Shown: positions 1 through 64,000, numbered from the stretch's first letter. The stretch: 64,000 nucleotides of DNA from an uncultured Acidobacteriota bacterium (GCA_963711505.1 CAVQEJ010000003.1:2131073-2195072), one strand, 5' to 3'. Made by a program: numbers and translations. The notes: generated by a model not told the origin, from the letters alone.

Positions 1-837
1 AGGATGTATTCGCGCGACGCGACCGCCCGGGCGGCCAGCACGAGGAACCCGACCCCGAAGACGGCCAGCCACGCCAGGCTGGTGGCGGTCGCCGGCATGC
101 TCCGGAAGAGGTTCTGCAGGGCGGTCAGAGCCGAGTCCTGCGGCATGGCCTGGGGCACCAGCGCCTGGAGGTAGAAGGCCACCGTCAGGTGGCGCAGGTA
201 GCCCGGGATCAGCAGCACGGCCGGCTCCCAGCCGAAGGCGAAGACGAGCCCGATGATGAGGGGACGGTTGAAGAAGGCTCCGACCCAGGCGAACACCGCC
301 CCGTAGACGGCCAGGCCGAGCAGGATCAGGCCGAGATCGGTGACGAAGGTGACGAACGTCGCCGGGATCGACGCCATCGGCACGATCACGAAGTAGATGA
401 TCATGACCGAGGGCAGCGTGACGAGGCCAGCGCAGGCGAGATACGCCAGGTACTTGCCGACCAGCACGGCGCCGCGCGGAATCGGCCGGGTGAACAGGTA
501 GGTGATCGTCCGGTCGTCGACCTCGTCCGCGATGAGCGCCGTGCCGTAGAAGACCCCCAGCAGCGGCACGACGAAGCGGATGAACAGCGTCCAGATGATG
601 AGGCCGAACAACGCCTCGCCGCCCAGCCGGGTGCCGTTCACCTGGACCGGGCCGAGCCGTGTCGCGCTCGAGAGGATGCGGACCGCGGCCGTGAGCACCA
701 CGGGGCCGACCGCCAGGATCAGCAGCAGGATCGTCCGCCGCGACCAGAGCATCTCGCCGAGCGACAGGTCGAAGACCCGGAGCGCCGCCGTCAGGAACGG
801 CGTGCGGACGGCGGGTCGGCGTGGAGGACTGGGCCAT
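1..837 (-). CDS. ABC-2 type transporter permease (3' end outside window; frameshift near 810)
   Basis: Minus-strand frame reads TPFLTAALRVFDLSLGEMLWSRRTILLL...YGTALIADEVDDRTITYLFTRP; hydrophobic; ATG overlaps stop of upstream ATPase. Confidence 0.8.
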   Translation of the reverse strand, partial: MAQSSTPTRRPHAVPDGGAPGLRPVARRDALVAADDPAADPGGRPRGAHGRGPHPLERDTARPGPGERHPAGRRGVVRPHHLDAVHPLRRAAAGGLLRHGAHRGRGRRPDDHLPVHPADSARRRAGRQVPGVSRLRWPRHAALGHDHLLRDRADGVDPGDVRHLRHRSRPDPARPGRLRGGVRLGRSLLQPSPHHRARLRLRLGAGRAADPGLPAPPDGGLLPPGAGAPGHAAGLGSDRPAEPLPEHAGDRHQPGVAGRLRGRVPRAGRPGGRVARIHP

Positions 838-1824
838 CACTTCACCAGGTAGCGGAAGACCGCCTGCAGGTTGTCATCGGGCGACGTCACTTCGGTGATC
901 GGGCCGGCCGCTCCCGACGCGGCCAGCTCGGTCAGCCGGCTGTAGAACAGGTCGGGCTTGGCCGTCTCGACGGTCACGGTCCCCTCGCCGAATCGCAGGC
1001 TCAGCACATCGTCCTCGGCGAGCAGCAGCCGGGCCAGCGCCCGCGGCGACTCCGCCCGGATGGAGACCGAGTGCGGATGCTCGTCGATCAGGTCGCGGAT
1101 CTGGTGCACGTCGCCTTCGGCGAGGATCCGCCCGTGATTGATGAGCAGGATGTTCGAGGTCATCATCTCGACCTCGTGCAGGACGTGACTCGACACGATC
1201 AGGCTGCGGCCGGCCCGGCCGAGGTCGCGGATCAGGTGGATCGCCTTGCGGCGCGCAATCGGATCGAGGCCCGACAGCGGCTCGTCGAGCACGAGCAGGT
1301 CGGGGTCGTGTGCGAGCGCCTGCGCGAACTTCAACCGCTGGCGCATCCCCTTGCTGTAGCCGCCGATCTTCCGGTCGGCCGCCGCCATCAGATCGACCGT
1401 CTCCAGCGCGCGCGAGGCCGCCTCACGGCTCTCCGCCTCGTTCAGGCCGTTGAGCCGCAGCAGCCCGGCCACCCAGTTCAGCCCCGTCATCCGCTCGTAG
1501 AAGGCGTCCTGCTCGGGACAGAACCCGATCCGGCGGAACACCTCGGGACGTCCCCAGATCGGTTCGCCGAGCACGGTCAGCGTCCCCTGACTCGGCCGGA
1601 GCTGGCCCGTCACCAGCTTCAGGAACGTCGACTTCCCCGCGCCGTTCGGCCCGAGCAGACCCGGTGACACCGGTCCCGAGCGTGACGGTGACGTCGTTGA
1701 GCCCGATCACCTGCCCGTACCACTTCGACAGATGCTCGGCACGGACCACCGGGACGGTGGCGTCCGTCGCGGCGCGCCCGGCCTCGTCGGCCGTCGCGGT
1801 GGCGGGCTGCGGCGTCGCGGTCAT
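837..1824 (-). CDS. ABC transporter ATP-binding protein (frameshift near 1660)
   Basis: Walker A GPNGAGKST, signature YSKGMRQR, Walker B LVLDEP; N-terminus MTATPQ...HLSKWYGQVIGL in adjacent frame. Confidence 0.9.
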
Positions 1825-2660
1825 GCCACGACCTCCACCCCGCGCACGCGCCAGGCCAGCGTCGCGAGCGACACGGCGATGAGCACGACGATCATGGCGA
1901 GCGACACGGGCCACGGCGTCTCGTAGTGGGGTCGCAGTCGGAAGATGACGTCGCCCACCTGCGTGAGGTTGGCGGGGTACGACACCCAGGAGATCGTGGA
2001 TCCGCCGGTCACGGCCGACAGCACGCCGTAGAGCGCCTGGCTGAAGAAGATCAGCGCCGTGTAGAGGATGCCGACGAACCGGGCGCTCCTCGACAGCGAC
2101 GAGAGCGCCAGCATGGCGAAGGTCACCATGAGGACCTCGAGGAACGAGAAGATGGTGATCGCCGGGAACAGGTAGAGGTTGTTCCGGAGGAACGTCAGGT
2201 TGCCGGCGAACACCATCTGCACGACGAGCAGCAGGATCGCGGGCACCCAGGTGACGAAGAGCAGCAGGCAGCCCAGGATCGCCGCCTTGCCGGCGACGTA
2301 CTCGGCACGCGTCAGCGGCTTCGACAGGTAGATCTGCAGCGCGTTCGCGCGCCGGTCGGTCGCAATCAGCCCGGAGCCGACCCAGACGGTGACGATGAAG
2401 ACGAAGAAGCTCTGCTGCTCGAGGAACTGGCGGAACGTGTCGGGCTTGGGCGCCAGGAACGCCGCCTGCGGAAAGCTGGCCGCGGCGTAGAACTGCACGG
2501 CGCGCACCAGGAACAGCACCCAGGCCGCGAGCAGCAGCGCGAGGAACGCGCGCCGGCGCAGCAGCGACCGCAGTCCGGCCAGCGCCATGACCGTCCAGGC
2601 CGTGCCGCGCTGCTCGCGCGTCCCGCCGTACCGCCGGTAGCCCTGATCGTGGATGGCCAT
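1821..2660 (-). CDS. ABC-2 type transporter permease
   Basis: MAIHDQGYRRY... multi-TM protein with GLIATDRRANALQIYLSKPLTR motif; lies between two ABC ATPases. Confidence 0.85.
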   Translation of the reverse strand: MAIHDQGYRRYGGTREQRGTAWTVMALAGLRSLLRRRAFLALLLAAWVLFLVRAVQFYAAASFPQAAFLAPKPDTFRQFLEQQSFFVFIVTVWVGSGLIATDRRANALQIYLSKPLTRAEYVAGKAAILGCLLLFVTWVPAILLLVVQMVFAGNLTFLRNNLYLFPAITIFSFLEVLMVTFAMLALSSLSRSARFVGILYTALIFFSQALYGVLSAVTGGSTISWVSYPANLTQVGDVIFRLRPHYETPWPVSLAMIVVLIAVSLATLAWRVRGVEVVA

Positions 2661-2674
2661 CTTCTTGATCTCTG

Positions 2675-3706
2675 TCAGGCGTTCGGGGTTCGGCGCTCGG
2701 CGCTCGGCGCCTGGGGCTCGACGCTCGGCACGTGGTCCCCTGCGCCCGGGCCCGCGGAGGCGGCGTCCCCGCCCCACTCCGCCTCGCCATCGTCCTCGCC
2801 GAGCGCGCGGACGAACACGTCCTCGAGCGTCGGCGTACTCGGGCGCAGGTGACGGACCTGCAGCCCCTCGCGCGCCGCCAGCGCGAACAGGGTCCGCGCC
2901 GTCGCGTCGGGCGGCACGAACACCCGCATGATGTCCTCGTCGGTGGCGCGGCACTGCATCGCTTCGCGATGCAGCACGGCGACGAACTTCTCCATGTCGC
3001 CCTTCACGCGCAGCTCGAAAATCCGTCCACGGCTGCCGCGCAGCTGCTCGATCGCCCCCTCGGTGGCCACCTGCCCCTTGTCGAGCACGACGACGTGGTC
3101 GCAGGTGGCTTCGACGTCGGGCAGCACGTGCGACGACAGGATGAGATTCATCCCCCGGTGATGTGCGAGGTCGTGGATGAGGACCAGCATCTCGTCGCGC
3201 CCCTTCGGGTCCATCCCGTTGGTCGGCTCGTCGAGGAACAGGAGATCGGGGTCGTGGACCAGCGCCTGGGCGAGCTTGATGCGCTGGCGCATGCCGGTCG
3301 AGTAGGTTTCGACGTTGCGGTACCGGGCTTCGCCCAGGCCGACGTACTGCAGCACCTCGTGGGCGCGCTGCATGGCATCGACGCCAGGCAGGCCGGCCAG
3401 CTCGCCGCAGTACGCCACGAAGGTCACCGCGTTCATGCCGGGGATGTAGGCGTCCATCTCCGGCATGTAGCCGATCCGGCCGCGGATCTCGAGCGGCGCC
3501 TCGGTGACGTCGAGGCCGAGCACCTGCATCCGGCCGGCCGACGGCGTCACGAACCCGAGCAGCGCCTTGATGAGCGTGCTCTTGCCGGCCCCGTTCGGTC
3601 CGAGCAGCCCCACGGCCCCCGGACGGAACCCCACCGACACGTCGCGCAGGGCCAGCTTGGAGCCGTAGGCGACGCTCACGCCGTCGAGGCGGACCACCGG
3701 CGTCAT
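2675..3706 (-). CDS. ABC transporter ATP-binding protein
   Basis: GPNGAGKST, YSTGMRQR, LFLDEPTNG, SSH switch. Confidence 0.92.
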   Translation of the reverse strand: MTPVVRLDGVSVAYGSKLALRDVSVGFRPGAVGLLGPNGAGKSTLIKALLGFVTPSAGRMQVLGLDVTEAPLEIRGRIGYMPEMDAYIPGMNAVTFVAYCGELAGLPGVDAMQRAHEVLQYVGLGEARYRNVETYSTGMRQRIKLAQALVHDPDLLFLDEPTNGMDPKGRDEMLVLIHDLAHHRGMNLILSSHVLPDVEATCDHVVVLDKGQVATEGAIEQLRGSRGRIFELRVKGDMEKFVAVLHREAMQCRATDEDIMRVFVPPDATARTLFALAAREGLQVRHLRPSTPTLEDVFVRALGEDDGEAEWGGDAASAGPGAGDHVPSVEPQAPSAERRTPNA

Positions 3707-3791
3707 CGGGACGTCGGCGAGGGTCGGCGGGCTGATCAGCGCTCATGTCACCACCATAGACGGATCCGGACGCACCGGTGTTCGCGGCGGG

Positions 3792-4361
3792 CTACAGCGC
3801 CCCCCGCAGCCCGAGGTCGTCCGCCTTCTCCCGCATGAACGTGATGACGTTGGCGATGTGCTCGTCGAGCGGCAGCCCGAGCTCCTCGGCGCCGAGCCGC
3901 AGGTCCTCGCGGCTGATGGCCCGGGCGAACGCCTTGTCCTTCATCCGCTTCATCACCGACTTGGCTTCCAGATCGAGGACGCTCTTCGACGGGCGGACGA
4001 GCGACGCCGCCGTAATGAAGCCGGCCATCTCGTCGCAGGCGAACAGCGTGTGCTCCAGCCGCGACTGGCGCGACGTGTTGGTGTAGTCGGCGTGCGAGAG
4101 GATCGCGCGGATGACGAACTCCGGATAGCCGTGTTCCCGCAGGATCTCCGCCCCCTTCAACGGATGATCGGGCGGCGTCGGCCAGCGTTCGTAGTCGAAG
4201 TCGTGCAGCAGCGCGACCACGCCCCACACCTCCTCGTCCTCGCCGAACCGGCGCGCGTAACCGCGGACGGCGGCCTCCACGGCCAGCGCATGCTTCCGCA
4301 GGCTCTCGCCCTGCGTGTACTCGGTCAACAGTTGCCAGGCAGCGTCTCGTGTCAGCTCCAT
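3792..4361 (-). CDS. HDIG/HD-domain metal-dependent phosphohydrolase
   Basis: LRKHALAVE...LLHDFDYE...AILSH...LFACDE pattern. Confidence 0.85.
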   Translation of the reverse strand: MELTRDAAWQLLTEYTQGESLRKHALAVEAAVRGYARRFGEDEEVWGVVALLHDFDYERWPTPPDHPLKGAEILREHGYPEFVIRAILSHADYTNTSRQSRLEHTLFACDEMAGFITAASLVRPSKSVLDLEAKSVMKRMKDKAFARAISREDLRLGAEELGLPLDEHIANVITFMREKADDLGLRGAL

Positions 4362-4412
4362 AGGGCGGCATCATACTCCGTCGGACGTTCGCCCGGTCGC
4401 AAACCCTGCCGG

Positions 4413-4454
4413 GCTTCGGCCGCGATCGCCGAAGCGCCGACGCCGCGAAGGCGG
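4413..4454. repeat. REP-like palindrome, family 2 (GCTTCGGC...GCCGAAGC...GCGAAGGCGG)
   Basis: Internal inverted repeat; similar sequence at 41225-41293. Confidence 0.55.
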
Positions 4455-4560
4455 CCCACGTCCGGGCGGAAGCGCCGCGCCCGGCGGCCTCGGCCGCGAG
4501 GACGCGGGACGCGTGATATAACAGGCGCAGCTTCTACGGCGCCCGCACAAGGAGCCCAGC

Positions 4561-6066
4561 ATGGCGGACCACGCGCAACCTTCGGCGTCGGCGACGGCCG
4601 CGACCACGCTCGACACCGAGTTCCACCGCGGACTGGGCCTCTTCGACTCGACGATGGTCGTCGTCGGGTCGATGATCGGCTCGGGCATCTTCATCGTCTC
4701 GTCGGCGATGGCGCGCCAGGTCGGCAGTGCCGGCTGGCTGCTCCTCTCGTGGGTCATCACGGGCGTGCTCACGGTGACCGCCGCGCTCTCCTACGGCGAG
4801 CTGGCGGCCATGATGCCGCGGGCCGGCGGCCAGTACGTCTACCTGCGCGAGGCGTTCTCCCCGCTCTGGGGCTTCCTCTACGGCTGGACGCTGTTCCTGG
4901 TCATCCAGACCGGCACGATCGCGGCGGTGGCCGTCGGCTTCGCCCGCTACCTCGGCGTGCTGGTTCCCTGGATCTCCGACGGGCACTACCTCATTCCCCC
5001 GGTGCACATCACGACCGGGTACGCCCTCTCGCTGTCGACGACGCAATTCGTCGGCCTGCTGCTCATCGCACTGCTGACCTGGACCAACACGCGGGGGCTG
5101 AACTGGGGCCGGATCATCCAGAACGTCTTCACCGTGGCGAAGACCGGCGCGCTGCTCGGTCTGGTGGCCGTCGGCCTGCTGCTCGGCTGGAACGCGACGG
5201 CCGTGCACGCCAACTTCACGCACATGTGGACGGCCAGCGGGGCCGTCCAGATCGTGCCCGGCCTCTCCGCCAGCACGGTCTTCGGGCTGTTCCTCGCCGT
5301 GGGCGTCGCCCAGACGGGCTCGCTGTTCTCGTCGGACGCCTGGAACAACATCACGTTCACGGCCGGCGAGGTGAAGAACCCGCGGCGCAACATCCCGCTG
5401 TCGCTGGCCCTCGGGACGTCGATCGTCATCGGCATCTACCTGCTGGCGAACCTCGCCTACCTCGTCACGCTGTCGCTGCCGCAGATCCAGCACGCCGCCG
5501 ACGACCGCGTGGCGACGGCGGCGCTCGATGCGATCTTCCCCGGCCTGGGCGTCATCATCATGGCGCTCGCCATCATGGTGTCGACCTTCGGCTGCAACAA
5601 CGGGCTCATTCTCGCGGGCGCCCGCGCCTACTACGCCATGGCGCGCGACGGCCTCTTCTTCAAGCGGGCCGGCCAGCTGAACGCCGCGAAGGTGCCGGCA
5701 TGGGGGCTGGTCGTCCAGGGACTCTGGGCGGCGTTCCTCGTGCTGCCGCGCACCTACGACCCGGCAACGAAGGTCTACGGCAACCTGTACAGCGACCTGC
5801 TCGAGTACGTGATCTCGGCCGCCCTCGTCTTCTACATCCTCACCATCTCGGGCATCTTCCGGCTGCGCCGTACCCGGCCCGACATCGAGCGGCCGTACAA
5901 GGCGTTCGGATACCCGCTGGTGCCGCTGCTGTACATCGTGGGCGCCGCCGCCATCCTGTTCGTGCTCTTCGGTTACCGGACGTCGACGACCTGGCCCGGG
6001 CTGGCCATCGTGCTGCTCGGTGTACCGGTGTACTTTCTGTGGAAGCCACGGGGGACCCACACGTAG
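4561..6066 (+). CDS. APC-family amino acid permease
   Basis: GSMIGSGIF TM1 motif, YGELAAMMPRAGGQYVYL, about 12 TM segments, C-terminal RPYKAFGYP. Confidence 0.92.
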   Translation: MADHAQPSASATAATTLDTEFHRGLGLFDSTMVVVGSMIGSGIFIVSSAMARQVGSAGWLLLSWVITGVLTVTAALSYGELAAMMPRAGGQYVYLREAFSPLWGFLYGWTLFLVIQTGTIAAVAVGFARYLGVLVPWISDGHYLIPPVHITTGYALSLSTTQFVGLLLIALLTWTNTRGLNWGRIIQNVFTVAKTGALLGLVAVGLLLGWNATAVHANFTHMWTASGAVQIVPGLSASTVFGLFLAVGVAQTGSLFSSDAWNNITFTAGEVKNPRRNIPLSLALGTSIVIGIYLLANLAYLVTLSLPQIQHAADDRVATAALDAIFPGLGVIIMALAIMVSTFGCNNGLILAGARAYYAMARDGLFFKRAGQLNAAKVPAWGLVVQGLWAAFLVLPRTYDPATKVYGNLYSDLLEYVISAALVFYILTISGIFRLRRTRPDIERPYKAFGYPLVPLLYIVGAAAILFVLFGYRTSTTWPGLAIVLLGVPVYFLWKPRGTHT

Positions 6067-6198
6067 GCGGTAGGCTCTGGGCGGTCGGCGATAGGGATGG
6101 GCTCGGCGCTCGTGTGCTCGCGCCTCGCATCTTTCAAGGTCCAGCCTGAAGCGTTCACTCTGTCCCCTATCGCCTATCGCCTATCGCCCATCGCCTAC
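6063..6198. repeat. Heptamer tandem repeats (TAGGCGG-like ... CCTATCG x4) in inverted arrangement
   Basis: cctatcgcctatcgcctatcgcccatcgcctac at about 6166-6198; complementary degenerate tract at 6063-6097. Confidence 0.7.
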
Positions 6199-6205
6199 GA
6201 GCATC

Positions 6206-6622
6206 ATGATCACCCACACCGACTATCTCTGGTTCAACACGAAGAAGCGGCAGGAGTTCGTCCGGATCACCGACGACGTGCGGAAGATCGTCAAGGCCAG
6301 CGGAGCCCTGGATGGCGTGGCGCTGGTGTCGGCCATGCACATCACGGCCGGCGTGTACGTGAACGACTGGGAGAGCGGGCTCATCGAGGACTTCCAGGTC
6401 TGGCTCGAGAAGCTCGCGCCGTCGGGCCTCGACTACCGGCATCACCAGACCGGCGAAGACAACGCCGACGCCCACCTGAAGCGGACGATCATGGGCCACC
6501 AGGTGCTGGTGCCGATCACCAACGGCGATCTCGATCTCGGGCCGTGGGAGCAGATCTTCTATGCCGAGTTCGACGGACAGCGGCGCAAGCGGGTCATCGT
6601 CAAGGTGATGGGCATCAAGTGA
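6206..6622 (+). CDS. yjbQ: YjbQ/UPF0047 family (secondary thiamine-phosphate synthase-like)
   Basis: [39 protein letters not shown]. Confidence 0.88.
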
Positions 6623-7107
6623 GCGACCGCGATGAACGGGCGGGCCGCCGGTACCCCGACCGTCCGATCGTCGGCGTCGGGGCCGTCGCGATCGCCAACG
6701 GCCGTGTCGTGCTCGTCCGCCGCCGCTTCGAACCGCTCGCCGGCCAGTGGAGCCTGCCGGGAGGCGGCCTCGAAGTCGGCGAGACGATCGCAGCCGGCGT
6801 CCGCCGCGAGGTCGGCGAGGAAACCGGCCTCGACGTCGACGTCGGCCCGCTCGTCGAGATCTTCGAGCCGATCCTCCACGACGCCGACGGCCGGATCCGC
6901 CACCATTACGTCATCCTCGACTACCTGTGCCGCGTCCGCCGCGGCACGCCCGCCGCCGGCTCCGACGTGGACGACGTCGTCCTGGCCGACCCGGCCGGGC
7001 TCGCCGCCTACGCGCTCACCGATGCGGCGGCGCGTGTCATCGCCCGGGGCGTGGAGATGGCGAGGGGGATGGGGTGGGGGAATGAAGAATTAAGAATGAA
7101 GAATTGA
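6619..7107 (+). CDS. NUDIX hydrolase
   Basis: Nudix box [27 protein letters not shown] start overlaps yjbQ stop. Confidence 0.9.
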
Positions 7108-7181
7108 GAATTGAGAATTGAGAAAGGCGACTTCCCGCATACGTCCCTTTTCTACATTCTTCAATTCCTAATTCTCAATTC
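7080..7181. repeat. AT-rich heptamer tandem repeats (GAATTGA ... AATTC) in inverted orientation between convergent genes
   Basis: aatgaagaattaagaatgaagaattgagaattgagaattgagaa ... cattcttcaattcctaattctcaattc. Confidence 0.8.
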
Positions 7182-7189
7182 ATCGGCGC

Positions 7190-8305
7190 TCACCCCAGCT
7201 CCAGACTCGCGTCCGCGTTGAGATCCCAGCCGGCGCGGATGCCGGCGTGGAACGCCCGCAGGCCGGCCGCCGCGATCATCGCCGCGTTGTCGGTCGACAG
7301 CGCAATGGTGGGAACGTACACCGGCAGACCGAACGCCTGTCCGCGCGCGGCAGCATCGGCGCGCAGCCGGCTGTTCGCCGACACGCCGCCGGCGATCCCC
7401 ACACTGCGCGCGTGCCAGCGCTCGGCCGCCGCGAACGTCCGATCGAGCAACGCCTCGACGACGACGCGCTGGAAGCTCGCGCAGACGTCGGCCACCTCGG
7501 CGTCCGACAGCGGCCGCCCGGTCGTGGCCTCCGCGGTCCACGGGGTGCCGCGCCGGCCGGCCACCCGCGCCACGTCGCCCGCTCGCCGTCGCTTCACGTG
7601 ACGGAGCACCGCCGTCTTCACGCCGCTGAAACTGAAATCGTACCGGCCCGAATCGAACGGCGCGTTGCGGTCCGCGTGCGTCATCCGCGCGATCGGCAGA
7701 TCCACGGCCCGATCGTCGCCCTGCTTCGCCAGCCGATCGATGACCGGGCCACCCGGGTAGCCGAGGCCCAGCAGCTTGGCCACCTTGTCGTAGGCCTCGC
7801 CCGCGGCGTCGTCGCGGGTCCGGCTGAGCGGCCGGTACCGGCCGGGCGACTCCACCAGGTACAGGTTGGTGTGGCCGCCCGAGACGACGAGCACGACGGC
7901 CGGCAGCGGCAGCGGGCCGTGCTGGAGGAAGAGCGACTCGATGTGTCCGGCGAGGTGGTGGACCGGCACGAGCGGCAGCCCGCGCGACGCGGCCAGCGAC
8001 TTGGCGAACGACACCCCCACGAGCAGCGACCCGACCAGGCCCGGGCCCTGCGTCACCGCGACGGCGTCGAGCTCGTCCAGGCCGACCCCGGCTTCATCGA
8101 GGGCCTTCTCGACCACGCCGCAGATGTCGCGGACGTGCTGGCGGGACGCCAGCTCGGGAACGACGCCACCCCATTCGCGATGGATCGGCACCTGCGACGC
8201 GACCACGGACGAGCGGATCGCCCACGGGCGCGCCGCGTCTTCCGTCTCGGCCACGACGGCTGCCGCCGTCTCGTCGCACGAGGTCTCGATACCCAGGATG
8301 TTCAT
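7190..8305 (-). CDS. tsaD: tRNA N6-adenosine threonylcarbamoyltransferase TsaD
   Basis: ILGIETSCDETA, GGVVPELASRQH, HHLAGH, VSGGHT, DDAAGEAYDK, GGVSAN, DNAAMIA. Confidence 0.97.
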   Translation of the reverse strand: MNILGIETSCDETAAAVVAETEDAARPWAIRSSVVASQVPIHREWGGVVPELASRQHVRDICGVVEKALDEAGVGLDELDAVAVTQGPGLVGSLLVGVSFAKSLAASRGLPLVPVHHLAGHIESLFLQHGPLPLPAVVLVVSGGHTNLYLVESPGRYRPLSRTRDDAAGEAYDKVAKLLGLGYPGGPVIDRLAKQGDDRAVDLPIARMTHADRNAPFDSGRYDFSFSGVKTAVLRHVKRRRAGDVARVAGRRGTPWTAEATTGRPLSDAEVADVCASFQRVVVEALLDRTFAAAERWHARSVGIAGGVSANSRLRADAAARGQAFGLPVYVPTIALSTDNAAMIAAAGLRAFHAGIRAGWDLNADASLELG

Positions 8306-8319
8306 TGTTCAGTTCGCGC

Positions 8320-8509
8320 GGGGCCCCACCCCCACGCGTTGCCGTCGCTCACGCTCCGGATCGTGTTATTGCCGATGTTGCTGCTTGCAGTGGCACCCCG
8401 GCCCCCCGCGCGTTGCCGTCGCTCACGCTCCGGATCGTGTTATTGCCGATGTTGCGCTTGCAGTGGCACCCCGGCCCCCCGCGCGTCGTCGTCGCTCACG
8501 CTCCGGATC
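8320..8509. repeat. Tandem 73-74 bp repeat (about 2.5 copies) with REP-like core
   Basis: CGCGTTGCCGTCGCTCACGCTCCGGATC at 8335, 8409 and (variant) 8482, separated by near-identical GTGTTATTGCCGATGTTGC(T)GCTTGCAGTGGCACCCCGGCCCCCC. Confidence 0.9.
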
Positions 8510-8573
8510 CTGCTACTCACGGCATTGCCGCTTTCACGGGCGGGCCGCACGGTGCCGGGGAACGTCCAGCCGT

Positions 8574-9635
8574 TCAGCGGCTGACGGACAGATCGCCGTG
8601 CACCGCCGCCGGCAAGGTCTCGAGATACGGGGCGCGGAACACGCCCCGCTCGGTGACGATGCCGGCCACCAGGCGGTGCGGGGTGACGTCGAAGGCCGGG
8701 TTGCGGATGTGGGCACCTTCCGGCGTGAGGCGCGTCGATCCGACGTGCGTCACCTCGCGCGCGTTGCGCTCTTCGATGGGAATCTGCGTGCCGTCGGGCG
8801 TCGCCAGGTCGATGGTCGAGGCCGGGGCGGCCACGTAGAAGGGAATGCCGTGTTCGTGGGCCAGCACGGCCACGGTATAGGTGCCGATCTTGTTCGCCAC
8901 GTCGCCGTTGGCGGCGATCCGGTCGGCCCCGACCACGACGAGATCGATCAGCCCCTGGCGCATCAGCGCGCCGGCCATGTTGTCGGTGATGACGGTCGTG
9001 TCGATGCCGTCACGCACCAGCTCCCACGCCGTCAGCCGCGCCCCCTGCAGGAACGGACGCGTTTCGTCGGCGAGCACGGTCACCTGCTTGCCCTGTTCGA
9101 CCGCGCCGCGGATGACCCCCAGTGCGGTGCCGTAGCCCGCGGTGGCGAGCGCGCCGGCGTTGCAGTGGGTCAGGATCCGCGCGCCGTCGGGCACGACCGC
9201 CGCCCCGTGCCGCCCGATCGACCGGCAGCTCTCGACGTCCTCGTCGTGAATCCGCGCCGCCTCGGCGTCCAGCCGATCCTTGATCTGGTCGACTGACTCG
9301 CCGGCGCCCGCCCCATCGGCAAATGTCTTCTTCATCCGGTCGATCGCCCAGAAGAGGTTCACGGCCGTCGGCCGCGTCGCCGCCATCAGCTCGCAGATCT
9401 TGTAGAACTCGCTCGCGAGCTTCTGGGTGCCACTGGCCTTGCTCTTCCGCACGCCGAGCGCAATGCCCAGCGCGGCGGCGACGCCGATGGCCGGTGCCCC
9501 GCGAATGACCATGGTCTTGATGGCGCGTGCCACTTCCTGCGCCGTGCGGCAGCTCACGTAGAGCTCGACGGAGGGCAGCTTGCGCTGGTCGATCATGACG
9601 ATGGTGTCGCCCGTGCGGGAAATGGTCGGCAGCAT
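8574..9635 (-). CDS. mtnA: S-methyl-5-thioribose-1-phosphate isomerase
   Basis: [62 protein letters not shown]. Confidence 0.96.
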
Positions 9636-9651
9636 GGGTTAAATGATAACA

Positions 9652-9692
9652 GGGGATCGGGATTGGGGATCGGGATTGGGGATTGGGGATTC
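9652..9692. repeat. Heptamer tandem repeat (GGGATTG/GGGATCG)
   Basis: ggggatcgggattggggatcgggattggggattggggattc. Confidence 0.75.
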
Positions 9693-9703
9693 GGACCGGC
9701 CGG

Positions 9704-10603
9704 CTAGGATCCTGCCGGCTCCCCGTCCTCCGGCCGCAACTCCGCAGCCGCGGCCGCCGCGTGCTGCGCCTCTTCGGCGAACCGCGCCAGAATCCGCTCC
9801 AGCACGGTCCCGAAGCGGTCGGCCGCCCGCTGCGCGGCGTCCATCACCTCTTCGTGGGTCAGGCGCTGCCGCCGCACGCCGGCGGCCGCATTCGTGATGC
9901 ACGAGATCCCGAGCAGCTCCATCCCCATCTGGCGCGCCACGATCGCTTCCGGCACGGTCGACATGCCGACCGCGTCGGCGCCGAGCATCCGCAGCGCGCG
10001 GATCTCCGCCGGCGTCTCGTAGCTCGGCCCCGACACGGCCGCATAGATGCCGCGCGGCAGCACCAGCCCGACCTCGCGCCCGGCGGCGGTCGCCAGCTGC
10101 CGGAGGCGTGGCGACCACGCATCGGTCAGATCCGTGAACCGCGGTCCGAAGCGATCATCGTGCGGCCCCGCCAGCGAATTCGCACCGGTCAGGTTCAGAT
10201 GATCGTCGATGATCATCAGCGCCCCCTGCGGATAGCTCGTATTGATGCCGCCGGCCGCATTGGTCAACACGAGGGTCTTCACACCCAGCGCGCCGAGCAC
10301 GCGGACGCCGAAGGTGACCTGCTGCGGATCGGCTCCCTCGTACAGATGCGTCCGCCCCGCCAGCAGGGCGACTCGCGCGCCCCCGCAGGTGCCCACCACG
10401 AGCCGTCCCGCGTGCCCCGGCACCGCGACGGGCGGCCAGTGCGGAATCTCGGCGTACGGCACGACGGTGGCCTCGCCGAGCCGGTCGGCGAACTCACCGA
10501 GTCCCGATCCGAGCACGATGGCGACGTCGGGAAACAGAGAGACGCGGGCACGGATGACGGCGACGGCCGCCATCACCTGATCGTAGAGATCGTGGACGGG
10601 CAT
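9704..10603 (-). CDS. punA: Purine-nucleoside phosphorylase (family 2, trimeric type)
   Basis: IVLGSGLG, GRTHLYEG, LTNAAGGIN, GPSYETPAE, VGMSTVPE; ATG overlaps nupC stop. Confidence 0.93.
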   Translation of the reverse strand: MPVHDLYDQVMAAVAVIRARVSLFPDVAIVLGSGLGEFADRLGEATVVPYAEIPHWPPVAVPGHAGRLVVGTCGGARVALLAGRTHLYEGADPQQVTFGVRVLGALGVKTLVLTNAAGGINTSYPQGALMIIDDHLNLTGANSLAGPHDDRFGPRFTDLTDAWSPRLRQLATAAGREVGLVLPRGIYAAVSGPSYETPAEIRALRMLGADAVGMSTVPEAIVARQMGMELLGISCITNAAAGVRRQRLTHEEVMDAAQRAADRFGTVLERILARFAEEAQHAAAAAAELRPEDGEPAGS

Positions 10604-12012
10604 TACAGCAGTATGCCGGCAATCGCCGCGGTAAGGAAGTTCGCCAGCGTGCCGGCCACCATGGCGAGCAAGCCCAGCCGGGCGAGATCGTGCCGCCGGT
10701 TCGGCGCCAGCGACCCGATGCCCCCGATTTCGATGCCGATGGATCCGAAGTTCGCGAATCCGCACAGGGCGAAGGTGGCGAGGGTGAACGTCCGCGGATC
10801 GAGGGCGCTCTTCAGCGTCCCGAGCTGGGCGTAGGCCACCAGCTCGTTGAGGGCCATGCGCGTGCCGAGCAGGTTGCCGATCGTGGCCGCCTCGTGCCAG
10901 GGGACGCCCAGGCTCCAGGCGATCGGCGCGAACACCCAGCCGAAGATCTGCTGCAGGCTGAGACCGGCGAAGCCGAGCACCGCATTCGTCATGGCGATGA
11001 GCGCCAGGAACGCGATGAGAATCGCGCCGACGTTCAGCGCCAGGCCCAGCCCCTCGAGCGTGCCCCGCCCGGCGGCGTCGATCACGTTGACGTCGGTCTT
11101 CTCCCGCCCGAGCGGCACGGTCCCCATCGTCCGCGGCTTCTGCGTCTCGGGCACGAGCATCTTGGCGATGAGAATGGTGCCGGGGGCCGTCATCACGACG
11201 GCCGTCACCAGGTGGCGTGCGCTGATGCCATAAAGAATGTAGGCCCCCATCATGCCGCCCGACACGTGCGCCATGCCCGACGTCATGACGGTCATCAGCT
11301 CCGACCGCGTCAGATCGGGCAGGTACGGCCGGATCGTGAGCGGCGCCTCGGTCATCCCCATGAACACGCTGGCGGCGACGTTCAGCGACTCCGCACCGCT
11401 GGCGCGCATCACCCGACGCATCCCCCAGGCGAAGGCCCGGACGATGGCGGGCAGCACGCCGAGGTGGTAGAGCACCGCCGACAACGCGGCGAAGAAAATG
11501 ATGGTCGGCAGCACCTGGAAGGCGAAGATGGCGCTGTACTGGGCGCCGGCCGGCCCGAGGGCGCCGGTCATGATGCGCGGCCAGGCGGACTTGTCCCCGA
11601 GCGGCCCGAACACGAATGCCGCCCCCACGTCGGCGAATCCGAGCAGGCTGCCGATGACGTCGCCGATCCGCTCGAAGATCCGCTGCCCGATGGCGGTCTT
11701 CAGCACGACCACCGCCACGGCGAACTGGAGGCCGAGCCCCCAGCCGACGGTCGGCCAGTGAATCGCCCGCCGATCGACCGAGCCGGCGTAGGCGATCGTC
11801 AGGATGACGACGACGCCGATGACCGACTGGATCCGCAGGGAACCACCCGCCCGGGCCGCCACGAAGGCCACGAGCGCGGCGCCCAGGGCGGCCGCGAAGA
11901 TGACGGCGTCGCGCCGGGTCAGCCGACTCGGCCGGAGACTCCACCCCACGGCGCCGGCCGGCGCGGCCGCGGCAGCCGCTTCGCCTTCTCCAATGGTCAC
12001 TTCCCCGTCCAT
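10603..12012 (-). CDS. CNT-family nucleoside:cation symporter (NupC/NupG-like)
   Basis: FAFQVLPTIIFF, FMGMTEAPL, NELVAY, FALCGFANFGSIGI. Confidence 0.92.
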   Translation of the reverse strand: MDGEVTIGEGEAAAAAAPAGAVGWSLRPSRLTRRDAVIFAAALGAALVAFVAARAGGSLRIQSVIGVVVILTIAYAGSVDRRAIHWPTVGWGLGLQFAVAVVVLKTAIGQRIFERIGDVIGSLLGFADVGAAFVFGPLGDKSAWPRIMTGALGPAGAQYSAIFAFQVLPTIIFFAALSAVLYHLGVLPAIVRAFAWGMRRVMRASGAESLNVAASVFMGMTEAPLTIRPYLPDLTRSELMTVMTSGMAHVSGGMMGAYILYGISARHLVTAVVMTAPGTILIAKMLVPETQKPRTMGTVPLGREKTDVNVIDAAGRGTLEGLGLALNVGAILIAFLALIAMTNAVLGFAGLSLQQIFGWVFAPIAWSLGVPWHEAATIGNLLGTRMALNELVAYAQLGTLKSALDPRTFTLATFALCGFANFGSIGIEIGGIGSLAPNRRHDLARLGLLAMVAGTLANFLTAAIAGILL

Positions 12013-12171
12013 GCGACCCCTCTCACCCGGCGCCGGCAGCCGGCCGCCCGCCAACGGCCGGGCTCTGCGGCCCGGCCCGCAGCCCCCGGCCCGACCGAGT
12101 ATACCCGTGGGCCGGCTGGACTTGATCGGCCGATAAGGGATATATCAGCCTCGAGTGTTCTCGTTGACGTC

Positions 12172-14401
12172 ATGACGCAGGCCCCCCAGATCTCCCCGGA
12201 AGTCGCGCGTGGTATGGCGATATTCGCCCGCGCCCTGGTGGCCGCCGCGCGCAACTGGACGCTCTATCCGCCCGAACATCCCGCCGTGGAAGCCTCGGTG
12301 AACCGGCTGGCGGAGGCGATTGCCGCGGCCACGTCCGGGGCCATCCTGTCGGTCGGGGCGACCCCCGATACCCTGCTCCTCCACGGCATCCCGGTGTCGG
12401 GTCGCGAACAGCAGCTGAGCGAGGCGGCCGCGCTGCTGCACGACCGCGACATCCTGCAGGTCACCTTCGCCGGCGAGGTGCCGATGGGCGCGCTGCGGCC
12501 GCTGCTGACCCTGCTGGCGCTCGACGAAGAGGCCCGGCGCACCCGCGGCGGCCCGGCGGCCATCTGGAACGCCGACGGCCATGCGTCGATCACGATCGAC
12601 CAGATCGACTACCAGAAGGTCCTCGAGGATCGGGAGGCCCCCGCCGATCCGAAGCGGCGTGACGACGTCTGGCAGGCGATCGCCCGGAACATCATCGACG
12701 GCAAGAAAGTCTTCGACGAGCAGGCCCAACAGCGCCTGCTCGAGATCGCGGGCGACCCGGGCGAGATCCTGGACCTGGCCGCGGCGGTCATGGCGCCGGG
12801 GCACGCGGCGGACGGTTCTCCGATGATCACGACCCAGGCGGCGACAGTGCTGGCCGCGTTCCACCGGCTGACGTCGATCGTGTCCGTCATGGCCGCCGAT
12901 CGCCTGCCGCAGGTCATTCAGAACCTCAGCGAAGCGGCCAGCCGGCTCGACCCGCACGTCGTCGTGCAGGTGCTGCAGTCGGCCGAGGAGGCCGACGAAG
13001 CGGTGCCCGTGGTGGGGCGGCTCGCGGGCGCGTTCGACGACACGCAGGTCGCCCGGCTGCTGGCCACCGCCCTGGCGGCCGAGGGGCAGGCCTCCGAACG
13101 GCTGGCGGAGGTCTTCAACACGATCGCGCCCGACACGGACCGCAAGCAGCGGGTCCTGACGCTGACCCGGTCGCTGCTGAACGAGAGCGACTTCGGCCGA
13201 TCGGGACAGTTCCAGGTGCTGTGGGCGTCGATGGAAGAGCTGCTGCTGTCCTACGACGAGAGTCCGTACGTCTCGGAGAGCTACCGCGCGGTGCTCGACG
13301 GCACGAGCACCCGGGCGCGGGCGATGGCCGAGCGCGACCTGCCGCCCGACCTGCCCGAGTGGCTCGAGACGCTGGATCGCGACAACGTCCGGGTGCTGTC
13401 GGTGACGCTGCTCATCGACCTGCTGCACCTGGAAGGCGACACGGCTCTCGGCGCCGACATCGCACGCGACCTGTCGGCGCTCGCCGAGGACCTGCTGCTC
13501 TCGGGCGACTACGCCGAGGTGGCACGCGTGACCGAGGCCCTGGAGCAGGCGGCCGGTCAGACGTCTGGCGGCCCCCTGCGGACGGCGGCGCGGCGGGCCC
13601 TCGACGACCTGGTCGACACGCTCGCGCTGCGGGAGATGGTGACGCTGCTCGGCGAACTCGCCCCGGAACAGATGACGGCGGTCGCGGCCATGAGCCGATC
13701 GATCGGCCCCAGGATGGTCGACGCGCTGCGCGACCCGCTGGCGACCGAGAAGGGCTCGCTCACCTGGACGCGCGCCGCCGATCTCGACGGTCGGGTTCGG
13801 CGCGGCAGCCGTCCCGCGTCTGGCGCCGCTGGCCGGTGACAGCCGCTGGGAGGTGCAGGTGGTCGCCGCCGAGCTGCTGGGCCAGCTCGCCGACCCGGCC
13901 GGCGTGCCGCTGCTGCAGGGCCTGGTGCGCGGCGGCCATCCCCGCGTCGCCCGGGCTGCCGTGGCGTCGCTCGCTGACATCGACGATCCGTCGGCGGCGC
14001 GCGCGCTGCACACGGTGCTGCGGGCGGCGACCGGCGAGGTGCGGCAGGCGGTGATCGATGCGCTCGTCTCGGATCCGGAGCCGCGCCTCGTGCCGATGCT
14101 CGTCGGGATCATCGGCGAGAGTCAGCCGCTCGGACGCGACCACGACGTGGTGCTGCAGACGCTCGGCGCCCTCGGGACGGTCGGCGGCGACCAGGCCGTG
14201 ACGGCGGTCCGCCGGGTGATGCGCTGGCGCAGCCTGCTGGCGCTGCGCAAGACCCGCACGCTCGCGCAGACGGCGGTCGACACCCTCGTGCAGATCGACA
14301 ACGACGCGGCCCGCCAGGCGATCGGCGACGCCGCCACTTCCGGTCATCGGGCGCTGCGTCGGGCGGCCCGCCACGCCCGTGGCCGCACCCGGACGGGCTA
14401 G
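12172..14401 (+). CDS. HEAT/ARM-repeat protein 1 with N-terminal LY...HP domain (frameshift near 13790)
   Basis: MTQAPQ...AARNWTLYPPEHPAV...; C-terminal HEAT-like repeats (AAELLGQL, VARAAVASL, VRQAVIDAL, LQTLGALG) in next frame. Confidence 0.75.
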
Positions 14402-14408
14402 GGACCGC

Positions 14409-15762
14409 ATGGAGCCCAGACGCGCTGACGAGATGGTCCGGCGGCTCGCTGCGGCGCTGCGCGCGGTCGAGCTGTACTCGGCCGCCCATCCGCTCGTCCA
14501 GCGGAGCGTCGGCACGCTGACGGCCACCTGCCTCGACGCGCTGCAGGCCGCCCCGACCGTCACGATCGGCTTCATCGGCGACGAGGTCGTCGTCGACGAT
14601 GTCCGGCTGACGAAGTCGTCGGCGTCGCTGGCCGGCTTCGTTCGCGGCCTGCGCGACCGGGAGATCGAGAAGATCACGATCGCCCGCGGCGTGTCCGCCG
14701 AGGAGTTCCGGGCGTTCGTTCAGATCCTGGCCGACCGCTCGTCGCGCGTGCCCGTCGCCGACCGGATCGCCCGGGACGCGCGCCACATCACCGTCGGCCG
14801 CCTCGTCATCGACGACGACGAGGAGAGCCAGGTCGGCATCGCCGCGGCTCGCCGCGTGTACCGGACGGCCGTCGAGACCGCCGAGACGCTGTGGAACCAG
14901 GCGAAGACCGGTGAGCAGCCCGACCCGCGTTCGGCCCGGAAGATCATCGAGAGCCTGGCGCGGCTGGTGAACGAGGACCGGACGTCGCTGATGGCCCTCA
15001 CGGCCCTGAAGCGGTACGACAACTACACGTTCACGCACATGGTGAACGTGTCGGCCCTGGCCATGGCACAGGCGCGGGCGCTCAACCTCGAAGGACCGCT
15101 GCTGCGCGAGTTCGGCTTCGCCGCCCTGATGCACGACATCGGCAAGGTGAACACGCCGCTGGAGATCCTGAACAAGCCCGACCGGCTGACCGGCGAGGAG
15201 TTCGCGATCATGAAGCGGCACGTCGATCGACGGCGCGCACATCCTGCGGCGCACGCCGGAGATGCCGGCGCTCGCCCCGATCGTCGCCTTCGAGCACCAC
15301 CTGAAGCAGGACCTGAGCGGCTATCCGGAGAACATCGGGTCGCGCCGGCTGAACCTGTGCACGACGATCGTCAGCATCGCCGACGTCTTCGACGCGCTGC
15401 GCAGCAACCGGCCGTACCGCGAGGGGCTGCCGACCGCGCGGATCCGGGCGATCATGCACGAGCAGGGCAACCCGGCGTTCCACCAGACCCTGCTGAAGCG
15501 CTTCGTGAACCTCGTCGGCCTGTTTCCGGTCGGCAACCTGGTCCGCCTGAGCACCGACGAGCTCGCGGTCGTCACGGCCGAGCACCCCGGCGATCCGTTG
15601 CGGCCGCAGGTGAAGGTCGTCACCGACGCGAAGGGCGAGCCGCTCGAGGAGCCGGTGCTCGCGAACACGTGGGAACGCGACGCCCGGGGCGAGCATCCCC
15701 GCGCCGTCGTCGAAGCCGTCGACCCCGAATCGGTGGATCTCGATCCGCTGAAATTCCTGTGA
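14409..15762 (+). CDS. HD-GYP cyclic dinucleotide phosphodiesterase 1 (frameshift near 15225)
   Basis: YTFTHMVNV, LMHDIGKV, FEHH...SGYP, IADVFDALRSNRPYR. Confidence 0.9.
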
Positions 15763-15782
15763 GGCCGCCGCACATCGAGCCG

Positions 15783-18035
15783 ATGCCGGAGCTGAACGAC
15801 CCCGCCGTCCCGCCGCCGCTCGCGCCCGAAGAGGCCGAGCAGCTGGTCGAATTCGCCCGTGCCTGCCGGGCCGCGGCACGGGCCGTCGCCCTGTACCCCG
15901 GCGGCCACCCCGCCATCGGCACGGCCCTGGGCCGGCTGGCCGATCTCACGCGCCGGACTCTCGCCGGGGGCCCGCTCGCGCTCGGCGTCCTGCCCGACGA
16001 CTTGCACCTGGAAGGACGGGGCCTCGATCGCGGCGAGGCAGCGGTCGGGGAACTCGCAGCCCTGCTGCACGCGCACGGCATCGGCAGCCTGACGATTCAG
16101 CCCGGCATCGCCGAGTCGGCGTGGCAGCCGTTCTTCGCGCTGCTGAGCCAGTCGCCCGACGCGGTGCGTGCCGAAGGCGGCTTCGCCCGGGCGTGGCTGA
16201 CCACCGGTGAGCAGGGACTGGCGATCACCGAGATCGATTACGCGGACGTACTGCGCGAACGTGGCGGCGGCGAACACGTCGGCTGGGAGGCCATCGTCGC
16301 CGGCTGTCTGCAGGGCGACGCCCCGCTCGACGCCGCGGCGCTGGCGTCGCTGTTCCTCGCGCCCGACGCCGCGCGCCGGTTCAGCGAGCTCGCCGCGCTC
16401 GTCGACCGCCGCGCCGCAGACGGCGGTGCCGCCGCCCGGACCTCCGCCCTGCAGCGCCTGCTCGCGGGAGTGGCCGGCGTGCCGCGCGACAGCGCCGCCG
16501 TCGCGGGCGCCATCACCGACAGTGCCGGCGCGGTGCTGACGGAGCTGCCGGCCGATCTCACCCTCGCGCTGCTCGACGGCGAGACGGACCCGGACGCCGC
16601 ACCGGCGGCCGGCGGCGTGCTGCAGATGGCTCCGGAGACGGCGCTCAGCCGCTTCGTCGCCCGGGCCGTGATCAACGACCGATCGGCGAGCGCCCGGCTG
16701 GTGCGTGCCTTCCGGTCGCTCGTCCCCGACGACGACCGCCGCCGGCGCCTGCTGCGTCTCGTGCGCGAGGAGGTGGCGGCGTCACCGCTCGGAGACGAGG
16801 CCGGTTTCGAGGAGCTGTGGAACGAGGTGTCCGGGCTCCTGAGCTCCTATTCCGACTCGCCGTTCGTCGGCGACGCCTACGGCCGTGAGCTGTCGGCTTC
16901 GCACGCGCAGGCCATCGAGGTCGAACAGATCCACGACGACGCCCCCGAGCAGATCGCCACGTGGCTGCGGACGGTGGCGCCCTCGGCGGTCCGCACGCTG
17001 GATCAGCGCCTGCTGCTCGATCTGCTGGCCATCGAGGCGGACGCCGATCGCTGGGCCGGCATTGCGGCCTCGGTGCTCTCGGCCGTCGAAGACCTCCTGC
17101 TCGTCGGCGACATCGGCGCCGCCCGCCAGCTGATCGGGGCGCTGGCCACCGAGGCCGCACCCTCGGGCCGCGCGAGCCATCAGGGCGCGGCGGGCGCGGC
17201 CATCGAGCGGCTCGTCGGCGGCGCGATGATGTCGCACACGGTCGCCCACCTGCAGACGATGGACGATGCGACGTTCGAGCAGGTCAAGGCGCTGTGCCTG
17301 GAGCTCGGCGACCGGATGGTGCCGGCGCTGGCCGACGCCCTCTCGGTCGAGGACCGCGGCCGCGCGCAGCAGCGGCTCACCGCGCTGCTGCTCGCCTACG
17401 GCGCAACCGGCCGCCAGGCCGTCGAGCGGCTGAAGATGTCGGCGAGCGCCTCGGTGCGGCGGACGGCCGCGTACCTCCTCCGGGCGTTCGGCGGCAGCGA
17501 GGCCCTGCCCGATCTCGCCGCGCTGCTCGAGGACGAGGAACCCGCGGTCCAGCGCGAGGCCATCCGCGGCATTCTGGCCATCGGCAGCGAGGCCGCCTAC
17601 GCCGTGCTCGGACGGGCGCTGGCCGAGGGGACGCCGCAATCGCGCGACCGGATCATGGGCGCGCTCGCCTCGCTGCGCCAGGAGCAGCCGGCCCCGCTCG
17701 TCAGCTATCTGGTCGAGACGCTGGATCATCGCGGTCTCAGCGACGTCTCGCTGCGCGCCATCGAGCTGCTCGGCGCGCTCGGCGCCCCGTCGGGCGTGCC
17801 GGCGCTGACGCAGGCGCTGTACCGCGGCGAGTGGTGGGCGCCCCGACGGACGGCGATGCTGCGCACGGCCGCGGCCGGCGCGCTGGCCCGGATCGATCAC
17901 GCCGACGCCCGGCGGGCGCTCGACGACGCCGCCGGCCGCGGCCCACGGGGCGTCAGGGCGGCCGCGCGCGGGGCGTCGGGGAGACGGACCGGACGTAGAA
18001 CGGAGAACGGAGAGGGGCGTCGGAAATCGCAATGA
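15783..18035 (+). CDS. HEAT/ARM-repeat protein 2, paralog of 12172-14401
   Basis: MPELND...AARAVALYPGGHPAI...; shares IDY..VL..R, LL.SY..SP.V...Y and EDLLL.GD blocks with paralog 1; C-terminal HEAT repeats. Confidence 0.78.
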   Translation: MPELNDPAVPPPLAPEEAEQLVEFARACRAAARAVALYPGGHPAIGTALGRLADLTRRTLAGGPLALGVLPDDLHLEGRGLDRGEAAVGELAALLHAHGIGSLTIQPGIAESAWQPFFALLSQSPDAVRAEGGFARAWLTTGEQGLAITEIDYADVLRERGGGEHVGWEAIVAGCLQGDAPLDAAALASLFLAPDAARRFSELAALVDRRAADGGAAARTSALQRLLAGVAGVPRDSAAVAGAITDSAGAVLTELPADLTLALLDGETDPDAAPAAGGVLQMAPETALSRFVARAVINDRSASARLVRAFRSLVPDDDRRRRLLRLVREEVAASPLGDEAGFEELWNEVSGLLSSYSDSPFVGDAYGRELSASHAQAIEVEQIHDDAPEQIATWLRTVAPSAVRTLDQRLLLDLLAIEADADRWAGIAASVLSAVEDLLLVGDIGAARQLIGALATEAAPSGRASHQGAAGAAIERLVGGAMMSHTVAHLQTMDDATFEQVKALCLELGDRMVPALADALSVEDRGRAQQRLTALLLAYGATGRQAVERLKMSASASVRRTAAYLLRAFGGSEALPDLAALLEDEEPAVQREAIRGILAIGSEAAYAVLGRALAEGTPQSRDRIMGALASLRQEQPAPLVSYLVETLDHRGLSDVSLRAIELLGALGAPSGVPALTQALYRGEWWAPRRTAMLRTAAAGALARIDHADARRALDDAAGRGPRGVRAAARGASGRRTGRRTENGEGRRKSQ

Positions 18036-18133
18036 GCGATGGGCAACGGGCAATGCTCGGAACTCGATGCCCGGCGCTCGGGACGAAGACGTCGGACACA
18101 GGACGTTGGACGTTGGACGTTGGACGCAGGACG
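17995..18133. repeat. Heptamer tandem repeats (GAACGGA; GGACGTT)
   Basis: gaacggagaacggaga and ggacacaggacgttggacgttggacgttggacgcaggacgt. Confidence 0.7.
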
Positions 18134-18139
18134 TAACCC

Positions 18140-19510
18140 ATGCCTCCTGACACCCGGTTACCACAGTCTGCTGTCGAGGAACTGCCGCGGCGTCTCGCGG
18201 CGGCGCTCCGTGCGTCGCAGCTGTACACGCCCGGCCATCCGATCATCGCCCGCAACACGGCGGCGTTCGGAGCGAGCCTGTCCGAGATCCTCGCGCGCCA
18301 GCCGAAGGCCACCCTCGGCCTGATCGGCGAGGAACTGGTCGTGCAGGGCGTGCCGGTCGCCCGGGCGGCCGAGACGCTCGGCGACCTGATGAAACGGCTG
18401 CGCGTCGCGGGCGTCGAGCGGATGACGTTCGACCGCGGCGTCACCGACGAGGAACTGACCGCCTTCGTGGAGGCGCTCGCCGGCCTGACGGGACAGGCGG
18501 CCGAGGACACGGGCACGCTGGCCTTCCCTCACATCCGCGTGGGCCGGATCGAGGCCGATCGGCCTGGCGCGGCGCCCGACCAGACGGGCACCGACACGAT
18601 CCGGCAGCTGTACGGCGACGCCGTCTCGGTGGCCGGCGCCGTCTGGCGGCAGGCGGGCGGCGGCCAGGCACCGGACCCGGCGGCCGTGCGGGCGGCGATC
18701 GACGGCCTGGCCCGGGCCGTCGCGCGGAACCGGACGGCGCTGGTCGCCCTGACGGCGCTCAAGCGGTACGACGACTACACCTTCACGCACATGGTGAACG
18801 TCTCGATCCTGACGATGGCGCAGGCGCGGAGCCTTGGCATCGACGGCCCGCTGCTGCGGGAGTTCGGGCTGTCCGCCCTGATGCACGACATCGGCAAGGT
18901 CCGGACCCCGACCGACATCCTGAACAAGCCCGACGCGCTGACGCCGGCCGAGTTCGCGGTGATGAAGCGGCACGTGGTCGACGGCGCCGAGATCCTGCGC
19001 GAGACGCCCGAGATGCCGGCGCTCGCCCCGATCGTGGCGTTCGAGCACCACCTGCGGCTCGATCGCACGGGCTATCCGAACGACGTCTCGCGCTCGTCGC
19101 TGAATCTGGGCACCATGCTGTGCAGCATCGCCGACGTGTACGACGCGATGCGATCGCAGCGGAAGTACCAGGAGGCCTTCCCGACCGATCGGATCCTCGC
19201 CGTCCTGCAGCGCAACGACGGCCAGCAGTTCGACCAGCAGCTGGTCCGGCGCTTCACGCAGCTGATCGGCATCTATCCGCCGGGCACGCTCGTGCGGCTC
19301 GACACAGGCGACATCGCGATCGTCCGTCAGGTGCACGCCGCCGATCCCCGGCGGCCGAGGGTCCGGGTCCTGTTCGCCCCCGACGGCACGCCGGTGGCGG
19401 CGCGCGATCTCGCGCTGTGGGAGGCGGCCGACCGGGGCGCCTCGCCGTCCGCGATCGTCGCGCCGGTCGACCCGGCCGGCTTCGACGTCGACCCGCTCGC
19501 CCACCTGTGA
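18140..19510 (+). CDS. HD-GYP cyclic dinucleotide phosphodiesterase 2 (RxxQ variant)
   Basis: YTFTHMVNV, LMHDIGKV, FEHH...TGYP, IADVYDAMRSQRKYQ; intact ORF. Confidence 0.92.
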   Translation: MPPDTRLPQSAVEELPRRLAAALRASQLYTPGHPIIARNTAAFGASLSEILARQPKATLGLIGEELVVQGVPVARAAETLGDLMKRLRVAGVERMTFDRGVTDEELTAFVEALAGLTGQAAEDTGTLAFPHIRVGRIEADRPGAAPDQTGTDTIRQLYGDAVSVAGAVWRQAGGGQAPDPAAVRAAIDGLARAVARNRTALVALTALKRYDDYTFTHMVNVSILTMAQARSLGIDGPLLREFGLSALMHDIGKVRTPTDILNKPDALTPAEFAVMKRHVVDGAEILRETPEMPALAPIVAFEHHLRLDRTGYPNDVSRSSLNLGTMLCSIADVYDAMRSQRKYQEAFPTDRILAVLQRNDGQQFDQQLVRRFTQLIGIYPPGTLVRLDTGDIAIVRQVHAADPRRPRVRVLFAPDGTPVAARDLALWEAADRGASPSAIVAPVDPAGFDVDPLAHL

Positions 19511-19678
19511 TCGTCGCCCGCCGGAGGTGCGGGCAATGATCGGCTGCAAAAGGGGTGCGGCAGCCGCCGGGCGTCTGTTATCCTTGGCGGACGATTTTTC
19601 GATCGCAGGCGCGCTCCGTCCCCGCCCCTCCGGCTCCAGGGGCCCGTCGGCCGCGGCTGCTTCCTGGAGACACGTTCG

Positions 19679-21322
19679 ATGAAATGGCGCGTGCTCGTAT
19701 CGGTGACGGCTGTCGCCGCCCTGTCGATCCTGTCGACACTGTCGCCCCTGGGGGGCGTCCGGCCGTCGGCGCAGACTCCGGCCATCGCCCGGTCCACGGC
19801 GGTGGCCACCACCCGGCAGTCGCTCGGGGTGTGGGACGCCCGGGTCGACAGCATGCTGTCGGGCGGCCAGCTCGATATCGGTCGCACCCAGACTGACACG
19901 GTGCTGCCGGGTCGCGAGCACGTGCGGCTGGACCAGAAGTACCAGGGGCTGCCGGTCTTCGGCGGCCAGCTGGTGCGGCAGTTCGACAACGGCACCGTGG
20001 TCAGCATCTTCGGGCGGTACTTCCCGAACATCGACATCAGCACCCAGCCGGCGATCTCGGCGACGAGGGCGGCCCAGGCGGCCGTGGCCGCGCAGGGCAC
20101 CGGCGCGGTGGCGTCGGGCGATCCGGTGCTCGGCGTGCTGCCGCTCCCCGGGTCGCGCTACGTGCTGGCGTGGCGGGTCGACGTGCGGAGTCCGTTCGAC
20201 ATCGAGCGGTACTACGTCGACGCCCGCAGCGGCGCGGTCGTCCACAAGGTCAGCCGGGTCGTGGCGGAGCAGGCGTCACCGGCCATCGGGGTCGGCACGG
20301 GCGTGCTGGGCGAGCAGGAGAAGATGAGCGTGAACCTGAGCGCCGGGACGTATCAGGCGGTCGACGTGCTGCGACCGGCGGCGCAGTTCACGCTGACCTT
20401 CGGCGGCAGCATCAGCCGGTTCAACGACTTCTTCACGAACGGCCTGGTCTTCTCGTCGGACATCGCGACCGATTCCGACAACACCTGGACCGACGGCGCC
20501 GTCGTCGACGCCCACGCCTTCGAGGGGATGGTCTACGACTACTACTACAAGGTGATGGGCCGGCAGGGGTTGGACGGGGCGAACCGCCAGGTGATCGGCA
20601 TCGTGCACCCGATCGACCGGGCCGACGCCGGCCGCGTCAGCTCGACGGTCCGCGACACCTACATCAACAACGCGCTGTACCTGGGCGACGGCTACACGCT
20701 GTACGGTGACGGCGACGGCACGCACTTCACCTACCTGTCCGGCGCCCTCGACATCGTCGGCCACGAGCTGACGCACGGGGTCACCGACTACACGTCCCAA
20801 CTGGTCGAGCAGGACGAGTCGGGCGCGCTGAACGAGGCGTTCTCGGACATCATGGGAACGGCGATCGAGTTCGACCTGCAGCCGGCCGGCACCGGCAAGG
20901 GCAAGGCCGACTGGCTGATCGGCGAGGACGTGACGCTGCAGTCGCCGGGCTACATCCGATCGCTGGAGGATCCGCACGCCAACGGCTATCCCGATCACTA
21001 CAGCCTGCGCAAGTACATCGGGACCGACACCGACAACGGCGGGGTCCACTACAACTCGACGATCGTGAGCCACGCGTTCTACCTGGCCGTGCACGGCGGC
21101 ACCGACCGCGTGTCGGGCATCACCGTGCAGGGGGTCGGCATGGACAAGCTGCAGGAGATTGCGAAGATCTTCTACCGGGCCTGGACGTACATGCTGATCC
21201 CGGACGCACAGTTCATCGACGCCCGGAACGGCACCTTGCAGGCGGCGGTTGACCTGTACGGCCCGGGCAGCAACGAATACAACCAGGTGAAGCAGGCCTG
21301 GGACGCCGTGGGAGTCCAGTGA
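19679..21322 (+). CDS. M4 family (thermolysin-like) secreted metallopeptidase
   Basis: Signal peptide, FTP/PepSY-like propeptide, HELTH, ALNEAFSD, GGVHYNS. Confidence 0.93.
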   Translation: MKWRVLVSVTAVAALSILSTLSPLGGVRPSAQTPAIARSTAVATTRQSLGVWDARVDSMLSGGQLDIGRTQTDTVLPGREHVRLDQKYQGLPVFGGQLVRQFDNGTVVSIFGRYFPNIDISTQPAISATRAAQAAVAAQGTGAVASGDPVLGVLPLPGSRYVLAWRVDVRSPFDIERYYVDARSGAVVHKVSRVVAEQASPAIGVGTGVLGEQEKMSVNLSAGTYQAVDVLRPAAQFTLTFGGSISRFNDFFTNGLVFSSDIATDSDNTWTDGAVVDAHAFEGMVYDYYYKVMGRQGLDGANRQVIGIVHPIDRADAGRVSSTVRDTYINNALYLGDGYTLYGDGDGTHFTYLSGALDIVGHELTHGVTDYTSQLVEQDESGALNEAFSDIMGTAIEFDLQPAGTGKGKADWLIGEDVTLQSPGYIRSLEDPHANGYPDHYSLRKYIGTDTDNGGVHYNSTIVSHAFYLAVHGGTDRVSGITVQGVGMDKLQEIAKIFYRAWTYMLIPDAQFIDARNGTLQAAVDLYGPGSNEYNQVKQAWDAVGVQ

Positions 21323-22128
21323 TGCGTGTACGTGCGATTGTCTCCGCCCTCGGCGTCGTGGTCCTGTGCGCCACCGGCGCCGCCGCCCAGACCCCGTCCG
21401 CCGGCGCGACGACCGCGGCCCCGAAGCCGGCCGCCACGGCCGCGCCGTCGGCGTGGGGCGCCAACATGGTCCGCCTGAGCCTGAACGCCGGCATCCAGGG
21501 CGGCGCCTCGGGCGTCAGCCAGAACTCGACGCTCACCATCTACGCGGAAAACGCGCCGCTGAACGTCAGCTACGGCAACAAGTCGGCGCCGCTGTTCGAC
21601 GGCGCGATCGACGTGCACGTCCACGGCCGCTTCGGCGTCGGCGTGGCGATCTCGTACGCGAAGGCGAAGGCGGACGGCCAGGTGCAGGCGCAGATCCCGA
21701 GCCCCTTCTACTTCAACCAGCTGCGCACCGTCAGCGGGACCGCCTCCGCCCTGCAGCGGACCGAGGTCGGGACGCACATCCAGGCCCTCTACCTGCTGCC
21801 GGTCAACGACCGGTTCGACGTGATGCTGAGCGGCGGCCCGTCGATCATCTACGTCGAGCAGGATCTCGTCAGCAGTGTCAACTTCACCGAGAGCTACCCC
21901 TACGACACGGCCACCTACGCCAGCGCCGGCCTGGCCCGCGTGAAGAAGTCGGGATTCGGGTTCAACGTCGGGGCCGACTTCACCTGGCGGCTCACCCGGA
22001 CGATCGGCGTCGGCGGCCTCGTCCGGTTCACCCGGGCCAGCGTCGCCCTGCCGCTGAGCGGACAGCCGTCCGTCACGGTGCAGGCCGGCGGCATCCAGGC
22101 GGGCGGCGGCATCCGGTTCATGTTCTGA
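21322..22128 (+). CDS. Outer-membrane beta-barrel protein
   Basis: Signal peptide, alternating amphipathic strands, C-terminal GIRFMF; start overlaps peptidase stop. Confidence 0.75.
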   Translation: MRVRAIVSALGVVVLCATGAAAQTPSAGATTAAPKPAATAAPSAWGANMVRLSLNAGIQGGASGVSQNSTLTIYAENAPLNVSYGNKSAPLFDGAIDVHVHGRFGVGVAISYAKAKADGQVQAQIPSPFYFNQLRTVSGTASALQRTEVGTHIQALYLLPVNDRFDVMLSGGPSIIYVEQDLVSSVNFTESYPYDTATYASAGLARVKKSGFGFNVGADFTWRLTRTIGVGGLVRFTRASVALPLSGQPSVTVQAGGIQAGGGIRFMF

Positions 22129-22141
22129 GGCGCGGCCCGTC

Positions 22142-22531
22142 ATGGCGACTGCCCCGCGGCGCCCGCGTCCCGCCTCAGCCGATCGTTTCACCTCGCGCGT
22201 CCTGACCGTGGTCCGGCGGATTCCGCCGGGCCGGGTCGCCACCTACGGCGATATCGCGCGGCTGGCCGGCCGGCCGCGTGCCTGGCGGGCCGTCGGCAAC
22301 GTCATGCGCACCTGCCACCGCCCCGACGTGCCCTGCCATCGCGTCATCGCCGCCGGCGGACGACTCGGCGGCTATGGCGGGAACGAAGGGCTGAAGCGGG
22401 CCCTGCTCGTCGCCGAGGGGGTCGCGGTGTCCGGTGGGCGGATCAGGCAGCTCGGCGAGGTGCGATGGCCCGCGACGGCGTCCGTCGCCGCCCGTCCCGC
22501 CGGGGGGGCCGCGCGGCGTCCCCGGCGCTGA
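22142..22531 (+). CDS. MGMT/Ogt-family alkylated-DNA repair protein (single domain)
   Basis: IPPGRVATYGDIA, RAVG, PCHRV active-site motif. Confidence 0.88.
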   Translation: MATAPRRPRPASADRFTSRVLTVVRRIPPGRVATYGDIARLAGRPRAWRAVGNVMRTCHRPDVPCHRVIAAGGRLGGYGGNEGLKRALLVAEGVAVSGGRIRQLGEVRWPATASVAARPAGGAARRPRR

Positions 22532-22546
22532 TCGCGCCACCGCGCG

Positions 22547-22573
22547 GGAACCTTCCCTGGCCGCCGTCCGTCA
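22547..22573 (+). promoter_or_regulatory. Putative ECF sigma autoregulatory promoter GGAAC-N17-CGTC
   Basis: GGAAC 22547-22551, CGTC 22569-22572, about 105 bp upstream of the ECF sigma gene. Confidence 0.5.
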
Positions 22574-22676
22574 CCAGAACCAGCAGCCGGCACGGCCGGC
22601 CCCCCGGAACCGCCCTTTTTTCGGAGCCGCGGCAACGCGACCGGCCGGCGGCCCCGTCTAAGCTGACAGGAGACAC

Positions 22677-23240
22677 GTGAGAGCGGCAGATGCAGAGCTG
22701 GTCGCCAGGTGCCGGAACGGCGATCTGGACGCCTTCGAGGAGCTGTACAGGCAGCACTCGCCACGCCTCTACAGCGTGGCGAGCCGGATGGCAGGCACCT
22801 CGGCCGATGCCGAGGACCTCCTGCAGGAGATCTTCCTCCAGGCGCATCGCAAGCTCGGCACGTTCAAGGGCGAGTCGGCGCTGGCGACCTGGCTCTATCG
22901 GCTGGCCATGAATGTCTGCCTCGACTTCGTCCGGAGCCGCCGGGCGCGCACCGACCGCCTCACCGACTCGCTCGACGACGATCGGCCGGGCGCGGTCCCC
23001 TCGCCGCAGACGCTGCCGGCCAACGGCGTGGCCCGGCTCGATCTGGAACGGGCGGTTGCAGGACTGCCCGACGGCTGCCGGGCCGCCTTCCTGCTCCACG
23101 ACGTGGAAGGCTTCGAGCACCACGAGGTCGCGTCGATTCTGGGTGTGAGCACCGGCACCTCGAAGTCGCAGGTGCACAAGGCACGGATGAAGATCAGAAC
23201 CTATCTCGCCAGACGCCAGACTGCGGGGGCGAGTGACTGA
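22677..23240 (+). CDS. ECF RNA polymerase sigma factor
   Basis: DAEDLLQEIF, TWLYRLAMN, region 4 HHEVASILGVSTGTSKSQVHKAR. Confidence 0.93.
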   Translation: MRAADAELVARCRNGDLDAFEELYRQHSPRLYSVASRMAGTSADAEDLLQEIFLQAHRKLGTFKGESALATWLYRLAMNVCLDFVRSRRARTDRLTDSLDDDRPGAVPSPQTLPANGVARLDLERAVAGLPDGCRAAFLLHDVEGFEHHEVASILGVSTGTSKSQVHKARMKIRTYLARRQTAGASD

Positions 23241-24027
23241 CATGACGAGCTGCGATCGATACAGCGAAGCGATCGGCGACTACGTGGACGGCACGCTCGA
23301 CGAGCGGGCCGGACGCGAGCTCGAGCTGCACCTCGCCGGCTGCCCGTCGTGCCGGGCCCTGGTCGCCGACCTGCGGCAGATCCGGGACACGGCGCGGCAG
23401 CTCGAACCGATGGAGCCGCCGGCCCGTGTCTGGACGGCCCTGGCGCAGCAGATCGCGGCGGACCGTGCCGCCGCCGCTCCGGTGCGACCGGCGGGCGGCC
23501 GGCGATCCGGACTGGCGGCCTGGTTGTCGCCGGCCTGGCAGACCGGACTGGCCGCCGCGGCGGTCATTGCCGTGATCACCGTGACGGCGTCGATCGTCTG
23601 GCTGATCGAGCGGCCGGGCGGCATGCCGGCCGGTCCGGCCACGGCGAGCACCTCGGCACCCGCGACGCCGGAATCGGCGGGCCCGGCAACGGCCGAGTCG
23701 GTGGCCGGCGAGCTGAAGCAGGCCGAGGGGCACTACCAGAAGGCGATCGAGGGCCTCCAGCAGATCGCCAAGGACGGCGAGGGGTCGCTGGACCCGAAAG
23801 TGGCCGAATCGCTGCAGAAGAACCTCGCCATTGTCGATCAGGCGATCGCCGACAGCCGGGCGGCGCTTCAGCAGCAGCCGACGAGCGAGCCGGCCCAGGC
23901 GAGCCTGCTCGACGCCTTCCGGACGAAGGTCGGCCTGCTGCAGGAGACCATCTCGCTCATCAACGAGATGCGGAAGGGCAACCAGGCCGGTGCCGCCCGC
24001 ATCATGCAAGACATGAAGAAATCCTGA
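23233..24027 (+). CDS. Zinc-finger (zf-HC2) anti-sigma factor
   Basis: HLAGCPSC (HxxxCxxC), one TM helix, overlaps sigma gene stop. Confidence 0.88.
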   Translation: MTDMTSCDRYSEAIGDYVDGTLDERAGRELELHLAGCPSCRALVADLRQIRDTARQLEPMEPPARVWTALAQQIAADRAAAAPVRPAGGRRSGLAAWLSPAWQTGLAAAAVIAVITVTASIVWLIERPGGMPAGPATASTSAPATPESAGPATAESVAGELKQAEGHYQKAIEGLQQIAKDGEGSLDPKVAESLQKNLAIVDQAIADSRAALQQQPTSEPAQASLLDAFRTKVGLLQETISLINEMRKGNQAGAARIMQDMKKS

Positions 24028-24035
24028 AACGGACC

Positions 24036-25058
24036 ATGACCATGATTCTCAGTCAGCGGTTTGCAGTCGTCTACGTCGCGGCGGTCGCAGGGCTCCTCGT
24101 CGTTCCCAGCGGGTCCCTGCCGGGCCTGCCGGGCACCGGCCGCGCCACGCTGCGGGCGGCCGGCGCGGCGCAGGACCGATCGGCGGACGATCAGGGCGCT
24201 CGGGTCAGCCGCACCATCAAGGTCGGCCGGAACAGCTCGCTGACCGTCTCGAACCTCTCCGGCGACATCTCGGTCACCGGCGGCCGCGGCAGCCAGATCC
24301 GGGTCGAGGCGGTCAAGCGCTCGGGGCGCGGCCTCGCCAGCGGGACGCGGCTCGAGGACGTCCGTGTCGACGTGGCCGAGCACGGCGACCGCGTGGAGGT
24401 CCGGACGCTGTACCGCGGGGGCAACACCCACGTCTCGGTCGACTACACCATCACCGTGCCGGCCGATGCGGCGGTCTACGTCCGCTCGGTGTCGGGCGAC
24501 GTCAAGGTGGCGCAGGTGCAGGGCGAGACGCGGGCCGAGAGCGTCAGCGGCGACGTCTCGGTCACCGGGGTCAGCCATCTCGACAAGGCGAGCTCGGTCT
24601 CGGGTAACGTCACGCTCACCAATGCGGCCTCCGAGGGCGACCTGTCGACCGGCAGCGTCAGCGGCAACGTGACCATCCACGGGCTGAAGGCCGGTGGCCT
24701 CGATCTGTCCTCGGTCAGCGGCGATCTGAACGTGAGCGGGCTCACCTGCCCGCGCGTGAGCGCCCGGACGGTCAGCGGCACGTTCAGCCTCGAGGGCCCG
24801 CTCGCCAGGAACGGCCGCTACGAGATCTCGTCGCACTCGGGCGACATCCGCCTGCGCCTGGCCGGCAACACCGGCTTCGAGCTGAACGCGTCGAGCTTCT
24901 CGGGCGACATCGACACCGACTATCCGATCACCATGCGCGACACCGGCAGCGAAAGCGGCCGCCGCTCGCGTCACGCCATCCGCGGGACGTTCGGGGATGC
25001 GAGCGCGCTGCTGAGCATCCGCACGTTCAGCGGCAGCATCTCGCTCCGCCGGCAGTAA
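24036..25058 (+). CDS. DUF4097/adhesin-like beta-strand repeat protein
   Basis: Signal peptide; repeated SVSGDV/SVSGNV motifs; typical third gene of ECF operons. Confidence 0.85.
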   Translation: MTMILSQRFAVVYVAAVAGLLVVPSGSLPGLPGTGRATLRAAGAAQDRSADDQGARVSRTIKVGRNSSLTVSNLSGDISVTGGRGSQIRVEAVKRSGRGLASGTRLEDVRVDVAEHGDRVEVRTLYRGGNTHVSVDYTITVPADAAVYVRSVSGDVKVAQVQGETRAESVSGDVSVTGVSHLDKASSVSGNVTLTNAASEGDLSTGSVSGNVTIHGLKAGGLDLSSVSGDLNVSGLTCPRVSARTVSGTFSLEGPLARNGRYEISSHSGDIRLRLAGNTGFELNASSFSGDIDTDYPITMRDTGSESGRRSRHAIRGTFGDASALLSIRTFSGSISLRRQ

Positions 25059-25277
25059 GGCGCGCCGTCCGCGCCCGGCCGGCGGTCCGTCTCCACGGTC
25101 GAGCGGTCGTCTCGATCGCCGAACGGACTGTCGCCGTTTCAGACGCCGACGCACCGGATCCTTCACGATCCGGACTCCGGCGCAGCTGCCGCGCCGGATC
25201 CCCCGCTCCATTGAGCCGCAACGCTCATGTTTTGAACAAGTTACAAAATCACATCCGCACCCGTCCTGTTCCGGCGC

Positions 25278-25293
25278 TGGCACTCGCCTTGCT
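25278..25293 (+). promoter_or_regulatory. Sigma-54 (-24/-12) promoter
   Basis: TGGCAC-TCGCC-TTGCT matches consensus TGGCAC-N5-TTGCW; AT-rich IHF-like tract at about 25228-25252 upstream. Confidence 0.7.
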
Positions 25294-25549
25294 CACAGCT
25301 CCTGCGGGCGGCGGGAATCGTGCAATCGTTGCACACGCCTGACGAAGAATCCTGTCGAGTCGCCGTCAACGAGCGGATCGGCTCGTCCGGCCTTCGGTAT
25401 AATTGCTGAAGCCAGTACCGACTCCGGCTGCTGCCGGGATCGCCCGCTCCGGATCGTGACGATCCGGCACCGGTCAGAAGGCTTTCGTTGCTGCCCGTGC
25501 GGCGCCGGCGGATCGTCGCCGCACCCAGCAGGCTATGAGGAGGCAAGAC

Positions 25550-26026
25550 ATGAACCGAGCATTCCTCGTCGGCATTCTCGTGGGAGCGGTGGCAGGCACC
25601 GCGTACGCCGCCCCCGGGCCGATGACCACGAACGGATCCGCGCTGTCGGGCAGCGCCCGGACGACGATGGCGCAGGCGACGGGCATGGAGCGGCTGGCGA
25701 CGGTGCGGATCAGGCACCGCGTGACCGCCAATGGCGAGCCGCTGGCGCCGGGCACGTACGTCCTGATGCTGGACGGCGAGGGCCCTGCGGTGGAGGGTCA
25801 GGCCTCGTCGGAGCGCTGGGTCGAGTTCCACCAGCGCGGGCAGGTCAAGGGCAAGGAGCTCGCCAGCGTGATTCCGGTCGACAAGATCAGCGAGGTCAGC
25901 AAGGACCCCAACAGGCCGAAGCCCGGCCACGCGCGGGTCGAGGTCCTCAAGAGCGGCGAGTACCTCCGGATCTGGGTGAACAAGGGCGGCGACAACTACC
26001 TCATCCACCTGCCGATCACCAAGTAG
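25550..26026 (+). CDS. Hypothetical secreted protein
   Basis: GAGGAGG RBS, signal peptide MNRAFLVGILVGAVAGTAYA, beta-rich mature region. Confidence 0.75.
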   Translation: MNRAFLVGILVGAVAGTAYAAPGPMTTNGSALSGSARTTMAQATGMERLATVRIRHRVTANGEPLAPGTYVLMLDGEGPAVEGQASSERWVEFHQRGQVKGKELASVIPVDKISEVSKDPNRPKPGHARVEVLKSGEYLRIWVNKGGDNYLIHLPITK

Positions 26027-26027
26027 A

Positions 26028-26107
26028 GTCGTCGTCGGTCTACGGTCTTCAGTCCTGTCGGTCTTCAGTTCCCACTGTCGACCGCAGACTGCAGACCGTA
26101 GACGACG
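26028..26107. terminator. Heptamer-built inverted repeat between convergent genes (likely bidirectional terminator)
   Basis: gtcgtcggtctacggtct ... agactgcagaccgtagacgac. Confidence 0.5.
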
Positions 26108-26116
26108 TCCTTCCCC

Positions 26117-27716
<1,600 letters not shown>

Positions 27717-27907
27717 GCCGAACACTCCCGGGACGGCCGGTTCGCGCGGATCGGACGACGAGCGGAATGGACGCCCGGCCGGTGGGACCGCCCGTCAGGG
27801 CGGCGCCCCCTGGGCGCGCCGTCAGCCGCCATGCGTCGGTCCGCGTCTCCGTCATCGAACCCTGCTCCAACCGTCCCGCGAAACGACCATGTCTGCGGAG
27901 GCCCGGC

Positions 27908-29005
27908 CTAGTTGGTGAACCGGCGCATCCGAACGTTCAGGATCAGCCCGAAGCCGGCGAGCGTGGCGATCATCGACGATCCGCCATAGCTCATCAGCGG
28001 GAGCGTGAGTCCCTTGACCGGGGCGAGCCCGGCCGACATGGTGATGTTGTAGACGACCTGGAACGTGAAGCCCGCGAGGACTCCCAGCACCAGGTACGCG
28101 CCGAGCCGGTCGTTCGACAGCCGTGCCGCCTCCAGCGCCCGTATGATCACGAACAGATACAGCCCGAGCGTCGCGAGGACGCCGATGAACCCCTGCTCCT
28201 CGGCCAGCACCGAGAAGATGAAATCGTTATGGGCCACGGGCAGGAAGCGCAGCTGCCCCTGCATCCCTTTGCCGAACCCCTTGCCTTCCAGTCCGCCGGA
28301 CCCGACGGTGATGCGGGCCTGAATCTGCTGGTAGCCCGCCCCGCGCGCGTCCAGCGTGGGGTTGAGAAACGTGGTAATCCGCGACTTCTGATAGTCCTTG
28401 AGCCCGTAACGCCACGCGACGGGCGCCATCAGCACCAGCGCCAGCGCGAGGATGCCCAGCATCTTCATCCGCATGCCAGCCATATAGGCAATCGCCACGT
28501 AGATGGGAATGAGGGTCACGGCTGTGCCGAGATCGGGCTCCTTGGCGATGAGCGCGAGCGGCACGAGCGTGAGCACGCCGGCGAGACCGAGTTCGAGCGG
28601 CGACGGGATGCCCTGCCGGTTCTCGCCGAAGAACTTCGCGAGCACCAGCGCCACCGCCAGCTTGGCGAACTCCGACGGCTGGAGGTTGAAGACGTGGAGC
28701 TGAATCCAGCGACGCGACCCGCCGGCGAGCGAACCGAACAGGAGGACGTACAGCAGGAGGGCCAGCATCCCGATGTAGACGAGGTGGGACTTGTCGGCCA
28801 GCGTCCGGTAGTCGATCGACAGGCAGAACACCAGGGCGCCGAAGCCGAGCAGGATGGCGTAGCACTGCGTCCGATAGAGCTGCGAGTCACTGCCATGCAC
28901 GGCACCCGTCACGCTGTAGATCATCGCGACGCCGATGACACACAGCGTGAGAATGGCTCCCAGCAGCAGCCAGTCGATGTAATGCCAGAGATCCCTGTCA
29001 AACAT
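27908..29005 (-). CDS. rodA: Rod shape-determining protein RodA
   Basis: QPSEFAK, EPDLGT, GYQQIQARITVGSGG, HNDFIFSV, LMSYGGSS. Confidence 0.96.
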   Translation of the reverse strand: MFDRDLWHYIDWLLLGAILTLCVIGVAMIYSVTGAVHGSDSQLYRTQCYAILLGFGALVFCLSIDYRTLADKSHLVYIGMLALLLYVLLFGSLAGGSRRWIQLHVFNLQPSEFAKLAVALVLAKFFGENRQGIPSPLELGLAGVLTLVPLALIAKEPDLGTAVTLIPIYVAIAYMAGMRMKMLGILALALVLMAPVAWRYGLKDYQKSRITTFLNPTLDARGAGYQQIQARITVGSGGLEGKGFGKGMQGQLRFLPVAHNDFIFSVLAEEQGFIGVLATLGLYLFVIIRALEAARLSNDRLGAYLVLGVLAGFTFQVVYNITMSAGLAPVKGLTLPLMSYGGSSMIATLAGFGLILNVRMRRFTN

Positions 29006-29013
29006 ATTCAAAT

Positions 29014-29126
29014 GGGGCGCTGCCCCAAACCCCGGCTCGCTTCACTCGCTCGCGGCACCACTCGCTCCGTTCCGCTCGCGGGCCCGCCGTGCGGGCCGTT
29101 ACGCGGCGGGGCGCTGCCCGAGCCCC
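29014..29126. repeat. REP/MITE-like element, family 1
   Basis: GGGGCGCTGCCCC...CACTCGCTCGC...GCGGGCCCGCCGTGCGGGCCGTTACGC; close copies at 60828 and about 61900-62060. Confidence 0.8.
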
Positions 29127-29168
29127 GTAGCCTGTAGCCCGGAGCCCTTAGCCCGTCGCCCGCGTCTA

Positions 29169-31092
29169 TCAGCGCTGTCCCGTGCCGCCCGTCGTCGTGG
29201 CGGCCGCCGCGGTGGCCACGTCCGGCTTCGGCTTCTTCGGCCAGACGGGCAGCGGCTTGCCTTCCTGCTCGGCGCGGTAGGTCTCTACGGCGAACCTCGC
29301 GATCGGAATCGCAGCCGCCGCCGGATGGCCGGAATGCTCGGCGAAAACGACGCCGGCAATCTGCGGGTGATCCACCGGCGCGAAGAAGACGAACCAGCCG
29401 TGGTCGCCGAGGTTGCGGTCCGTCTTGCCGGCCGCCGCCGCCGCGCCGGCGCGCGAGATGACCTGCGCCGTGCCGGTCTTGCCCGCCACCTCGAAGCCGG
29501 CCAGGTCCGCGCTGTTCGGTCCCGGCTTGTGCCAGTCCCAGTACGCCGTGCCGCCCGGCTGGTTGACGACCATCGACAGCCCCTCGTGCAGCGTCTCGAC
29601 CGTCTCCGGCTTCAGGTGGACCACCGACTTGGGCGGCGGCGGCGGCACCGGCTTCCAGCCGCTGCCGTCGTCGACGGCCTTCAGCAGGTGCGGCGTCACG
29701 CGCGTGCCGCCGTTGGCGATCGTCGAGATCATCACGGCCAGTGGAATCGGCGTCACCGAGACCTGTCCCTGGCCGATGGCGACCGAGATCGTCTCGCCGG
29801 CGTACCACTTCTCGCCCGTCGTCTCCTTCTTCCACGCCGGAGACGGCACGATCCCCTGCACCTCGTTCGGCAGGTCGATTCCGGACTTGACGCCGAGGCC
29901 CAGCAGGTTCGCCCACTTGTGGATGTTGTCGATCCCGACCATGTTGCCGAGCGTATAGAAGTACCACGTCGCAAGACTGCTGGATCGCCTGCGCCATGTC
30001 GAGCGTGCCGTGTCCCTGCGGCCGCCAGCAGTGGAAGTAGCGGCCGTAGAAGTCCGCGCCGCCCGTGCAGTGCACCTTGAAGTCGGGCGTCGCAATGCCT
30101 TCTTCGAGCGCGGCGGTCGCCACCACGACCTTGAACGTGGACCCCGGCGGGTACCGCCCCTGCAGCGCGCGGTCCTCGAGCGGATGGAGCTTGTCGGTCG
30201 TCAGGGAGGCCCACTCGGCGTGGTCGATGCCCGAGGCGAACGTGTTCGGGTCGTATTCGGGCAGGCTCGTCAGCGAGAGCACCTCGCCGGTGTTCGGGTT
30301 GAGGATCACCGCCGCGCCGTTGTACCCCGTCTCGTGGAAGCCCTCCTCGACCGCCTTCTGCAGCGTTTCGTCGATGGTCAGCTTGATGCGGCGCCCCTCG
30401 ACGGGCGGAATCTCCTCGAGCGTCCGCATCTCGCGGCCCATGCTGTTGACGACGACCCGGCGCGCGCCGTCCTCCCCCATCAGCAGGCTGTTGTAGATCT
30501 TCTCGAGCCCCGTCTGCCCGACGATGTCGCCGCTGTCGAGCCCGTCGGAGCTGACCTGCCGGTCGCTCACCTCGCCCACGTAGCCGAACAGGTGCGCGGC
30601 GAGCGAATCGGGCGGGTACCGACGCGTCGGCACCTTCTCGACGACGACGTCGGGCAGTTCGGAATCGAGGCGCCGCGCCATCACGGCCGCGACCTGCGCC
30701 AGCGTGGCGTCCTGCACGATGATGATCGGCTCGTAGGACGGCTGGTGGCGGTGCCGGTCGATGACGTCGCGGATCTGCGCCGCCTTCATGCCGAGGACGT
30801 CGGCCAGCAGGTGGATCGTGCGGTCGAGGTTTCGGGTGTGCTCGCGGACCAGCGCGATGTCGTAGGAGTTGCGGTTCTCGACCAGGACGCGGTCGTCGCG
30901 ATCGAAGATCAGGCCGCGCGGCGCCCGCAGGGCGAGCGTCCGCTGGTGGTTGTTCTCGGCCATCTCCTCGTAGGTCGCGTGCTGCACGACCTGCAGGATC
31001 CAGAACCCGACGGCCAGGACGATGAACAACGCCACCAGTCCATAGCGGAGCACCGACAGACGGAACGCAATCTTCCGGCGATCTTCAGCCAT
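29169..31092 (-). CDS. mrdA: Penicillin-binding protein 2 (frameshift near 29965)
   Basis: APRGLIFDR, SxxK (GSTFK), SCD, KTG (GKTGTAQ); within mre operon. Confidence 0.93.
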
Positions 31093-31116
31093 GCTTCCTG
31101 TCCCCGATTCCCGGAG

Positions 31117-31642
31117 TCAGCGTCTCATCCGGCGCCCGGTCCGTGGCCGCCGCAGCCGACGCCGCTCGATGGCCCCCGGCAGCACTTCCACGATCTCGAA
31201 CGCGACGACGCCGACGACCGCATTGCCCACGCCCTGGATCGCCACCGCCGCGTAGGGCGACGAGAAGTGCCGCAGGTCCAGCAGCGCGTACAGCCCCATG
31301 AACAGAATCGCCCGCGCCACCGTGGCCCCGAAGAACACCACCATGCGCGTCAGCGGCTGGGTCACGATGAACTGCGTGCCGACCAGCCCCGCCACGAAGC
31401 CGACGATGGTGTCCGCCAGCCCGCCGATGCCGATGATGCCCCCCGAGAGGGCGTCCTGCGCGAGCCCGCCCAGGGTGCCGACCAGCAGCCCCGTGAACGG
31501 CCCCGACGACAGGGCGACGTAGACGACGACGACCAGGACCAGATCGACCGGCACGTTGCCGTACGACGGTGATCGCGTGCGCCACGGTCGTCTGCAGCGC
31601 CAGCGCCGCCGTGACGGCCAGGACCATCCAGACGGCCTTCAC
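31117..31642 (-). CDS. mreD: Rod shape-determining protein MreD (frameshift near 31565)
   Basis: PVDLVLVVVVYVAL...GLAQDALSGG; position between mreC and mrdA. Confidence 0.88.
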
Positions 31643-32484
31643 TCGTGGCCCGCTCCCGTGTCGCGCGACGGCGGCGGCGTCGTGATGACCATCACCTCTT
31701 CCAGGCTCCGGAAGTCCACGGCCGGCGCAATCGCGATGAGCTTGTAGCCGCCGACGCCATGCTGCACGGTCGTCACCCGGCCGATCACGAAGCCCTTCGG
31801 GTAGATGCCATCGATGCCGGACGTGATCACCTCGTCCCCGCTCTTCACGTCGGCCGTCTCCCCGACGTACTGCATCCGCAGCGCGCCGGTATCGCCGCCC
31901 ATGACGACGCCCTGGGCCCTCGACCGCTCGATGATCGCGCCGGCCGCCGCGTTGCGGTCGATCAGCAGCTGCACCTGCGCGGCGTGCAGCCCTGCCATCA
32001 CGACGCGGCCGACCACGCCCCCGGGCGCGATGACCGCCATGTCGCGGCGGACGCCGCCGTCGGTCCCCCGATCGATCGTCACGGTGCGGAACTCGGGGGT
32101 CGCCCCGGCCGCGATCACGTCCGCCGCGGCCATCGACAGGTTCGATCGATCCTTCAGCCCGAGCAACTGCTCGAGCGTCCGGCTCCGCTGGGCCAGCGCC
32201 CGCTGCTCCTGGACCTGCACCTGCGCCGCCGCCAGCTGGTTCCGCAGCAGGGTGTTGTCGGCGCGCACGCCCCGCAGGGCCGCGTAGTTGTCCCAGACCT
32301 GCTCGGCCCCGTCGACGACCGCCGCCGTGCCGCGCTGGACCTCGGAGAAGACACCGAAGGTGATCTCGGCCAGCACGGGGACCCCGGTGCGCGAGGTCAC
32401 CTGTGTCGAGATGAGGATGATGTGCCCCACCACGACGGCGGCGAGCAGGTAGCCGGTGTGCTGGCGAAGGTCGAGAATGGTCAC
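31639..32484 (-). CDS. mreC: Rod shape-determining protein MreC
   Basis: TM plus coiled coil, TIDRG..GV..DMAV, VITSGIDGIYPKG. Confidence 0.93.
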   Translation of the reverse strand: MTILDLRQHTGYLLAAVVVGHIILISTQVTSRTGVPVLAEITFGVFSEVQRGTAAVVDGAEQVWDNYAALRGVRADNTLLRNQLAAAQVQVQEQRALAQRSRTLEQLLGLKDRSNLSMAAADVIAAGATPEFRTVTIDRGTDGGVRRDMAVIAPGGVVGRVVMAGLHAAQVQLLIDRNAAAGAIIERSRAQGVVMGGDTGALRMQYVGETADVKSGDEVITSGIDGIYPKGFVIGRVTTVQHGVGGYKLIAIAPAVDFRSLEEVMVITTPPPSRDTGAGHE

Positions 32485-32486
32485 GT

Positions 32487-33512
<1,026 letters not shown>

Positions 33513-33567
33513 CGACGGGCTCCTTCACGAAAATGCGCACATACTGTGATGACCGGGCGGCCGCGTG

Positions 33568-34578
33568 TCAGCGCGACGCACCGTCCGGCACCGGTGGCGG
33601 CTCCGCCACCGGCCGTTCCGATTCCTCGTCCCGCCGACGCGCGGCGAGCACGCCGTTCTTCCCGGTCTGTTTCACCGCGTACATCGCCGCGTCGGCCGCG
33701 CTCACCAGCGCCTCGGCCGTGTCGACCACGTCGGGCAGCGTGGCCACGCCGACCGAGGCCGTCACGCGGATGCCGGGCCCGTCCTCCAGGAACGGCGTCG
33801 CCTCGATCCGCGCCCGCACGCGCTCGCCGACGGCGTGCGCGCCCTCGGCGTGCGTCTCGGGCAGGACCACCGCGAACTCGTCACCGCCGAAGCGGGCCAC
33901 CACGTCCGTCTCGCGAGCGCTGCCCCGGATGACCGCCGCCACTTCCACCAGCGTCCGGCTGCCGGAGAGGTGCCCGAATCAATCGTTGACGGTCTTGAAC
34001 CCGTCGAGATCGATGAAGAGCAGCGACAGCGGCGAGCCGCTGCGCGCCGCCCGCTTGCTCTCGCGCCGGAGCGCCAGATTCAGGTAGCGGGAGTTGTAGA
34101 GCTGCGTGAGGTCGTCGGTGACCGACAGCGCCTCCAGCCGCTCGCGCTGCAGCGCGTGGTCCAGCGCTGCGGCCGCCGGCTCCAGCAGCGTGGCCATCGC
34201 CGCCACCAGGCGCCGGCCCGGACGCGGCGGACGCGCCGAGGACGTGCCCGCCAGCCCGACGAGTGCTCCCACCGTCCGATCGCGCCCCGGCAAGGGGAAG
34301 GCGACGACCGTCGCACTCGTTGTATCGGACACGCGGGCGTCGTCCCGCAGATCCGCTGTCACAAATTCCTGTCCGTGGTCGACGACCCAGGCCGCCACGG
34401 CCTCGGCGGCAGGCCCCAGCCCGCCGCCCAACTCCCGCCCGGCCAGCGTGATCAGCCGCCCCGACGGCTCGGCGGCCACCACAGCCCAGGCCGGCGCCGG
34501 CAGGGCCGACGCGAGCTGCCCGAGCACCGCATCGGCCACGCCGACGGCGTCGGCCGGCGCGTGCACGGCCCGCAACAT
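33568..34578 (-). CDS. GAF-like + GGDEF nucleotide cyclase, Hypr-type signature, in-frame TGA at 33979-33981 (start uncertain, may be further upstream)
   Basis: [34 protein letters not shown]-site, RFGGDEF; ORFs 33979..34926 and 33568..33948 are in the same frame. Confidence 0.85.
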
Positions 34579-35215
34579 CGCCACGAGCGCCGTGCGTCCG
34601 GCGAACCGGGCGCCCAGCGCCGGTGTCGACGGCCGCCACAGCCCCGCCGGATCGGCGGCCGCCTCAACGCGCGGTCTGCTTACTCGTCCCGCTGACAACG
34701 CACTGTTCTCGAATGTCCCCGATTCGACGGCCTCCACGCCGGGCCGGCGACCTCGCGCACGTCGCGCCGATCTGCCGGACAAGGCCGGTGAAGCCACCGT
34801 GGATGCGGACGACAGATTGTTCCAGGAAGCTCGCGCAGGCTGATTGTGCGGGGGCCGATCCGGATTCTTGGTCAACCGCCCTCGCAACAGTCCCGGCGCC
34901 CGCCCGGCGGGTGTGCGCTTCCGCACCCGACGCCGGTGGCCCCGCGACCCTCATCCCGCTAAGTTCTTCTATACCACGCAAATAATAACATAGGGGTGAC
35001 AAAATTGACGTCTTGTTGACACCAGACCGTCAGCGAAACCCGCCGCGGACCGCCCGGCACCGCCCGGCCGGATGTAACTGCTTGCAACAACGTAACTTCA
35101 TCGCGTACGATGAGGTGAAAGTTTCGACGTCATCATTCCGTCCCTCGCCGCGGACACGGCCGTCCGGCCGGGCTCGCGGGGAGAAGGACGGACAGGATCA
35201 GGAGCCGTTGCTGCC

Positions 35216-37138
35216 ATGACCATGCTCAGCCGGATGCGCCGGCATCTGGGCGTCCTCAAGTGGATTCTCGCCGTCGTCTGTCTCGCATTCGTTGTCTTCT
35301 ACATCCCCGATTTCCTGCAGTCGAATGCGGGCGCCTCCGGGCGCGACACGGTGGCGTCGGTCGACGGGCACGCGATCACGGCCAGCGAGTTCCAGCGCAG
35401 CTACCAGGCGCAGCTCGACTCGTACCGCACCGCCTACGGCGGCAAGATCAGCGACCAGATGCTGCGCCAGCTCGGCATCGATCAGCAGATCCTGCAGCAG
35501 ATGGTCGACGAGCGGGCGGCGGTCAGCGAGGCCGGACGACTCGGCCTGTCGGTCAGCGACGCCGAGGTGCGCGACGCGATCTTCACGATGCCGGCGTTCC
35601 AGCAGAACGGGAAGTTCATCGGCGAGACACGCTACCTCGCGCTGCTGAACGCGCAGCGGCCGCCGCTCAACCCGTCGCAGTTCGAGTCGAGCGTGCGCGA
35701 CAGCCTGCTGGTGCAGAAGCTGCGCGACACGGTGACGGGCTGGATCACGCTGTCGGATGCCGAGGCGCAGCAGGCGTACCACGAGCAGCACGACAAGGTG
35801 AAGCTCGACCTGGTGACCATCCCGGCCGACACGTTCATGATGAACGTGAAGGTGACCGACGCCCAGGTGTCGGCGTACTTCGATCAGCACAAGGAGCAGT
35901 ACCGGATCGGCGAGAAACGGCGCGTCAAGTACGTGCTGGTCGACGTCGACGCGCTCCAGAAGCAGATCAACGTGTCGGCGGCGGACATCGAGAAGTACTA
36001 CAACGACAACATCCAGATGTACTCGACGCCCGAGCAGATCCGCGTCCGCCACATCCTGTTCAAGACGACCGCCAAGGACGACGCGACGGTGAAGGCGGAG
36101 GCGGAGAAGGTGCTGGCCATGGCGAAGGCCGGCGCGAACTTCGCCGACCTCGCGAAGAAGTACTCGCAGGACGAGGCGACCGCCAAGCTGGGCGGCGACC
36201 TCGACTACTTCACCCGCGGCAAGATGGTGCCCGCGTTCGACCAGGCGGCCTTCGCGCTGAAGCCGGGCGAGATCAGCGGGCTGGTGAAGACGCAGTACGG
36301 CTACCACATCATCAAGATGGAGGACCGCAAGCCGGCCGTCACCAAGCCGCTCGTGCAGGTGCAGGGGGCCATTCAGGACCAGCTCGCCGCGCAGCGTGCC
36401 CATGCCCAGGCCGCCGACCAGATCGAGAAGCTGGCCGGCGAGATCCACGGCGAGGCCGATCTCCAGAAGGTCGCCACGCAGGCCGGGCTCACGGTGCAGG
36501 AGTCGGACTACTTCCTGCCCGGCGAGCCGATCCTCGGCCTCGGGCCGTCTCCGGACGCCTCCCAGACCGCGTTCGCGCTGAAGCCCGGCCAGGTGACCGG
36601 ACCGGTGCAGGTGTCGCGCGGCTTCGCCATCCTCGCGCTCGACGGCACCGAGGCCCCCTACATCCCGAAGCTCGACGAGGTGAAGGACAAGGTCCGGCAG
36701 GACGTGGTGCGGGAGCAGGCGACCGCGATGGCGCGCGCGCAGGCCGAGGCCCTGGACGCGAAGCTGAAGGCGAAGCCGGACGACTTCGACCAGATCGCGA
36801 AGGCCGACAAGCTGACGCCGCAGTCGACCGCGCTGATGGCGCGGCACACGCCGCTGCCCGGCATCGGCACCAGCCCGGCCGTCGATGCGGCCGCCTTCTC
36901 GCTGCCCGTCGGCGGCGTCAGCGGTCCCATCACGACGCAGAACGGCGTCGCGATCCTCCGGGTCGCCGAGCGGCAGATCGCCACGCCGCAGGAGTACGCC
37001 AAGGATCGGGACCAGTTCAGGGATCAGCTGCTCGCCCAGCGGCGGGCGCAGTTCTTCGCCGCCTACATGGACAAGGCGAAGGCCAGGATGAAGATCCTCG
37101 TCAACCGCGAGACGCTGCAGCGGGTCGTGGGAACGTAA
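35216..37138 (+). CDS. ppiD: PpiD/SurA-family peptidylprolyl isomerase chaperone
   Basis: N-terminal TM, SurA-N region, parvulin RVRHIL...FADLAKKYSQD...GGDL...TQYGYHII. Confidence 0.88.
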   Translation: MTMLSRMRRHLGVLKWILAVVCLAFVVFYIPDFLQSNAGASGRDTVASVDGHAITASEFQRSYQAQLDSYRTAYGGKISDQMLRQLGIDQQILQQMVDERAAVSEAGRLGLSVSDAEVRDAIFTMPAFQQNGKFIGETRYLALLNAQRPPLNPSQFESSVRDSLLVQKLRDTVTGWITLSDAEAQQAYHEQHDKVKLDLVTIPADTFMMNVKVTDAQVSAYFDQHKEQYRIGEKRRVKYVLVDVDALQKQINVSAADIEKYYNDNIQMYSTPEQIRVRHILFKTTAKDDATVKAEAEKVLAMAKAGANFADLAKKYSQDEATAKLGGDLDYFTRGKMVPAFDQAAFALKPGEISGLVKTQYGYHIIKMEDRKPAVTKPLVQVQGAIQDQLAAQRAHAQAADQIEKLAGEIHGEADLQKVATQAGLTVQESDYFLPGEPILGLGPSPDASQTAFALKPGQVTGPVQVSRGFAILALDGTEAPYIPKLDEVKDKVRQDVVREQATAMARAQAEALDAKLKAKPDDFDQIAKADKLTPQSTALMARHTPLPGIGTSPAVDAAAFSLPVGGVSGPITTQNGVAILRVAERQIATPQEYAKDRDQFRDQLLAQRRAQFFAAYMDKAKARMKILVNRETLQRVVGT

Positions 37139-37151
37139 GGGACGGACGGTC

Positions 37152-37186
37152 GATTGGGATTAGGGATTAGGGATTAGGGATTGGGG
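37152..37186. repeat. Heptamer tandem repeat (GGGATTA)
   Basis: gattgggattagggattagggattagggattggg. Confidence 0.8.
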
Positions 37187-37240
37187 GGCCTGGCGGGGCC
37201 AGGCCTTCCCCACTCCCCGGCACCGCCAGGGCTCACCGCA

Positions 37241-38860
37241 TCAGCCGTCCGCACGCGCTCCCAGATAGCGCAGCAGCACGACCGTCTGGTCGTCGCTCGG
37301 TTCGGCACCCGCACAGAACGCCTTCACGGCCTCCAGCAGCGCGGTCATCAGATCCGGCACCGGGTCGGCGGCGCGCGCCTGCACGACCTCCAGGATCCGA
37401 TCGTCGCCGAAGTCGTTGCCCGCCACGTCGAACGCTTCACTGATGCCGTCGCTGAACAGCACGAGCAGGTCGCCCGGCTCGAGCGTGATCGTCTCCTCGT
37501 CGTACGGCACGTCCGGGAACAGGCCGACCACGAGCCCGCCGGTCTCGAGACGGCGCGTGCCGTGGGCGCCGACGAGGAACGGCGGGTTGTGACCGGCATT
37601 GCAGTACGTGAAGCGGCCGTCGGGCGCGAGCACGCCGTAGAACGCCGTCGCGTAGCGCGCACTGACCGCGCGCCGGATCAGTCCGTCGTTGATCCGCGCC
37701 ATCGTCGCCGCCGGCCCCCCCGTGGCGGCCTGTGCCGCGATCATCCCCTGGAGCATCGCCGTGAGCAGCGCGGCCGGCGGCCCCTTGCCCGCCACGTCGC
37801 CGAGGGCCAGGCCGAAGGCATCCGGCGCCTGGTCGACGTACTCGAAGAAGTCTCCGCCGATCGCGCGGCACGGCGTCGACGAGCCGATGACGTCGAAGTG
37901 CGCCTCCGTGCGCCGCGCCTGCGGCAGCAGCGCCTGCTGGATCTCGGCGGCGATCGCCAGTTCGCGATCCAGCCGCGCCTTCGCTTCCGACTCGCGGTAC
38001 AGCCGCGCGTGTTCGATGGCGGCCGCGGCTTCGTGCGCGAGCGTCTCGAGCGCCGAGACGGCGGTCGACGACAGCAGGGCGCCGCGCTCGCGGCTGTCCA
38101 GGTAGAGCACGCCGATGCGCCGCGGCTCGCGCGGCCCGTCCGGCGCGTCGACGTACTGCACGAGATCGAGCGGCACGCACAGCACGTGCCGGATGCCGAC
38201 GGCAATCGTCCCTTCGTGCTGCCCGGCCAGCTCCTCGTCCAGCAGGTCGCTGACGAGGCGCGCGTCGCCGGTGGCGAAGACGTCCTCGGGGATCTTCCGG
38301 CTCGTGGCGAAGCGCTGGCCCGAGAGCGAGACCTTCCCTCGCGCCCGCCCCATCTTGAACTCGAGCCGTCCGTCCGCTCCGGCGAGCATGATGAAGCCAC
38401 GCTCGGCGCCCGTGACGTCGATGGCCGAGTCCAGGACGATCTGCAGCACCTCATCCAGCACGCGGCCCCCGCCCAGCGCGCGCAGGCTCTCGAGCAGCGC
38501 CGCCATCCGGCGCAGGTCGTCGACGGCCGACGCCGCCGACCGCTCGATCGACGGCCCGCCCGCGTCGGTCAGGAAGACCACCTCGAGCCCGCGGCTGAAC
38601 CCGAACCGCAGGCGGTCGCCGTGCTGCAGCGCCCGTTCGGTCACCTGCTCGTCGTTGACGAACGTGCCGTACCGCGATCCGAGGTCGCGCAGCAGGTAGG
38701 TGCCGTCGTCCCGGACGATCTCCGCGTGGTCGCGGGAGCTGTCGCTGCCCGACAGCGACAGGTGATGGCTGCCGCGCCGGCCGATCGTGAACGTCGAGAC
38801 CTCGAGCGGCAGCATGCGCGTGCCGAGCGCGTCGGTCACCGAGAGGCGCGGTTCCGCCAT
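37241..38860 (-). CDS. FHA + GAF + PP2C/SpoIIE (RsbU-like) phosphatase
   Basis: FHA: IGR...SRDHA...DLGSRYGT; GAF; PP2C: GGDFF, GDVAGKG, NAGHNPP, FSDGISE, DDQT. Confidence 0.9.
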   Translation of the reverse strand: MAEPRLSVTDALGTRMLPLEVSTFTIGRRGSHHLSLSGSDSSRDHAEIVRDDGTYLLRDLGSRYGTFVNDEQVTERALQHGDRLRFGFSRGLEVVFLTDAGGPSIERSAASAVDDLRRMAALLESLRALGGGRVLDEVLQIVLDSAIDVTGAERGFIMLAGADGRLEFKMGRARGKVSLSGQRFATSRKIPEDVFATGDARLVSDLLDEELAGQHEGTIAVGIRHVLCVPLDLVQYVDAPDGPREPRRIGVLYLDSRERGALLSSTAVSALETLAHEAAAAIEHARLYRESEAKARLDRELAIAAEIQQALLPQARRTEAHFDVIGSSTPCRAIGGDFFEYVDQAPDAFGLALGDVAGKGPPAALLTAMLQGMIAAQAATGGPAATMARINDGLIRRAVSARYATAFYGVLAPDGRFTYCNAGHNPPFLVGAHGTRRLETGGLVVGLFPDVPYDEETITLEPGDLLVLFSDGISEAFDVAGNDFGDDRILEVVQARAADPVPDLMTALLEAVKAFCAGAEPSDDQTVVLLRYLGARADG

Positions 38861-38888
38861 CCGTGTCTCCTTCCCCTCAACCCGATCC

Positions 38889-40649
38889 CTACCGAAGAAA
38901 CGCGTTCGGCATGAGCGCCAGCGGCTCGCCGCGCCTGAACAGCATGAGCGGCGCCTGCAGGGTGTCCATGGCCCGGATCTCCCCCGGCCGGAAGAGCGCC
39001 GACAGCAGCGTCGACTCTCCGGCGCCGCTGAACTGACGGGCGATGAGATCGTAGAGACTCCGGCGCGGCGGGTACACCACGATCTGCACCGACTGGCCGG
39101 CGGGGATCTTCGCCCGCGCCTTCGCAATGGCAATCGCGCGGTCGAGGCCGCCGAGCTCGTCGACCAGGCCGTTGGCCTTCGCCTGCCGCCCGGTCCAGAC
39201 CCGTCCCTGCCCGATGGCGTCGATCTGCTCGGGCGTCTTGTGCCGCGCCGCCGCGGCCTTCTCGACGAACTGGTCGTAGAACGCCTGGAGCTCCTGTTCC
39301 AGCTTCTTCTGCTCGTCGGGCGTGTAGGGCCGGGCGGGCGAGTTCATCTGCGCGTACTTGCCCGTGCTCACCGCGTCGAGCGCCGCCCCGAGCTTCGCGA
39401 AGGTGCCGCCGGTGACCATCTTGCCGCCGAAGATGCCGATCGAGCCGGTCAGCGTTCCGGGCTGCGCGACGATCACCTGCGCCGGCATCGCGATGTAGTA
39501 GCCGCCCGAGGCCGCCAGGTCGGACATCGAGGCGATGAGCGGCCGGCCGGGATCCTCCTTCTTGGTGACCTCCAGCGCCCGCCAGATGGCATCGGAGGCG
39601 GTGGCCGAGCCGCCTGGGCTGTCGATCCGGAGCACGATGGCGCGAATGGAGCGGTCGCGCCGCGCCGCGCGGATGCTCTCGATGAGCGAGGTCGATCCGA
39701 CCACCGCCCCTTCCGACGGGCTGTACCCGCTCTGTCCCGACACGATGGCTCCGTCGGCGTAGATGACGGCAATCCGCGGTCCGCGATCCAGGCCGAGCGA
39801 GGTCGCGCTCACCTGCGCATAGCTGTCGCCGTCGATCGTCTTCATCGCGCCGTAGTCGTGCCGCAGGCCCTGTTCGACCTGATCCTCGTAGGACAGGTCG
39901 TCGACCAGGCCGGTGCGCAGCGCGTCTTCCGGCAGGAACGGCCCTTCGTCGATCAACGTGCGGACGTCGGCGGCCCGCATCTGGCGGCCCTTGGCGATGG
40001 TGTCGACCAGCTGGCCGACCAGGTCGTTGTTCAACGACTCGTCCATCTCGCGGTGGGCGGCCGTGAAGCCCTTCTGGGTGTAGGTGTTGATGGCCGTCTT
40101 GTAGTCGCCGATGTGATGGTAGTCGGGATACGCCCCGATCTTGTCGAGCGTGCCGCGCAGGAACAACTCGTAGGTGGCGAGCCCCGTGAGGTCGAGCTCG
40201 CTCGACGGAATCAGATAGATGTGATCGCAGGCGGTCGCCAGGTCGTATTCCTGCTCGCCGGGATCCTCGAGGTAGGCGACGATCGGCTTGCCCGATCGCC
40301 GGTAGTCGAGGATCGCGTCGCGCACTTCCTGCACCTTGCCCCAGTACGGCGTGTCGAGCCCCGACGGCTCGATGAGCACGGCCTGGATCCGCGGATCCAC
40401 CTTCGCCTTGTGCAGCATCGTCACCAGGCCGCGCACGGTGCTCGTCGGCGCCTGCTGCAGGTAGCCGACCACGTTGGCGGGGGCCCGTTCGGTGAGGGCA
40501 CCGTTGATGCGGAGGACGAGCAGCGCCTTGCCCGGCACGGCGGGACCGCGGGTCAGGAAGTAGTAGAAGCCGAACATCCCGGCCACCGAGATGAAGCAGG
40601 CCACCAGGATGAACGCAAGGACGAACACGACGCCGCGGCGCAGACTCAC
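38889..40649 (-). CDS. sppA: Signal peptide peptidase SppA (long form)
   Basis: GDYKTA, RIDSPGGS, AASGGYY, TGSIG, GRVWTG. Confidence 0.94.
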   Translation of the reverse strand: MSLRRGVVFVLAFILVACFISVAGMFGFYYFLTRGPAVPGKALLVLRINGALTERAPANVVGYLQQAPTSTVRGLVTMLHKAKVDPRIQAVLIEPSGLDTPYWGKVQEVRDAILDYRRSGKPIVAYLEDPGEQEYDLATACDHIYLIPSSELDLTGLATYELFLRGTLDKIGAYPDYHHIGDYKTAINTYTQKGFTAAHREMDESLNNDLVGQLVDTIAKGRQMRAADVRTLIDEGPFLPEDALRTGLVDDLSYEDQVEQGLRHDYGAMKTIDGDSYAQVSATSLGLDRGPRIAVIYADGAIVSGQSGYSPSEGAVVGSTSLIESIRAARRDRSIRAIVLRIDSPGGSATASDAIWRALEVTKKEDPGRPLIASMSDLAASGGYYIAMPAQVIVAQPGTLTGSIGIFGGKMVTGGTFAKLGAALDAVSTGKYAQMNSPARPYTPDEQKKLEQELQAFYDQFVEKAAAARHKTPEQIDAIGQGRVWTGRQAKANGLVDELGGLDRAIAIAKARAKIPAGQSVQIVVYPPRRSLYDLIARQFSGAGESTLLSALFRPGEIRAMDTLQAPLMLFRRGEPLALMPNAFLR

Positions 40650-40764
40650 AGGATGCCTCCTTGCGGGAACGGATGAGGGCCGGCGCAGCCAGCAGGTATT
40701 TTACTCGGGGCTCGGGACTTGGCGCTCGGGCCCCCGCAGAGAACTTCGCCGAAGGCCAGGCCGA

Positions 40765-40810
40765 GCCGCCCCTCGACCGGGCTCGGGGCGCCCTGAGCGA
40801 AGTCGAAGGG
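40765..40810. repeat. REP-like element, family 3 (CCCTTCGACTTCGCTCAGGGCG...GTCGAGGGG on minus strand)
   Basis: Internal palindrome; degenerate inverted copy at 41141-41179. Confidence 0.65.
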
Positions 40811-40977
40811 CGAGGACATGGGAATCCGAGGCGAGGCATCGGCGTCAGTTCCGCGCGGGGGTGGGGCCCCGCGCGCACTGAGATGTATGCTGGCTCGGGG
40901 CTCCTGGAGTGCGGCGCTTTTCCTGGCGGGCGTGGATGCGCTATACTGTCGGTTCCTGCCGGCGGTGTTCCTCGCGT

Positions 40978-41064
40978 GCGGAAGTGGCGGAACTGGCAGA
41001 CGCGCAAGCCTCAGGAGCTTGTGGCCGCAAGGTCGTGGAGGTTCAAATCCTCTCTTCCGCACCA
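40978..41064 (+). tRNA. tRNA-Leu(CAG)
   Basis: Acceptor stem GCGGAAG/CTTCCGC, anticodon arm CAAGC-CTCAGGA-GCTTG, long variable arm, GGTTCAAATCC T-loop, encoded CCA. Confidence 0.97.
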
Positions 41065-41072
41065 GCTTAATC

Positions 41073-41430
41073 GGGGCTCTGCCCCGAACCCCGGCTCCCT
41101 TCGTTCCGCTCGCAATCCAGCTCGCTCCACTCCGGTCGCGGCTCGATGGACTCAGGGCGCGAGCTGGTCGAGGGGCGGCCGCGCCGTGCGCGCCGTTACG
41201 CGACGGGGCTCTGCCCCGAACCCTCGCCTTCGCGCGCTACGCTTCGGCGGAGCCCGCCGAAGCGACCGCGGCCTTCAACGGTCGCGAAGGCGGCCGGCTC
41301 CCTTCACTCGCTCGCCGACGCAGCTCGCTCCGTGCATCGTTTGAATGGCGGGCGCCCCCGCACCCCGCCAGGCTCGCAGCGTTCCGCTCGCGCTTCGTCG
41401 CTCGCTCCCCGCTGTTCGCGCGGGGCCGCG
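41073..41430. repeat. Composite nested REP cluster (families 1, 2, 3)
   Basis: Two GGGGCTCTGCCCCGAACC heads; family 3 insert at 41141-41179; family 2 insert at 41225-41293. Confidence 0.7.
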
Positions 41431-41707
41431 GCACGCGCCGTGCGGCTGCGTGAGGAGATCCGCGCCAGCGACGAGGAGACCCGGCGCTACATGCGCGTGC
41501 TGCACGAAGCGGTCATCTCCCGCATCGCGCTGCTGCAGGAGGGCCTCGGCGGTCAGGGCGGAGCGCCGCCCGCCCATTCGTAGGCGGCATGCCTGCACCC
41601 GCCGGCGAACGTCCCGGCCCGGGTGCTACAATCCCCCGTTCATCTCAGCCCTGCCTGGCCACTGTTCCAGGCGGCCGCGCATCCGGCCGCGGGAACCGGG
41701 AGTCTCC

Positions 41708-43016
41708 ATGCGTACGCTCTCTGCCGCCCTGCTGGCCCTGCTGGTCGCGTCGCTCGCCGCGCGTCGCCGCGCACGCCGATCGACCCGGCAGGCGCCTGCG
41801 TCAGCCGACGCCGCGCCGCTCCACGAGCTGAAGCAGCTCTATGACGCGCGCGACTTCTTCACGATGAGCGACCGGCTGCAGGCGCTCGACGACACCGACT
41901 CGCCCGGCCTCCGCTTCTACACCGCCGTCGTCCAGAACGCGTTCAACGAGCCCGAGGAATCGAACGACACGCTGCGCGACCTGCTGGCCACGGCGGACCT
42001 CGCCCCGACGCTCCGGCGCGACGCGCTCAACGTCCGGCGGCGCAACGACGTCCGGCTCGGCGACTACCGGGCCGTCGTCGAGGACGCGAAGCAGATTCTC
42101 GCGATGCCGGGCCACCCGGTGCCGGACGACACGAAGGACATCCGGAACGAGCTCACGCTGTTCGCCGCGCTGGACGACGTGCCGCCGCAGCGTACCGTCA
42201 TTCAGCGACGACACGACGATTGCGCTCCAGCCCGACCAAGCCGGCGGCCGATGCGTGCCGGTGACGATCGGCAATGCGAAACGGTGCTACATCCTGGACT
42301 CGGGCGCGAACTTCTCGGTGCTGATGCGCTCGGAAGCCGAAGCGCTCGGCCTGACGATCGTCAAGGCCGGCTTCGAGGTCGGCACCTCCACGGACGTGAA
42401 GGTGACCGCCGACCTGACCGTCGCGCCGCACCTCACCATCGGATCGATCGAGTACGACCACGTGATCTTCCTCGTGTTTCCGGACCGGCTGCTCAGCTTT
42501 CCGGGCGGCGTCCGCATTCCCGGCATCCTCGGCTTCCCGGTGCTGGAAGCGATGGGCGAAGTCCGGTACATCGGCGACAACGACATCGAGATCCCGAAGA
42601 CGCCGCCGCCGCGCCCGCCCCACACCCTGGCGCTCGACCAGCTGAAGCTGCTGACGCCGATCGAATACGGCGGCCGGACGATGGTCTGCCGGGTGGACAC
42701 CGGCGCCGATCGCACGGTGTTCTACGAGCCGTTCTTCCGGGCGTTCGGAGCGATGGTGACGAAGCTGGGCACGCCGCACACGACGCGGACGGGCGGCGTC
42801 GGCGGCATCCGCGAGATTCCGGGCTTCCGCCTGCCGTCGCTCCGCATCACGCTCGGAGGCCGGCCCGTCTCGCTCGCACCGGTCGACGTGTACACGAAGT
42901 CGATCACCGACGCGCGCGACAACACGGCGTACTGCAACCTCGGGCGGAACGCGTTCGCGAAATTCGACTCCTACGCCTTCAACTTCCGATCGATGTCGCT
43001 GGTGCTGGGACGGTGA
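41708..43016 (+). CDS. Secreted retropepsin-like aspartyl protease with two catalytic domains (frameshifted)
   Basis: Signal peptide, ILDSGANFS and VDTGADRT motifs, GILG motif; frame change near 42205. Confidence 0.8.
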
Positions 43017-43110
43017 ATCGGGGATCGGGGGGACGGGGTCAGACGCAGATCCCGGCCGGCCTGCGGGCGGACACCCGCGCGACCGGCCGGAACTGCGAGC
43101 GGGGACGGAT

Positions 43111-43453
43111 CTACTTCGCCGGCTTGACGCTCTTGACCTGGACGGTCTCTCCCTTGACGGTACCCGTCACGGACGCGTCCTTCCCGGCGAGCTTGTACAG
43201 CTCGGCCTTGGCCATCTTGCCGGACTCCTCGAGCGTGTAGACCTTGGTGCCGACGACCAGCGCGTAGCTGGCGCCTCTCTTCACGCAGGCATGGGTGCAC
43301 GCCGCCGCGTTGGCGATGTGGTGATGCGCGCCGCACATCGAGTCACTCACCACGCCCGTTCAGGGTCTGCGTCGCCGCCATCGCCGATGGTGCCACCAGC
43401 AACAGCGCTCCGGCCAGCACGCCTCCCGTCATCAGACTGCTCAGCTTCTTCAT
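43111..43453 (-). CDS. Small secreted Cys/His-motif protein (frameshift near 43355); paralog of 55932-56279
   Basis: GGAGGAG RBS, MKKLSS signal peptide, DSMCGAHH...CTHACVKRG..YAL. Confidence 0.75.
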
Positions 43454-43586
43454 CGAATCACTCCTCCACATGAGCTTTGTCGTCCCGCGGCCGGTCAATC
43501 GCGCGCCGGCCGCACCTTCGGGTTACGACACCCGATCGCACTGATTGGTTCCCAGTGCTGAGGTGGACGCGGAACGGATCAGCTCA

Positions 43587-45342
43587 TCAGCACGACACGC
43601 ACTTGTTCAGCACCTTCGCGCCGAGCGTGCGGAGCAGCGCAATCGTCTCGGGAAACGGCTGGGTCCGCTGGAACGGGCCGTTGGCCATGTCGGCCACGGT
43701 CTGCCCCTTGCGGTTGATCGCGCCGATGTCGGCCCCCTTCGACACCAGATAGAGAATCATCGCGTTGTCGCCACGCGACGCCGCGTTGTGCAGGGCGGTG
43801 TTGCCTTCGGCATCGCGCGCGTTCACGTCGGCGTGCTGCACCTCGACCAGGTATTCACGGCAGCGAGCATGCCGGTCGGCGCGTAGCGGTGATGGTTCGC
43901 CGTGAAGCTCCAGCCGTACCCTTCACCGGAGGCGGCGAGCAGCGGCGAGATGTCGGGGCCACCGACCGGCACGGGCGGGAGCCCCGACTGATCGCTCTCC
44001 CGATCGGCGATGTAGGGCGCGCCGGTCGGCAGGCGTCCGGCCGGCTTGATCGTCCGGATGGCGGGGTCTGCGCCGTGAGCGACCAGCAGCTTCATGGCGG
44101 TGACATCGTCCGCATAGGCCGCCCGCCAGAACGGCGTCGCGCCGGCCTCATCGAGGCCCGACTGGTCGTCGTTGTAGTTCGTGTACCAGATCTTCCGCGT
44201 CAGTCGCGCGTTCGGGTTCGCGCCGTGTTCGAGCAGCGCCCGCATCAGGGTCAGGTAGTCGGTCTGCTGTTGCGCGTACGCGAGCGGATGGGGGTACTCG
44301 GCCTTCGGCGCCCACTGGCAGTTCAGCACCGCGTAGAGCGGCGCCGCCCCGTTGACCTGCGCGAGATTGGGATCGGCGCCGTGCTCGACGAGATACACCG
44401 CCAGGTCGAAGCGTCCGTTGACGATCGCGACGATCAGCGCGCTGCTCCGGTCGCCCGGATCGACCTCGTTGACATCCACGCCCCCGTCGACCAGCGCCTT
44501 CGCCACGTCGACGTGCCCCTGCCGGGCGGCGAACATCAACGCGGTGAGGCCGCCCTGCGTGCCGACCAGATCGACGTAGCGCAGCGGTCGCGGGGCCGCC
44601 CCGCGCGGCCGGCGTCTTGTTCGGTATCGGGCCCACGCCGGCCGGCGGCGCGGCCCCGCGCCGCCCCGCGCCTTCCTTCGCGGCCGCCGCGCCGGCGGCC
44701 GGCGCCGGCGCGAAGCCGAGCAGCCGCGGGTCGGTCTTCGGCAGCCCGGCCCAGTCGAACACCCGGCTGGTCGCCCGCCAGTCCGCGTGGCGCGCCAGCA
44801 GCACGCGCACGACGTTCGCCCGCCCGGCCGCGGCGGCAAACATGAGCGCGGTCTCGCTCCGCGCCGCCTCCTTCGCGTTCGCGTCGGCGCCGGCGTTCAG
44901 CAGGTCGGTCACCGCCTCCGCGCTGCCCGAGGCGGCCGCGAACATCAGCGGCGTCGTCCCGTGCGCGTCGGCGGCATTGGGATTGGCGCCGTTCTTCAGC
45001 AGCGCGGCGACCACCCCGGCATGGGCGGTCCGCGCGGCCAGGTCGAGCGGGGTCAGCGAGCCGATGCGCGTCGAGGCGCTCACGTTCGCGCCGCGCGTAG
45101 AGCAGCATCTGCGCCAGGGCGACATCGCCGTTCATGGCCGCCCAGTGCAGCGCGGTCATGCCGTCGGCCTGGGCGGCGTTCACGTCGGCCCCCTGCTTCA
45201 GCAGCGCCTGCACGGCGGCGCGATCGTTCTGCCGCGCCGCGTCGGCCAGCCGGGTGTCACCCGGAGCGGCCGCCACGAGCGAACTGCCTCCGATCGCAAG
45301 GACGGCGCTCAGTGCCGCACTGATCGTCCATCGGCGCCACAT
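43587..45342 (-). CDS. Secreted ankyrin-repeat protein (several frameshifts)
   Basis: DGMTALHWAA, GTTPLMFAA, ETALMFAA, GATPFWRAA, GNTALHNAA repeats across frames. Confidence 0.85.
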
Positions 45343-45345
45343 ACG

Positions 45346-46776
45346 CTAGATCCCCTCCGGCCTGGCGGCCGTCGTCGCGTCGACGGCCGGATTCAGATCC
45401 ATGGCCTCCGCGCTGTCCCCGAATTTCTCCTTCTCGACGCCGAGCGTGCGGAGGACCGACAGCCAGACGTTGGCCATCGGCGTGTCGTCGGACGCCTCGA
45501 TGTGCACGTTGCCGCGCAGCCGGCCGCCGGCGTGGCCGGCGAGGAACAGCGGCAGCCGCCGGTGGTTGTGCAGGTTCGAGTCGCCCATCGGCGAGCCGTA
45601 GATGATCAGGCTGTTCTCGAGCAGGTTGCGATCGCCTTCCGGGATGCTCTTCAGTTTCGCCAGCAGGTAGGGGACCATGCTCACGTGATACGTGTTGATC
45701 TTCTGCAGCACCCGCAGCTTGTCTTCCTTCTCCTGGTGATGCGAAGCGGGATGGAACCCGGAATCGACGCCGCTCTCCGGGTACACGCGGCTCGACGCGT
45801 CGCGCGACAGCTTCAGTGAGAACACGCGCGTGAGGTCGGCCTGGAACGCCGCGGCCATGAGGTCCATCATCAGGTGCACGTGCTCGTGGAACGAGTCGGG
45901 CACACCGACGGGCGCTTCCGGGAGGTCCCGCGGCTCTCCGCTGCGGTTGCTGGGCCTCGACGTTCTGGATGCGCTGCTCGATCTCCCGCACGTCGTCGAG
46001 GTACCGGTCGAACCGCTGCCGGTCGCCGGGACCGAGCTGCCGCTTGACGTCGGCGATTTGCACGGTGAGCCAGTCGAGGATGCTCGCGTTGGCCGCCCGC
46101 CGCGAGGCACGGGCCGTCGGCGTGCCGCCCGAGCCGAAGAGCTGGTTGAACACGGCCCGCGGGTCGCGGAAGACCGGCAGCGGCCCGGTCGGCGACGCCC
46201 ACTGAAATCGTGTCGGTGTACACGCAGGCGTAGCCGTAGTCGCAGCCGCCCGCCTGATCCACCGGCTCGATGCACAGCTGCAGCGACGGAATCGCGCTGT
46301 CCTGTCCGTACTCCGTCGCGTAGATTCGATCGACCGACATCCCCGCATGGATGTCCGAGCCTTCCGTCTGCTTCGGGTGCACCTGCGTGAGGAACGTGGC
46401 ACTCGAGCGGAAGTGGTCGCCGCCGACCTCGGGCGCCGCCCACGCCTCGGCCGCGTGGTCCATCGTGTTGCTGACGATGGTGACGTGCTCGCGGTAGGGC
46501 TCCAGCGGCTTCAGACTCGTGGGCGCCAGGTCGAACCCGCGGCCGGCCGCGGCGGGCGACCACATGTTCAATGTCCGCCCGAGGTGCGAGCTGCCGGCCG
46601 AGCCATGCACGATCTCCATGCGCCACGAGCCGCGTCCGGCCGACCGCCTGCGCATCCGGCGTCTTCGCCCACGCCGTCCCCGCCGGCACCATGGCGTCGA
46701 GGAACGGCAGGGCGAGCGACACCCCCATCCCCTTCAGCACCGTGCGTCGCGACATCCGCTTCTGCGTGATGAACAT
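45346..46776 (-). CDS. DUF1552 (HXXSHH) protein (frameshifted)
   Basis: SRRTVLKG Tat-like N-terminus, CDYGYACVYTDTIS, HPASHH, GDSNLHNH. Confidence 0.85.
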   Translation of the reverse strand: MFITQKRMSRRTVLKGMGVSLALPFLDAMVPAGTAWAKTPDAQAVGRTRLVAHGDRAWLGRQLAPRADIEHVVARRGRPRVRPGAHESEAAGALPRARHHRQQHDGPRGRGVGGARGRRRPLPLECHVPHAGAPEADGRLGHPCGDVGRSNLRDGVRTGQRDSVAAAVHRAGGSGGRLRLRLRLRVHRHDFSGRRRPGRCRSSATRGPCSTSSSARAARRRPVPRGGRPTRASSTGSPCKSPTSSGSSVPATGSGSTGTSTTCGRSSSASRTSRPSNRSGEPRDLPEAPVGVPDSFHEHVHLMMDLMAAAFQADLTRVFSLKLSRDASSRVYPESGVDSGFHPASHHQEKEDKLRVLQKINTYHVSMVPYLLAKLKSIPEGDRNLLENSLIIYGSPMGDSNLHNHRRLPLFLAGHAGGRLRGNVHIEASDDTPMANVWLSVLRTLGVEKEKFGDSAEAMDLNPAVDATTAARPEGI

Positions 46777-46834
46777 CCCTCTCCCCCTCAGAACCCCTCG
46801 CCGGCGCGCGCGCCGGCCTGGCGGCTGTCGGCGC

Positions 46835-49693
46835 TCACGGCTCCACCCGGCTCATCAGGAACGCGCGGCTGTTGACGATCCCCTGCACGAAGGCGGAGAA
46901 CCGGTTGCCCCTGCGGCCGCCCGGTGCACGATCGCGCGCACGGCCGGCATGTCGAAGTACTCGATTTGGCGACCGAGGGCGTACGCCATCAGGTTCTCGG
47001 TGAACACCCGGATGACGGTGTCCCGGTGCTCCAGCAGCGCCTGGTTCAGCCCGTCCAGCCCGTTCATCGCCGTGCCGTCGTACAGCACGGTGGACGCATC
47101 CACGGGCACGTCGTTGTCCCGGATCCGCCAGGCGCCCGTCGGGTCGAAGTGCTCCATCGACAGGCCGATCGGATCGATCATCTTGTGGCACGACGCGCAG
47201 AACGGGTTCTTCCGGTGCTCTTCCATCCGCTGCCGCACCGACAGCGGGTGGCCGTCAGCGCTCCTGCGCCCGTGGCCGACAGCGGCGGCACGTTCGGGCG
47301 GCGGCGGCGGCGGCGGCTGCCCGAGCAGCACCTCGAGCACCCACTTGCCGCGCAGGACCGGGATCGGTCCGGTTCGCCACCGACGTCTCCACGAGGATGC
47401 TGCCTTCGCCGAGCAGGCCGGCGCCGGTGCGTCCCGGCGAGCGACACCGCCGGAACTGCGGGCCGGCCACGCCCGGCGAGGCCGTAGAAAGTCGCCAGAT
47501 CCGCTGGTTCACGTACGTGTAGTCGGCCGTCAGCAGATCCAGCACGCTCCGATCGTCCTTGACGATGCTGTCGAAGAAGCGCTCGGTCTCCTTTTCATCT
47601 CCGCGGCAATCGTCGCGTCGTAGTCCGGGTACTCAGGGCGTCCGGATGCACCTTGTCGACGTCCTGCAGCCGCAGCCACTGCGCCGCGAACCGGGTGGCC
47701 AGCGCGAACGACCGCGGATCGTGGAGCATCCGCTGCACCTGCGCCGCGAGCACCGTGGCGCTCGTGCAGCCGCCCGCGGTCGGCCAGCTTCACGAGCTCC
47801 GCATCCGGCGGCATGGCCCAGAGAAAGTAGGACAGGCGCGACGCGAGGGCGATGTCGCTGACGCGATAATCTTCACCCGGCCGGGCCACCGCCGGCTGCG
47901 GCTCGAGACGGAACAGGAACTTCGTGCTGACGAGCACCGCCTGCAGGGCCAGCCGGATGCCCGACTCGAAGTCGCCATTCTCCGGACGGGGCTCCGCCGG
48001 GTTCCCCGGGCTCACTCCGTGGCGCTCGCGATCCGGCCCGCTCCACTCCGTTCGCAGGCCCGCGGCGCGCGCCGCCGGGCTGCGCCCCGGCTTCGCCACG
48101 TCCTTCGCGGTAGAAGCGCATCAGGTCGTTGACCTCGGCCGGCGTCGCCGGACGCCGGTAGGCCTGGTCGGCCAGGTGCTGCACGATCCGCCGGGCGCAC
48201 GGCAGTTCGCCGGCCGCCGACACCGGCCGGCAGATGAAGATCTTCCGCCGGCTGACCGTGTCGGAGACGCCGGTCACGTGGAATGGGCCGCTGACCGTCA
48301 ACGTTCGCAGATGCGGCACGGTCGTGATGCCCTGCGCTTCCCCGATGTCGAGGTCCGAGAGCATGTAGGCCTGCGGCGCGATCAGGTCGTCGACCGGACC
48401 GTCCGCCTGCTGCAGGAACGCGGCCGCGAGATGGTGCGGCCCGCCGGCCACCTCGATGGGCGGGGTCTCGAGGGTGAGGCCGTGCGGCCCGGTCTCGGCC
48501 ATGCGCGGATCGACGTCGAGCAGGGCCACGCGCCGGTCGTCGATCGCCACCTCGATCTGCTGGTCGCCGGCGGTCAGCCCGAACAGCCGGCCCACGCCCC
48601 CATCGTCGGTGCCGTACAAGAGGAGCTTGAAGCGGTACGTGCCGGCGGCCGGAAACACGTGCGTGACCGACAGGCCGCCGCGCGTGCCCATCGGGGCGCC
48701 GGTCACGTACTGCGTCTGCGAGCGTGAACTTGCCGACGCTGTAGCTCACCGAGGTCGCCGTGGCGTCGAGATCGCCGACGGCCAGGCGGCTGATCTCACC
48801 GGCCGCTTCCAGATAGCTCTGCAGCAAGGTCGGCGACAGATCCTGCACCGCCGCGATGTTGTCGAAGTTGTGGCTCATCGTGTCGGGCGGCAGCCACTGG
48901 CTGACGTCCACGGTGAGCCCCAGCATCGAACGGATCGAATCGGTGTACTCCACCCGGTTCAACCGCGGCGACAGCCGGAAGCCGGGATCGGGGTGACGCG
49001 CGGCGTCCCGATCGATCCGCGTCTCGAGCGACACGACGAACGCGTGAATCGAGGCCTCGTCGGGCCGCTTCGGCGCGGTCGCGGGTGGCATCATGCCCCG
49101 CGCGCAGCTTCGCCAGCATGTCCTCGGCAATCTTCGCGTGCGCCGGCGCCGACGCCATGTCGAAATGTTCGAACGAGAGGCCGCCCGGCTTCCGCCGATC
49201 GGTATGGCACTGGATGCAGATGGTGTGGACCATCGCGTTCTGCGACGCGACCGTCATCACATCGCCGCGATGCGGGAAGGACACGACGGTGGGGGCCGCA
49301 ACCCGCGCGGGCGCCGACGGCACCGCCGACATGCCCGGAATGGCGGCGGCCTCGAGCAGCGGCGCGAGAACGCCTGGAGGGTCGCGGCGTCGGGACGGGG
49401 CATGCCCGGCCGGCGGCATCTGGCCCGCCTTCAGCTTGCTGCACCATCATGGCCGCGATGTTCGCGGCGAGATGCGCCGTGCCGTCGAACGTCTCGAGCG
49501 AGAGCCCGCCGGGCTTCTGCGCCTCGTCGTGGCAGCCGACGCAATACTGCTGCACCAGGCTGGTCTGCGCCGACGCCGGCATGGCGGCCGGCGCCGGTGA
49601 CACCGTCGCGGCTTGCGCGGCGGCCCGCGACGTGATGCTCGACACCAGGATCAGCGCCAGTGCGGCGCCCGTAACCCATCTGCAGTGCGTCAT
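46835..49693 (-). CDS. PSCyt/DUF1587-1595-1592-1588-1585 c-type cytochrome protein (multiple frameshifts, REP-like insert)
   Basis: CVGCH, CIQCH, RLNRVEY..S..LG, FDNIA, LASRLSYFLW, CASCH..IDP.G, YALGR. Confidence 0.85.
47988..48088. repeat. REP-like palindromic element inside coding sequence
   Basis: GGGGCTCCGCC ... CTCACTCCG ... GGGCTGCGCCCC; interrupts LMRFYREGR|NGDFESGIRLAL. Confidence 0.6.
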
Positions 49694-49930
49694 GCCCTTC
49701 GCCCCAACATGAAATCCCCGAGCCCGGCTCTCGATCCCGGCTGGCAGCTGGTCCGGCCGACCAAAGGATCGCAGCAAGCCCGGCGGGCCGGAAACCGGCG
49801 ATATTGTCATTTATTGTCTCGCGTGCCGAAGGGAAATCCGCCAGTGCGCGGGGATTCGGACCGGAGGCGAAGCGGCTCTGCGGGCTGCGCCGATGAGGCC
49901 CGCGGCCGGGGAACGGGCCGCTGCCGACGG

Positions 49931-50240
49931 TTACGCGATCGGGCCGGGCACCGGATAGAGGACGTCGAGCAGGTCGTGACGGCGGAGCCCCAGGGCCTCG
50001 CGCTGCACTTCGAGGTACCAGCGATACTGGCGGGCCTGGCGGCGCACGGCATCGGTACTCGGCCACGGCGCCGGCCCGGGCCGCGCCGGACAGCCGCTCG
50101 GCCCTGGCACGGCGCTCGGCGAGATCCCCGAGCAACGCCTCGAGCTTCCTCGCGATGCGTCCGAGCGCCGCGGCCCGCTCCTCGGCCAGCTCGCGCTCGG
50201 TCCGGCCGAACCGCTGCTGCGCCACTTCCAGCCGGCTCAT
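49931..50240 (-). CDS. Hypothetical helical protein (frameshift near 50050)
   Basis: MSRLE...ERAAALGRIARKLE then ARQYRWYLEVQREALGLRRH...YPVPGPIA*. Confidence 0.6.
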
Positions 50241-50258
50241 CCTGCGTCCCGCCGTCGG

Positions 50259-50910
50259 CTACCCGCGCACCTGCAGCAGCCGGTGGGCCTCCTCCGGCTT
50301 CATGGCGGAGATCGCGGCCTCCGAGTACCCCAGCTCGCGCAGCGCCTCCTGCTGCCGGCGCGTGATGAGGAGCGACACCGACCGGCCGCGGGCGACCGGT
50401 TGGCGCCGCGGCGTCGTACGGGCACTCGCGCAGGTAGGTCACCAGGTCGGTCGAGACCATCGACCCGCCGAGCTGCCGGATCATCGTCGTGACCTGCCCG
50501 CGGTGATACGTCGCGTGGTTCACCACGTGCTGCAGCTGCTGCCAGAGGGGCTGCACCGACCGCGCGCCCCGCATGTTGGCGTATTCGAGCGGCTGCGCCA
50601 GCGTCTCGTCGGTCTGGTCCGCCAGGAAGGCCTCCCGCGCGCCCATCACCTCGCCCCACCGCTCGCGCAGATCGCCCAGTGTCGCCACCGGGTGCCACGC
50701 CGGCGGCGCCGATGGCGAGCGGCCCTGCCAGCGTTCCATCCAGATCCAGTCGGCGGCAGCGATGTGTCCGAGCGTATCGCGCACGGACGGGAAGCTGCTG
50801 CCGAGATCGCGGCCGAACTGTTCCGCGGTCAGCGCGGCGGCCGCGTCGAGCACGCGCGCGTTGGCCCAGGCCGTATAGTCGAACAGCATCCGCACGTGCG
50901 CCGCATCCAT
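50259..50910 (-). CDS. DinB/YfiT-family protein with C-terminal extension (frameshift near 50400)
   Basis: LFDYTAWAN, SVRDTLGH, HVVNHATYHRGQ. Confidence 0.85.
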
Positions 50911-50997
50911 CAGGGTCCTCCCCGTGCGGCGTTCCTGCACGCCGCCGTCAGCTTGGCCGAAGTCGGCCCGTAGGCTATCCTCCGGGTATGCCCACAG

Positions 50998-52366
50998 ATG
51001 AGGCAGCCCGGCCGCTGGACGCCCGAGCACGGCCCGCCGCCACCAGCACGACGCCCGCGCATCACACGCGAAACGCGCCTGCTGCTGCTGACGATCGGCG
51101 TGTCGGTCGCGGCGCTGCTGCTGCTGGCGCGGTTCCGCTTCCCCGCGCAGACGCCGATCGTCAACCCGGCGCCGCTGCCGCTCGAGCGGCTCGCCGCACG
51201 GGCGACCTACGACGAGCTCGCCACGATCATGGCGCAGTTGCAGGCACGCGTCCAGCCCGGCATGGTCGTCCTGCACGTCGCGCCAGCGGTGGCCGGTGCC
51301 GACGCCGCGACCGGCATGCCGCAGTACGTGCCGGCGATCCGCGTGGGCGAACAGCTGGCCCTCGCCTGGCTCGGTTCGGACGCACAGGTGCAGGGTCTCG
51401 CGGGTTCGGAGACCGCCGTGCCCGTCGTCCTGTCGCGCGATCGCCTGCGCCGCCTCGCGCTGGTGCGCGTGCCTCCCGCCGCGGAAGTGCCGGCCTGGCT
51501 GCGCGAACAGTCGCCGACGCCGCGCGTCCCCGGCTACTTCGCCGTGGCCGAAGGCGGCCATGGCGGCGTGGCCCTGCGGCCGCTGTACCTCGCGCGCCTC
51601 GACGCGCTCAGCGATCCCCGGTGGCCACGGCCGCTCCTGCTGATGGGCGGCGAAGTCGACGCGGCGCCCGGCAGCTTCGTCTTCACGCTCGAAGGCCGGC
51701 TCGTCGGCCTCGTCATCCGCGACCAGGGCATGCGCATCATCGTGCCGCCCGGCATGCTGGAGCAGTCGGTCACCCGCCTGAATCAGGGGGAGACCTCGGC
51801 GCCCGGCCATCTCGGCATTGCCGTGCAGGCGCTCTCGCCGGCCCTGGTCGTCGCCACCGGCGCGCAGCAGGGCGTCGTCGTCAGCCAGGTCGCCACCGAC
51901 GGCCCCGCCGCCGCCGCCCTGCGCGTCGGCGACGTCATCCAGACGCTGGACGGCGAGCCGACCTACTCGCTCGAAGCGTTCGAGTACCGCCTCTCGACGA
52001 TTCCGGCGGGCATGGTGGCCACCATCGGCTTCATCCGGCGCGGCAAGGCCCAGACGGCCGGGGTCACCGCGGAGCCGCGTGCCCCGCAGACGGCGGCCGG
52101 CACGCCGCCGGCCACCGGCGGCCTCGGCCTCACGCTGCGGGCGGCGCCCACCGTCGGCACGCAGGTGCTGCACGTCAAGCCGCAGTCGGCGGGCGCGCGC
52201 GCGGGCCTCCAGGCCGGCGACTTCATCACGAGCCTCGACGCCATCCGGACACCGACGCCGGCGCAGAATCGAACGGGCGTTCCGGCAGGCCGCCGCGGGC
52301 GCGGCGCTCATGGCGGGTATCGAGCGGGGCGGTCATCCGGTCGTGGTCGCCATCACGAAGCCATGA
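50998..52366 (+). CDS. Membrane-anchored PDZ-domain protein, degenerate HtrA/DegP-like
   Basis: TM, trypsin-like region lacking GNSGG, two PDZ (HLGI..., GPAAAA.LRVGDVI; GLGL..., AGLQAGD); frameshift near 52270. Confidence 0.7.
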
Positions 52367-53553
52367 GCGATCAGCCGACCGTGATCTTCCACGAGGTCGG
52401 GAGCCGGGACCCGATCGATGCCGCGCTGAGGGCCAGGCGCGGCGCGGCCCGCTTCGGCCGCCTCGATCTGCTGCTGCGCACCCGTGCCGCGCTCGGGCTG
52501 AAGGCCACGCCCGCGCCGGCCCTGGTCCTGGTCCCGCTCGGCGTCATCCTCGGACCGCACGTCCTGAACCTCTTCAGCCCGAACGTGCTCGCGCACCTGG
52601 ACGCGGTCGTCTCGGTGGCCCTGGCCGCGCTCGGCGTATTCGTCGGCCTCGCCCTCGACATCCGCTCCAGCCAGGACCGCCGGCTCGCCCTGGCCGCCGA
52701 TCTCGAGAGCGGCGTCACCGTCGTCATCGTGGCGGCGGCCACGCTGCTCCTGCTCCACGCCTGGCAGGCACCGGTCGACGCCCCGCCGCTCGCCATCGCG
52801 CTCGCCCTCGGCATCTGCGCATCGGCCTCGTCCGGGGGCGCCGCCGAAGTGCGCGGCAGCCTCTACCACGTGCTGGCCACGCACATCGCCGAGCTCGACG
52901 ATGTGATGCCGATCGCGGTCGGGGGCTTCGTCATCGTGGCACTGCGGGGTGCCACGCTGTCGCAGACGATCCTGTTCGCCGGGCTGACCGTGCTCCTCGG
53001 GCTGCTGGTCGGCATCGCCGGCTGGCTCCTGTTCGAACGGGCGCACGACGCGCCCGAGCGCGGCGTCTTCATCGTCGGCACCGTCGTGCTGCTGGGCGGC
53101 CTCACGGCGTACCTGTCGCTGTCGCCCCTGCTCGCCGGGATGGTCGCCGGCGTGTTCTGGCGCCTGTCGCCCGGCAGCGCCGACCGGATCATCCGCAGCG
53201 ACCTCCAGAAGATCCAGCACCCGCTCGTGCTCCTGCTGCTGCTCACCGCGGGGGCGAGCCTCGAGTGGAGCCGGCTGGCGATCTGGCTCTTCGCGCCGTT
53301 CGTCCTCTTCAGGGTCACCGGCAAGCTGACCGGAGCGAAGCTGGCCGAGCGGCTGTCCGCGCCGCTGACGCCGGCCGAGCTCGGGGCCTACCTGCTGCCG
53401 CCCGGCGTCATCGGCATCGCCTTCGCGCTGAACGTGCAGCAGGTCGCCTCGCCGGTCACCGGCGCCGCCATCGTGACGGCCGTGGCCGCCGGCTCGCTCG
53501 CCTGCGAGCTGCTGGCCCTCATCGAGCTGCCTGGACGGGAGCGCGAGACGTGA
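52363..53553 (+). CDS. Cation:proton antiporter-like membrane protein
   Basis: About 11-12 TM, LGVILGPHVLNL, ELDD, LSPLLAG. Confidence 0.65.
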   Translation: MSDQPTVIFHEVGSRDPIDAALRARRGAARFGRLDLLLRTRAALGLKATPAPALVLVPLGVILGPHVLNLFSPNVLAHLDAVVSVALAALGVFVGLALDIRSSQDRRLALAADLESGVTVVIVAAATLLLLHAWQAPVDAPPLAIALALGICASASSGGAAEVRGSLYHVLATHIAELDDVMPIAVGGFVIVALRGATLSQTILFAGLTVLLGLLVGIAGWLLFERAHDAPERGVFIVGTVVLLGGLTAYLSLSPLLAGMVAGVFWRLSPGSADRIIRSDLQKIQHPLVLLLLLTAGASLEWSRLAIWLFAPFVLFRVTGKLTGAKLAERLSAPLTPAELGAYLLPPGVIGIAFALNVQQVASPVTGAAIVTAVAAGSLACELLALIELPGRERET

Positions 53554-54878
53554 GGCGCGCGCTCGCGCTGGTCCTCGTCATCGGCGCCATGCTGCTGGCC
53601 CGGCAGGCGGCGGGCACCGAAGGCCTGCGCACCGCCGCGCTCGGCCTCGGTTTCGCCCTCATCGCCGCCGCGCTGGCCGGCGACCTGTTCGAGCGGCTGT
53701 GGCTGCCCCGCGTCAGCGGCTACCTGATCTTCGGGATGATCTGCGGGCCGTATCTCGCGAACATCATCTCGCGGTCGATGGCGCGCGAGCTGCAGCTGTT
53801 CAACGGCCTCGCCATCGCCCTCATCGCGTTCATGGCCGGCCTGGAGATCAACCTCAAGCGGATCGCGCCGCGCCTCGGCGGGATCCTGCGGCTCGGCGGC
53901 ATCACGTTCGGGTTCGTGTACGCCGGGCTGCTCGTCGTCTTCTGGGCGGCATGGCCGTGGCTGCCGATCCTGCCCGGCGCCAGCGGCATCGCCCGCTTCG
54001 CCCTGGCTCTCATGCTGACGACCGTGGTGTCGAGCTGCTCGCCGACCATGACGATCGCCGTCATCACCGACACGCGGTCACGCGGCCCCCTCAGCGAGCT
54101 GACGCTCGCGCTGGTCGTGCTGGCCGACCTCGCGCTCATCCTCGTCTTCACCCTGGCCATGCAGTTCGTCCACTGGTCGCTCGGCACCGCCATCGTCACC
54201 GAAGTCGGCCTCGTGCCCCGCGTCGCCTGGGAGATCGTCGGATCGCTCGCCTTCGGCGCGGCCGTCGGCGCGATCTTCGCGCTCTACACCCGCTACGTCG
54301 GCCGCGAGCTCACCCTCGTGCTGCTCGGCCTGTGCGTCGTGCTGGCCGAGATCGGCCCGCGCCTCGACTTCGAGCCGCTGCTGGCCGCCCTGGCGGCGGG
54401 TCTCGTCGTCGAGAACGTCGCCGAAGCCGGTGGCGAGGCGCTCAAGGAGGCCGTCGAACGCGGCGCCCGGCCGGTGCTGGTCGTCTTCTTCGCGGCCGCC
54501 GGGGCGTCGCTGCACCTCGACGCCCTCGCCGTCATCGGGATCACCGCCCTGCTGATGTCAATCGTCCGGCTCGCCTTCATCCGCACCGGCACGGCGCTGG
54601 GCGCTCCGCGATCGGGCATCGACGCCGGGATCGGACGGCTCGTCTGGATGGGGCTCGTCTCGAAGGCGGGCGTCACGCTCGGTCTCGTCGTCATCCTCGC
54701 CACCGAGTTCCCGACCTGGGGCACGCGCATCGAAACGCTGATGGTCGCCGTCATCGCGCTGCACGAGCTCGTCGGACCGGTGCTGTTCAAGTGGGCGCTG
54801 GCCCGCAGCGGAGAGATCGGCCGCATGGACGCCGCCCCGGTGCCGGCCGCCGCGCCGGCCGCCGAAGCGCCCGTCTGA
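53550..54878 (+). CDS. Cation:proton antiporter (CPA2-like)
   Basis: LPRVSGYL..G...GP, GLEIN, VLADL, KAGVTLG, HELVGP. Confidence 0.8.
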   Translation: MRRALALVLVIGAMLLARQAAGTEGLRTAALGLGFALIAAALAGDLFERLWLPRVSGYLIFGMICGPYLANIISRSMARELQLFNGLAIALIAFMAGLEINLKRIAPRLGGILRLGGITFGFVYAGLLVVFWAAWPWLPILPGASGIARFALALMLTTVVSSCSPTMTIAVITDTRSRGPLSELTLALVVLADLALILVFTLAMQFVHWSLGTAIVTEVGLVPRVAWEIVGSLAFGAAVGAIFALYTRYVGRELTLVLLGLCVVLAEIGPRLDFEPLLAALAAGLVVENVAEAGGEALKEAVERGARPVLVVFFAAAGASLHLDALAVIGITALLMSIVRLAFIRTGTALGAPRSGIDAGIGRLVWMGLVSKAGVTLGLVVILATEFPTWGTRIETLMVAVIALHELVGPVLFKWALARSGEIGRMDAAPVPAAAPAAEAPV

Positions 54879-54931
54879 CCGCCGCGGATCGTCACACCGT
54901 CGAAACGCCGGCGGTGTACACTGGATTCCTC

Positions 54932-55843
<912 letters not shown>

Positions 55844-55931
55844 CCGCAGAGAATCCCGGCCGTCCGATTCCGGGCGACGTGGAAACGCCGCGGGGCAGGC
55901 CGGCCTGCCCGGACGCGGACGAGGAGCAGAC

Positions 55932-56279
55932 ATGCTGAAGCGACTGAGCGTGACGATGGCAGGCGCCCTGATGGCCGTGGGACTGATGGTGGGATCCGCG
56001 GCGCCGCTCCATGCGGCCGCGAAAATGTTCACGGGTGAAGTCGGCGATGCCATGTGCGGCCTGCACCACATGGGCGGCGATGCGGCCGAATGCACCCGGG
56101 GCTGCGTGAAGGACGGGTCCGACTACGCGCTCATCGTCGGCGACAAGGCGCTGACCCTGACGGTGTCGGACGCCAAGTTGAAGGACGCGCTCGACAAGCT
56201 GGCCGGCAAGAAGGCCACGGTCACAGGCGAAGAAAAGGGTGACACCATCGTCGTCACGGCCGTCAAAGCGGCCAAATAG
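55932..56279 (+). CDS. Small secreted Cys/His-motif protein
   Basis: GAGGAG RBS, signal peptide, DAMCGLHH...CTRGCVKDG.DYAL. Confidence 0.8.
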   Translation: MLKRLSVTMAGALMAVGLMVGSAAPLHAAAKMFTGEVGDAMCGLHHMGGDAAECTRGCVKDGSDYALIVGDKALTLTVSDAKLKDALDKLAGKKATVTGEEKGDTIVVTAVKAAK

Positions 56280-56443
56280 TCAGTGTTTCAGGGAACGGGC
56301 GGCGCCAGGCCCCTGCGCGTCGCCCGTTGCCGCATCGGTGCCAGCCTGCCCCGGCGACACTCCCCGCCTCCGGGTGACCTCTCCAAGAGACAGAATATTC
56401 TGGACGCCGCGAAGAATTCGGCGTATCGTCGGGCCATCCGTTC

Positions 56444-56459
56444 CGGCAGCAGTCTTGCT
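56444..56459 (+). promoter_or_regulatory. Putative sigma-54 promoter
   Basis: CGGCAG-CAGTC-TTGCT (GG-N10-GC); perfect palindrome CAGAATATTCTG at 56391-56402. Confidence 0.5.
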
Positions 56460-56486
56460 CGTGGGGTTTGACAGGAGGGCGTCGCC

Positions 56487-56666
56487 ATGACTCGCTCAGT
56501 CGTTGCGTCAGGTCCGGAATCCCTCGTTCGACACAATCACCGCCAGGCAACCGTCCCGCCTCCCGAGAACAACCACGTCACCGTTGCCTGCTCCGACGCG
56601 CTCGACGTCGTCTGCCTGGCCGTCGTCATCACGCTGATCGGCGCGACCCTGTTCTTCGTCTTCTGA
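56487..56666 (+). CDS. 59-aa small membrane protein (below ORF-track cut-off)
   Basis: AGGAGG RBS; MTRSVVASGPESLVRHNHRQATVPPPENNHVTVACSDALDVVCLAVVITLIGATLFFVF*. Confidence 0.6.
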   Translation: MTRSVVASGPESLVRHNHRQATVPPPENNHVTVACSDALDVVCLAVVITLIGATLFFVF

Positions 56667-56725
56667 CCGTTCCGACCGCTCCGACCGCCACGTCCCGTCC
56701 GTGACGCCCGCTCGCGGCGGGCTGC

Positions 56726-57685
56726 CTAGACGTGATTGCGCAGCATCAGCTCCCTGGGATGGGGATCCAGATAGACCTGATCGGCCAGGTAGGCGACCGC
56801 CTGCGCCCGCACGTGATGCCGCACCAGCGTCAGCGGCACGACGAGCGGCACCAGCCCCGTCCGATAGTCCTCGATCGTCGCCAGCAGCTCGTCGCGTGAC
56901 GCCGGGTCGATCGTCCGCTTGAAATAGCCGACCATGTGCATCAGGACGTTCGTCTGCCGCCGCGGCGTTGCCATCACGCGCAGCGCCGCCATGAAGTCCG
57001 CCGGATAGCGCGTGGCGATCTCGGCGCGCGGCAGCGTCTTCGCGCCGGCCACGAAGCGGCCGAGCGCCTGGTACGCCCGCGGCGCGTGCGCCATCAGCAC
57101 CAGCTTGTGGCGCGTATGGAAGCGGACGAGCGAGCCGACCGTCCAGCGGCCGTCGAACAGGTCGCGCAGCCGGCGGTAGGCGAACACGCGCTCGATGAAG
57201 TTCTCGCGCAGCCGCGGGTCCGACAGCCGGCCCTCCTCCTCCACCGGCAGGTCGGGAAACCGCGCGAGCAGCGCGGCGGCGAACAGCCCGCGCCCGCGGC
57301 GCGCCGGCATGCCGTGGCCGTCGTAGACCTTCACCCGCTCCATGCCGCAGCTCGGCGAGTCCTTCTTCAGCACGTATCCCGACAGATCGGCCGAGGAGAG
57401 CGACTCGGCACGGCGGCGCGCGTACCGCGCCATGACGTCCGTGTGATCCGTCCCGCTCTTCACGCCGACCATCCGCAGGGCATCCGGAGAACCCATCAGC
57501 CGGACGGCCTCGCGCGGCGTCCCCATCCCGGTCTCGACTTCGGGGCAGACCGGCACCCATTCGACGTAACGGCCGAAGGTGTCGGCCAGGAAGCCGTCAC
57601 GCTTGTGGCCGCCGTCGTAGCGGACCTTCTGGCCGAGCAGACAGGCCGAGATGCCGATCCGGATCGGGTGTTCGCTACTGGTCAC
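56726..57685 (-). CDS. DUF523+DUF1722 (YbgA-like) protein
   Basis: GISACLLG..VRYDGGHK, CPEVE.G, KKDSPSCG, HMVGYFK, YL.PHP.EL.LRNHV. Confidence 0.9.
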   Translation of the reverse strand: MTSSEHPIRIGISACLLGQKVRYDGGHKRDGFLADTFGRYVEWVPVCPEVETGMGTPREAVRLMGSPDALRMVGVKSGTDHTDVMARYARRRAESLSSADLSGYVLKKDSPSCGMERVKVYDGHGMPARRGRGLFAAALLARFPDLPVEEEGRLSDPRLRENFIERVFAYRRLRDLFDGRWTVGSLVRFHTRHKLVLMAHAPRAYQALGRFVAGAKTLPRAEIATRYPADFMAALRVMATPRRQTNVLMHMVGYFKRTIDPASRDELLATIEDYRTGLVPLVVPLTLVRHHVRAQAVAYLADQVYLDPHPRELMLRNHV

Positions 57686-57707
57686 CTGTGCCTCCCCTGC
57701 CGTCCGG

Positions 57708-58292
57708 TCAACCGGTGGTCACCACGACGGCGGCGCACGGCGTCCGGCCCCGGCGCCGGTACCCGTGCGGCACCACGGGATCGAAGTACATCGAGTCGCC
57801 GGAGGCGAGCGTGTGCTCCTCGTCGCCGACCGTCACGATGAGCGTGCCGCGCACGACGTAGATCACCTCGCCGCCCGGATGGGCGTGCCGGCGCAGCCGG
57901 TCGGGCGGCACGTCTTCGAACTCCGCGTAGTACGCCTGGAGCTTCCGCTCCGTCACCGGAAAATCGAGGCTCTCGAACCGGTACTGCAGCGGCCGCGCGC
58001 CCGCGCGATCCGGCAGCCGGATCCGATCGGCGCGCCGCACGACCGCCAGCGCCGGCCGCTCGCGCACCGCGAAGAAGTGATCGAGGCCGACCCCGAAGAC
58101 GAGGGCGATGCGCAGCAGCGTGGGCAGCGTCGGAAACAGCCGGCCCCGCTCGAGCTTCGACAGCAGGGCGGGTGAGAGTCCCGTGTGCCGGCCCAGTTCG
58201 ACCAGCCCCATCTTCTTCTTCAGACGGAGGGTGCGAAGCTTGGTCCCGATGTCGTAGCGTGCGAGTCCGTCCGTCAGTGTCGCCGACAGCAT
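57708..58292 (-). CDS. XRE-family HTH + cupin transcriptional regulator
   Basis: HTH LSKLERG..PTL, cupin HPGGEVIYV..G, PHGY. Confidence 0.9.
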   Translation of the reverse strand: MLSATLTDGLARYDIGTKLRTLRLKKKMGLVELGRHTGLSPALLSKLERGRLFPTLPTLLRIALVFGVGLDHFFAVRERPALAVVRRADRIRLPDRAGARPLQYRFESLDFPVTERKLQAYYAEFEDVPPDRLRRHAHPGGEVIYVVRGTLIVTVGDEEHTLASGDSMYFDPVVPHGYRRRGRTPCAAVVVTTG

Positions 58293-58385
58293 GATGGTCT
58301 CCCGGCCTTCCCCACGGTCACATCCGGCGCGATGGTGGTCGCCCGGCGAACACGGTCCGCTCTCCCGGGCCGATGATCGTCAGAC

Positions 58386-58419
58386 ATTTCACTGCAGTCA
58401 AATTACTTTACTCTGAAAT
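58386..58419. promoter_or_regulatory. AT-rich inverted repeat, probable operator/promoter between regulator and MFS gene
   Basis: ATTTCACTGCAGTCAAA ... TGAAAT; AT-rich island in GC-rich DNA. Confidence 0.5.
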
Positions 58420-58662
58420 TCAACGCATGGCAGCCTCGGCCGGGAAGCGCTGCACGAGGCGTTCGTCGACGGCGTGCAGTTCCTGGACCGTCGGATCCGC
58501 GGTCCCTTCCGCAACCGGCGGCACCCCCACCGCGTGGCTCCCGAGCAGCCCGCCGCAGGCGGTGAGCGTCTTCCGCTCCGATCGGCTGACGGCATTCCGG
58601 CCCCTCCGGGGTAGAATCTCCCGACACGCCGCACCTGTACCACGCCGCGCGAAGGAGGTTCA

Positions 58663-59979
58663 GTGGAGGATTCGACATCCCCGGCAACGGGGCCGACCGG
58701 TCAGCCGATGCCCTGGTACCGGGAAGTCACGGCCGATCAGTGGCGGGCCTTCTTCGCCTGCTTCATGGGATGGGTGCTCGACGGATTCGACTTCACCATT
58801 CTCACCTTCATCCTGGTCGACCTCGAACACAGCTTCACGGTGAGCAAGGCGCTGGCCGGCGCGCTCGGGACCGTCACGCTGCTGTTCCGCGTGGCGGGCG
58901 GCATCGGGGCCGGCACGGCGGCGGACAAGTGGGGGCGCAAGCTGCCGCTGATGTTCTCCATCCTGTGGTACTCGCTGTTCGCCTTCCTCAGCGGCTTCTC
59001 CACCTCCTACGCGATGCTCTTCGGCCTGCGGGCGCTGTTCGGCATCGGCATGGGCGGCGTCTGGGCGGCGGCGATGCCGCTGACGATCGAGCACTGGCCG
59101 CCGCACCTGCGGGGCATCGCGTCCGGCCTGCTGCAGGGCGGCTGGTCGTGGGGCTTCATGCTGTCGACGCTGGTCTACACGTTCATCTACCCGCTGGTGA
59201 ACACGCGGCCCGACTTCGCCTGGCGGGTCATGTTCTGGATCGGCGTGCTGCCGGCGCTGATGATCTTCTGGATCGTCAAGCAGGTGAAGGAGAGCCCGGT
59301 GTGGCTCGCCCGGCAGAGCCACCTCCAGGAGCGCCGTCACACCGACCAGGTCTCGCTCGTCCGGATCTTCCGGCGCGATCTCATCGGCGTCACGCTGCAG
59401 ACCTCGATCCTGATGGGCGCCTTCATCTTCTCGTACCACTCACTGACCTTCTGGTACCCGACGTTCCTCCGGACGTCGCACGTGGCGCCGCTGCGCTTCC
59501 TGGTCGCGTTCAATGCCGGCAGCATCGCGGGGGCCTTCATCTGGGGGCACGTCTCGGAGTCGCGGCTCGGCCGCCGCGGCGCGGCGATGCTCGCCATGCT
59601 CGGCGGCGTGGCGACGATCCCCCTGTACATCATGACGGCCAACACGACGCTGCTCCTGATCGGCGCGCTGCTGATGGGCCTCACCGCATCCGGGGCCTGG
59701 GGCGTGGTGCCGTCGTACCTCACCGAGCGGTTCCCGACGTCGGTCCGGGGCGTCGGGGCCGGCTTCGCCTATCACGTCGGCGCCGGTCTCGGCTCGTTCA
59801 CCCCGGTCCTCATCGGTGCGCTCCAGGACCGCGGCATGGCCCTGCCGCATGCGATGATGCTGTGCATCACCGTCTCCTGCCTGCTCGTCACCTTCATGAT
59901 GTGGATCGGACCCGAGACCCGCGGGCGGGCGTTCGCCGGCGTGGACGAGGCGGACGTCGCCGTCGGCCTCGTCCACTGA
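58663..59979 (+). CDS. MFS transporter (sialate/lactate-like)
   Basis: GWVLDGFDF, ADKWGRK, GIGMGG, ERFPTSVRG, PETRG. Confidence 0.92.
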   Translation: MEDSTSPATGPTGQPMPWYREVTADQWRAFFACFMGWVLDGFDFTILTFILVDLEHSFTVSKALAGALGTVTLLFRVAGGIGAGTAADKWGRKLPLMFSILWYSLFAFLSGFSTSYAMLFGLRALFGIGMGGVWAAAMPLTIEHWPPHLRGIASGLLQGGWSWGFMLSTLVYTFIYPLVNTRPDFAWRVMFWIGVLPALMIFWIVKQVKESPVWLARQSHLQERRHTDQVSLVRIFRRDLIGVTLQTSILMGAFIFSYHSLTFWYPTFLRTSHVAPLRFLVAFNAGSIAGAFIWGHVSESRLGRRGAAMLAMLGGVATIPLYIMTANTTLLLIGALLMGLTASGAWGVVPSYLTERFPTSVRGVGAGFAYHVGAGLGSFTPVLIGALQDRGMALPHAMMLCITVSCLLVTFMMWIGPETRGRAFAGVDEADVAVGLVH

Positions 59980-60066
59980 GACGGGCCGCCGGAAGCCGCA
60001 GCCGGCGGAGTACGAATGACTGCGCGCCTGCCGACACGGGCGCATGCCGGAGCTGGTTGATCGCAG

Positions 60067-60819
60067 ATGCCCGACTCGAACCCGGTCCACCGGAAGAGGC
60101 GCCTCACCGGCCGTCTCGTCGTCCTCTTCGTGCTGCTCGCCATCCTGGCGGCCGCCGCCTGGGCCGGGATCGCCACGTACCAGAGCTACCAGGCCACCAC
60201 GACGCAGGCGGAGATGACCATCTCGACGCCCAACTCGTTCATGCTGAGCGGCAAGATCACCGAGTCGGCGCCGACGACGGACATCGGGCTGCCGGACGTC
60301 GAGATCGGCGCGTGGTCCGGCACCCGGCAGGTGGCGACGGCCAAGTCGGACGCCGAAGGGCACTACGCCGTGCAGGGGCTCAGCGGTGAGGTGGAACTGC
60401 GGGTCAGCGCGCCGGGCTACGGCAGCGTCAAGCACCAGCTGCTCGCCTTCCGGGACGAGAACCTGAACCTGCAGCTCACGCCGGACCCGAAGACGATCGA
60501 CGAAACGCTCACCGGCACGATCAAGCCGACCGATCCGCAGTGCTTCCTGATCCACGCCTGCCACGCGTACACGATCAACGTGCACCACGACGGCCCGGTC
60601 AACGCCACGCTCACGTGGCCCGACGACGACGTCTACCTGATGCTGCAGCTCTTCGTGCCGACGACGGGCCAGATCATCACCCAGGGGCAGGACCTCTGGG
60701 TGACCACGCAGTCCATCACCGCCTCCCTGCTTGCCGGCACGCGCTACGAGCTGCGCGTCGTCTACGAGAACGGCTCGAAGCCGACGAACTTCACGCTGGT
60801 CACGACCCACCCGAACTGA
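60067..60819 (+). CDS. Membrane-anchored protein with carboxypeptidase-regulatory-like and beta-sandwich domains
   Basis: N-terminal TM, LSGKIT..., SDAEGHY, VSAPGY. Confidence 0.65.
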   Translation: MPDSNPVHRKRRLTGRLVVLFVLLAILAAAAWAGIATYQSYQATTTQAEMTISTPNSFMLSGKITESAPTTDIGLPDVEIGAWSGTRQVATAKSDAEGHYAVQGLSGEVELRVSAPGYGSVKHQLLAFRDENLNLQLTPDPKTIDETLTGTIKPTDPQCFLIHACHAYTINVHHDGPVNATLTWPDDDVYLMLQLFVPTTGQIITQGQDLWVTTQSITASLLAGTRYELRVVYENGSKPTNFTLVTTHPN

Positions 60820-60827
60820 TCTTACGT

Positions 60828-60914
60828 GGGGCTCCGCCCCACACCCCGGCTCCCTGCACTCGCTCGCCTCTGACGGCTCGCGCCGTTCCGGTCGCGGGCC
60901 CGCCGTGCGGGCCG
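60828..60914. repeat. REP/MITE-like element, family 1
   Basis: GGGGCTCCGCCCCACACCCCGGCTCCCTGCACTCGCTCGC...GGGCCCGCCGTGCGGGCCG. Confidence 0.85.
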
Positions 60915-62394
60915 CGCAGCAGGACAGCGGCGCCATCGGCCGTCCAGTCGCGCAGCCAGTACGGCCGCATCAGCGCGCACGACTGGCACCCGATCTCGGT
61001 GGGTGGCGAGAACGGCTACATCGCGCCGGCCCCGACGATCCCGAGATCCGTGTACGGCGGCAACGACATCACGCGCTACAACCGATGCACGGGCGCCGAT
61101 CGCAGCATCGCTCGCCGACCCTCGGCCTCAAGGGGCTACTTCCGCCGAGCGTGGACGCTTGCCGGTGGTCATCTCCCCGATCGCGGCCCCACGACGCTGT
61201 ACTTCAGCAACCAGATGATGTTCCGCAGCCTCAACGGCGGCATCCTGGACGCCGATCAGCCCGACTGACGCGCGTGAACCGGCGTGCCGCCGAACCTCGA
61301 CCCGCTGACGGCGGCCGACGCCAGACAGCCCGAATCCGCGGCGGGGCGTCATCTACGCCATCGCGCCGTCGCCGGTGAACGCCGACACGCATCTGGGCCG
61401 GCACCGATGACGGGCTGATCCACCTCACCCGCGACGGCGGCAAGACGTGGAAGGACGTCACGCCGAAGCCGCTCACGCCGTGGAGCAAGGTCGGCATCAT
61501 CGACGCGTCGCACTTCGACGTGAACACCGCCTACGCGGCCATCGACCGGCACCGGCTCGAGGACTACACGCCCTACATCTGCCGGACGCGCGACGGCGGC
61601 ACGACCTGGCAGAACGTCGTCAACGGCATTCCTGACGGCGACTACGTGAACGTCGTGCGCGAGGACCCCGTGCGCAAGAGGGCTGCTGGACGCCGGCACC
61701 GAGAAGGGCCTCTACGTCTCGTTCGACGATGGCGGCCGCTGGGAGCCGCTGCAGCTGAACCTGCCGCACGACCTCCATCCGCGACCTGGCCTTCCGGGAC
61801 GGCGATCCGTGGCCGCCACGTTCGGCCGGTCGCTCTGGATCCTCGACGACCTCACCCCCTGCGCCAGCTGACGCACAGCCGCCTCCGGCGCACTGGCGTC
61901 GCCTCTTACGGCTCGGCCTGCGCGTTCCGGTCGCGGGCCCGCCGTGCGGGCCGTTACGCTGAGCGGCCTCCGCCCCACACCCCGGCTCCCTGCACTCGCT
62001 CGCCTCTTACGGCTCGCGCCGTTCCGGTCGCGGGCCCGCCGTGCGGGCCGTTACGCTGAGCAGCCTCGCCCACCCCGGCGAGACTCGCAGATCGCGAGCT
62101 GTTCGGCGATGCCGCCGCGCTCGAGACCAGACTGAAGGCGGCGGACATGACGCCGTGTTGAGCGGGATCGCGCAGCTCATGGGGGCGCCGGCCGGAGAGG
62201 CGCCTCCGAGCGCCACGGGCGGCCCGGTCACGAACCTGCGGGCCCTGTACGGGGAGTTCAGCCAGATCCAGCGGTCGGTGGAAAGCGGTCCGGCGGCCCC
62301 CACGGCGAGCGAGACGCGCGCCCTCACCGCGGCCAGGACGAGCCTGGCGCAGCTCGTGCAGCGCTGGAACCGGCTCAAGCAGCAGGCCGGCTGA
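60915..62394 (+). pseudogene. Remnant of BNR/VPS10-like glycosyl hydrolase (N-terminus and middle deleted, many frameshifts)
   Basis: Fragments QQDSGA, GGENGYIAP, WAGTDDGLIHLTRDGGKTW, RTRDGGTTWQ, VVREDP, GTEKGLYVSFDDG, TFGRSLWILDD; C-terminal helix ...VQRWNRLKQQAG*. Confidence 0.7.
61880..62080. repeat. Tandem family-1 REP/MITE copies
   Basis: Two consecutive CGTTCCGGTCGCGGGCCCGCCGTGCGGGCCGTTACGCTGAGC units plus partial third head. Confidence 0.85.
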
Positions 62395-62538
62395 AGTCGG
62401 TAGGGACTGGCGGCGGCGGCAGGCCCCAGGCACGGGGAGACAAGTCGAGACAAGGTGTGACAAGCCGGGTCCGCCGCCGCCGCGCCAATCAGCTATACTT
62501 GTCACGTGGGCCCGATGGGCCCCTTGGAGGCACGAACG

Positions 62539-62712
62539 ATGTTTGAAGGCCTGTTGCAGCCGACGCACCTCATCCTGATCCTGGCCATCGCGTTGCTGGT
62601 CTTCGGTCCGAAGAATCTTCCTCAGCTCGGCAAGGGTCTCGGTGAATCGATCCGGGGCTTCAAGGAAGCCATCAACGACGGGAAGGATTCGGAGAAGGAC
62701 AAAGAGAAGTAG
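62539..62712 (+). CDS. tatA: Twin-arginine translocase TatA/E subunit
   Basis: GGAGG RBS; MFEGLLQPTHLILILAIALLVFGPKNLPQLGKGLGESIRGFK. Confidence 0.92.
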   Translation: MFEGLLQPTHLILILAIALLVFGPKNLPQLGKGLGESIRGFKEAINDGKDSEKDKEK

Positions 62713-62931
62713 CGACCGGACGTGTCGGGCGGCCCGTGTCAAGGCGGGCCGCATCCCCTCTCTCTCGTTCAGCCCGCACGATTCGAGCCGGGCGGCCCGG
62801 GCTGGGAACGCCCCGTCGTTCCCGCCGGTTCCGGGTTGCGGCGTCTTCTCCTCCGGAACCGAACCGCCCGATCGCCGTCCGGACCGGTGCCCCGCTGATC
62901 GGACGCCCGGTTGTTCCCGGGAGGACGAGCC

Positions 62932-63337
62932 ATGTTTGAAGGACTTCTTCAGCCGGTCCACGTACCTGATCATTCTCGCGATCGCCCTGCTCGTGTTCGG
63001 TCCGAGCCGCCTGCCGGAACTGGGCAAGGGGCTGGGGAAGAGCCTGAAAGACTTCAAGGACACGATGGACGGCGCCGGCGACAAGATCATGAAGGAAGTC
63101 GGCGTGACGCCGGAAGACGCGAGGAAGATGAGCGACTCGCTCCAGGCGGTGAAGCGCGGGAATCTCCAGAGGACGCTGACGAGCAAGGCGATGGAGCACA
63201 CCGGGCTGGACCAGCTGAGCGGCCGGCGACCGGCCGCCGACACACCGGCAACCGCGGCGGCGACGCAGCCCGACGCGTCTCCCGCCCCCTCGGATCAACC
63301 ACCCGCGACGACTTCGGAAGACTCCGCAACGCGCTGA
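62932..63337 (+). CDS. Second TatA/TatB-like subunit (frameshift near 62960)
   Basis: MFEGLLQP then LIILAIALLVFGPSRLPELGKGLGKSLKDFK; long C-terminal tail. Confidence 0.8.
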
Positions 63338-63479
63338 GGGCCGGCGCCGGCCCCGCCCGTCTGGCCGGATGCCCGCGTTTGCGGGCACGACCGATCGGAA
63401 CGGGCGGCCCGCCGAGCCGACACATCTGCCGTCGTCCACGCGCGGGCGGCCCCCGTCAGATCACCCGCTCATCCGCGTT

Positions 63480-64000
<521 letters not shown>

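Follow-up and report, generated by a model that had tools for sequence, protein, structure and literature searches.

Two adjacent HEAT/HD-GYP gene pairs in an Acidobacteriota genome share an uncatalogued N-terminal domain and differ at a predicted cyclic dinucleotide specificity residue

Many HD-GYP proteins carry undefined N-terminal domains and few are known to work by way of dedicated partners (10.1101/2021.11.05.467447). A cGAMP-specific subclass, the GAPs, is recognized by an Rxx(Q/N) motif in place of the Rxx(K/R) motif that is canonical for the c-di-GMP type. In Wright et al. (10.1101/600031), five of the six Rxx(Q/N) enzymes assayed cleaved cGAMP, three of them selectively, and the substitution Q518R switched PmxA from cGAMP to c-di-GMP; two of the five active enzymes cleaved both nucleotides, so that RxxQ is not decisive. 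On the synthesis side, Hypr GGDEF proteins are defined by a Ser at the position of GacA S347/S348 together with a GGDEF motif (PMC6456294). In the literature searched, which covers few subscription journals, we found neither a description of nor an experiment on any member of the HEAT/HD-GYP module reported here.

The window, a stretch of 64,000 nt from an uncultured Acidobacteriota bacterium, contains four co-directional genes separated by gaps of 7, 20, and 104 nt (H1/D1, D1/H2, and H2/D2, respectively; table 1). The close spacing and the two paralogous pairs described in the first-pass annotation are thereby borne out: H1 and H2 share 31% identity across 528 aa and D1 and D2 share 49% across 268 aa. 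Pfam scans identified C-terminal HEAT_2 repeats in H1 and H2 and HD/HD_5 domains in D1 and D2, whereas the middle region of the HEAT proteins and the N domain had no family match in Pfam or NCBIfam scans, and a fold search with the H2 structure model found resemblance to generic solenoids only. A promoter scan returned no sites, the terminator-like site at 19572-19593 is at chance level, and an Rfam scan of the window returned one tRNA and nothing else.

Table 1. Coordinates of the genes, domains, and motifs discussed in the text
Feature	Position	Strand	Remarks
H1 (gene 1), HEAT paralogue, ~740 aa	12172..14401	+	N domain, helical middle, C-terminal HEAT repeats; frame shifted by extra base near 13785
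D1 (gene 2), HD-GYP paralogue, ~450 aa	14409..15762	+	N domain, HD-GYP, C-terminal extension of ~80 aa with no Pfam hit; frame shifted by extra base near 15225
H2 (gene 3), HEAT paralogue, 750 aa	15783..18035	+	Frame open; N domain, helical middle domain, alpha-solenoid
D2 (gene 4), HD-GYP paralogue, 456 aa	18140..19510	+	Frame open; H217, H249, D250, K253, H278, H303, H304, G311-Y312-P313, D332
LYxxxHP domain of H1	12190..12612 (approximate limits)	+
LYxxxHP domain of D1	14421..14804 (approximate limits)	+
LYxxxHP domain of H2	15825..16241 (approximate limits)	+
LYxxxHP domain of D2	18164..18550	+	Modeled order: helical hairpin (its loop holding YxxxHP), beta-hairpin, helix, strand, helix, strand
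D1 specificity motif R-P-Y-R	15409..15420	+	Canonical Rxx(K/R), c-di-GMP type
D2 specificity motif R-K-Y-Q	19160..19171	+	cGAMP type (RxxQ); at PmGH R314-x-x-K317 in alignment
GAF-like and Hypr-type GGDEF gene	33570..34640 (start codon approximate)	-	Upstream of mreB; 14 kb from operon, not part of it; in-frame TGA at 33981-33979 as assembled

All four proteins begin with a domain of ~135 residues that we refer to as LYxxxHP; the motifs quoted in the first-pass annotation lie at 12244, 14454, 15873, and 18203 in H1, D1, H2, and D2, respectively. That the N-terminal block is alignable across both protein classes, as the first-pass annotation had claimed, was upheld by reciprocal searches of the genome's 41,656 open reading frames: when the HMM contained the HEAT N-termini alone, it retrieved both HD-GYP N-termini (e values of 4.5e-9 and 1.6e-6), when it contained the HD-GYP N-termini alone, it retrieved both HEAT N-termini (7.5e-6 and 3.5e-4), and no other reading frame passed. 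The Tyr and His are invariant in 77 sequences spanning the two classes. The structure model is confident (pLDDT 91.7), and in agreement with the earlier remark that the domain could not be assigned to a known family we found no Pfam or NCBIfam family for it, nothing below an e value of 0.02 in a PDB sequence search with its profile, and no Foldseek match at e values up to 0.001. In a fold search of 48,161 chains the best hit was an unrelated efflux chain (Z 6.2, 71 residues, rmsd 3.3), which does not by itself prove a new fold, and an Atlas search with the H2 domain returned unnamed clusters only. A subthreshold Atlas match (0.76) led us to consider DUF3391, which we rejected because hhalign against 18 DUF3391 sequences gave probabilities of 0.4% and 0.2%; in addition, PF11871 was absent among the 25 families listed for the 77 sequences at e values up to 1 and absent in the four proteins. 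A search of the genome for PF11871 came back empty, but so did its control, and it carries no weight. Bd1817 (3TM8) is not among the fold matches listed for the model but may stand among the unlisted chains.

The LYxxxHP profile matches 9,212 protein clusters at 50% identity, and elsewhere the domain is fused to GGDEF+AAA_16+HEAT, HEAT+PilZ, and HEAT+cNMP+PilZ, often as two tandem copies. LYxxxHP is a large uncatalogued domain family that accompanies three classes of cyclic dinucleotide signaling protein: synthases, hydrolases, and receptors.

The metal-binding and catalytic residues of the HD-GYP domain are present in D2 (table 1) and, across its two pieces, in D1, and they are invariant or nearly so among 115 aligned enzymes. 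On this basis both enzymes are very likely active. Tyr213 of D2 aligns to E185 of PmGH, where the trinuclear subfamily has an acidic residue, although a shift of one residue is possible; Tyr occupies this position in 36 of 36 sequences at the order level, and immediately before it D2 has Asp and D1 has Asn. As stated in the first-pass annotation, no REC, GAF, or PAS domain was detected in the four proteins in Pfam and NCBIfam scans, including N-terminal to HD-GYP; the NosR model covers the catalytic part only. The two enzymes differ at the specificity motif, D2 (RKYQ) having the Rxx(Q/N) signature of the GAP subclass and D1 (RPYR) lacking it. The difference extends to relatives, with R in all 13 D1-type and Q in all 22 D2-type enzymes that were read. 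Judged by this motif, D2 probably prefers cGAMP.

The window also encodes a candidate source of cGAMP. The Hypr-type GGDEF gene has a Ser nine residues after an Asn, a GGDEF motif with Asp, and a Tyr at the cross-dimer position; it reads N-D-stop-F-G-H-L-S-G-S and FGGDEF, and thus has the combination of Ser at GacA S347/S348 and GGDEF Asp that defines Hypr proteins. The Ser was found in 27 of 30 orthologous loci (the search pattern did not read the other three), and in each of the 26 relatives read a sense codon stands in the place of the window gene's TGA. Its GAF-like match is weak (e value 0.0014). The gene product is likely a cGAMP synthase, as predicted from these signatures. A Hypr pattern occurs in 13 of the 14 genomes that have an RxYQ pattern and in 132 of 251 sampled Acidobacteriota genomes overall; this co-occurrence is not independent because 11 of the 14 genomes come from one order, and the strict RxYQ pattern is missing from 119 of the 132 Hypr genomes. 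The frequency of the Hypr pattern provides a lead to cGAMP signaling in Acidobacteriota. Neither the R/Q split nor the nearby Hypr gene had been mentioned in the first-pass annotation.

Conservation of the gene neighborhood, which had been suggested as a check, proved strict. Among 175 loci, most of which were fetched with HEAT queries, a domain-bearing gene lies directly upstream of 143 of the 146 domain-bearing HD-GYP genes, one of the others having no room for it and two being without one; in 60 loci chosen from domain-profile matches the same holds for 28 of 28. The HEAT to HD-GYP order is kept in Acidobacteriota, Nitrospirota, and a deltaproteobacterial phylum. Conversely, 40 domain-bearing non-HD matches lack an HD-GYP gene behind them although there is room for one downstream, so the HEAT protein does not always come with the enzyme. 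Paralogue identity is kept within pairs as well: the 36 intact pairs in loci L021-L055 comprise 13 that combine an H1-type protein with an R enzyme, 21 that combine an H2-type protein with a Q enzyme, one Q pair nearer to H1 by BLAST, and one in which the motif is unreadable. In the phylogenetic tree all 22 Q-partnered HEAT domains fall inside the H2 clade, D1 is placed as sister to D2 (SH-aLRT 99) and H1 as sister to H2 (SH-aLRT 92), and the H-type and D-type N domains form largely separate groups.

We propose that each HEAT protein would bind its own HD-GYP enzyme via the shared domain and thereby control or position it, and that the enzyme copies would split substrates, D1 (RxYR) acting on c-di-GMP and D2 (RxYQ) on 3',3'-cGAMP. 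Because the enzymes differ at the specificity residue and share the N domain with their neighbors, two matched partner-enzyme pairs are likely. A physical complex of H and D proteins is fairly probable; contact through the shared N domains, as suggested by complex modeling, is somewhat more doubtful and may or may not be the interface. The H2 and D2 N domains alone scored 0.35 compared with 0.00 for the best control, with at least 69% contact agreement between runs and a partner pLDDT of at least 79, although of the three runs one stayed below the mark. Of 157 solved complexes 116 attain this mark, as do 2 of 215 mismatches; those that attain it with a score no higher than 0.60 are only 18 solved complexes and both mismatches. 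A weak pass of this kind is wrong more often than it is right, and the chains are homologues of each other. The homotypic docking role put forward in the first-pass annotation thus received a weak pass in the one pair modeled, as N domains only, and the domain may have a wider role, as it is present in HEAT proteins that have no HD-GYP neighbor. As a single explanation, namely tandem duplication of a conserved two-gene module (HEAT plus HD-GYP, with an uncatalogued N domain) together with cognate docking and a c-di-GMP/cGAMP split, the proposal seems to us evenly balanced between right and wrong.

The invariance of Tyr and His across both classes would also fit a site formed by them on the hairpin loop for a ligand or state; HEAT protein and enzyme would then respond to one common signal, with no docking via LYxxxHP. 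HD-GYP N-terminal domains are usually sensors (10.1101/2021.11.05.467447). The solo HEAT proteins, three of which are encoded upstream of a histidine kinase, also fit this reading. STAND proteins carry their sensor after the NTPase, and in GGDEF-STAND proteins LYxxxHP and the HEAT repeats occupy this place, which would suit a sensory or wider hub role. However, LYxxxHP is unlike GAF, PAS, and REC in sequence and fold, a common sensor leaves the cognate fidelity of HEAT and enzyme paralogues unexplained, and the modeling gives weak support to a contact between the domains; we consider a sensor without docking unlikely. Alternatively, a complex could form in which the HD-GYP catalytic domain is gripped by the HEAT solenoid or by the helical middle region, with the shared domains dimerizing each protein itself. 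HEAT solenoids are protein-binding scaffolds, which the generic matches of the H2 model would suit, the largely separate H-type and D-type groups in the tree indicate long divergence, and strict gene coupling is compatible with any interface. Against such a grip, the weak pass came from two N domains alone and tandem copies within one chain suggest that the domain pairs with itself; we regard the grip as improbable.

Docking is also compatible with D1 and D2 both being c-di-GMP or promiscuous phosphodiesterases, in which case the duplication would serve separate inputs or patterns of expression and not separate substrates. The Rxx(Q/N) enzymes that cleave both nucleotides are in keeping with this, as are the acidobacterial Hypr GGDEF Cabther_A1065, which makes more c-di-GMP (PMC6456294), and a search of the genome for the c-di-GMP-I riboswitch (RF01051) that found none, its control being likewise silent. 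We regard a single substrate as rather unlikely given the fixation of Q and R in the two enzyme types and the Tyr, not Arg, at the cross-dimer position of the window Hypr protein, which is the cGAMP-favoring state. Finally, H1-D1 could be a decaying pseudogene pair that leaves H2-D2 alone working, as H2-D2 occurs alone in many relatives and single extra bases, absent from the first-pass annotation, mean that H1 and D1 both lack an open frame in the assembly. The two same-genus genomes used for comparison have intact copies of both genes, and identity to the same-genus orthologue does not drop beyond the breaks (D1, 92% before and 94% after). When 20 stretches of one same-genus genome were compared with the assembly, 28 frameshifts were found in 48,537 aligned residues, affecting 20 of 114 genes; at this rate ~1.4 frameshifts are expected in the operon. 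The shifts are, therefore, probably assembly errors, and decay of the first pair is very unlikely. Two DNA sequencing runs were found with small shares, and no RNA runs were among those listed; contigs from the DNA runs represent relatives and fail to reach across the stretch, and the base at 15226 is missing from one contig of low depth. A methylation-like motif common to the defects in H1, D1, and the Hypr gene was considered, but motif counts gave no support.

Returning to cognate docking with divided substrates, the fusions to GGDEF-STAND cyclases and PilZ receptors in other bacteria raise the idea that LYxxxHP could be an address tag of cyclic dinucleotide signaling. At its broadest, LYxxxHP would be a homotypic address domain of new fold that wires GGDEF-STAND cyclases, HD-GYP hydrolases, and PilZ receptors to HEAT scaffolds in several phyla, with the operon as two insulated channels, one for each nucleotide; we think this unlikely to hold in full. 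If true, the channels would be a natural solution for keeping c-di-GMP and cGAMP apart. The sister enzymes, encoded side by side and unlike at the R/Q switch, offer a ready test of how the two signals are separated.

Among described systems, bacterial HEAT_2 and PBS-lyase-type solenoids share the C-terminal repeats of H1 and H2, in which the N domain and helical middle match no family and no lyase function is implied. The Hypr synthases GacA of Geobacter and GacB of Myxococcus xanthus (GAF-GGDEF) resemble the window gene in its Ser, GGDEF, and Tyr signatures and weak GAF-like match; the window gene, a candidate synthase, lies outside the operon and is interrupted by TGA as assembled. The best solved relative of the catalytic domain is PmGH (GAF-HD-GYP; PDB 4MCW/4MDZ; e value 3.6e-25), with conserved metal ligands and GYP; here the GAF domain is missing, a Tyr aligns, subject to the possible one-residue shift, to the third-metal ligand E185, and KPG reads KPD. 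Over its catalytic half and its C-terminal extension, D2 aligns at ~35% to plasmid HD-GYP proteins. The Bd1817 family (DUF3391-HD-GYP; Bd1817, PDB 3TM8, matching D2 residues 194-336; PA4108; VC2497) has the same soluble one-component layout of a ~120-135-aa N domain, linker helices, and HD-GYP, but DUF3391 is not detectable in the N domains of D1 and D2, helices come first here and strands first in Bd1817, and the portion of text examined describes no HEAT partner. D2 shares RxxQ at the position of PmGH R314-x-x-K317 with the GAPs PmxA of Myxococcus xanthus, Bd2325, and Gmet_3476, and its genome encodes a Hypr-type GGDEF; PmxA is a HAMP-HD-GYP protein of the membrane (10.1101/600031), whereas D2, a predicted GAP, has the new N domain, a gene for a HEAT partner, and an adjoining RxxR sister enzyme.

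The window encodes two HEAT/HD-GYP gene pairs in tandem, H1-D1 and H2-D2 (H, HEAT paralogue; D, HD-GYP paralogue), and all four proteins begin with a domain of approximately 135 residues, the LYxxxHP domain, for which none of the four N-termini matched a family in Pfam and NCBIfam scans. The N-terminal motifs quoted in the first-pass annotation lie where it placed them, and its claim that the HEAT and HD-GYP N-termini are alignable is borne out, as profile searches among the 41,656 ORFs of the genome were significant in both directions and found no further carriers beyond these four genes. Close homologs are labeled Vicinamibacterales by NCBI, which makes that order of Acidobacteriota the probable home of the source organism.

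Features of the locus (window positions) and, where a locus name precedes the positions, of other loci; labels of flanking genes rest on reading of translations
Feature	Positions	Strand	Remarks
Upstream flank	7190-12054	-	Divergent, kept in relatives; tsaD-, mtnA-, purine nucleoside phosphorylase- and nupC-like genes
H1	12172-14401	+	HEAT_2 repeats at C-terminal end
D1	14409-15762	+	HD/HD_5 domain
D1 extension	15505-15759		C-terminal, ~80 aa
H2	15783-18035	+	HEAT_2 repeats at C-terminal end
H2-D2 gap	18035-18140		104 nt, exceeding most relatives' gap; short GGACGTT repeats
D2	18140-19510	+	HD/HD_5 domain
D2 extension	19250-19507		C-terminal, ~80 aa
Downstream flank	19679-25058	+	Kept in relatives; peptidase-like, outer-membrane, ogt-like, ECF sigma and anti-sigma genes
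GAF-like + Hypr-type GGDEF	33570-34640	-	14 kb downstream of operon, directly upstream of mreB-mreC-PBP
HEAT-type N domain/HD-GYP	L051:5857-7092	-	One frame
PilZ fusion	L119:3956-6574
PilZ fusion	L210:6077-11053
PilZ fusion	L215:4920-7673

Relative to two same-genus genomes, where neither reading frame is broken, a single surplus base is present in H1 near 13785 and another in D1 near 15225. Gene calls in 20 stretches of one same-genus genome gave 144 genes; the source assembly has orthologues of 114, of which 20 are frameshifted (28 frameshifts in 48,537 aligned residues), a density of about one per 5 kb of coding sequence. An operon as long as this one would be expected to have about 1.4 frameshifts, so both breaks are most simply explained as assembly errors, and broken genes in this assembly should be read with caution.

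In 77 aligned copies of the LYxxxHP domain the Tyr and His are invariant and the Leu and Pro nearly so. The AlphaFold2 model (pLDDT 91.7, pTM 0.87) opens with a hairpin of helices whose loop carries YxxxHP; a beta-hairpin comes next, then a helix, a strand, another helix, and a final strand. Profile, Foldseek, and wide structural searches found no relative in the PDB, the best wide match having a Z of 6.2 and an rmsd of 3.3 over 71 residues; likeness to DUF3391 was not detectable. The domain profile matched 9,212 clusters at 50% identity with E up to 0.001 and 4,184 with E up to 1e-10. Within the same phylum, 87 of 251 genomes carry the domain, as do 93 of 201 from the phylum to which a deltaproteobacterial MAG belongs (probably Desulfobacterota); it is also present in 80 loci labeled mostly Nitrospirota.

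Gene-neighborhood conservation, called for in the first-pass annotation, was found. H2 was matched in 31 of 41 relatives, and the full H1-D1-H2-D2 order is present in 10 of 35 fetched loci, with two more cut by contig ends; most others have H2-D2 alone and one has H1-D1 alone. Across 175 loci, a domain-bearing gene lies directly upstream of 143 of 146 domain-bearing HD-GYP genes, a count that is biased because HEAT queries supplied most loci; in 60 loci chosen from domain-profile matches, all 28 HD-GYP genes obey this rule. The converse fails: 40 non-HD matches with room downstream have no HD-GYP gene next, among them the GGDEF and PilZ fusions described below and solo HEAT proteins, three of which sit upstream of a histidine kinase. 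No HD-GYP accompanies the domain-HEAT genes, solo or in tandem, at L089, L095, and L120, where a HisKA-HATPase histidine kinase comes next. The direct joining of a HEAT-type N domain to an HD-GYP catalytic domain in the L051 frame could reflect a natural fusion, a deletion event, or faulty assembly.

HD-GYP metal ligands and the GYP motif are intact in D1 and D2. In an alignment to PmGH, whose chain numbers exceed those of the paper by 6, Tyr of D2 falls at E185, give or take one residue, and R-K-Y-Q at R314-x-x-K317, where D1 has R-P-Y-R. The C-terminal extensions of both matched nothing in Pfam, are missing in Nitrospirota members, and align to plasmid HD-GYP proteins. Among 36 intact pairs (L021-L055), the specificity residue is R in 13, Q in 22, and unreadable in one; all R enzymes are paired with H1, and Q enzymes with H2 (21 of 22 by BLAST, 22 of 22 by tree). 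This tree (199 rows, few columns, quick search, one in six Nitrospirota loci kept) groups D1 with D2 (SH-aLRT 99) and H1 with H2 (SH-aLRT 92) as sisters, which indicates that the whole module was duplicated once in this bacterial order. The outgroups carry both R and Q, so either residue may be ancestral.

PmxA, with RxxQ, is reported to be cGAMP-selective and to switch to c-di-GMP upon Q518R; five of six further Rxx(Q/N) enzymes cleaved cGAMP, three selectively and two alongside c-di-GMP (Wright et al., 10.1101/600031). Galperin and Chou (10.1101/2021.11.05.467447) state the same rule, and the available part of their text lists no LYxxxHP-like N-terminal domain. D1 (copy 1) would remove c-di-GMP and D2 (copy 2) cGAMP; a main rival is that there is no true substrate split.

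One of seven GGDEF matches in the source genome is a candidate cGAMP source: it has Ser nine residues past the Asn that binds guanine, its GGDEF motif contains Asp, and its cross-dimer position is occupied by Tyr, all of which match Hypr features described in PMC6456294. Its in-frame TGA in this assembly is a sense codon in 26 relatives, and the Ser was read in 27 of 30 loci, three lying outside the search pattern. The gene, which lies just ahead of mreB, is kept in about 30 of 41 relatives. The Hypr pattern is present in 132 of the phylum's 251 sampled genomes, which suggests that cGAMP signaling is widespread in Acidobacteriota; 14 of the 251 have a strict RxYQ pattern, and 13 of these have both. 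This co-occurrence is consistent with a two-messenger model and lends it slight weight, because a single order supplies 11 of the 14 and the strict pattern is missing from 119 Hypr genomes.

The domain also occurs in proteins of the layout GGDEF-AAA_16-domain(-domain)-HEAT, which are 1,180-1,480 aa long and have canonical GGDEF signatures, and in domain-HEAT-PilZ and domain-HEAT-cNMP-PilZ fusions; it is therefore associated with synthases, hydrolases, and receptors of cyclic-dinucleotide signaling alike. The GGDEF fusions, whose AAA_16 is STAND-like, have one or two domain copies (L097, L125, L206-L209, L211-L214) and two of them are in tandem at L206; a frameshifted one at L098 immediately precedes a HEAT/HD-GYP pair. 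Downstream of each of the PilZ fusions at L210 and L215 is a gene for a DnaB-like helicase.

The analysis shows the domain, the gene coupling, the division of the specificity motif by paralogue, and the Hypr-type gene; beyond this, we infer that each HEAT protein most likely binds the phosphodiesterase of its own pair, probably by way of the shared N domains, and would set its activity or location. Homotypic docking, proposed in the first-pass annotation, was modeled for the N domains of H2 and D2 only, supplied as alignments, and the model speaks weakly for it: the score was 0.35 (three runs, 0.23, 0.45, and 0.35) against 0.00 for the best control, with contact agreement of at least 69% and partner pLDDT of at least 79. 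The mark passed here is also passed by 116 of 157 solved complexes and 2 of 215 mismatches, and at scores of 0.60 or under by only 18 solved complexes plus both mismatches. The main rivals to N-domain docking are that the domain acts as a sensor and that the interface runs through the solenoid, which in the H2 model (pLDDT 91.5, pTM 0.54) follows the N domain and a helical middle domain and has generic HEAT/ARM structural matches only. The literature searched, in which subscription journals are thinly covered, yielded no description of the LYxxxHP domain, its HEAT partner, or an adjacent R/Q sister pair; the HD-GYP, GAP-type, and Hypr enzymes are of known kinds.
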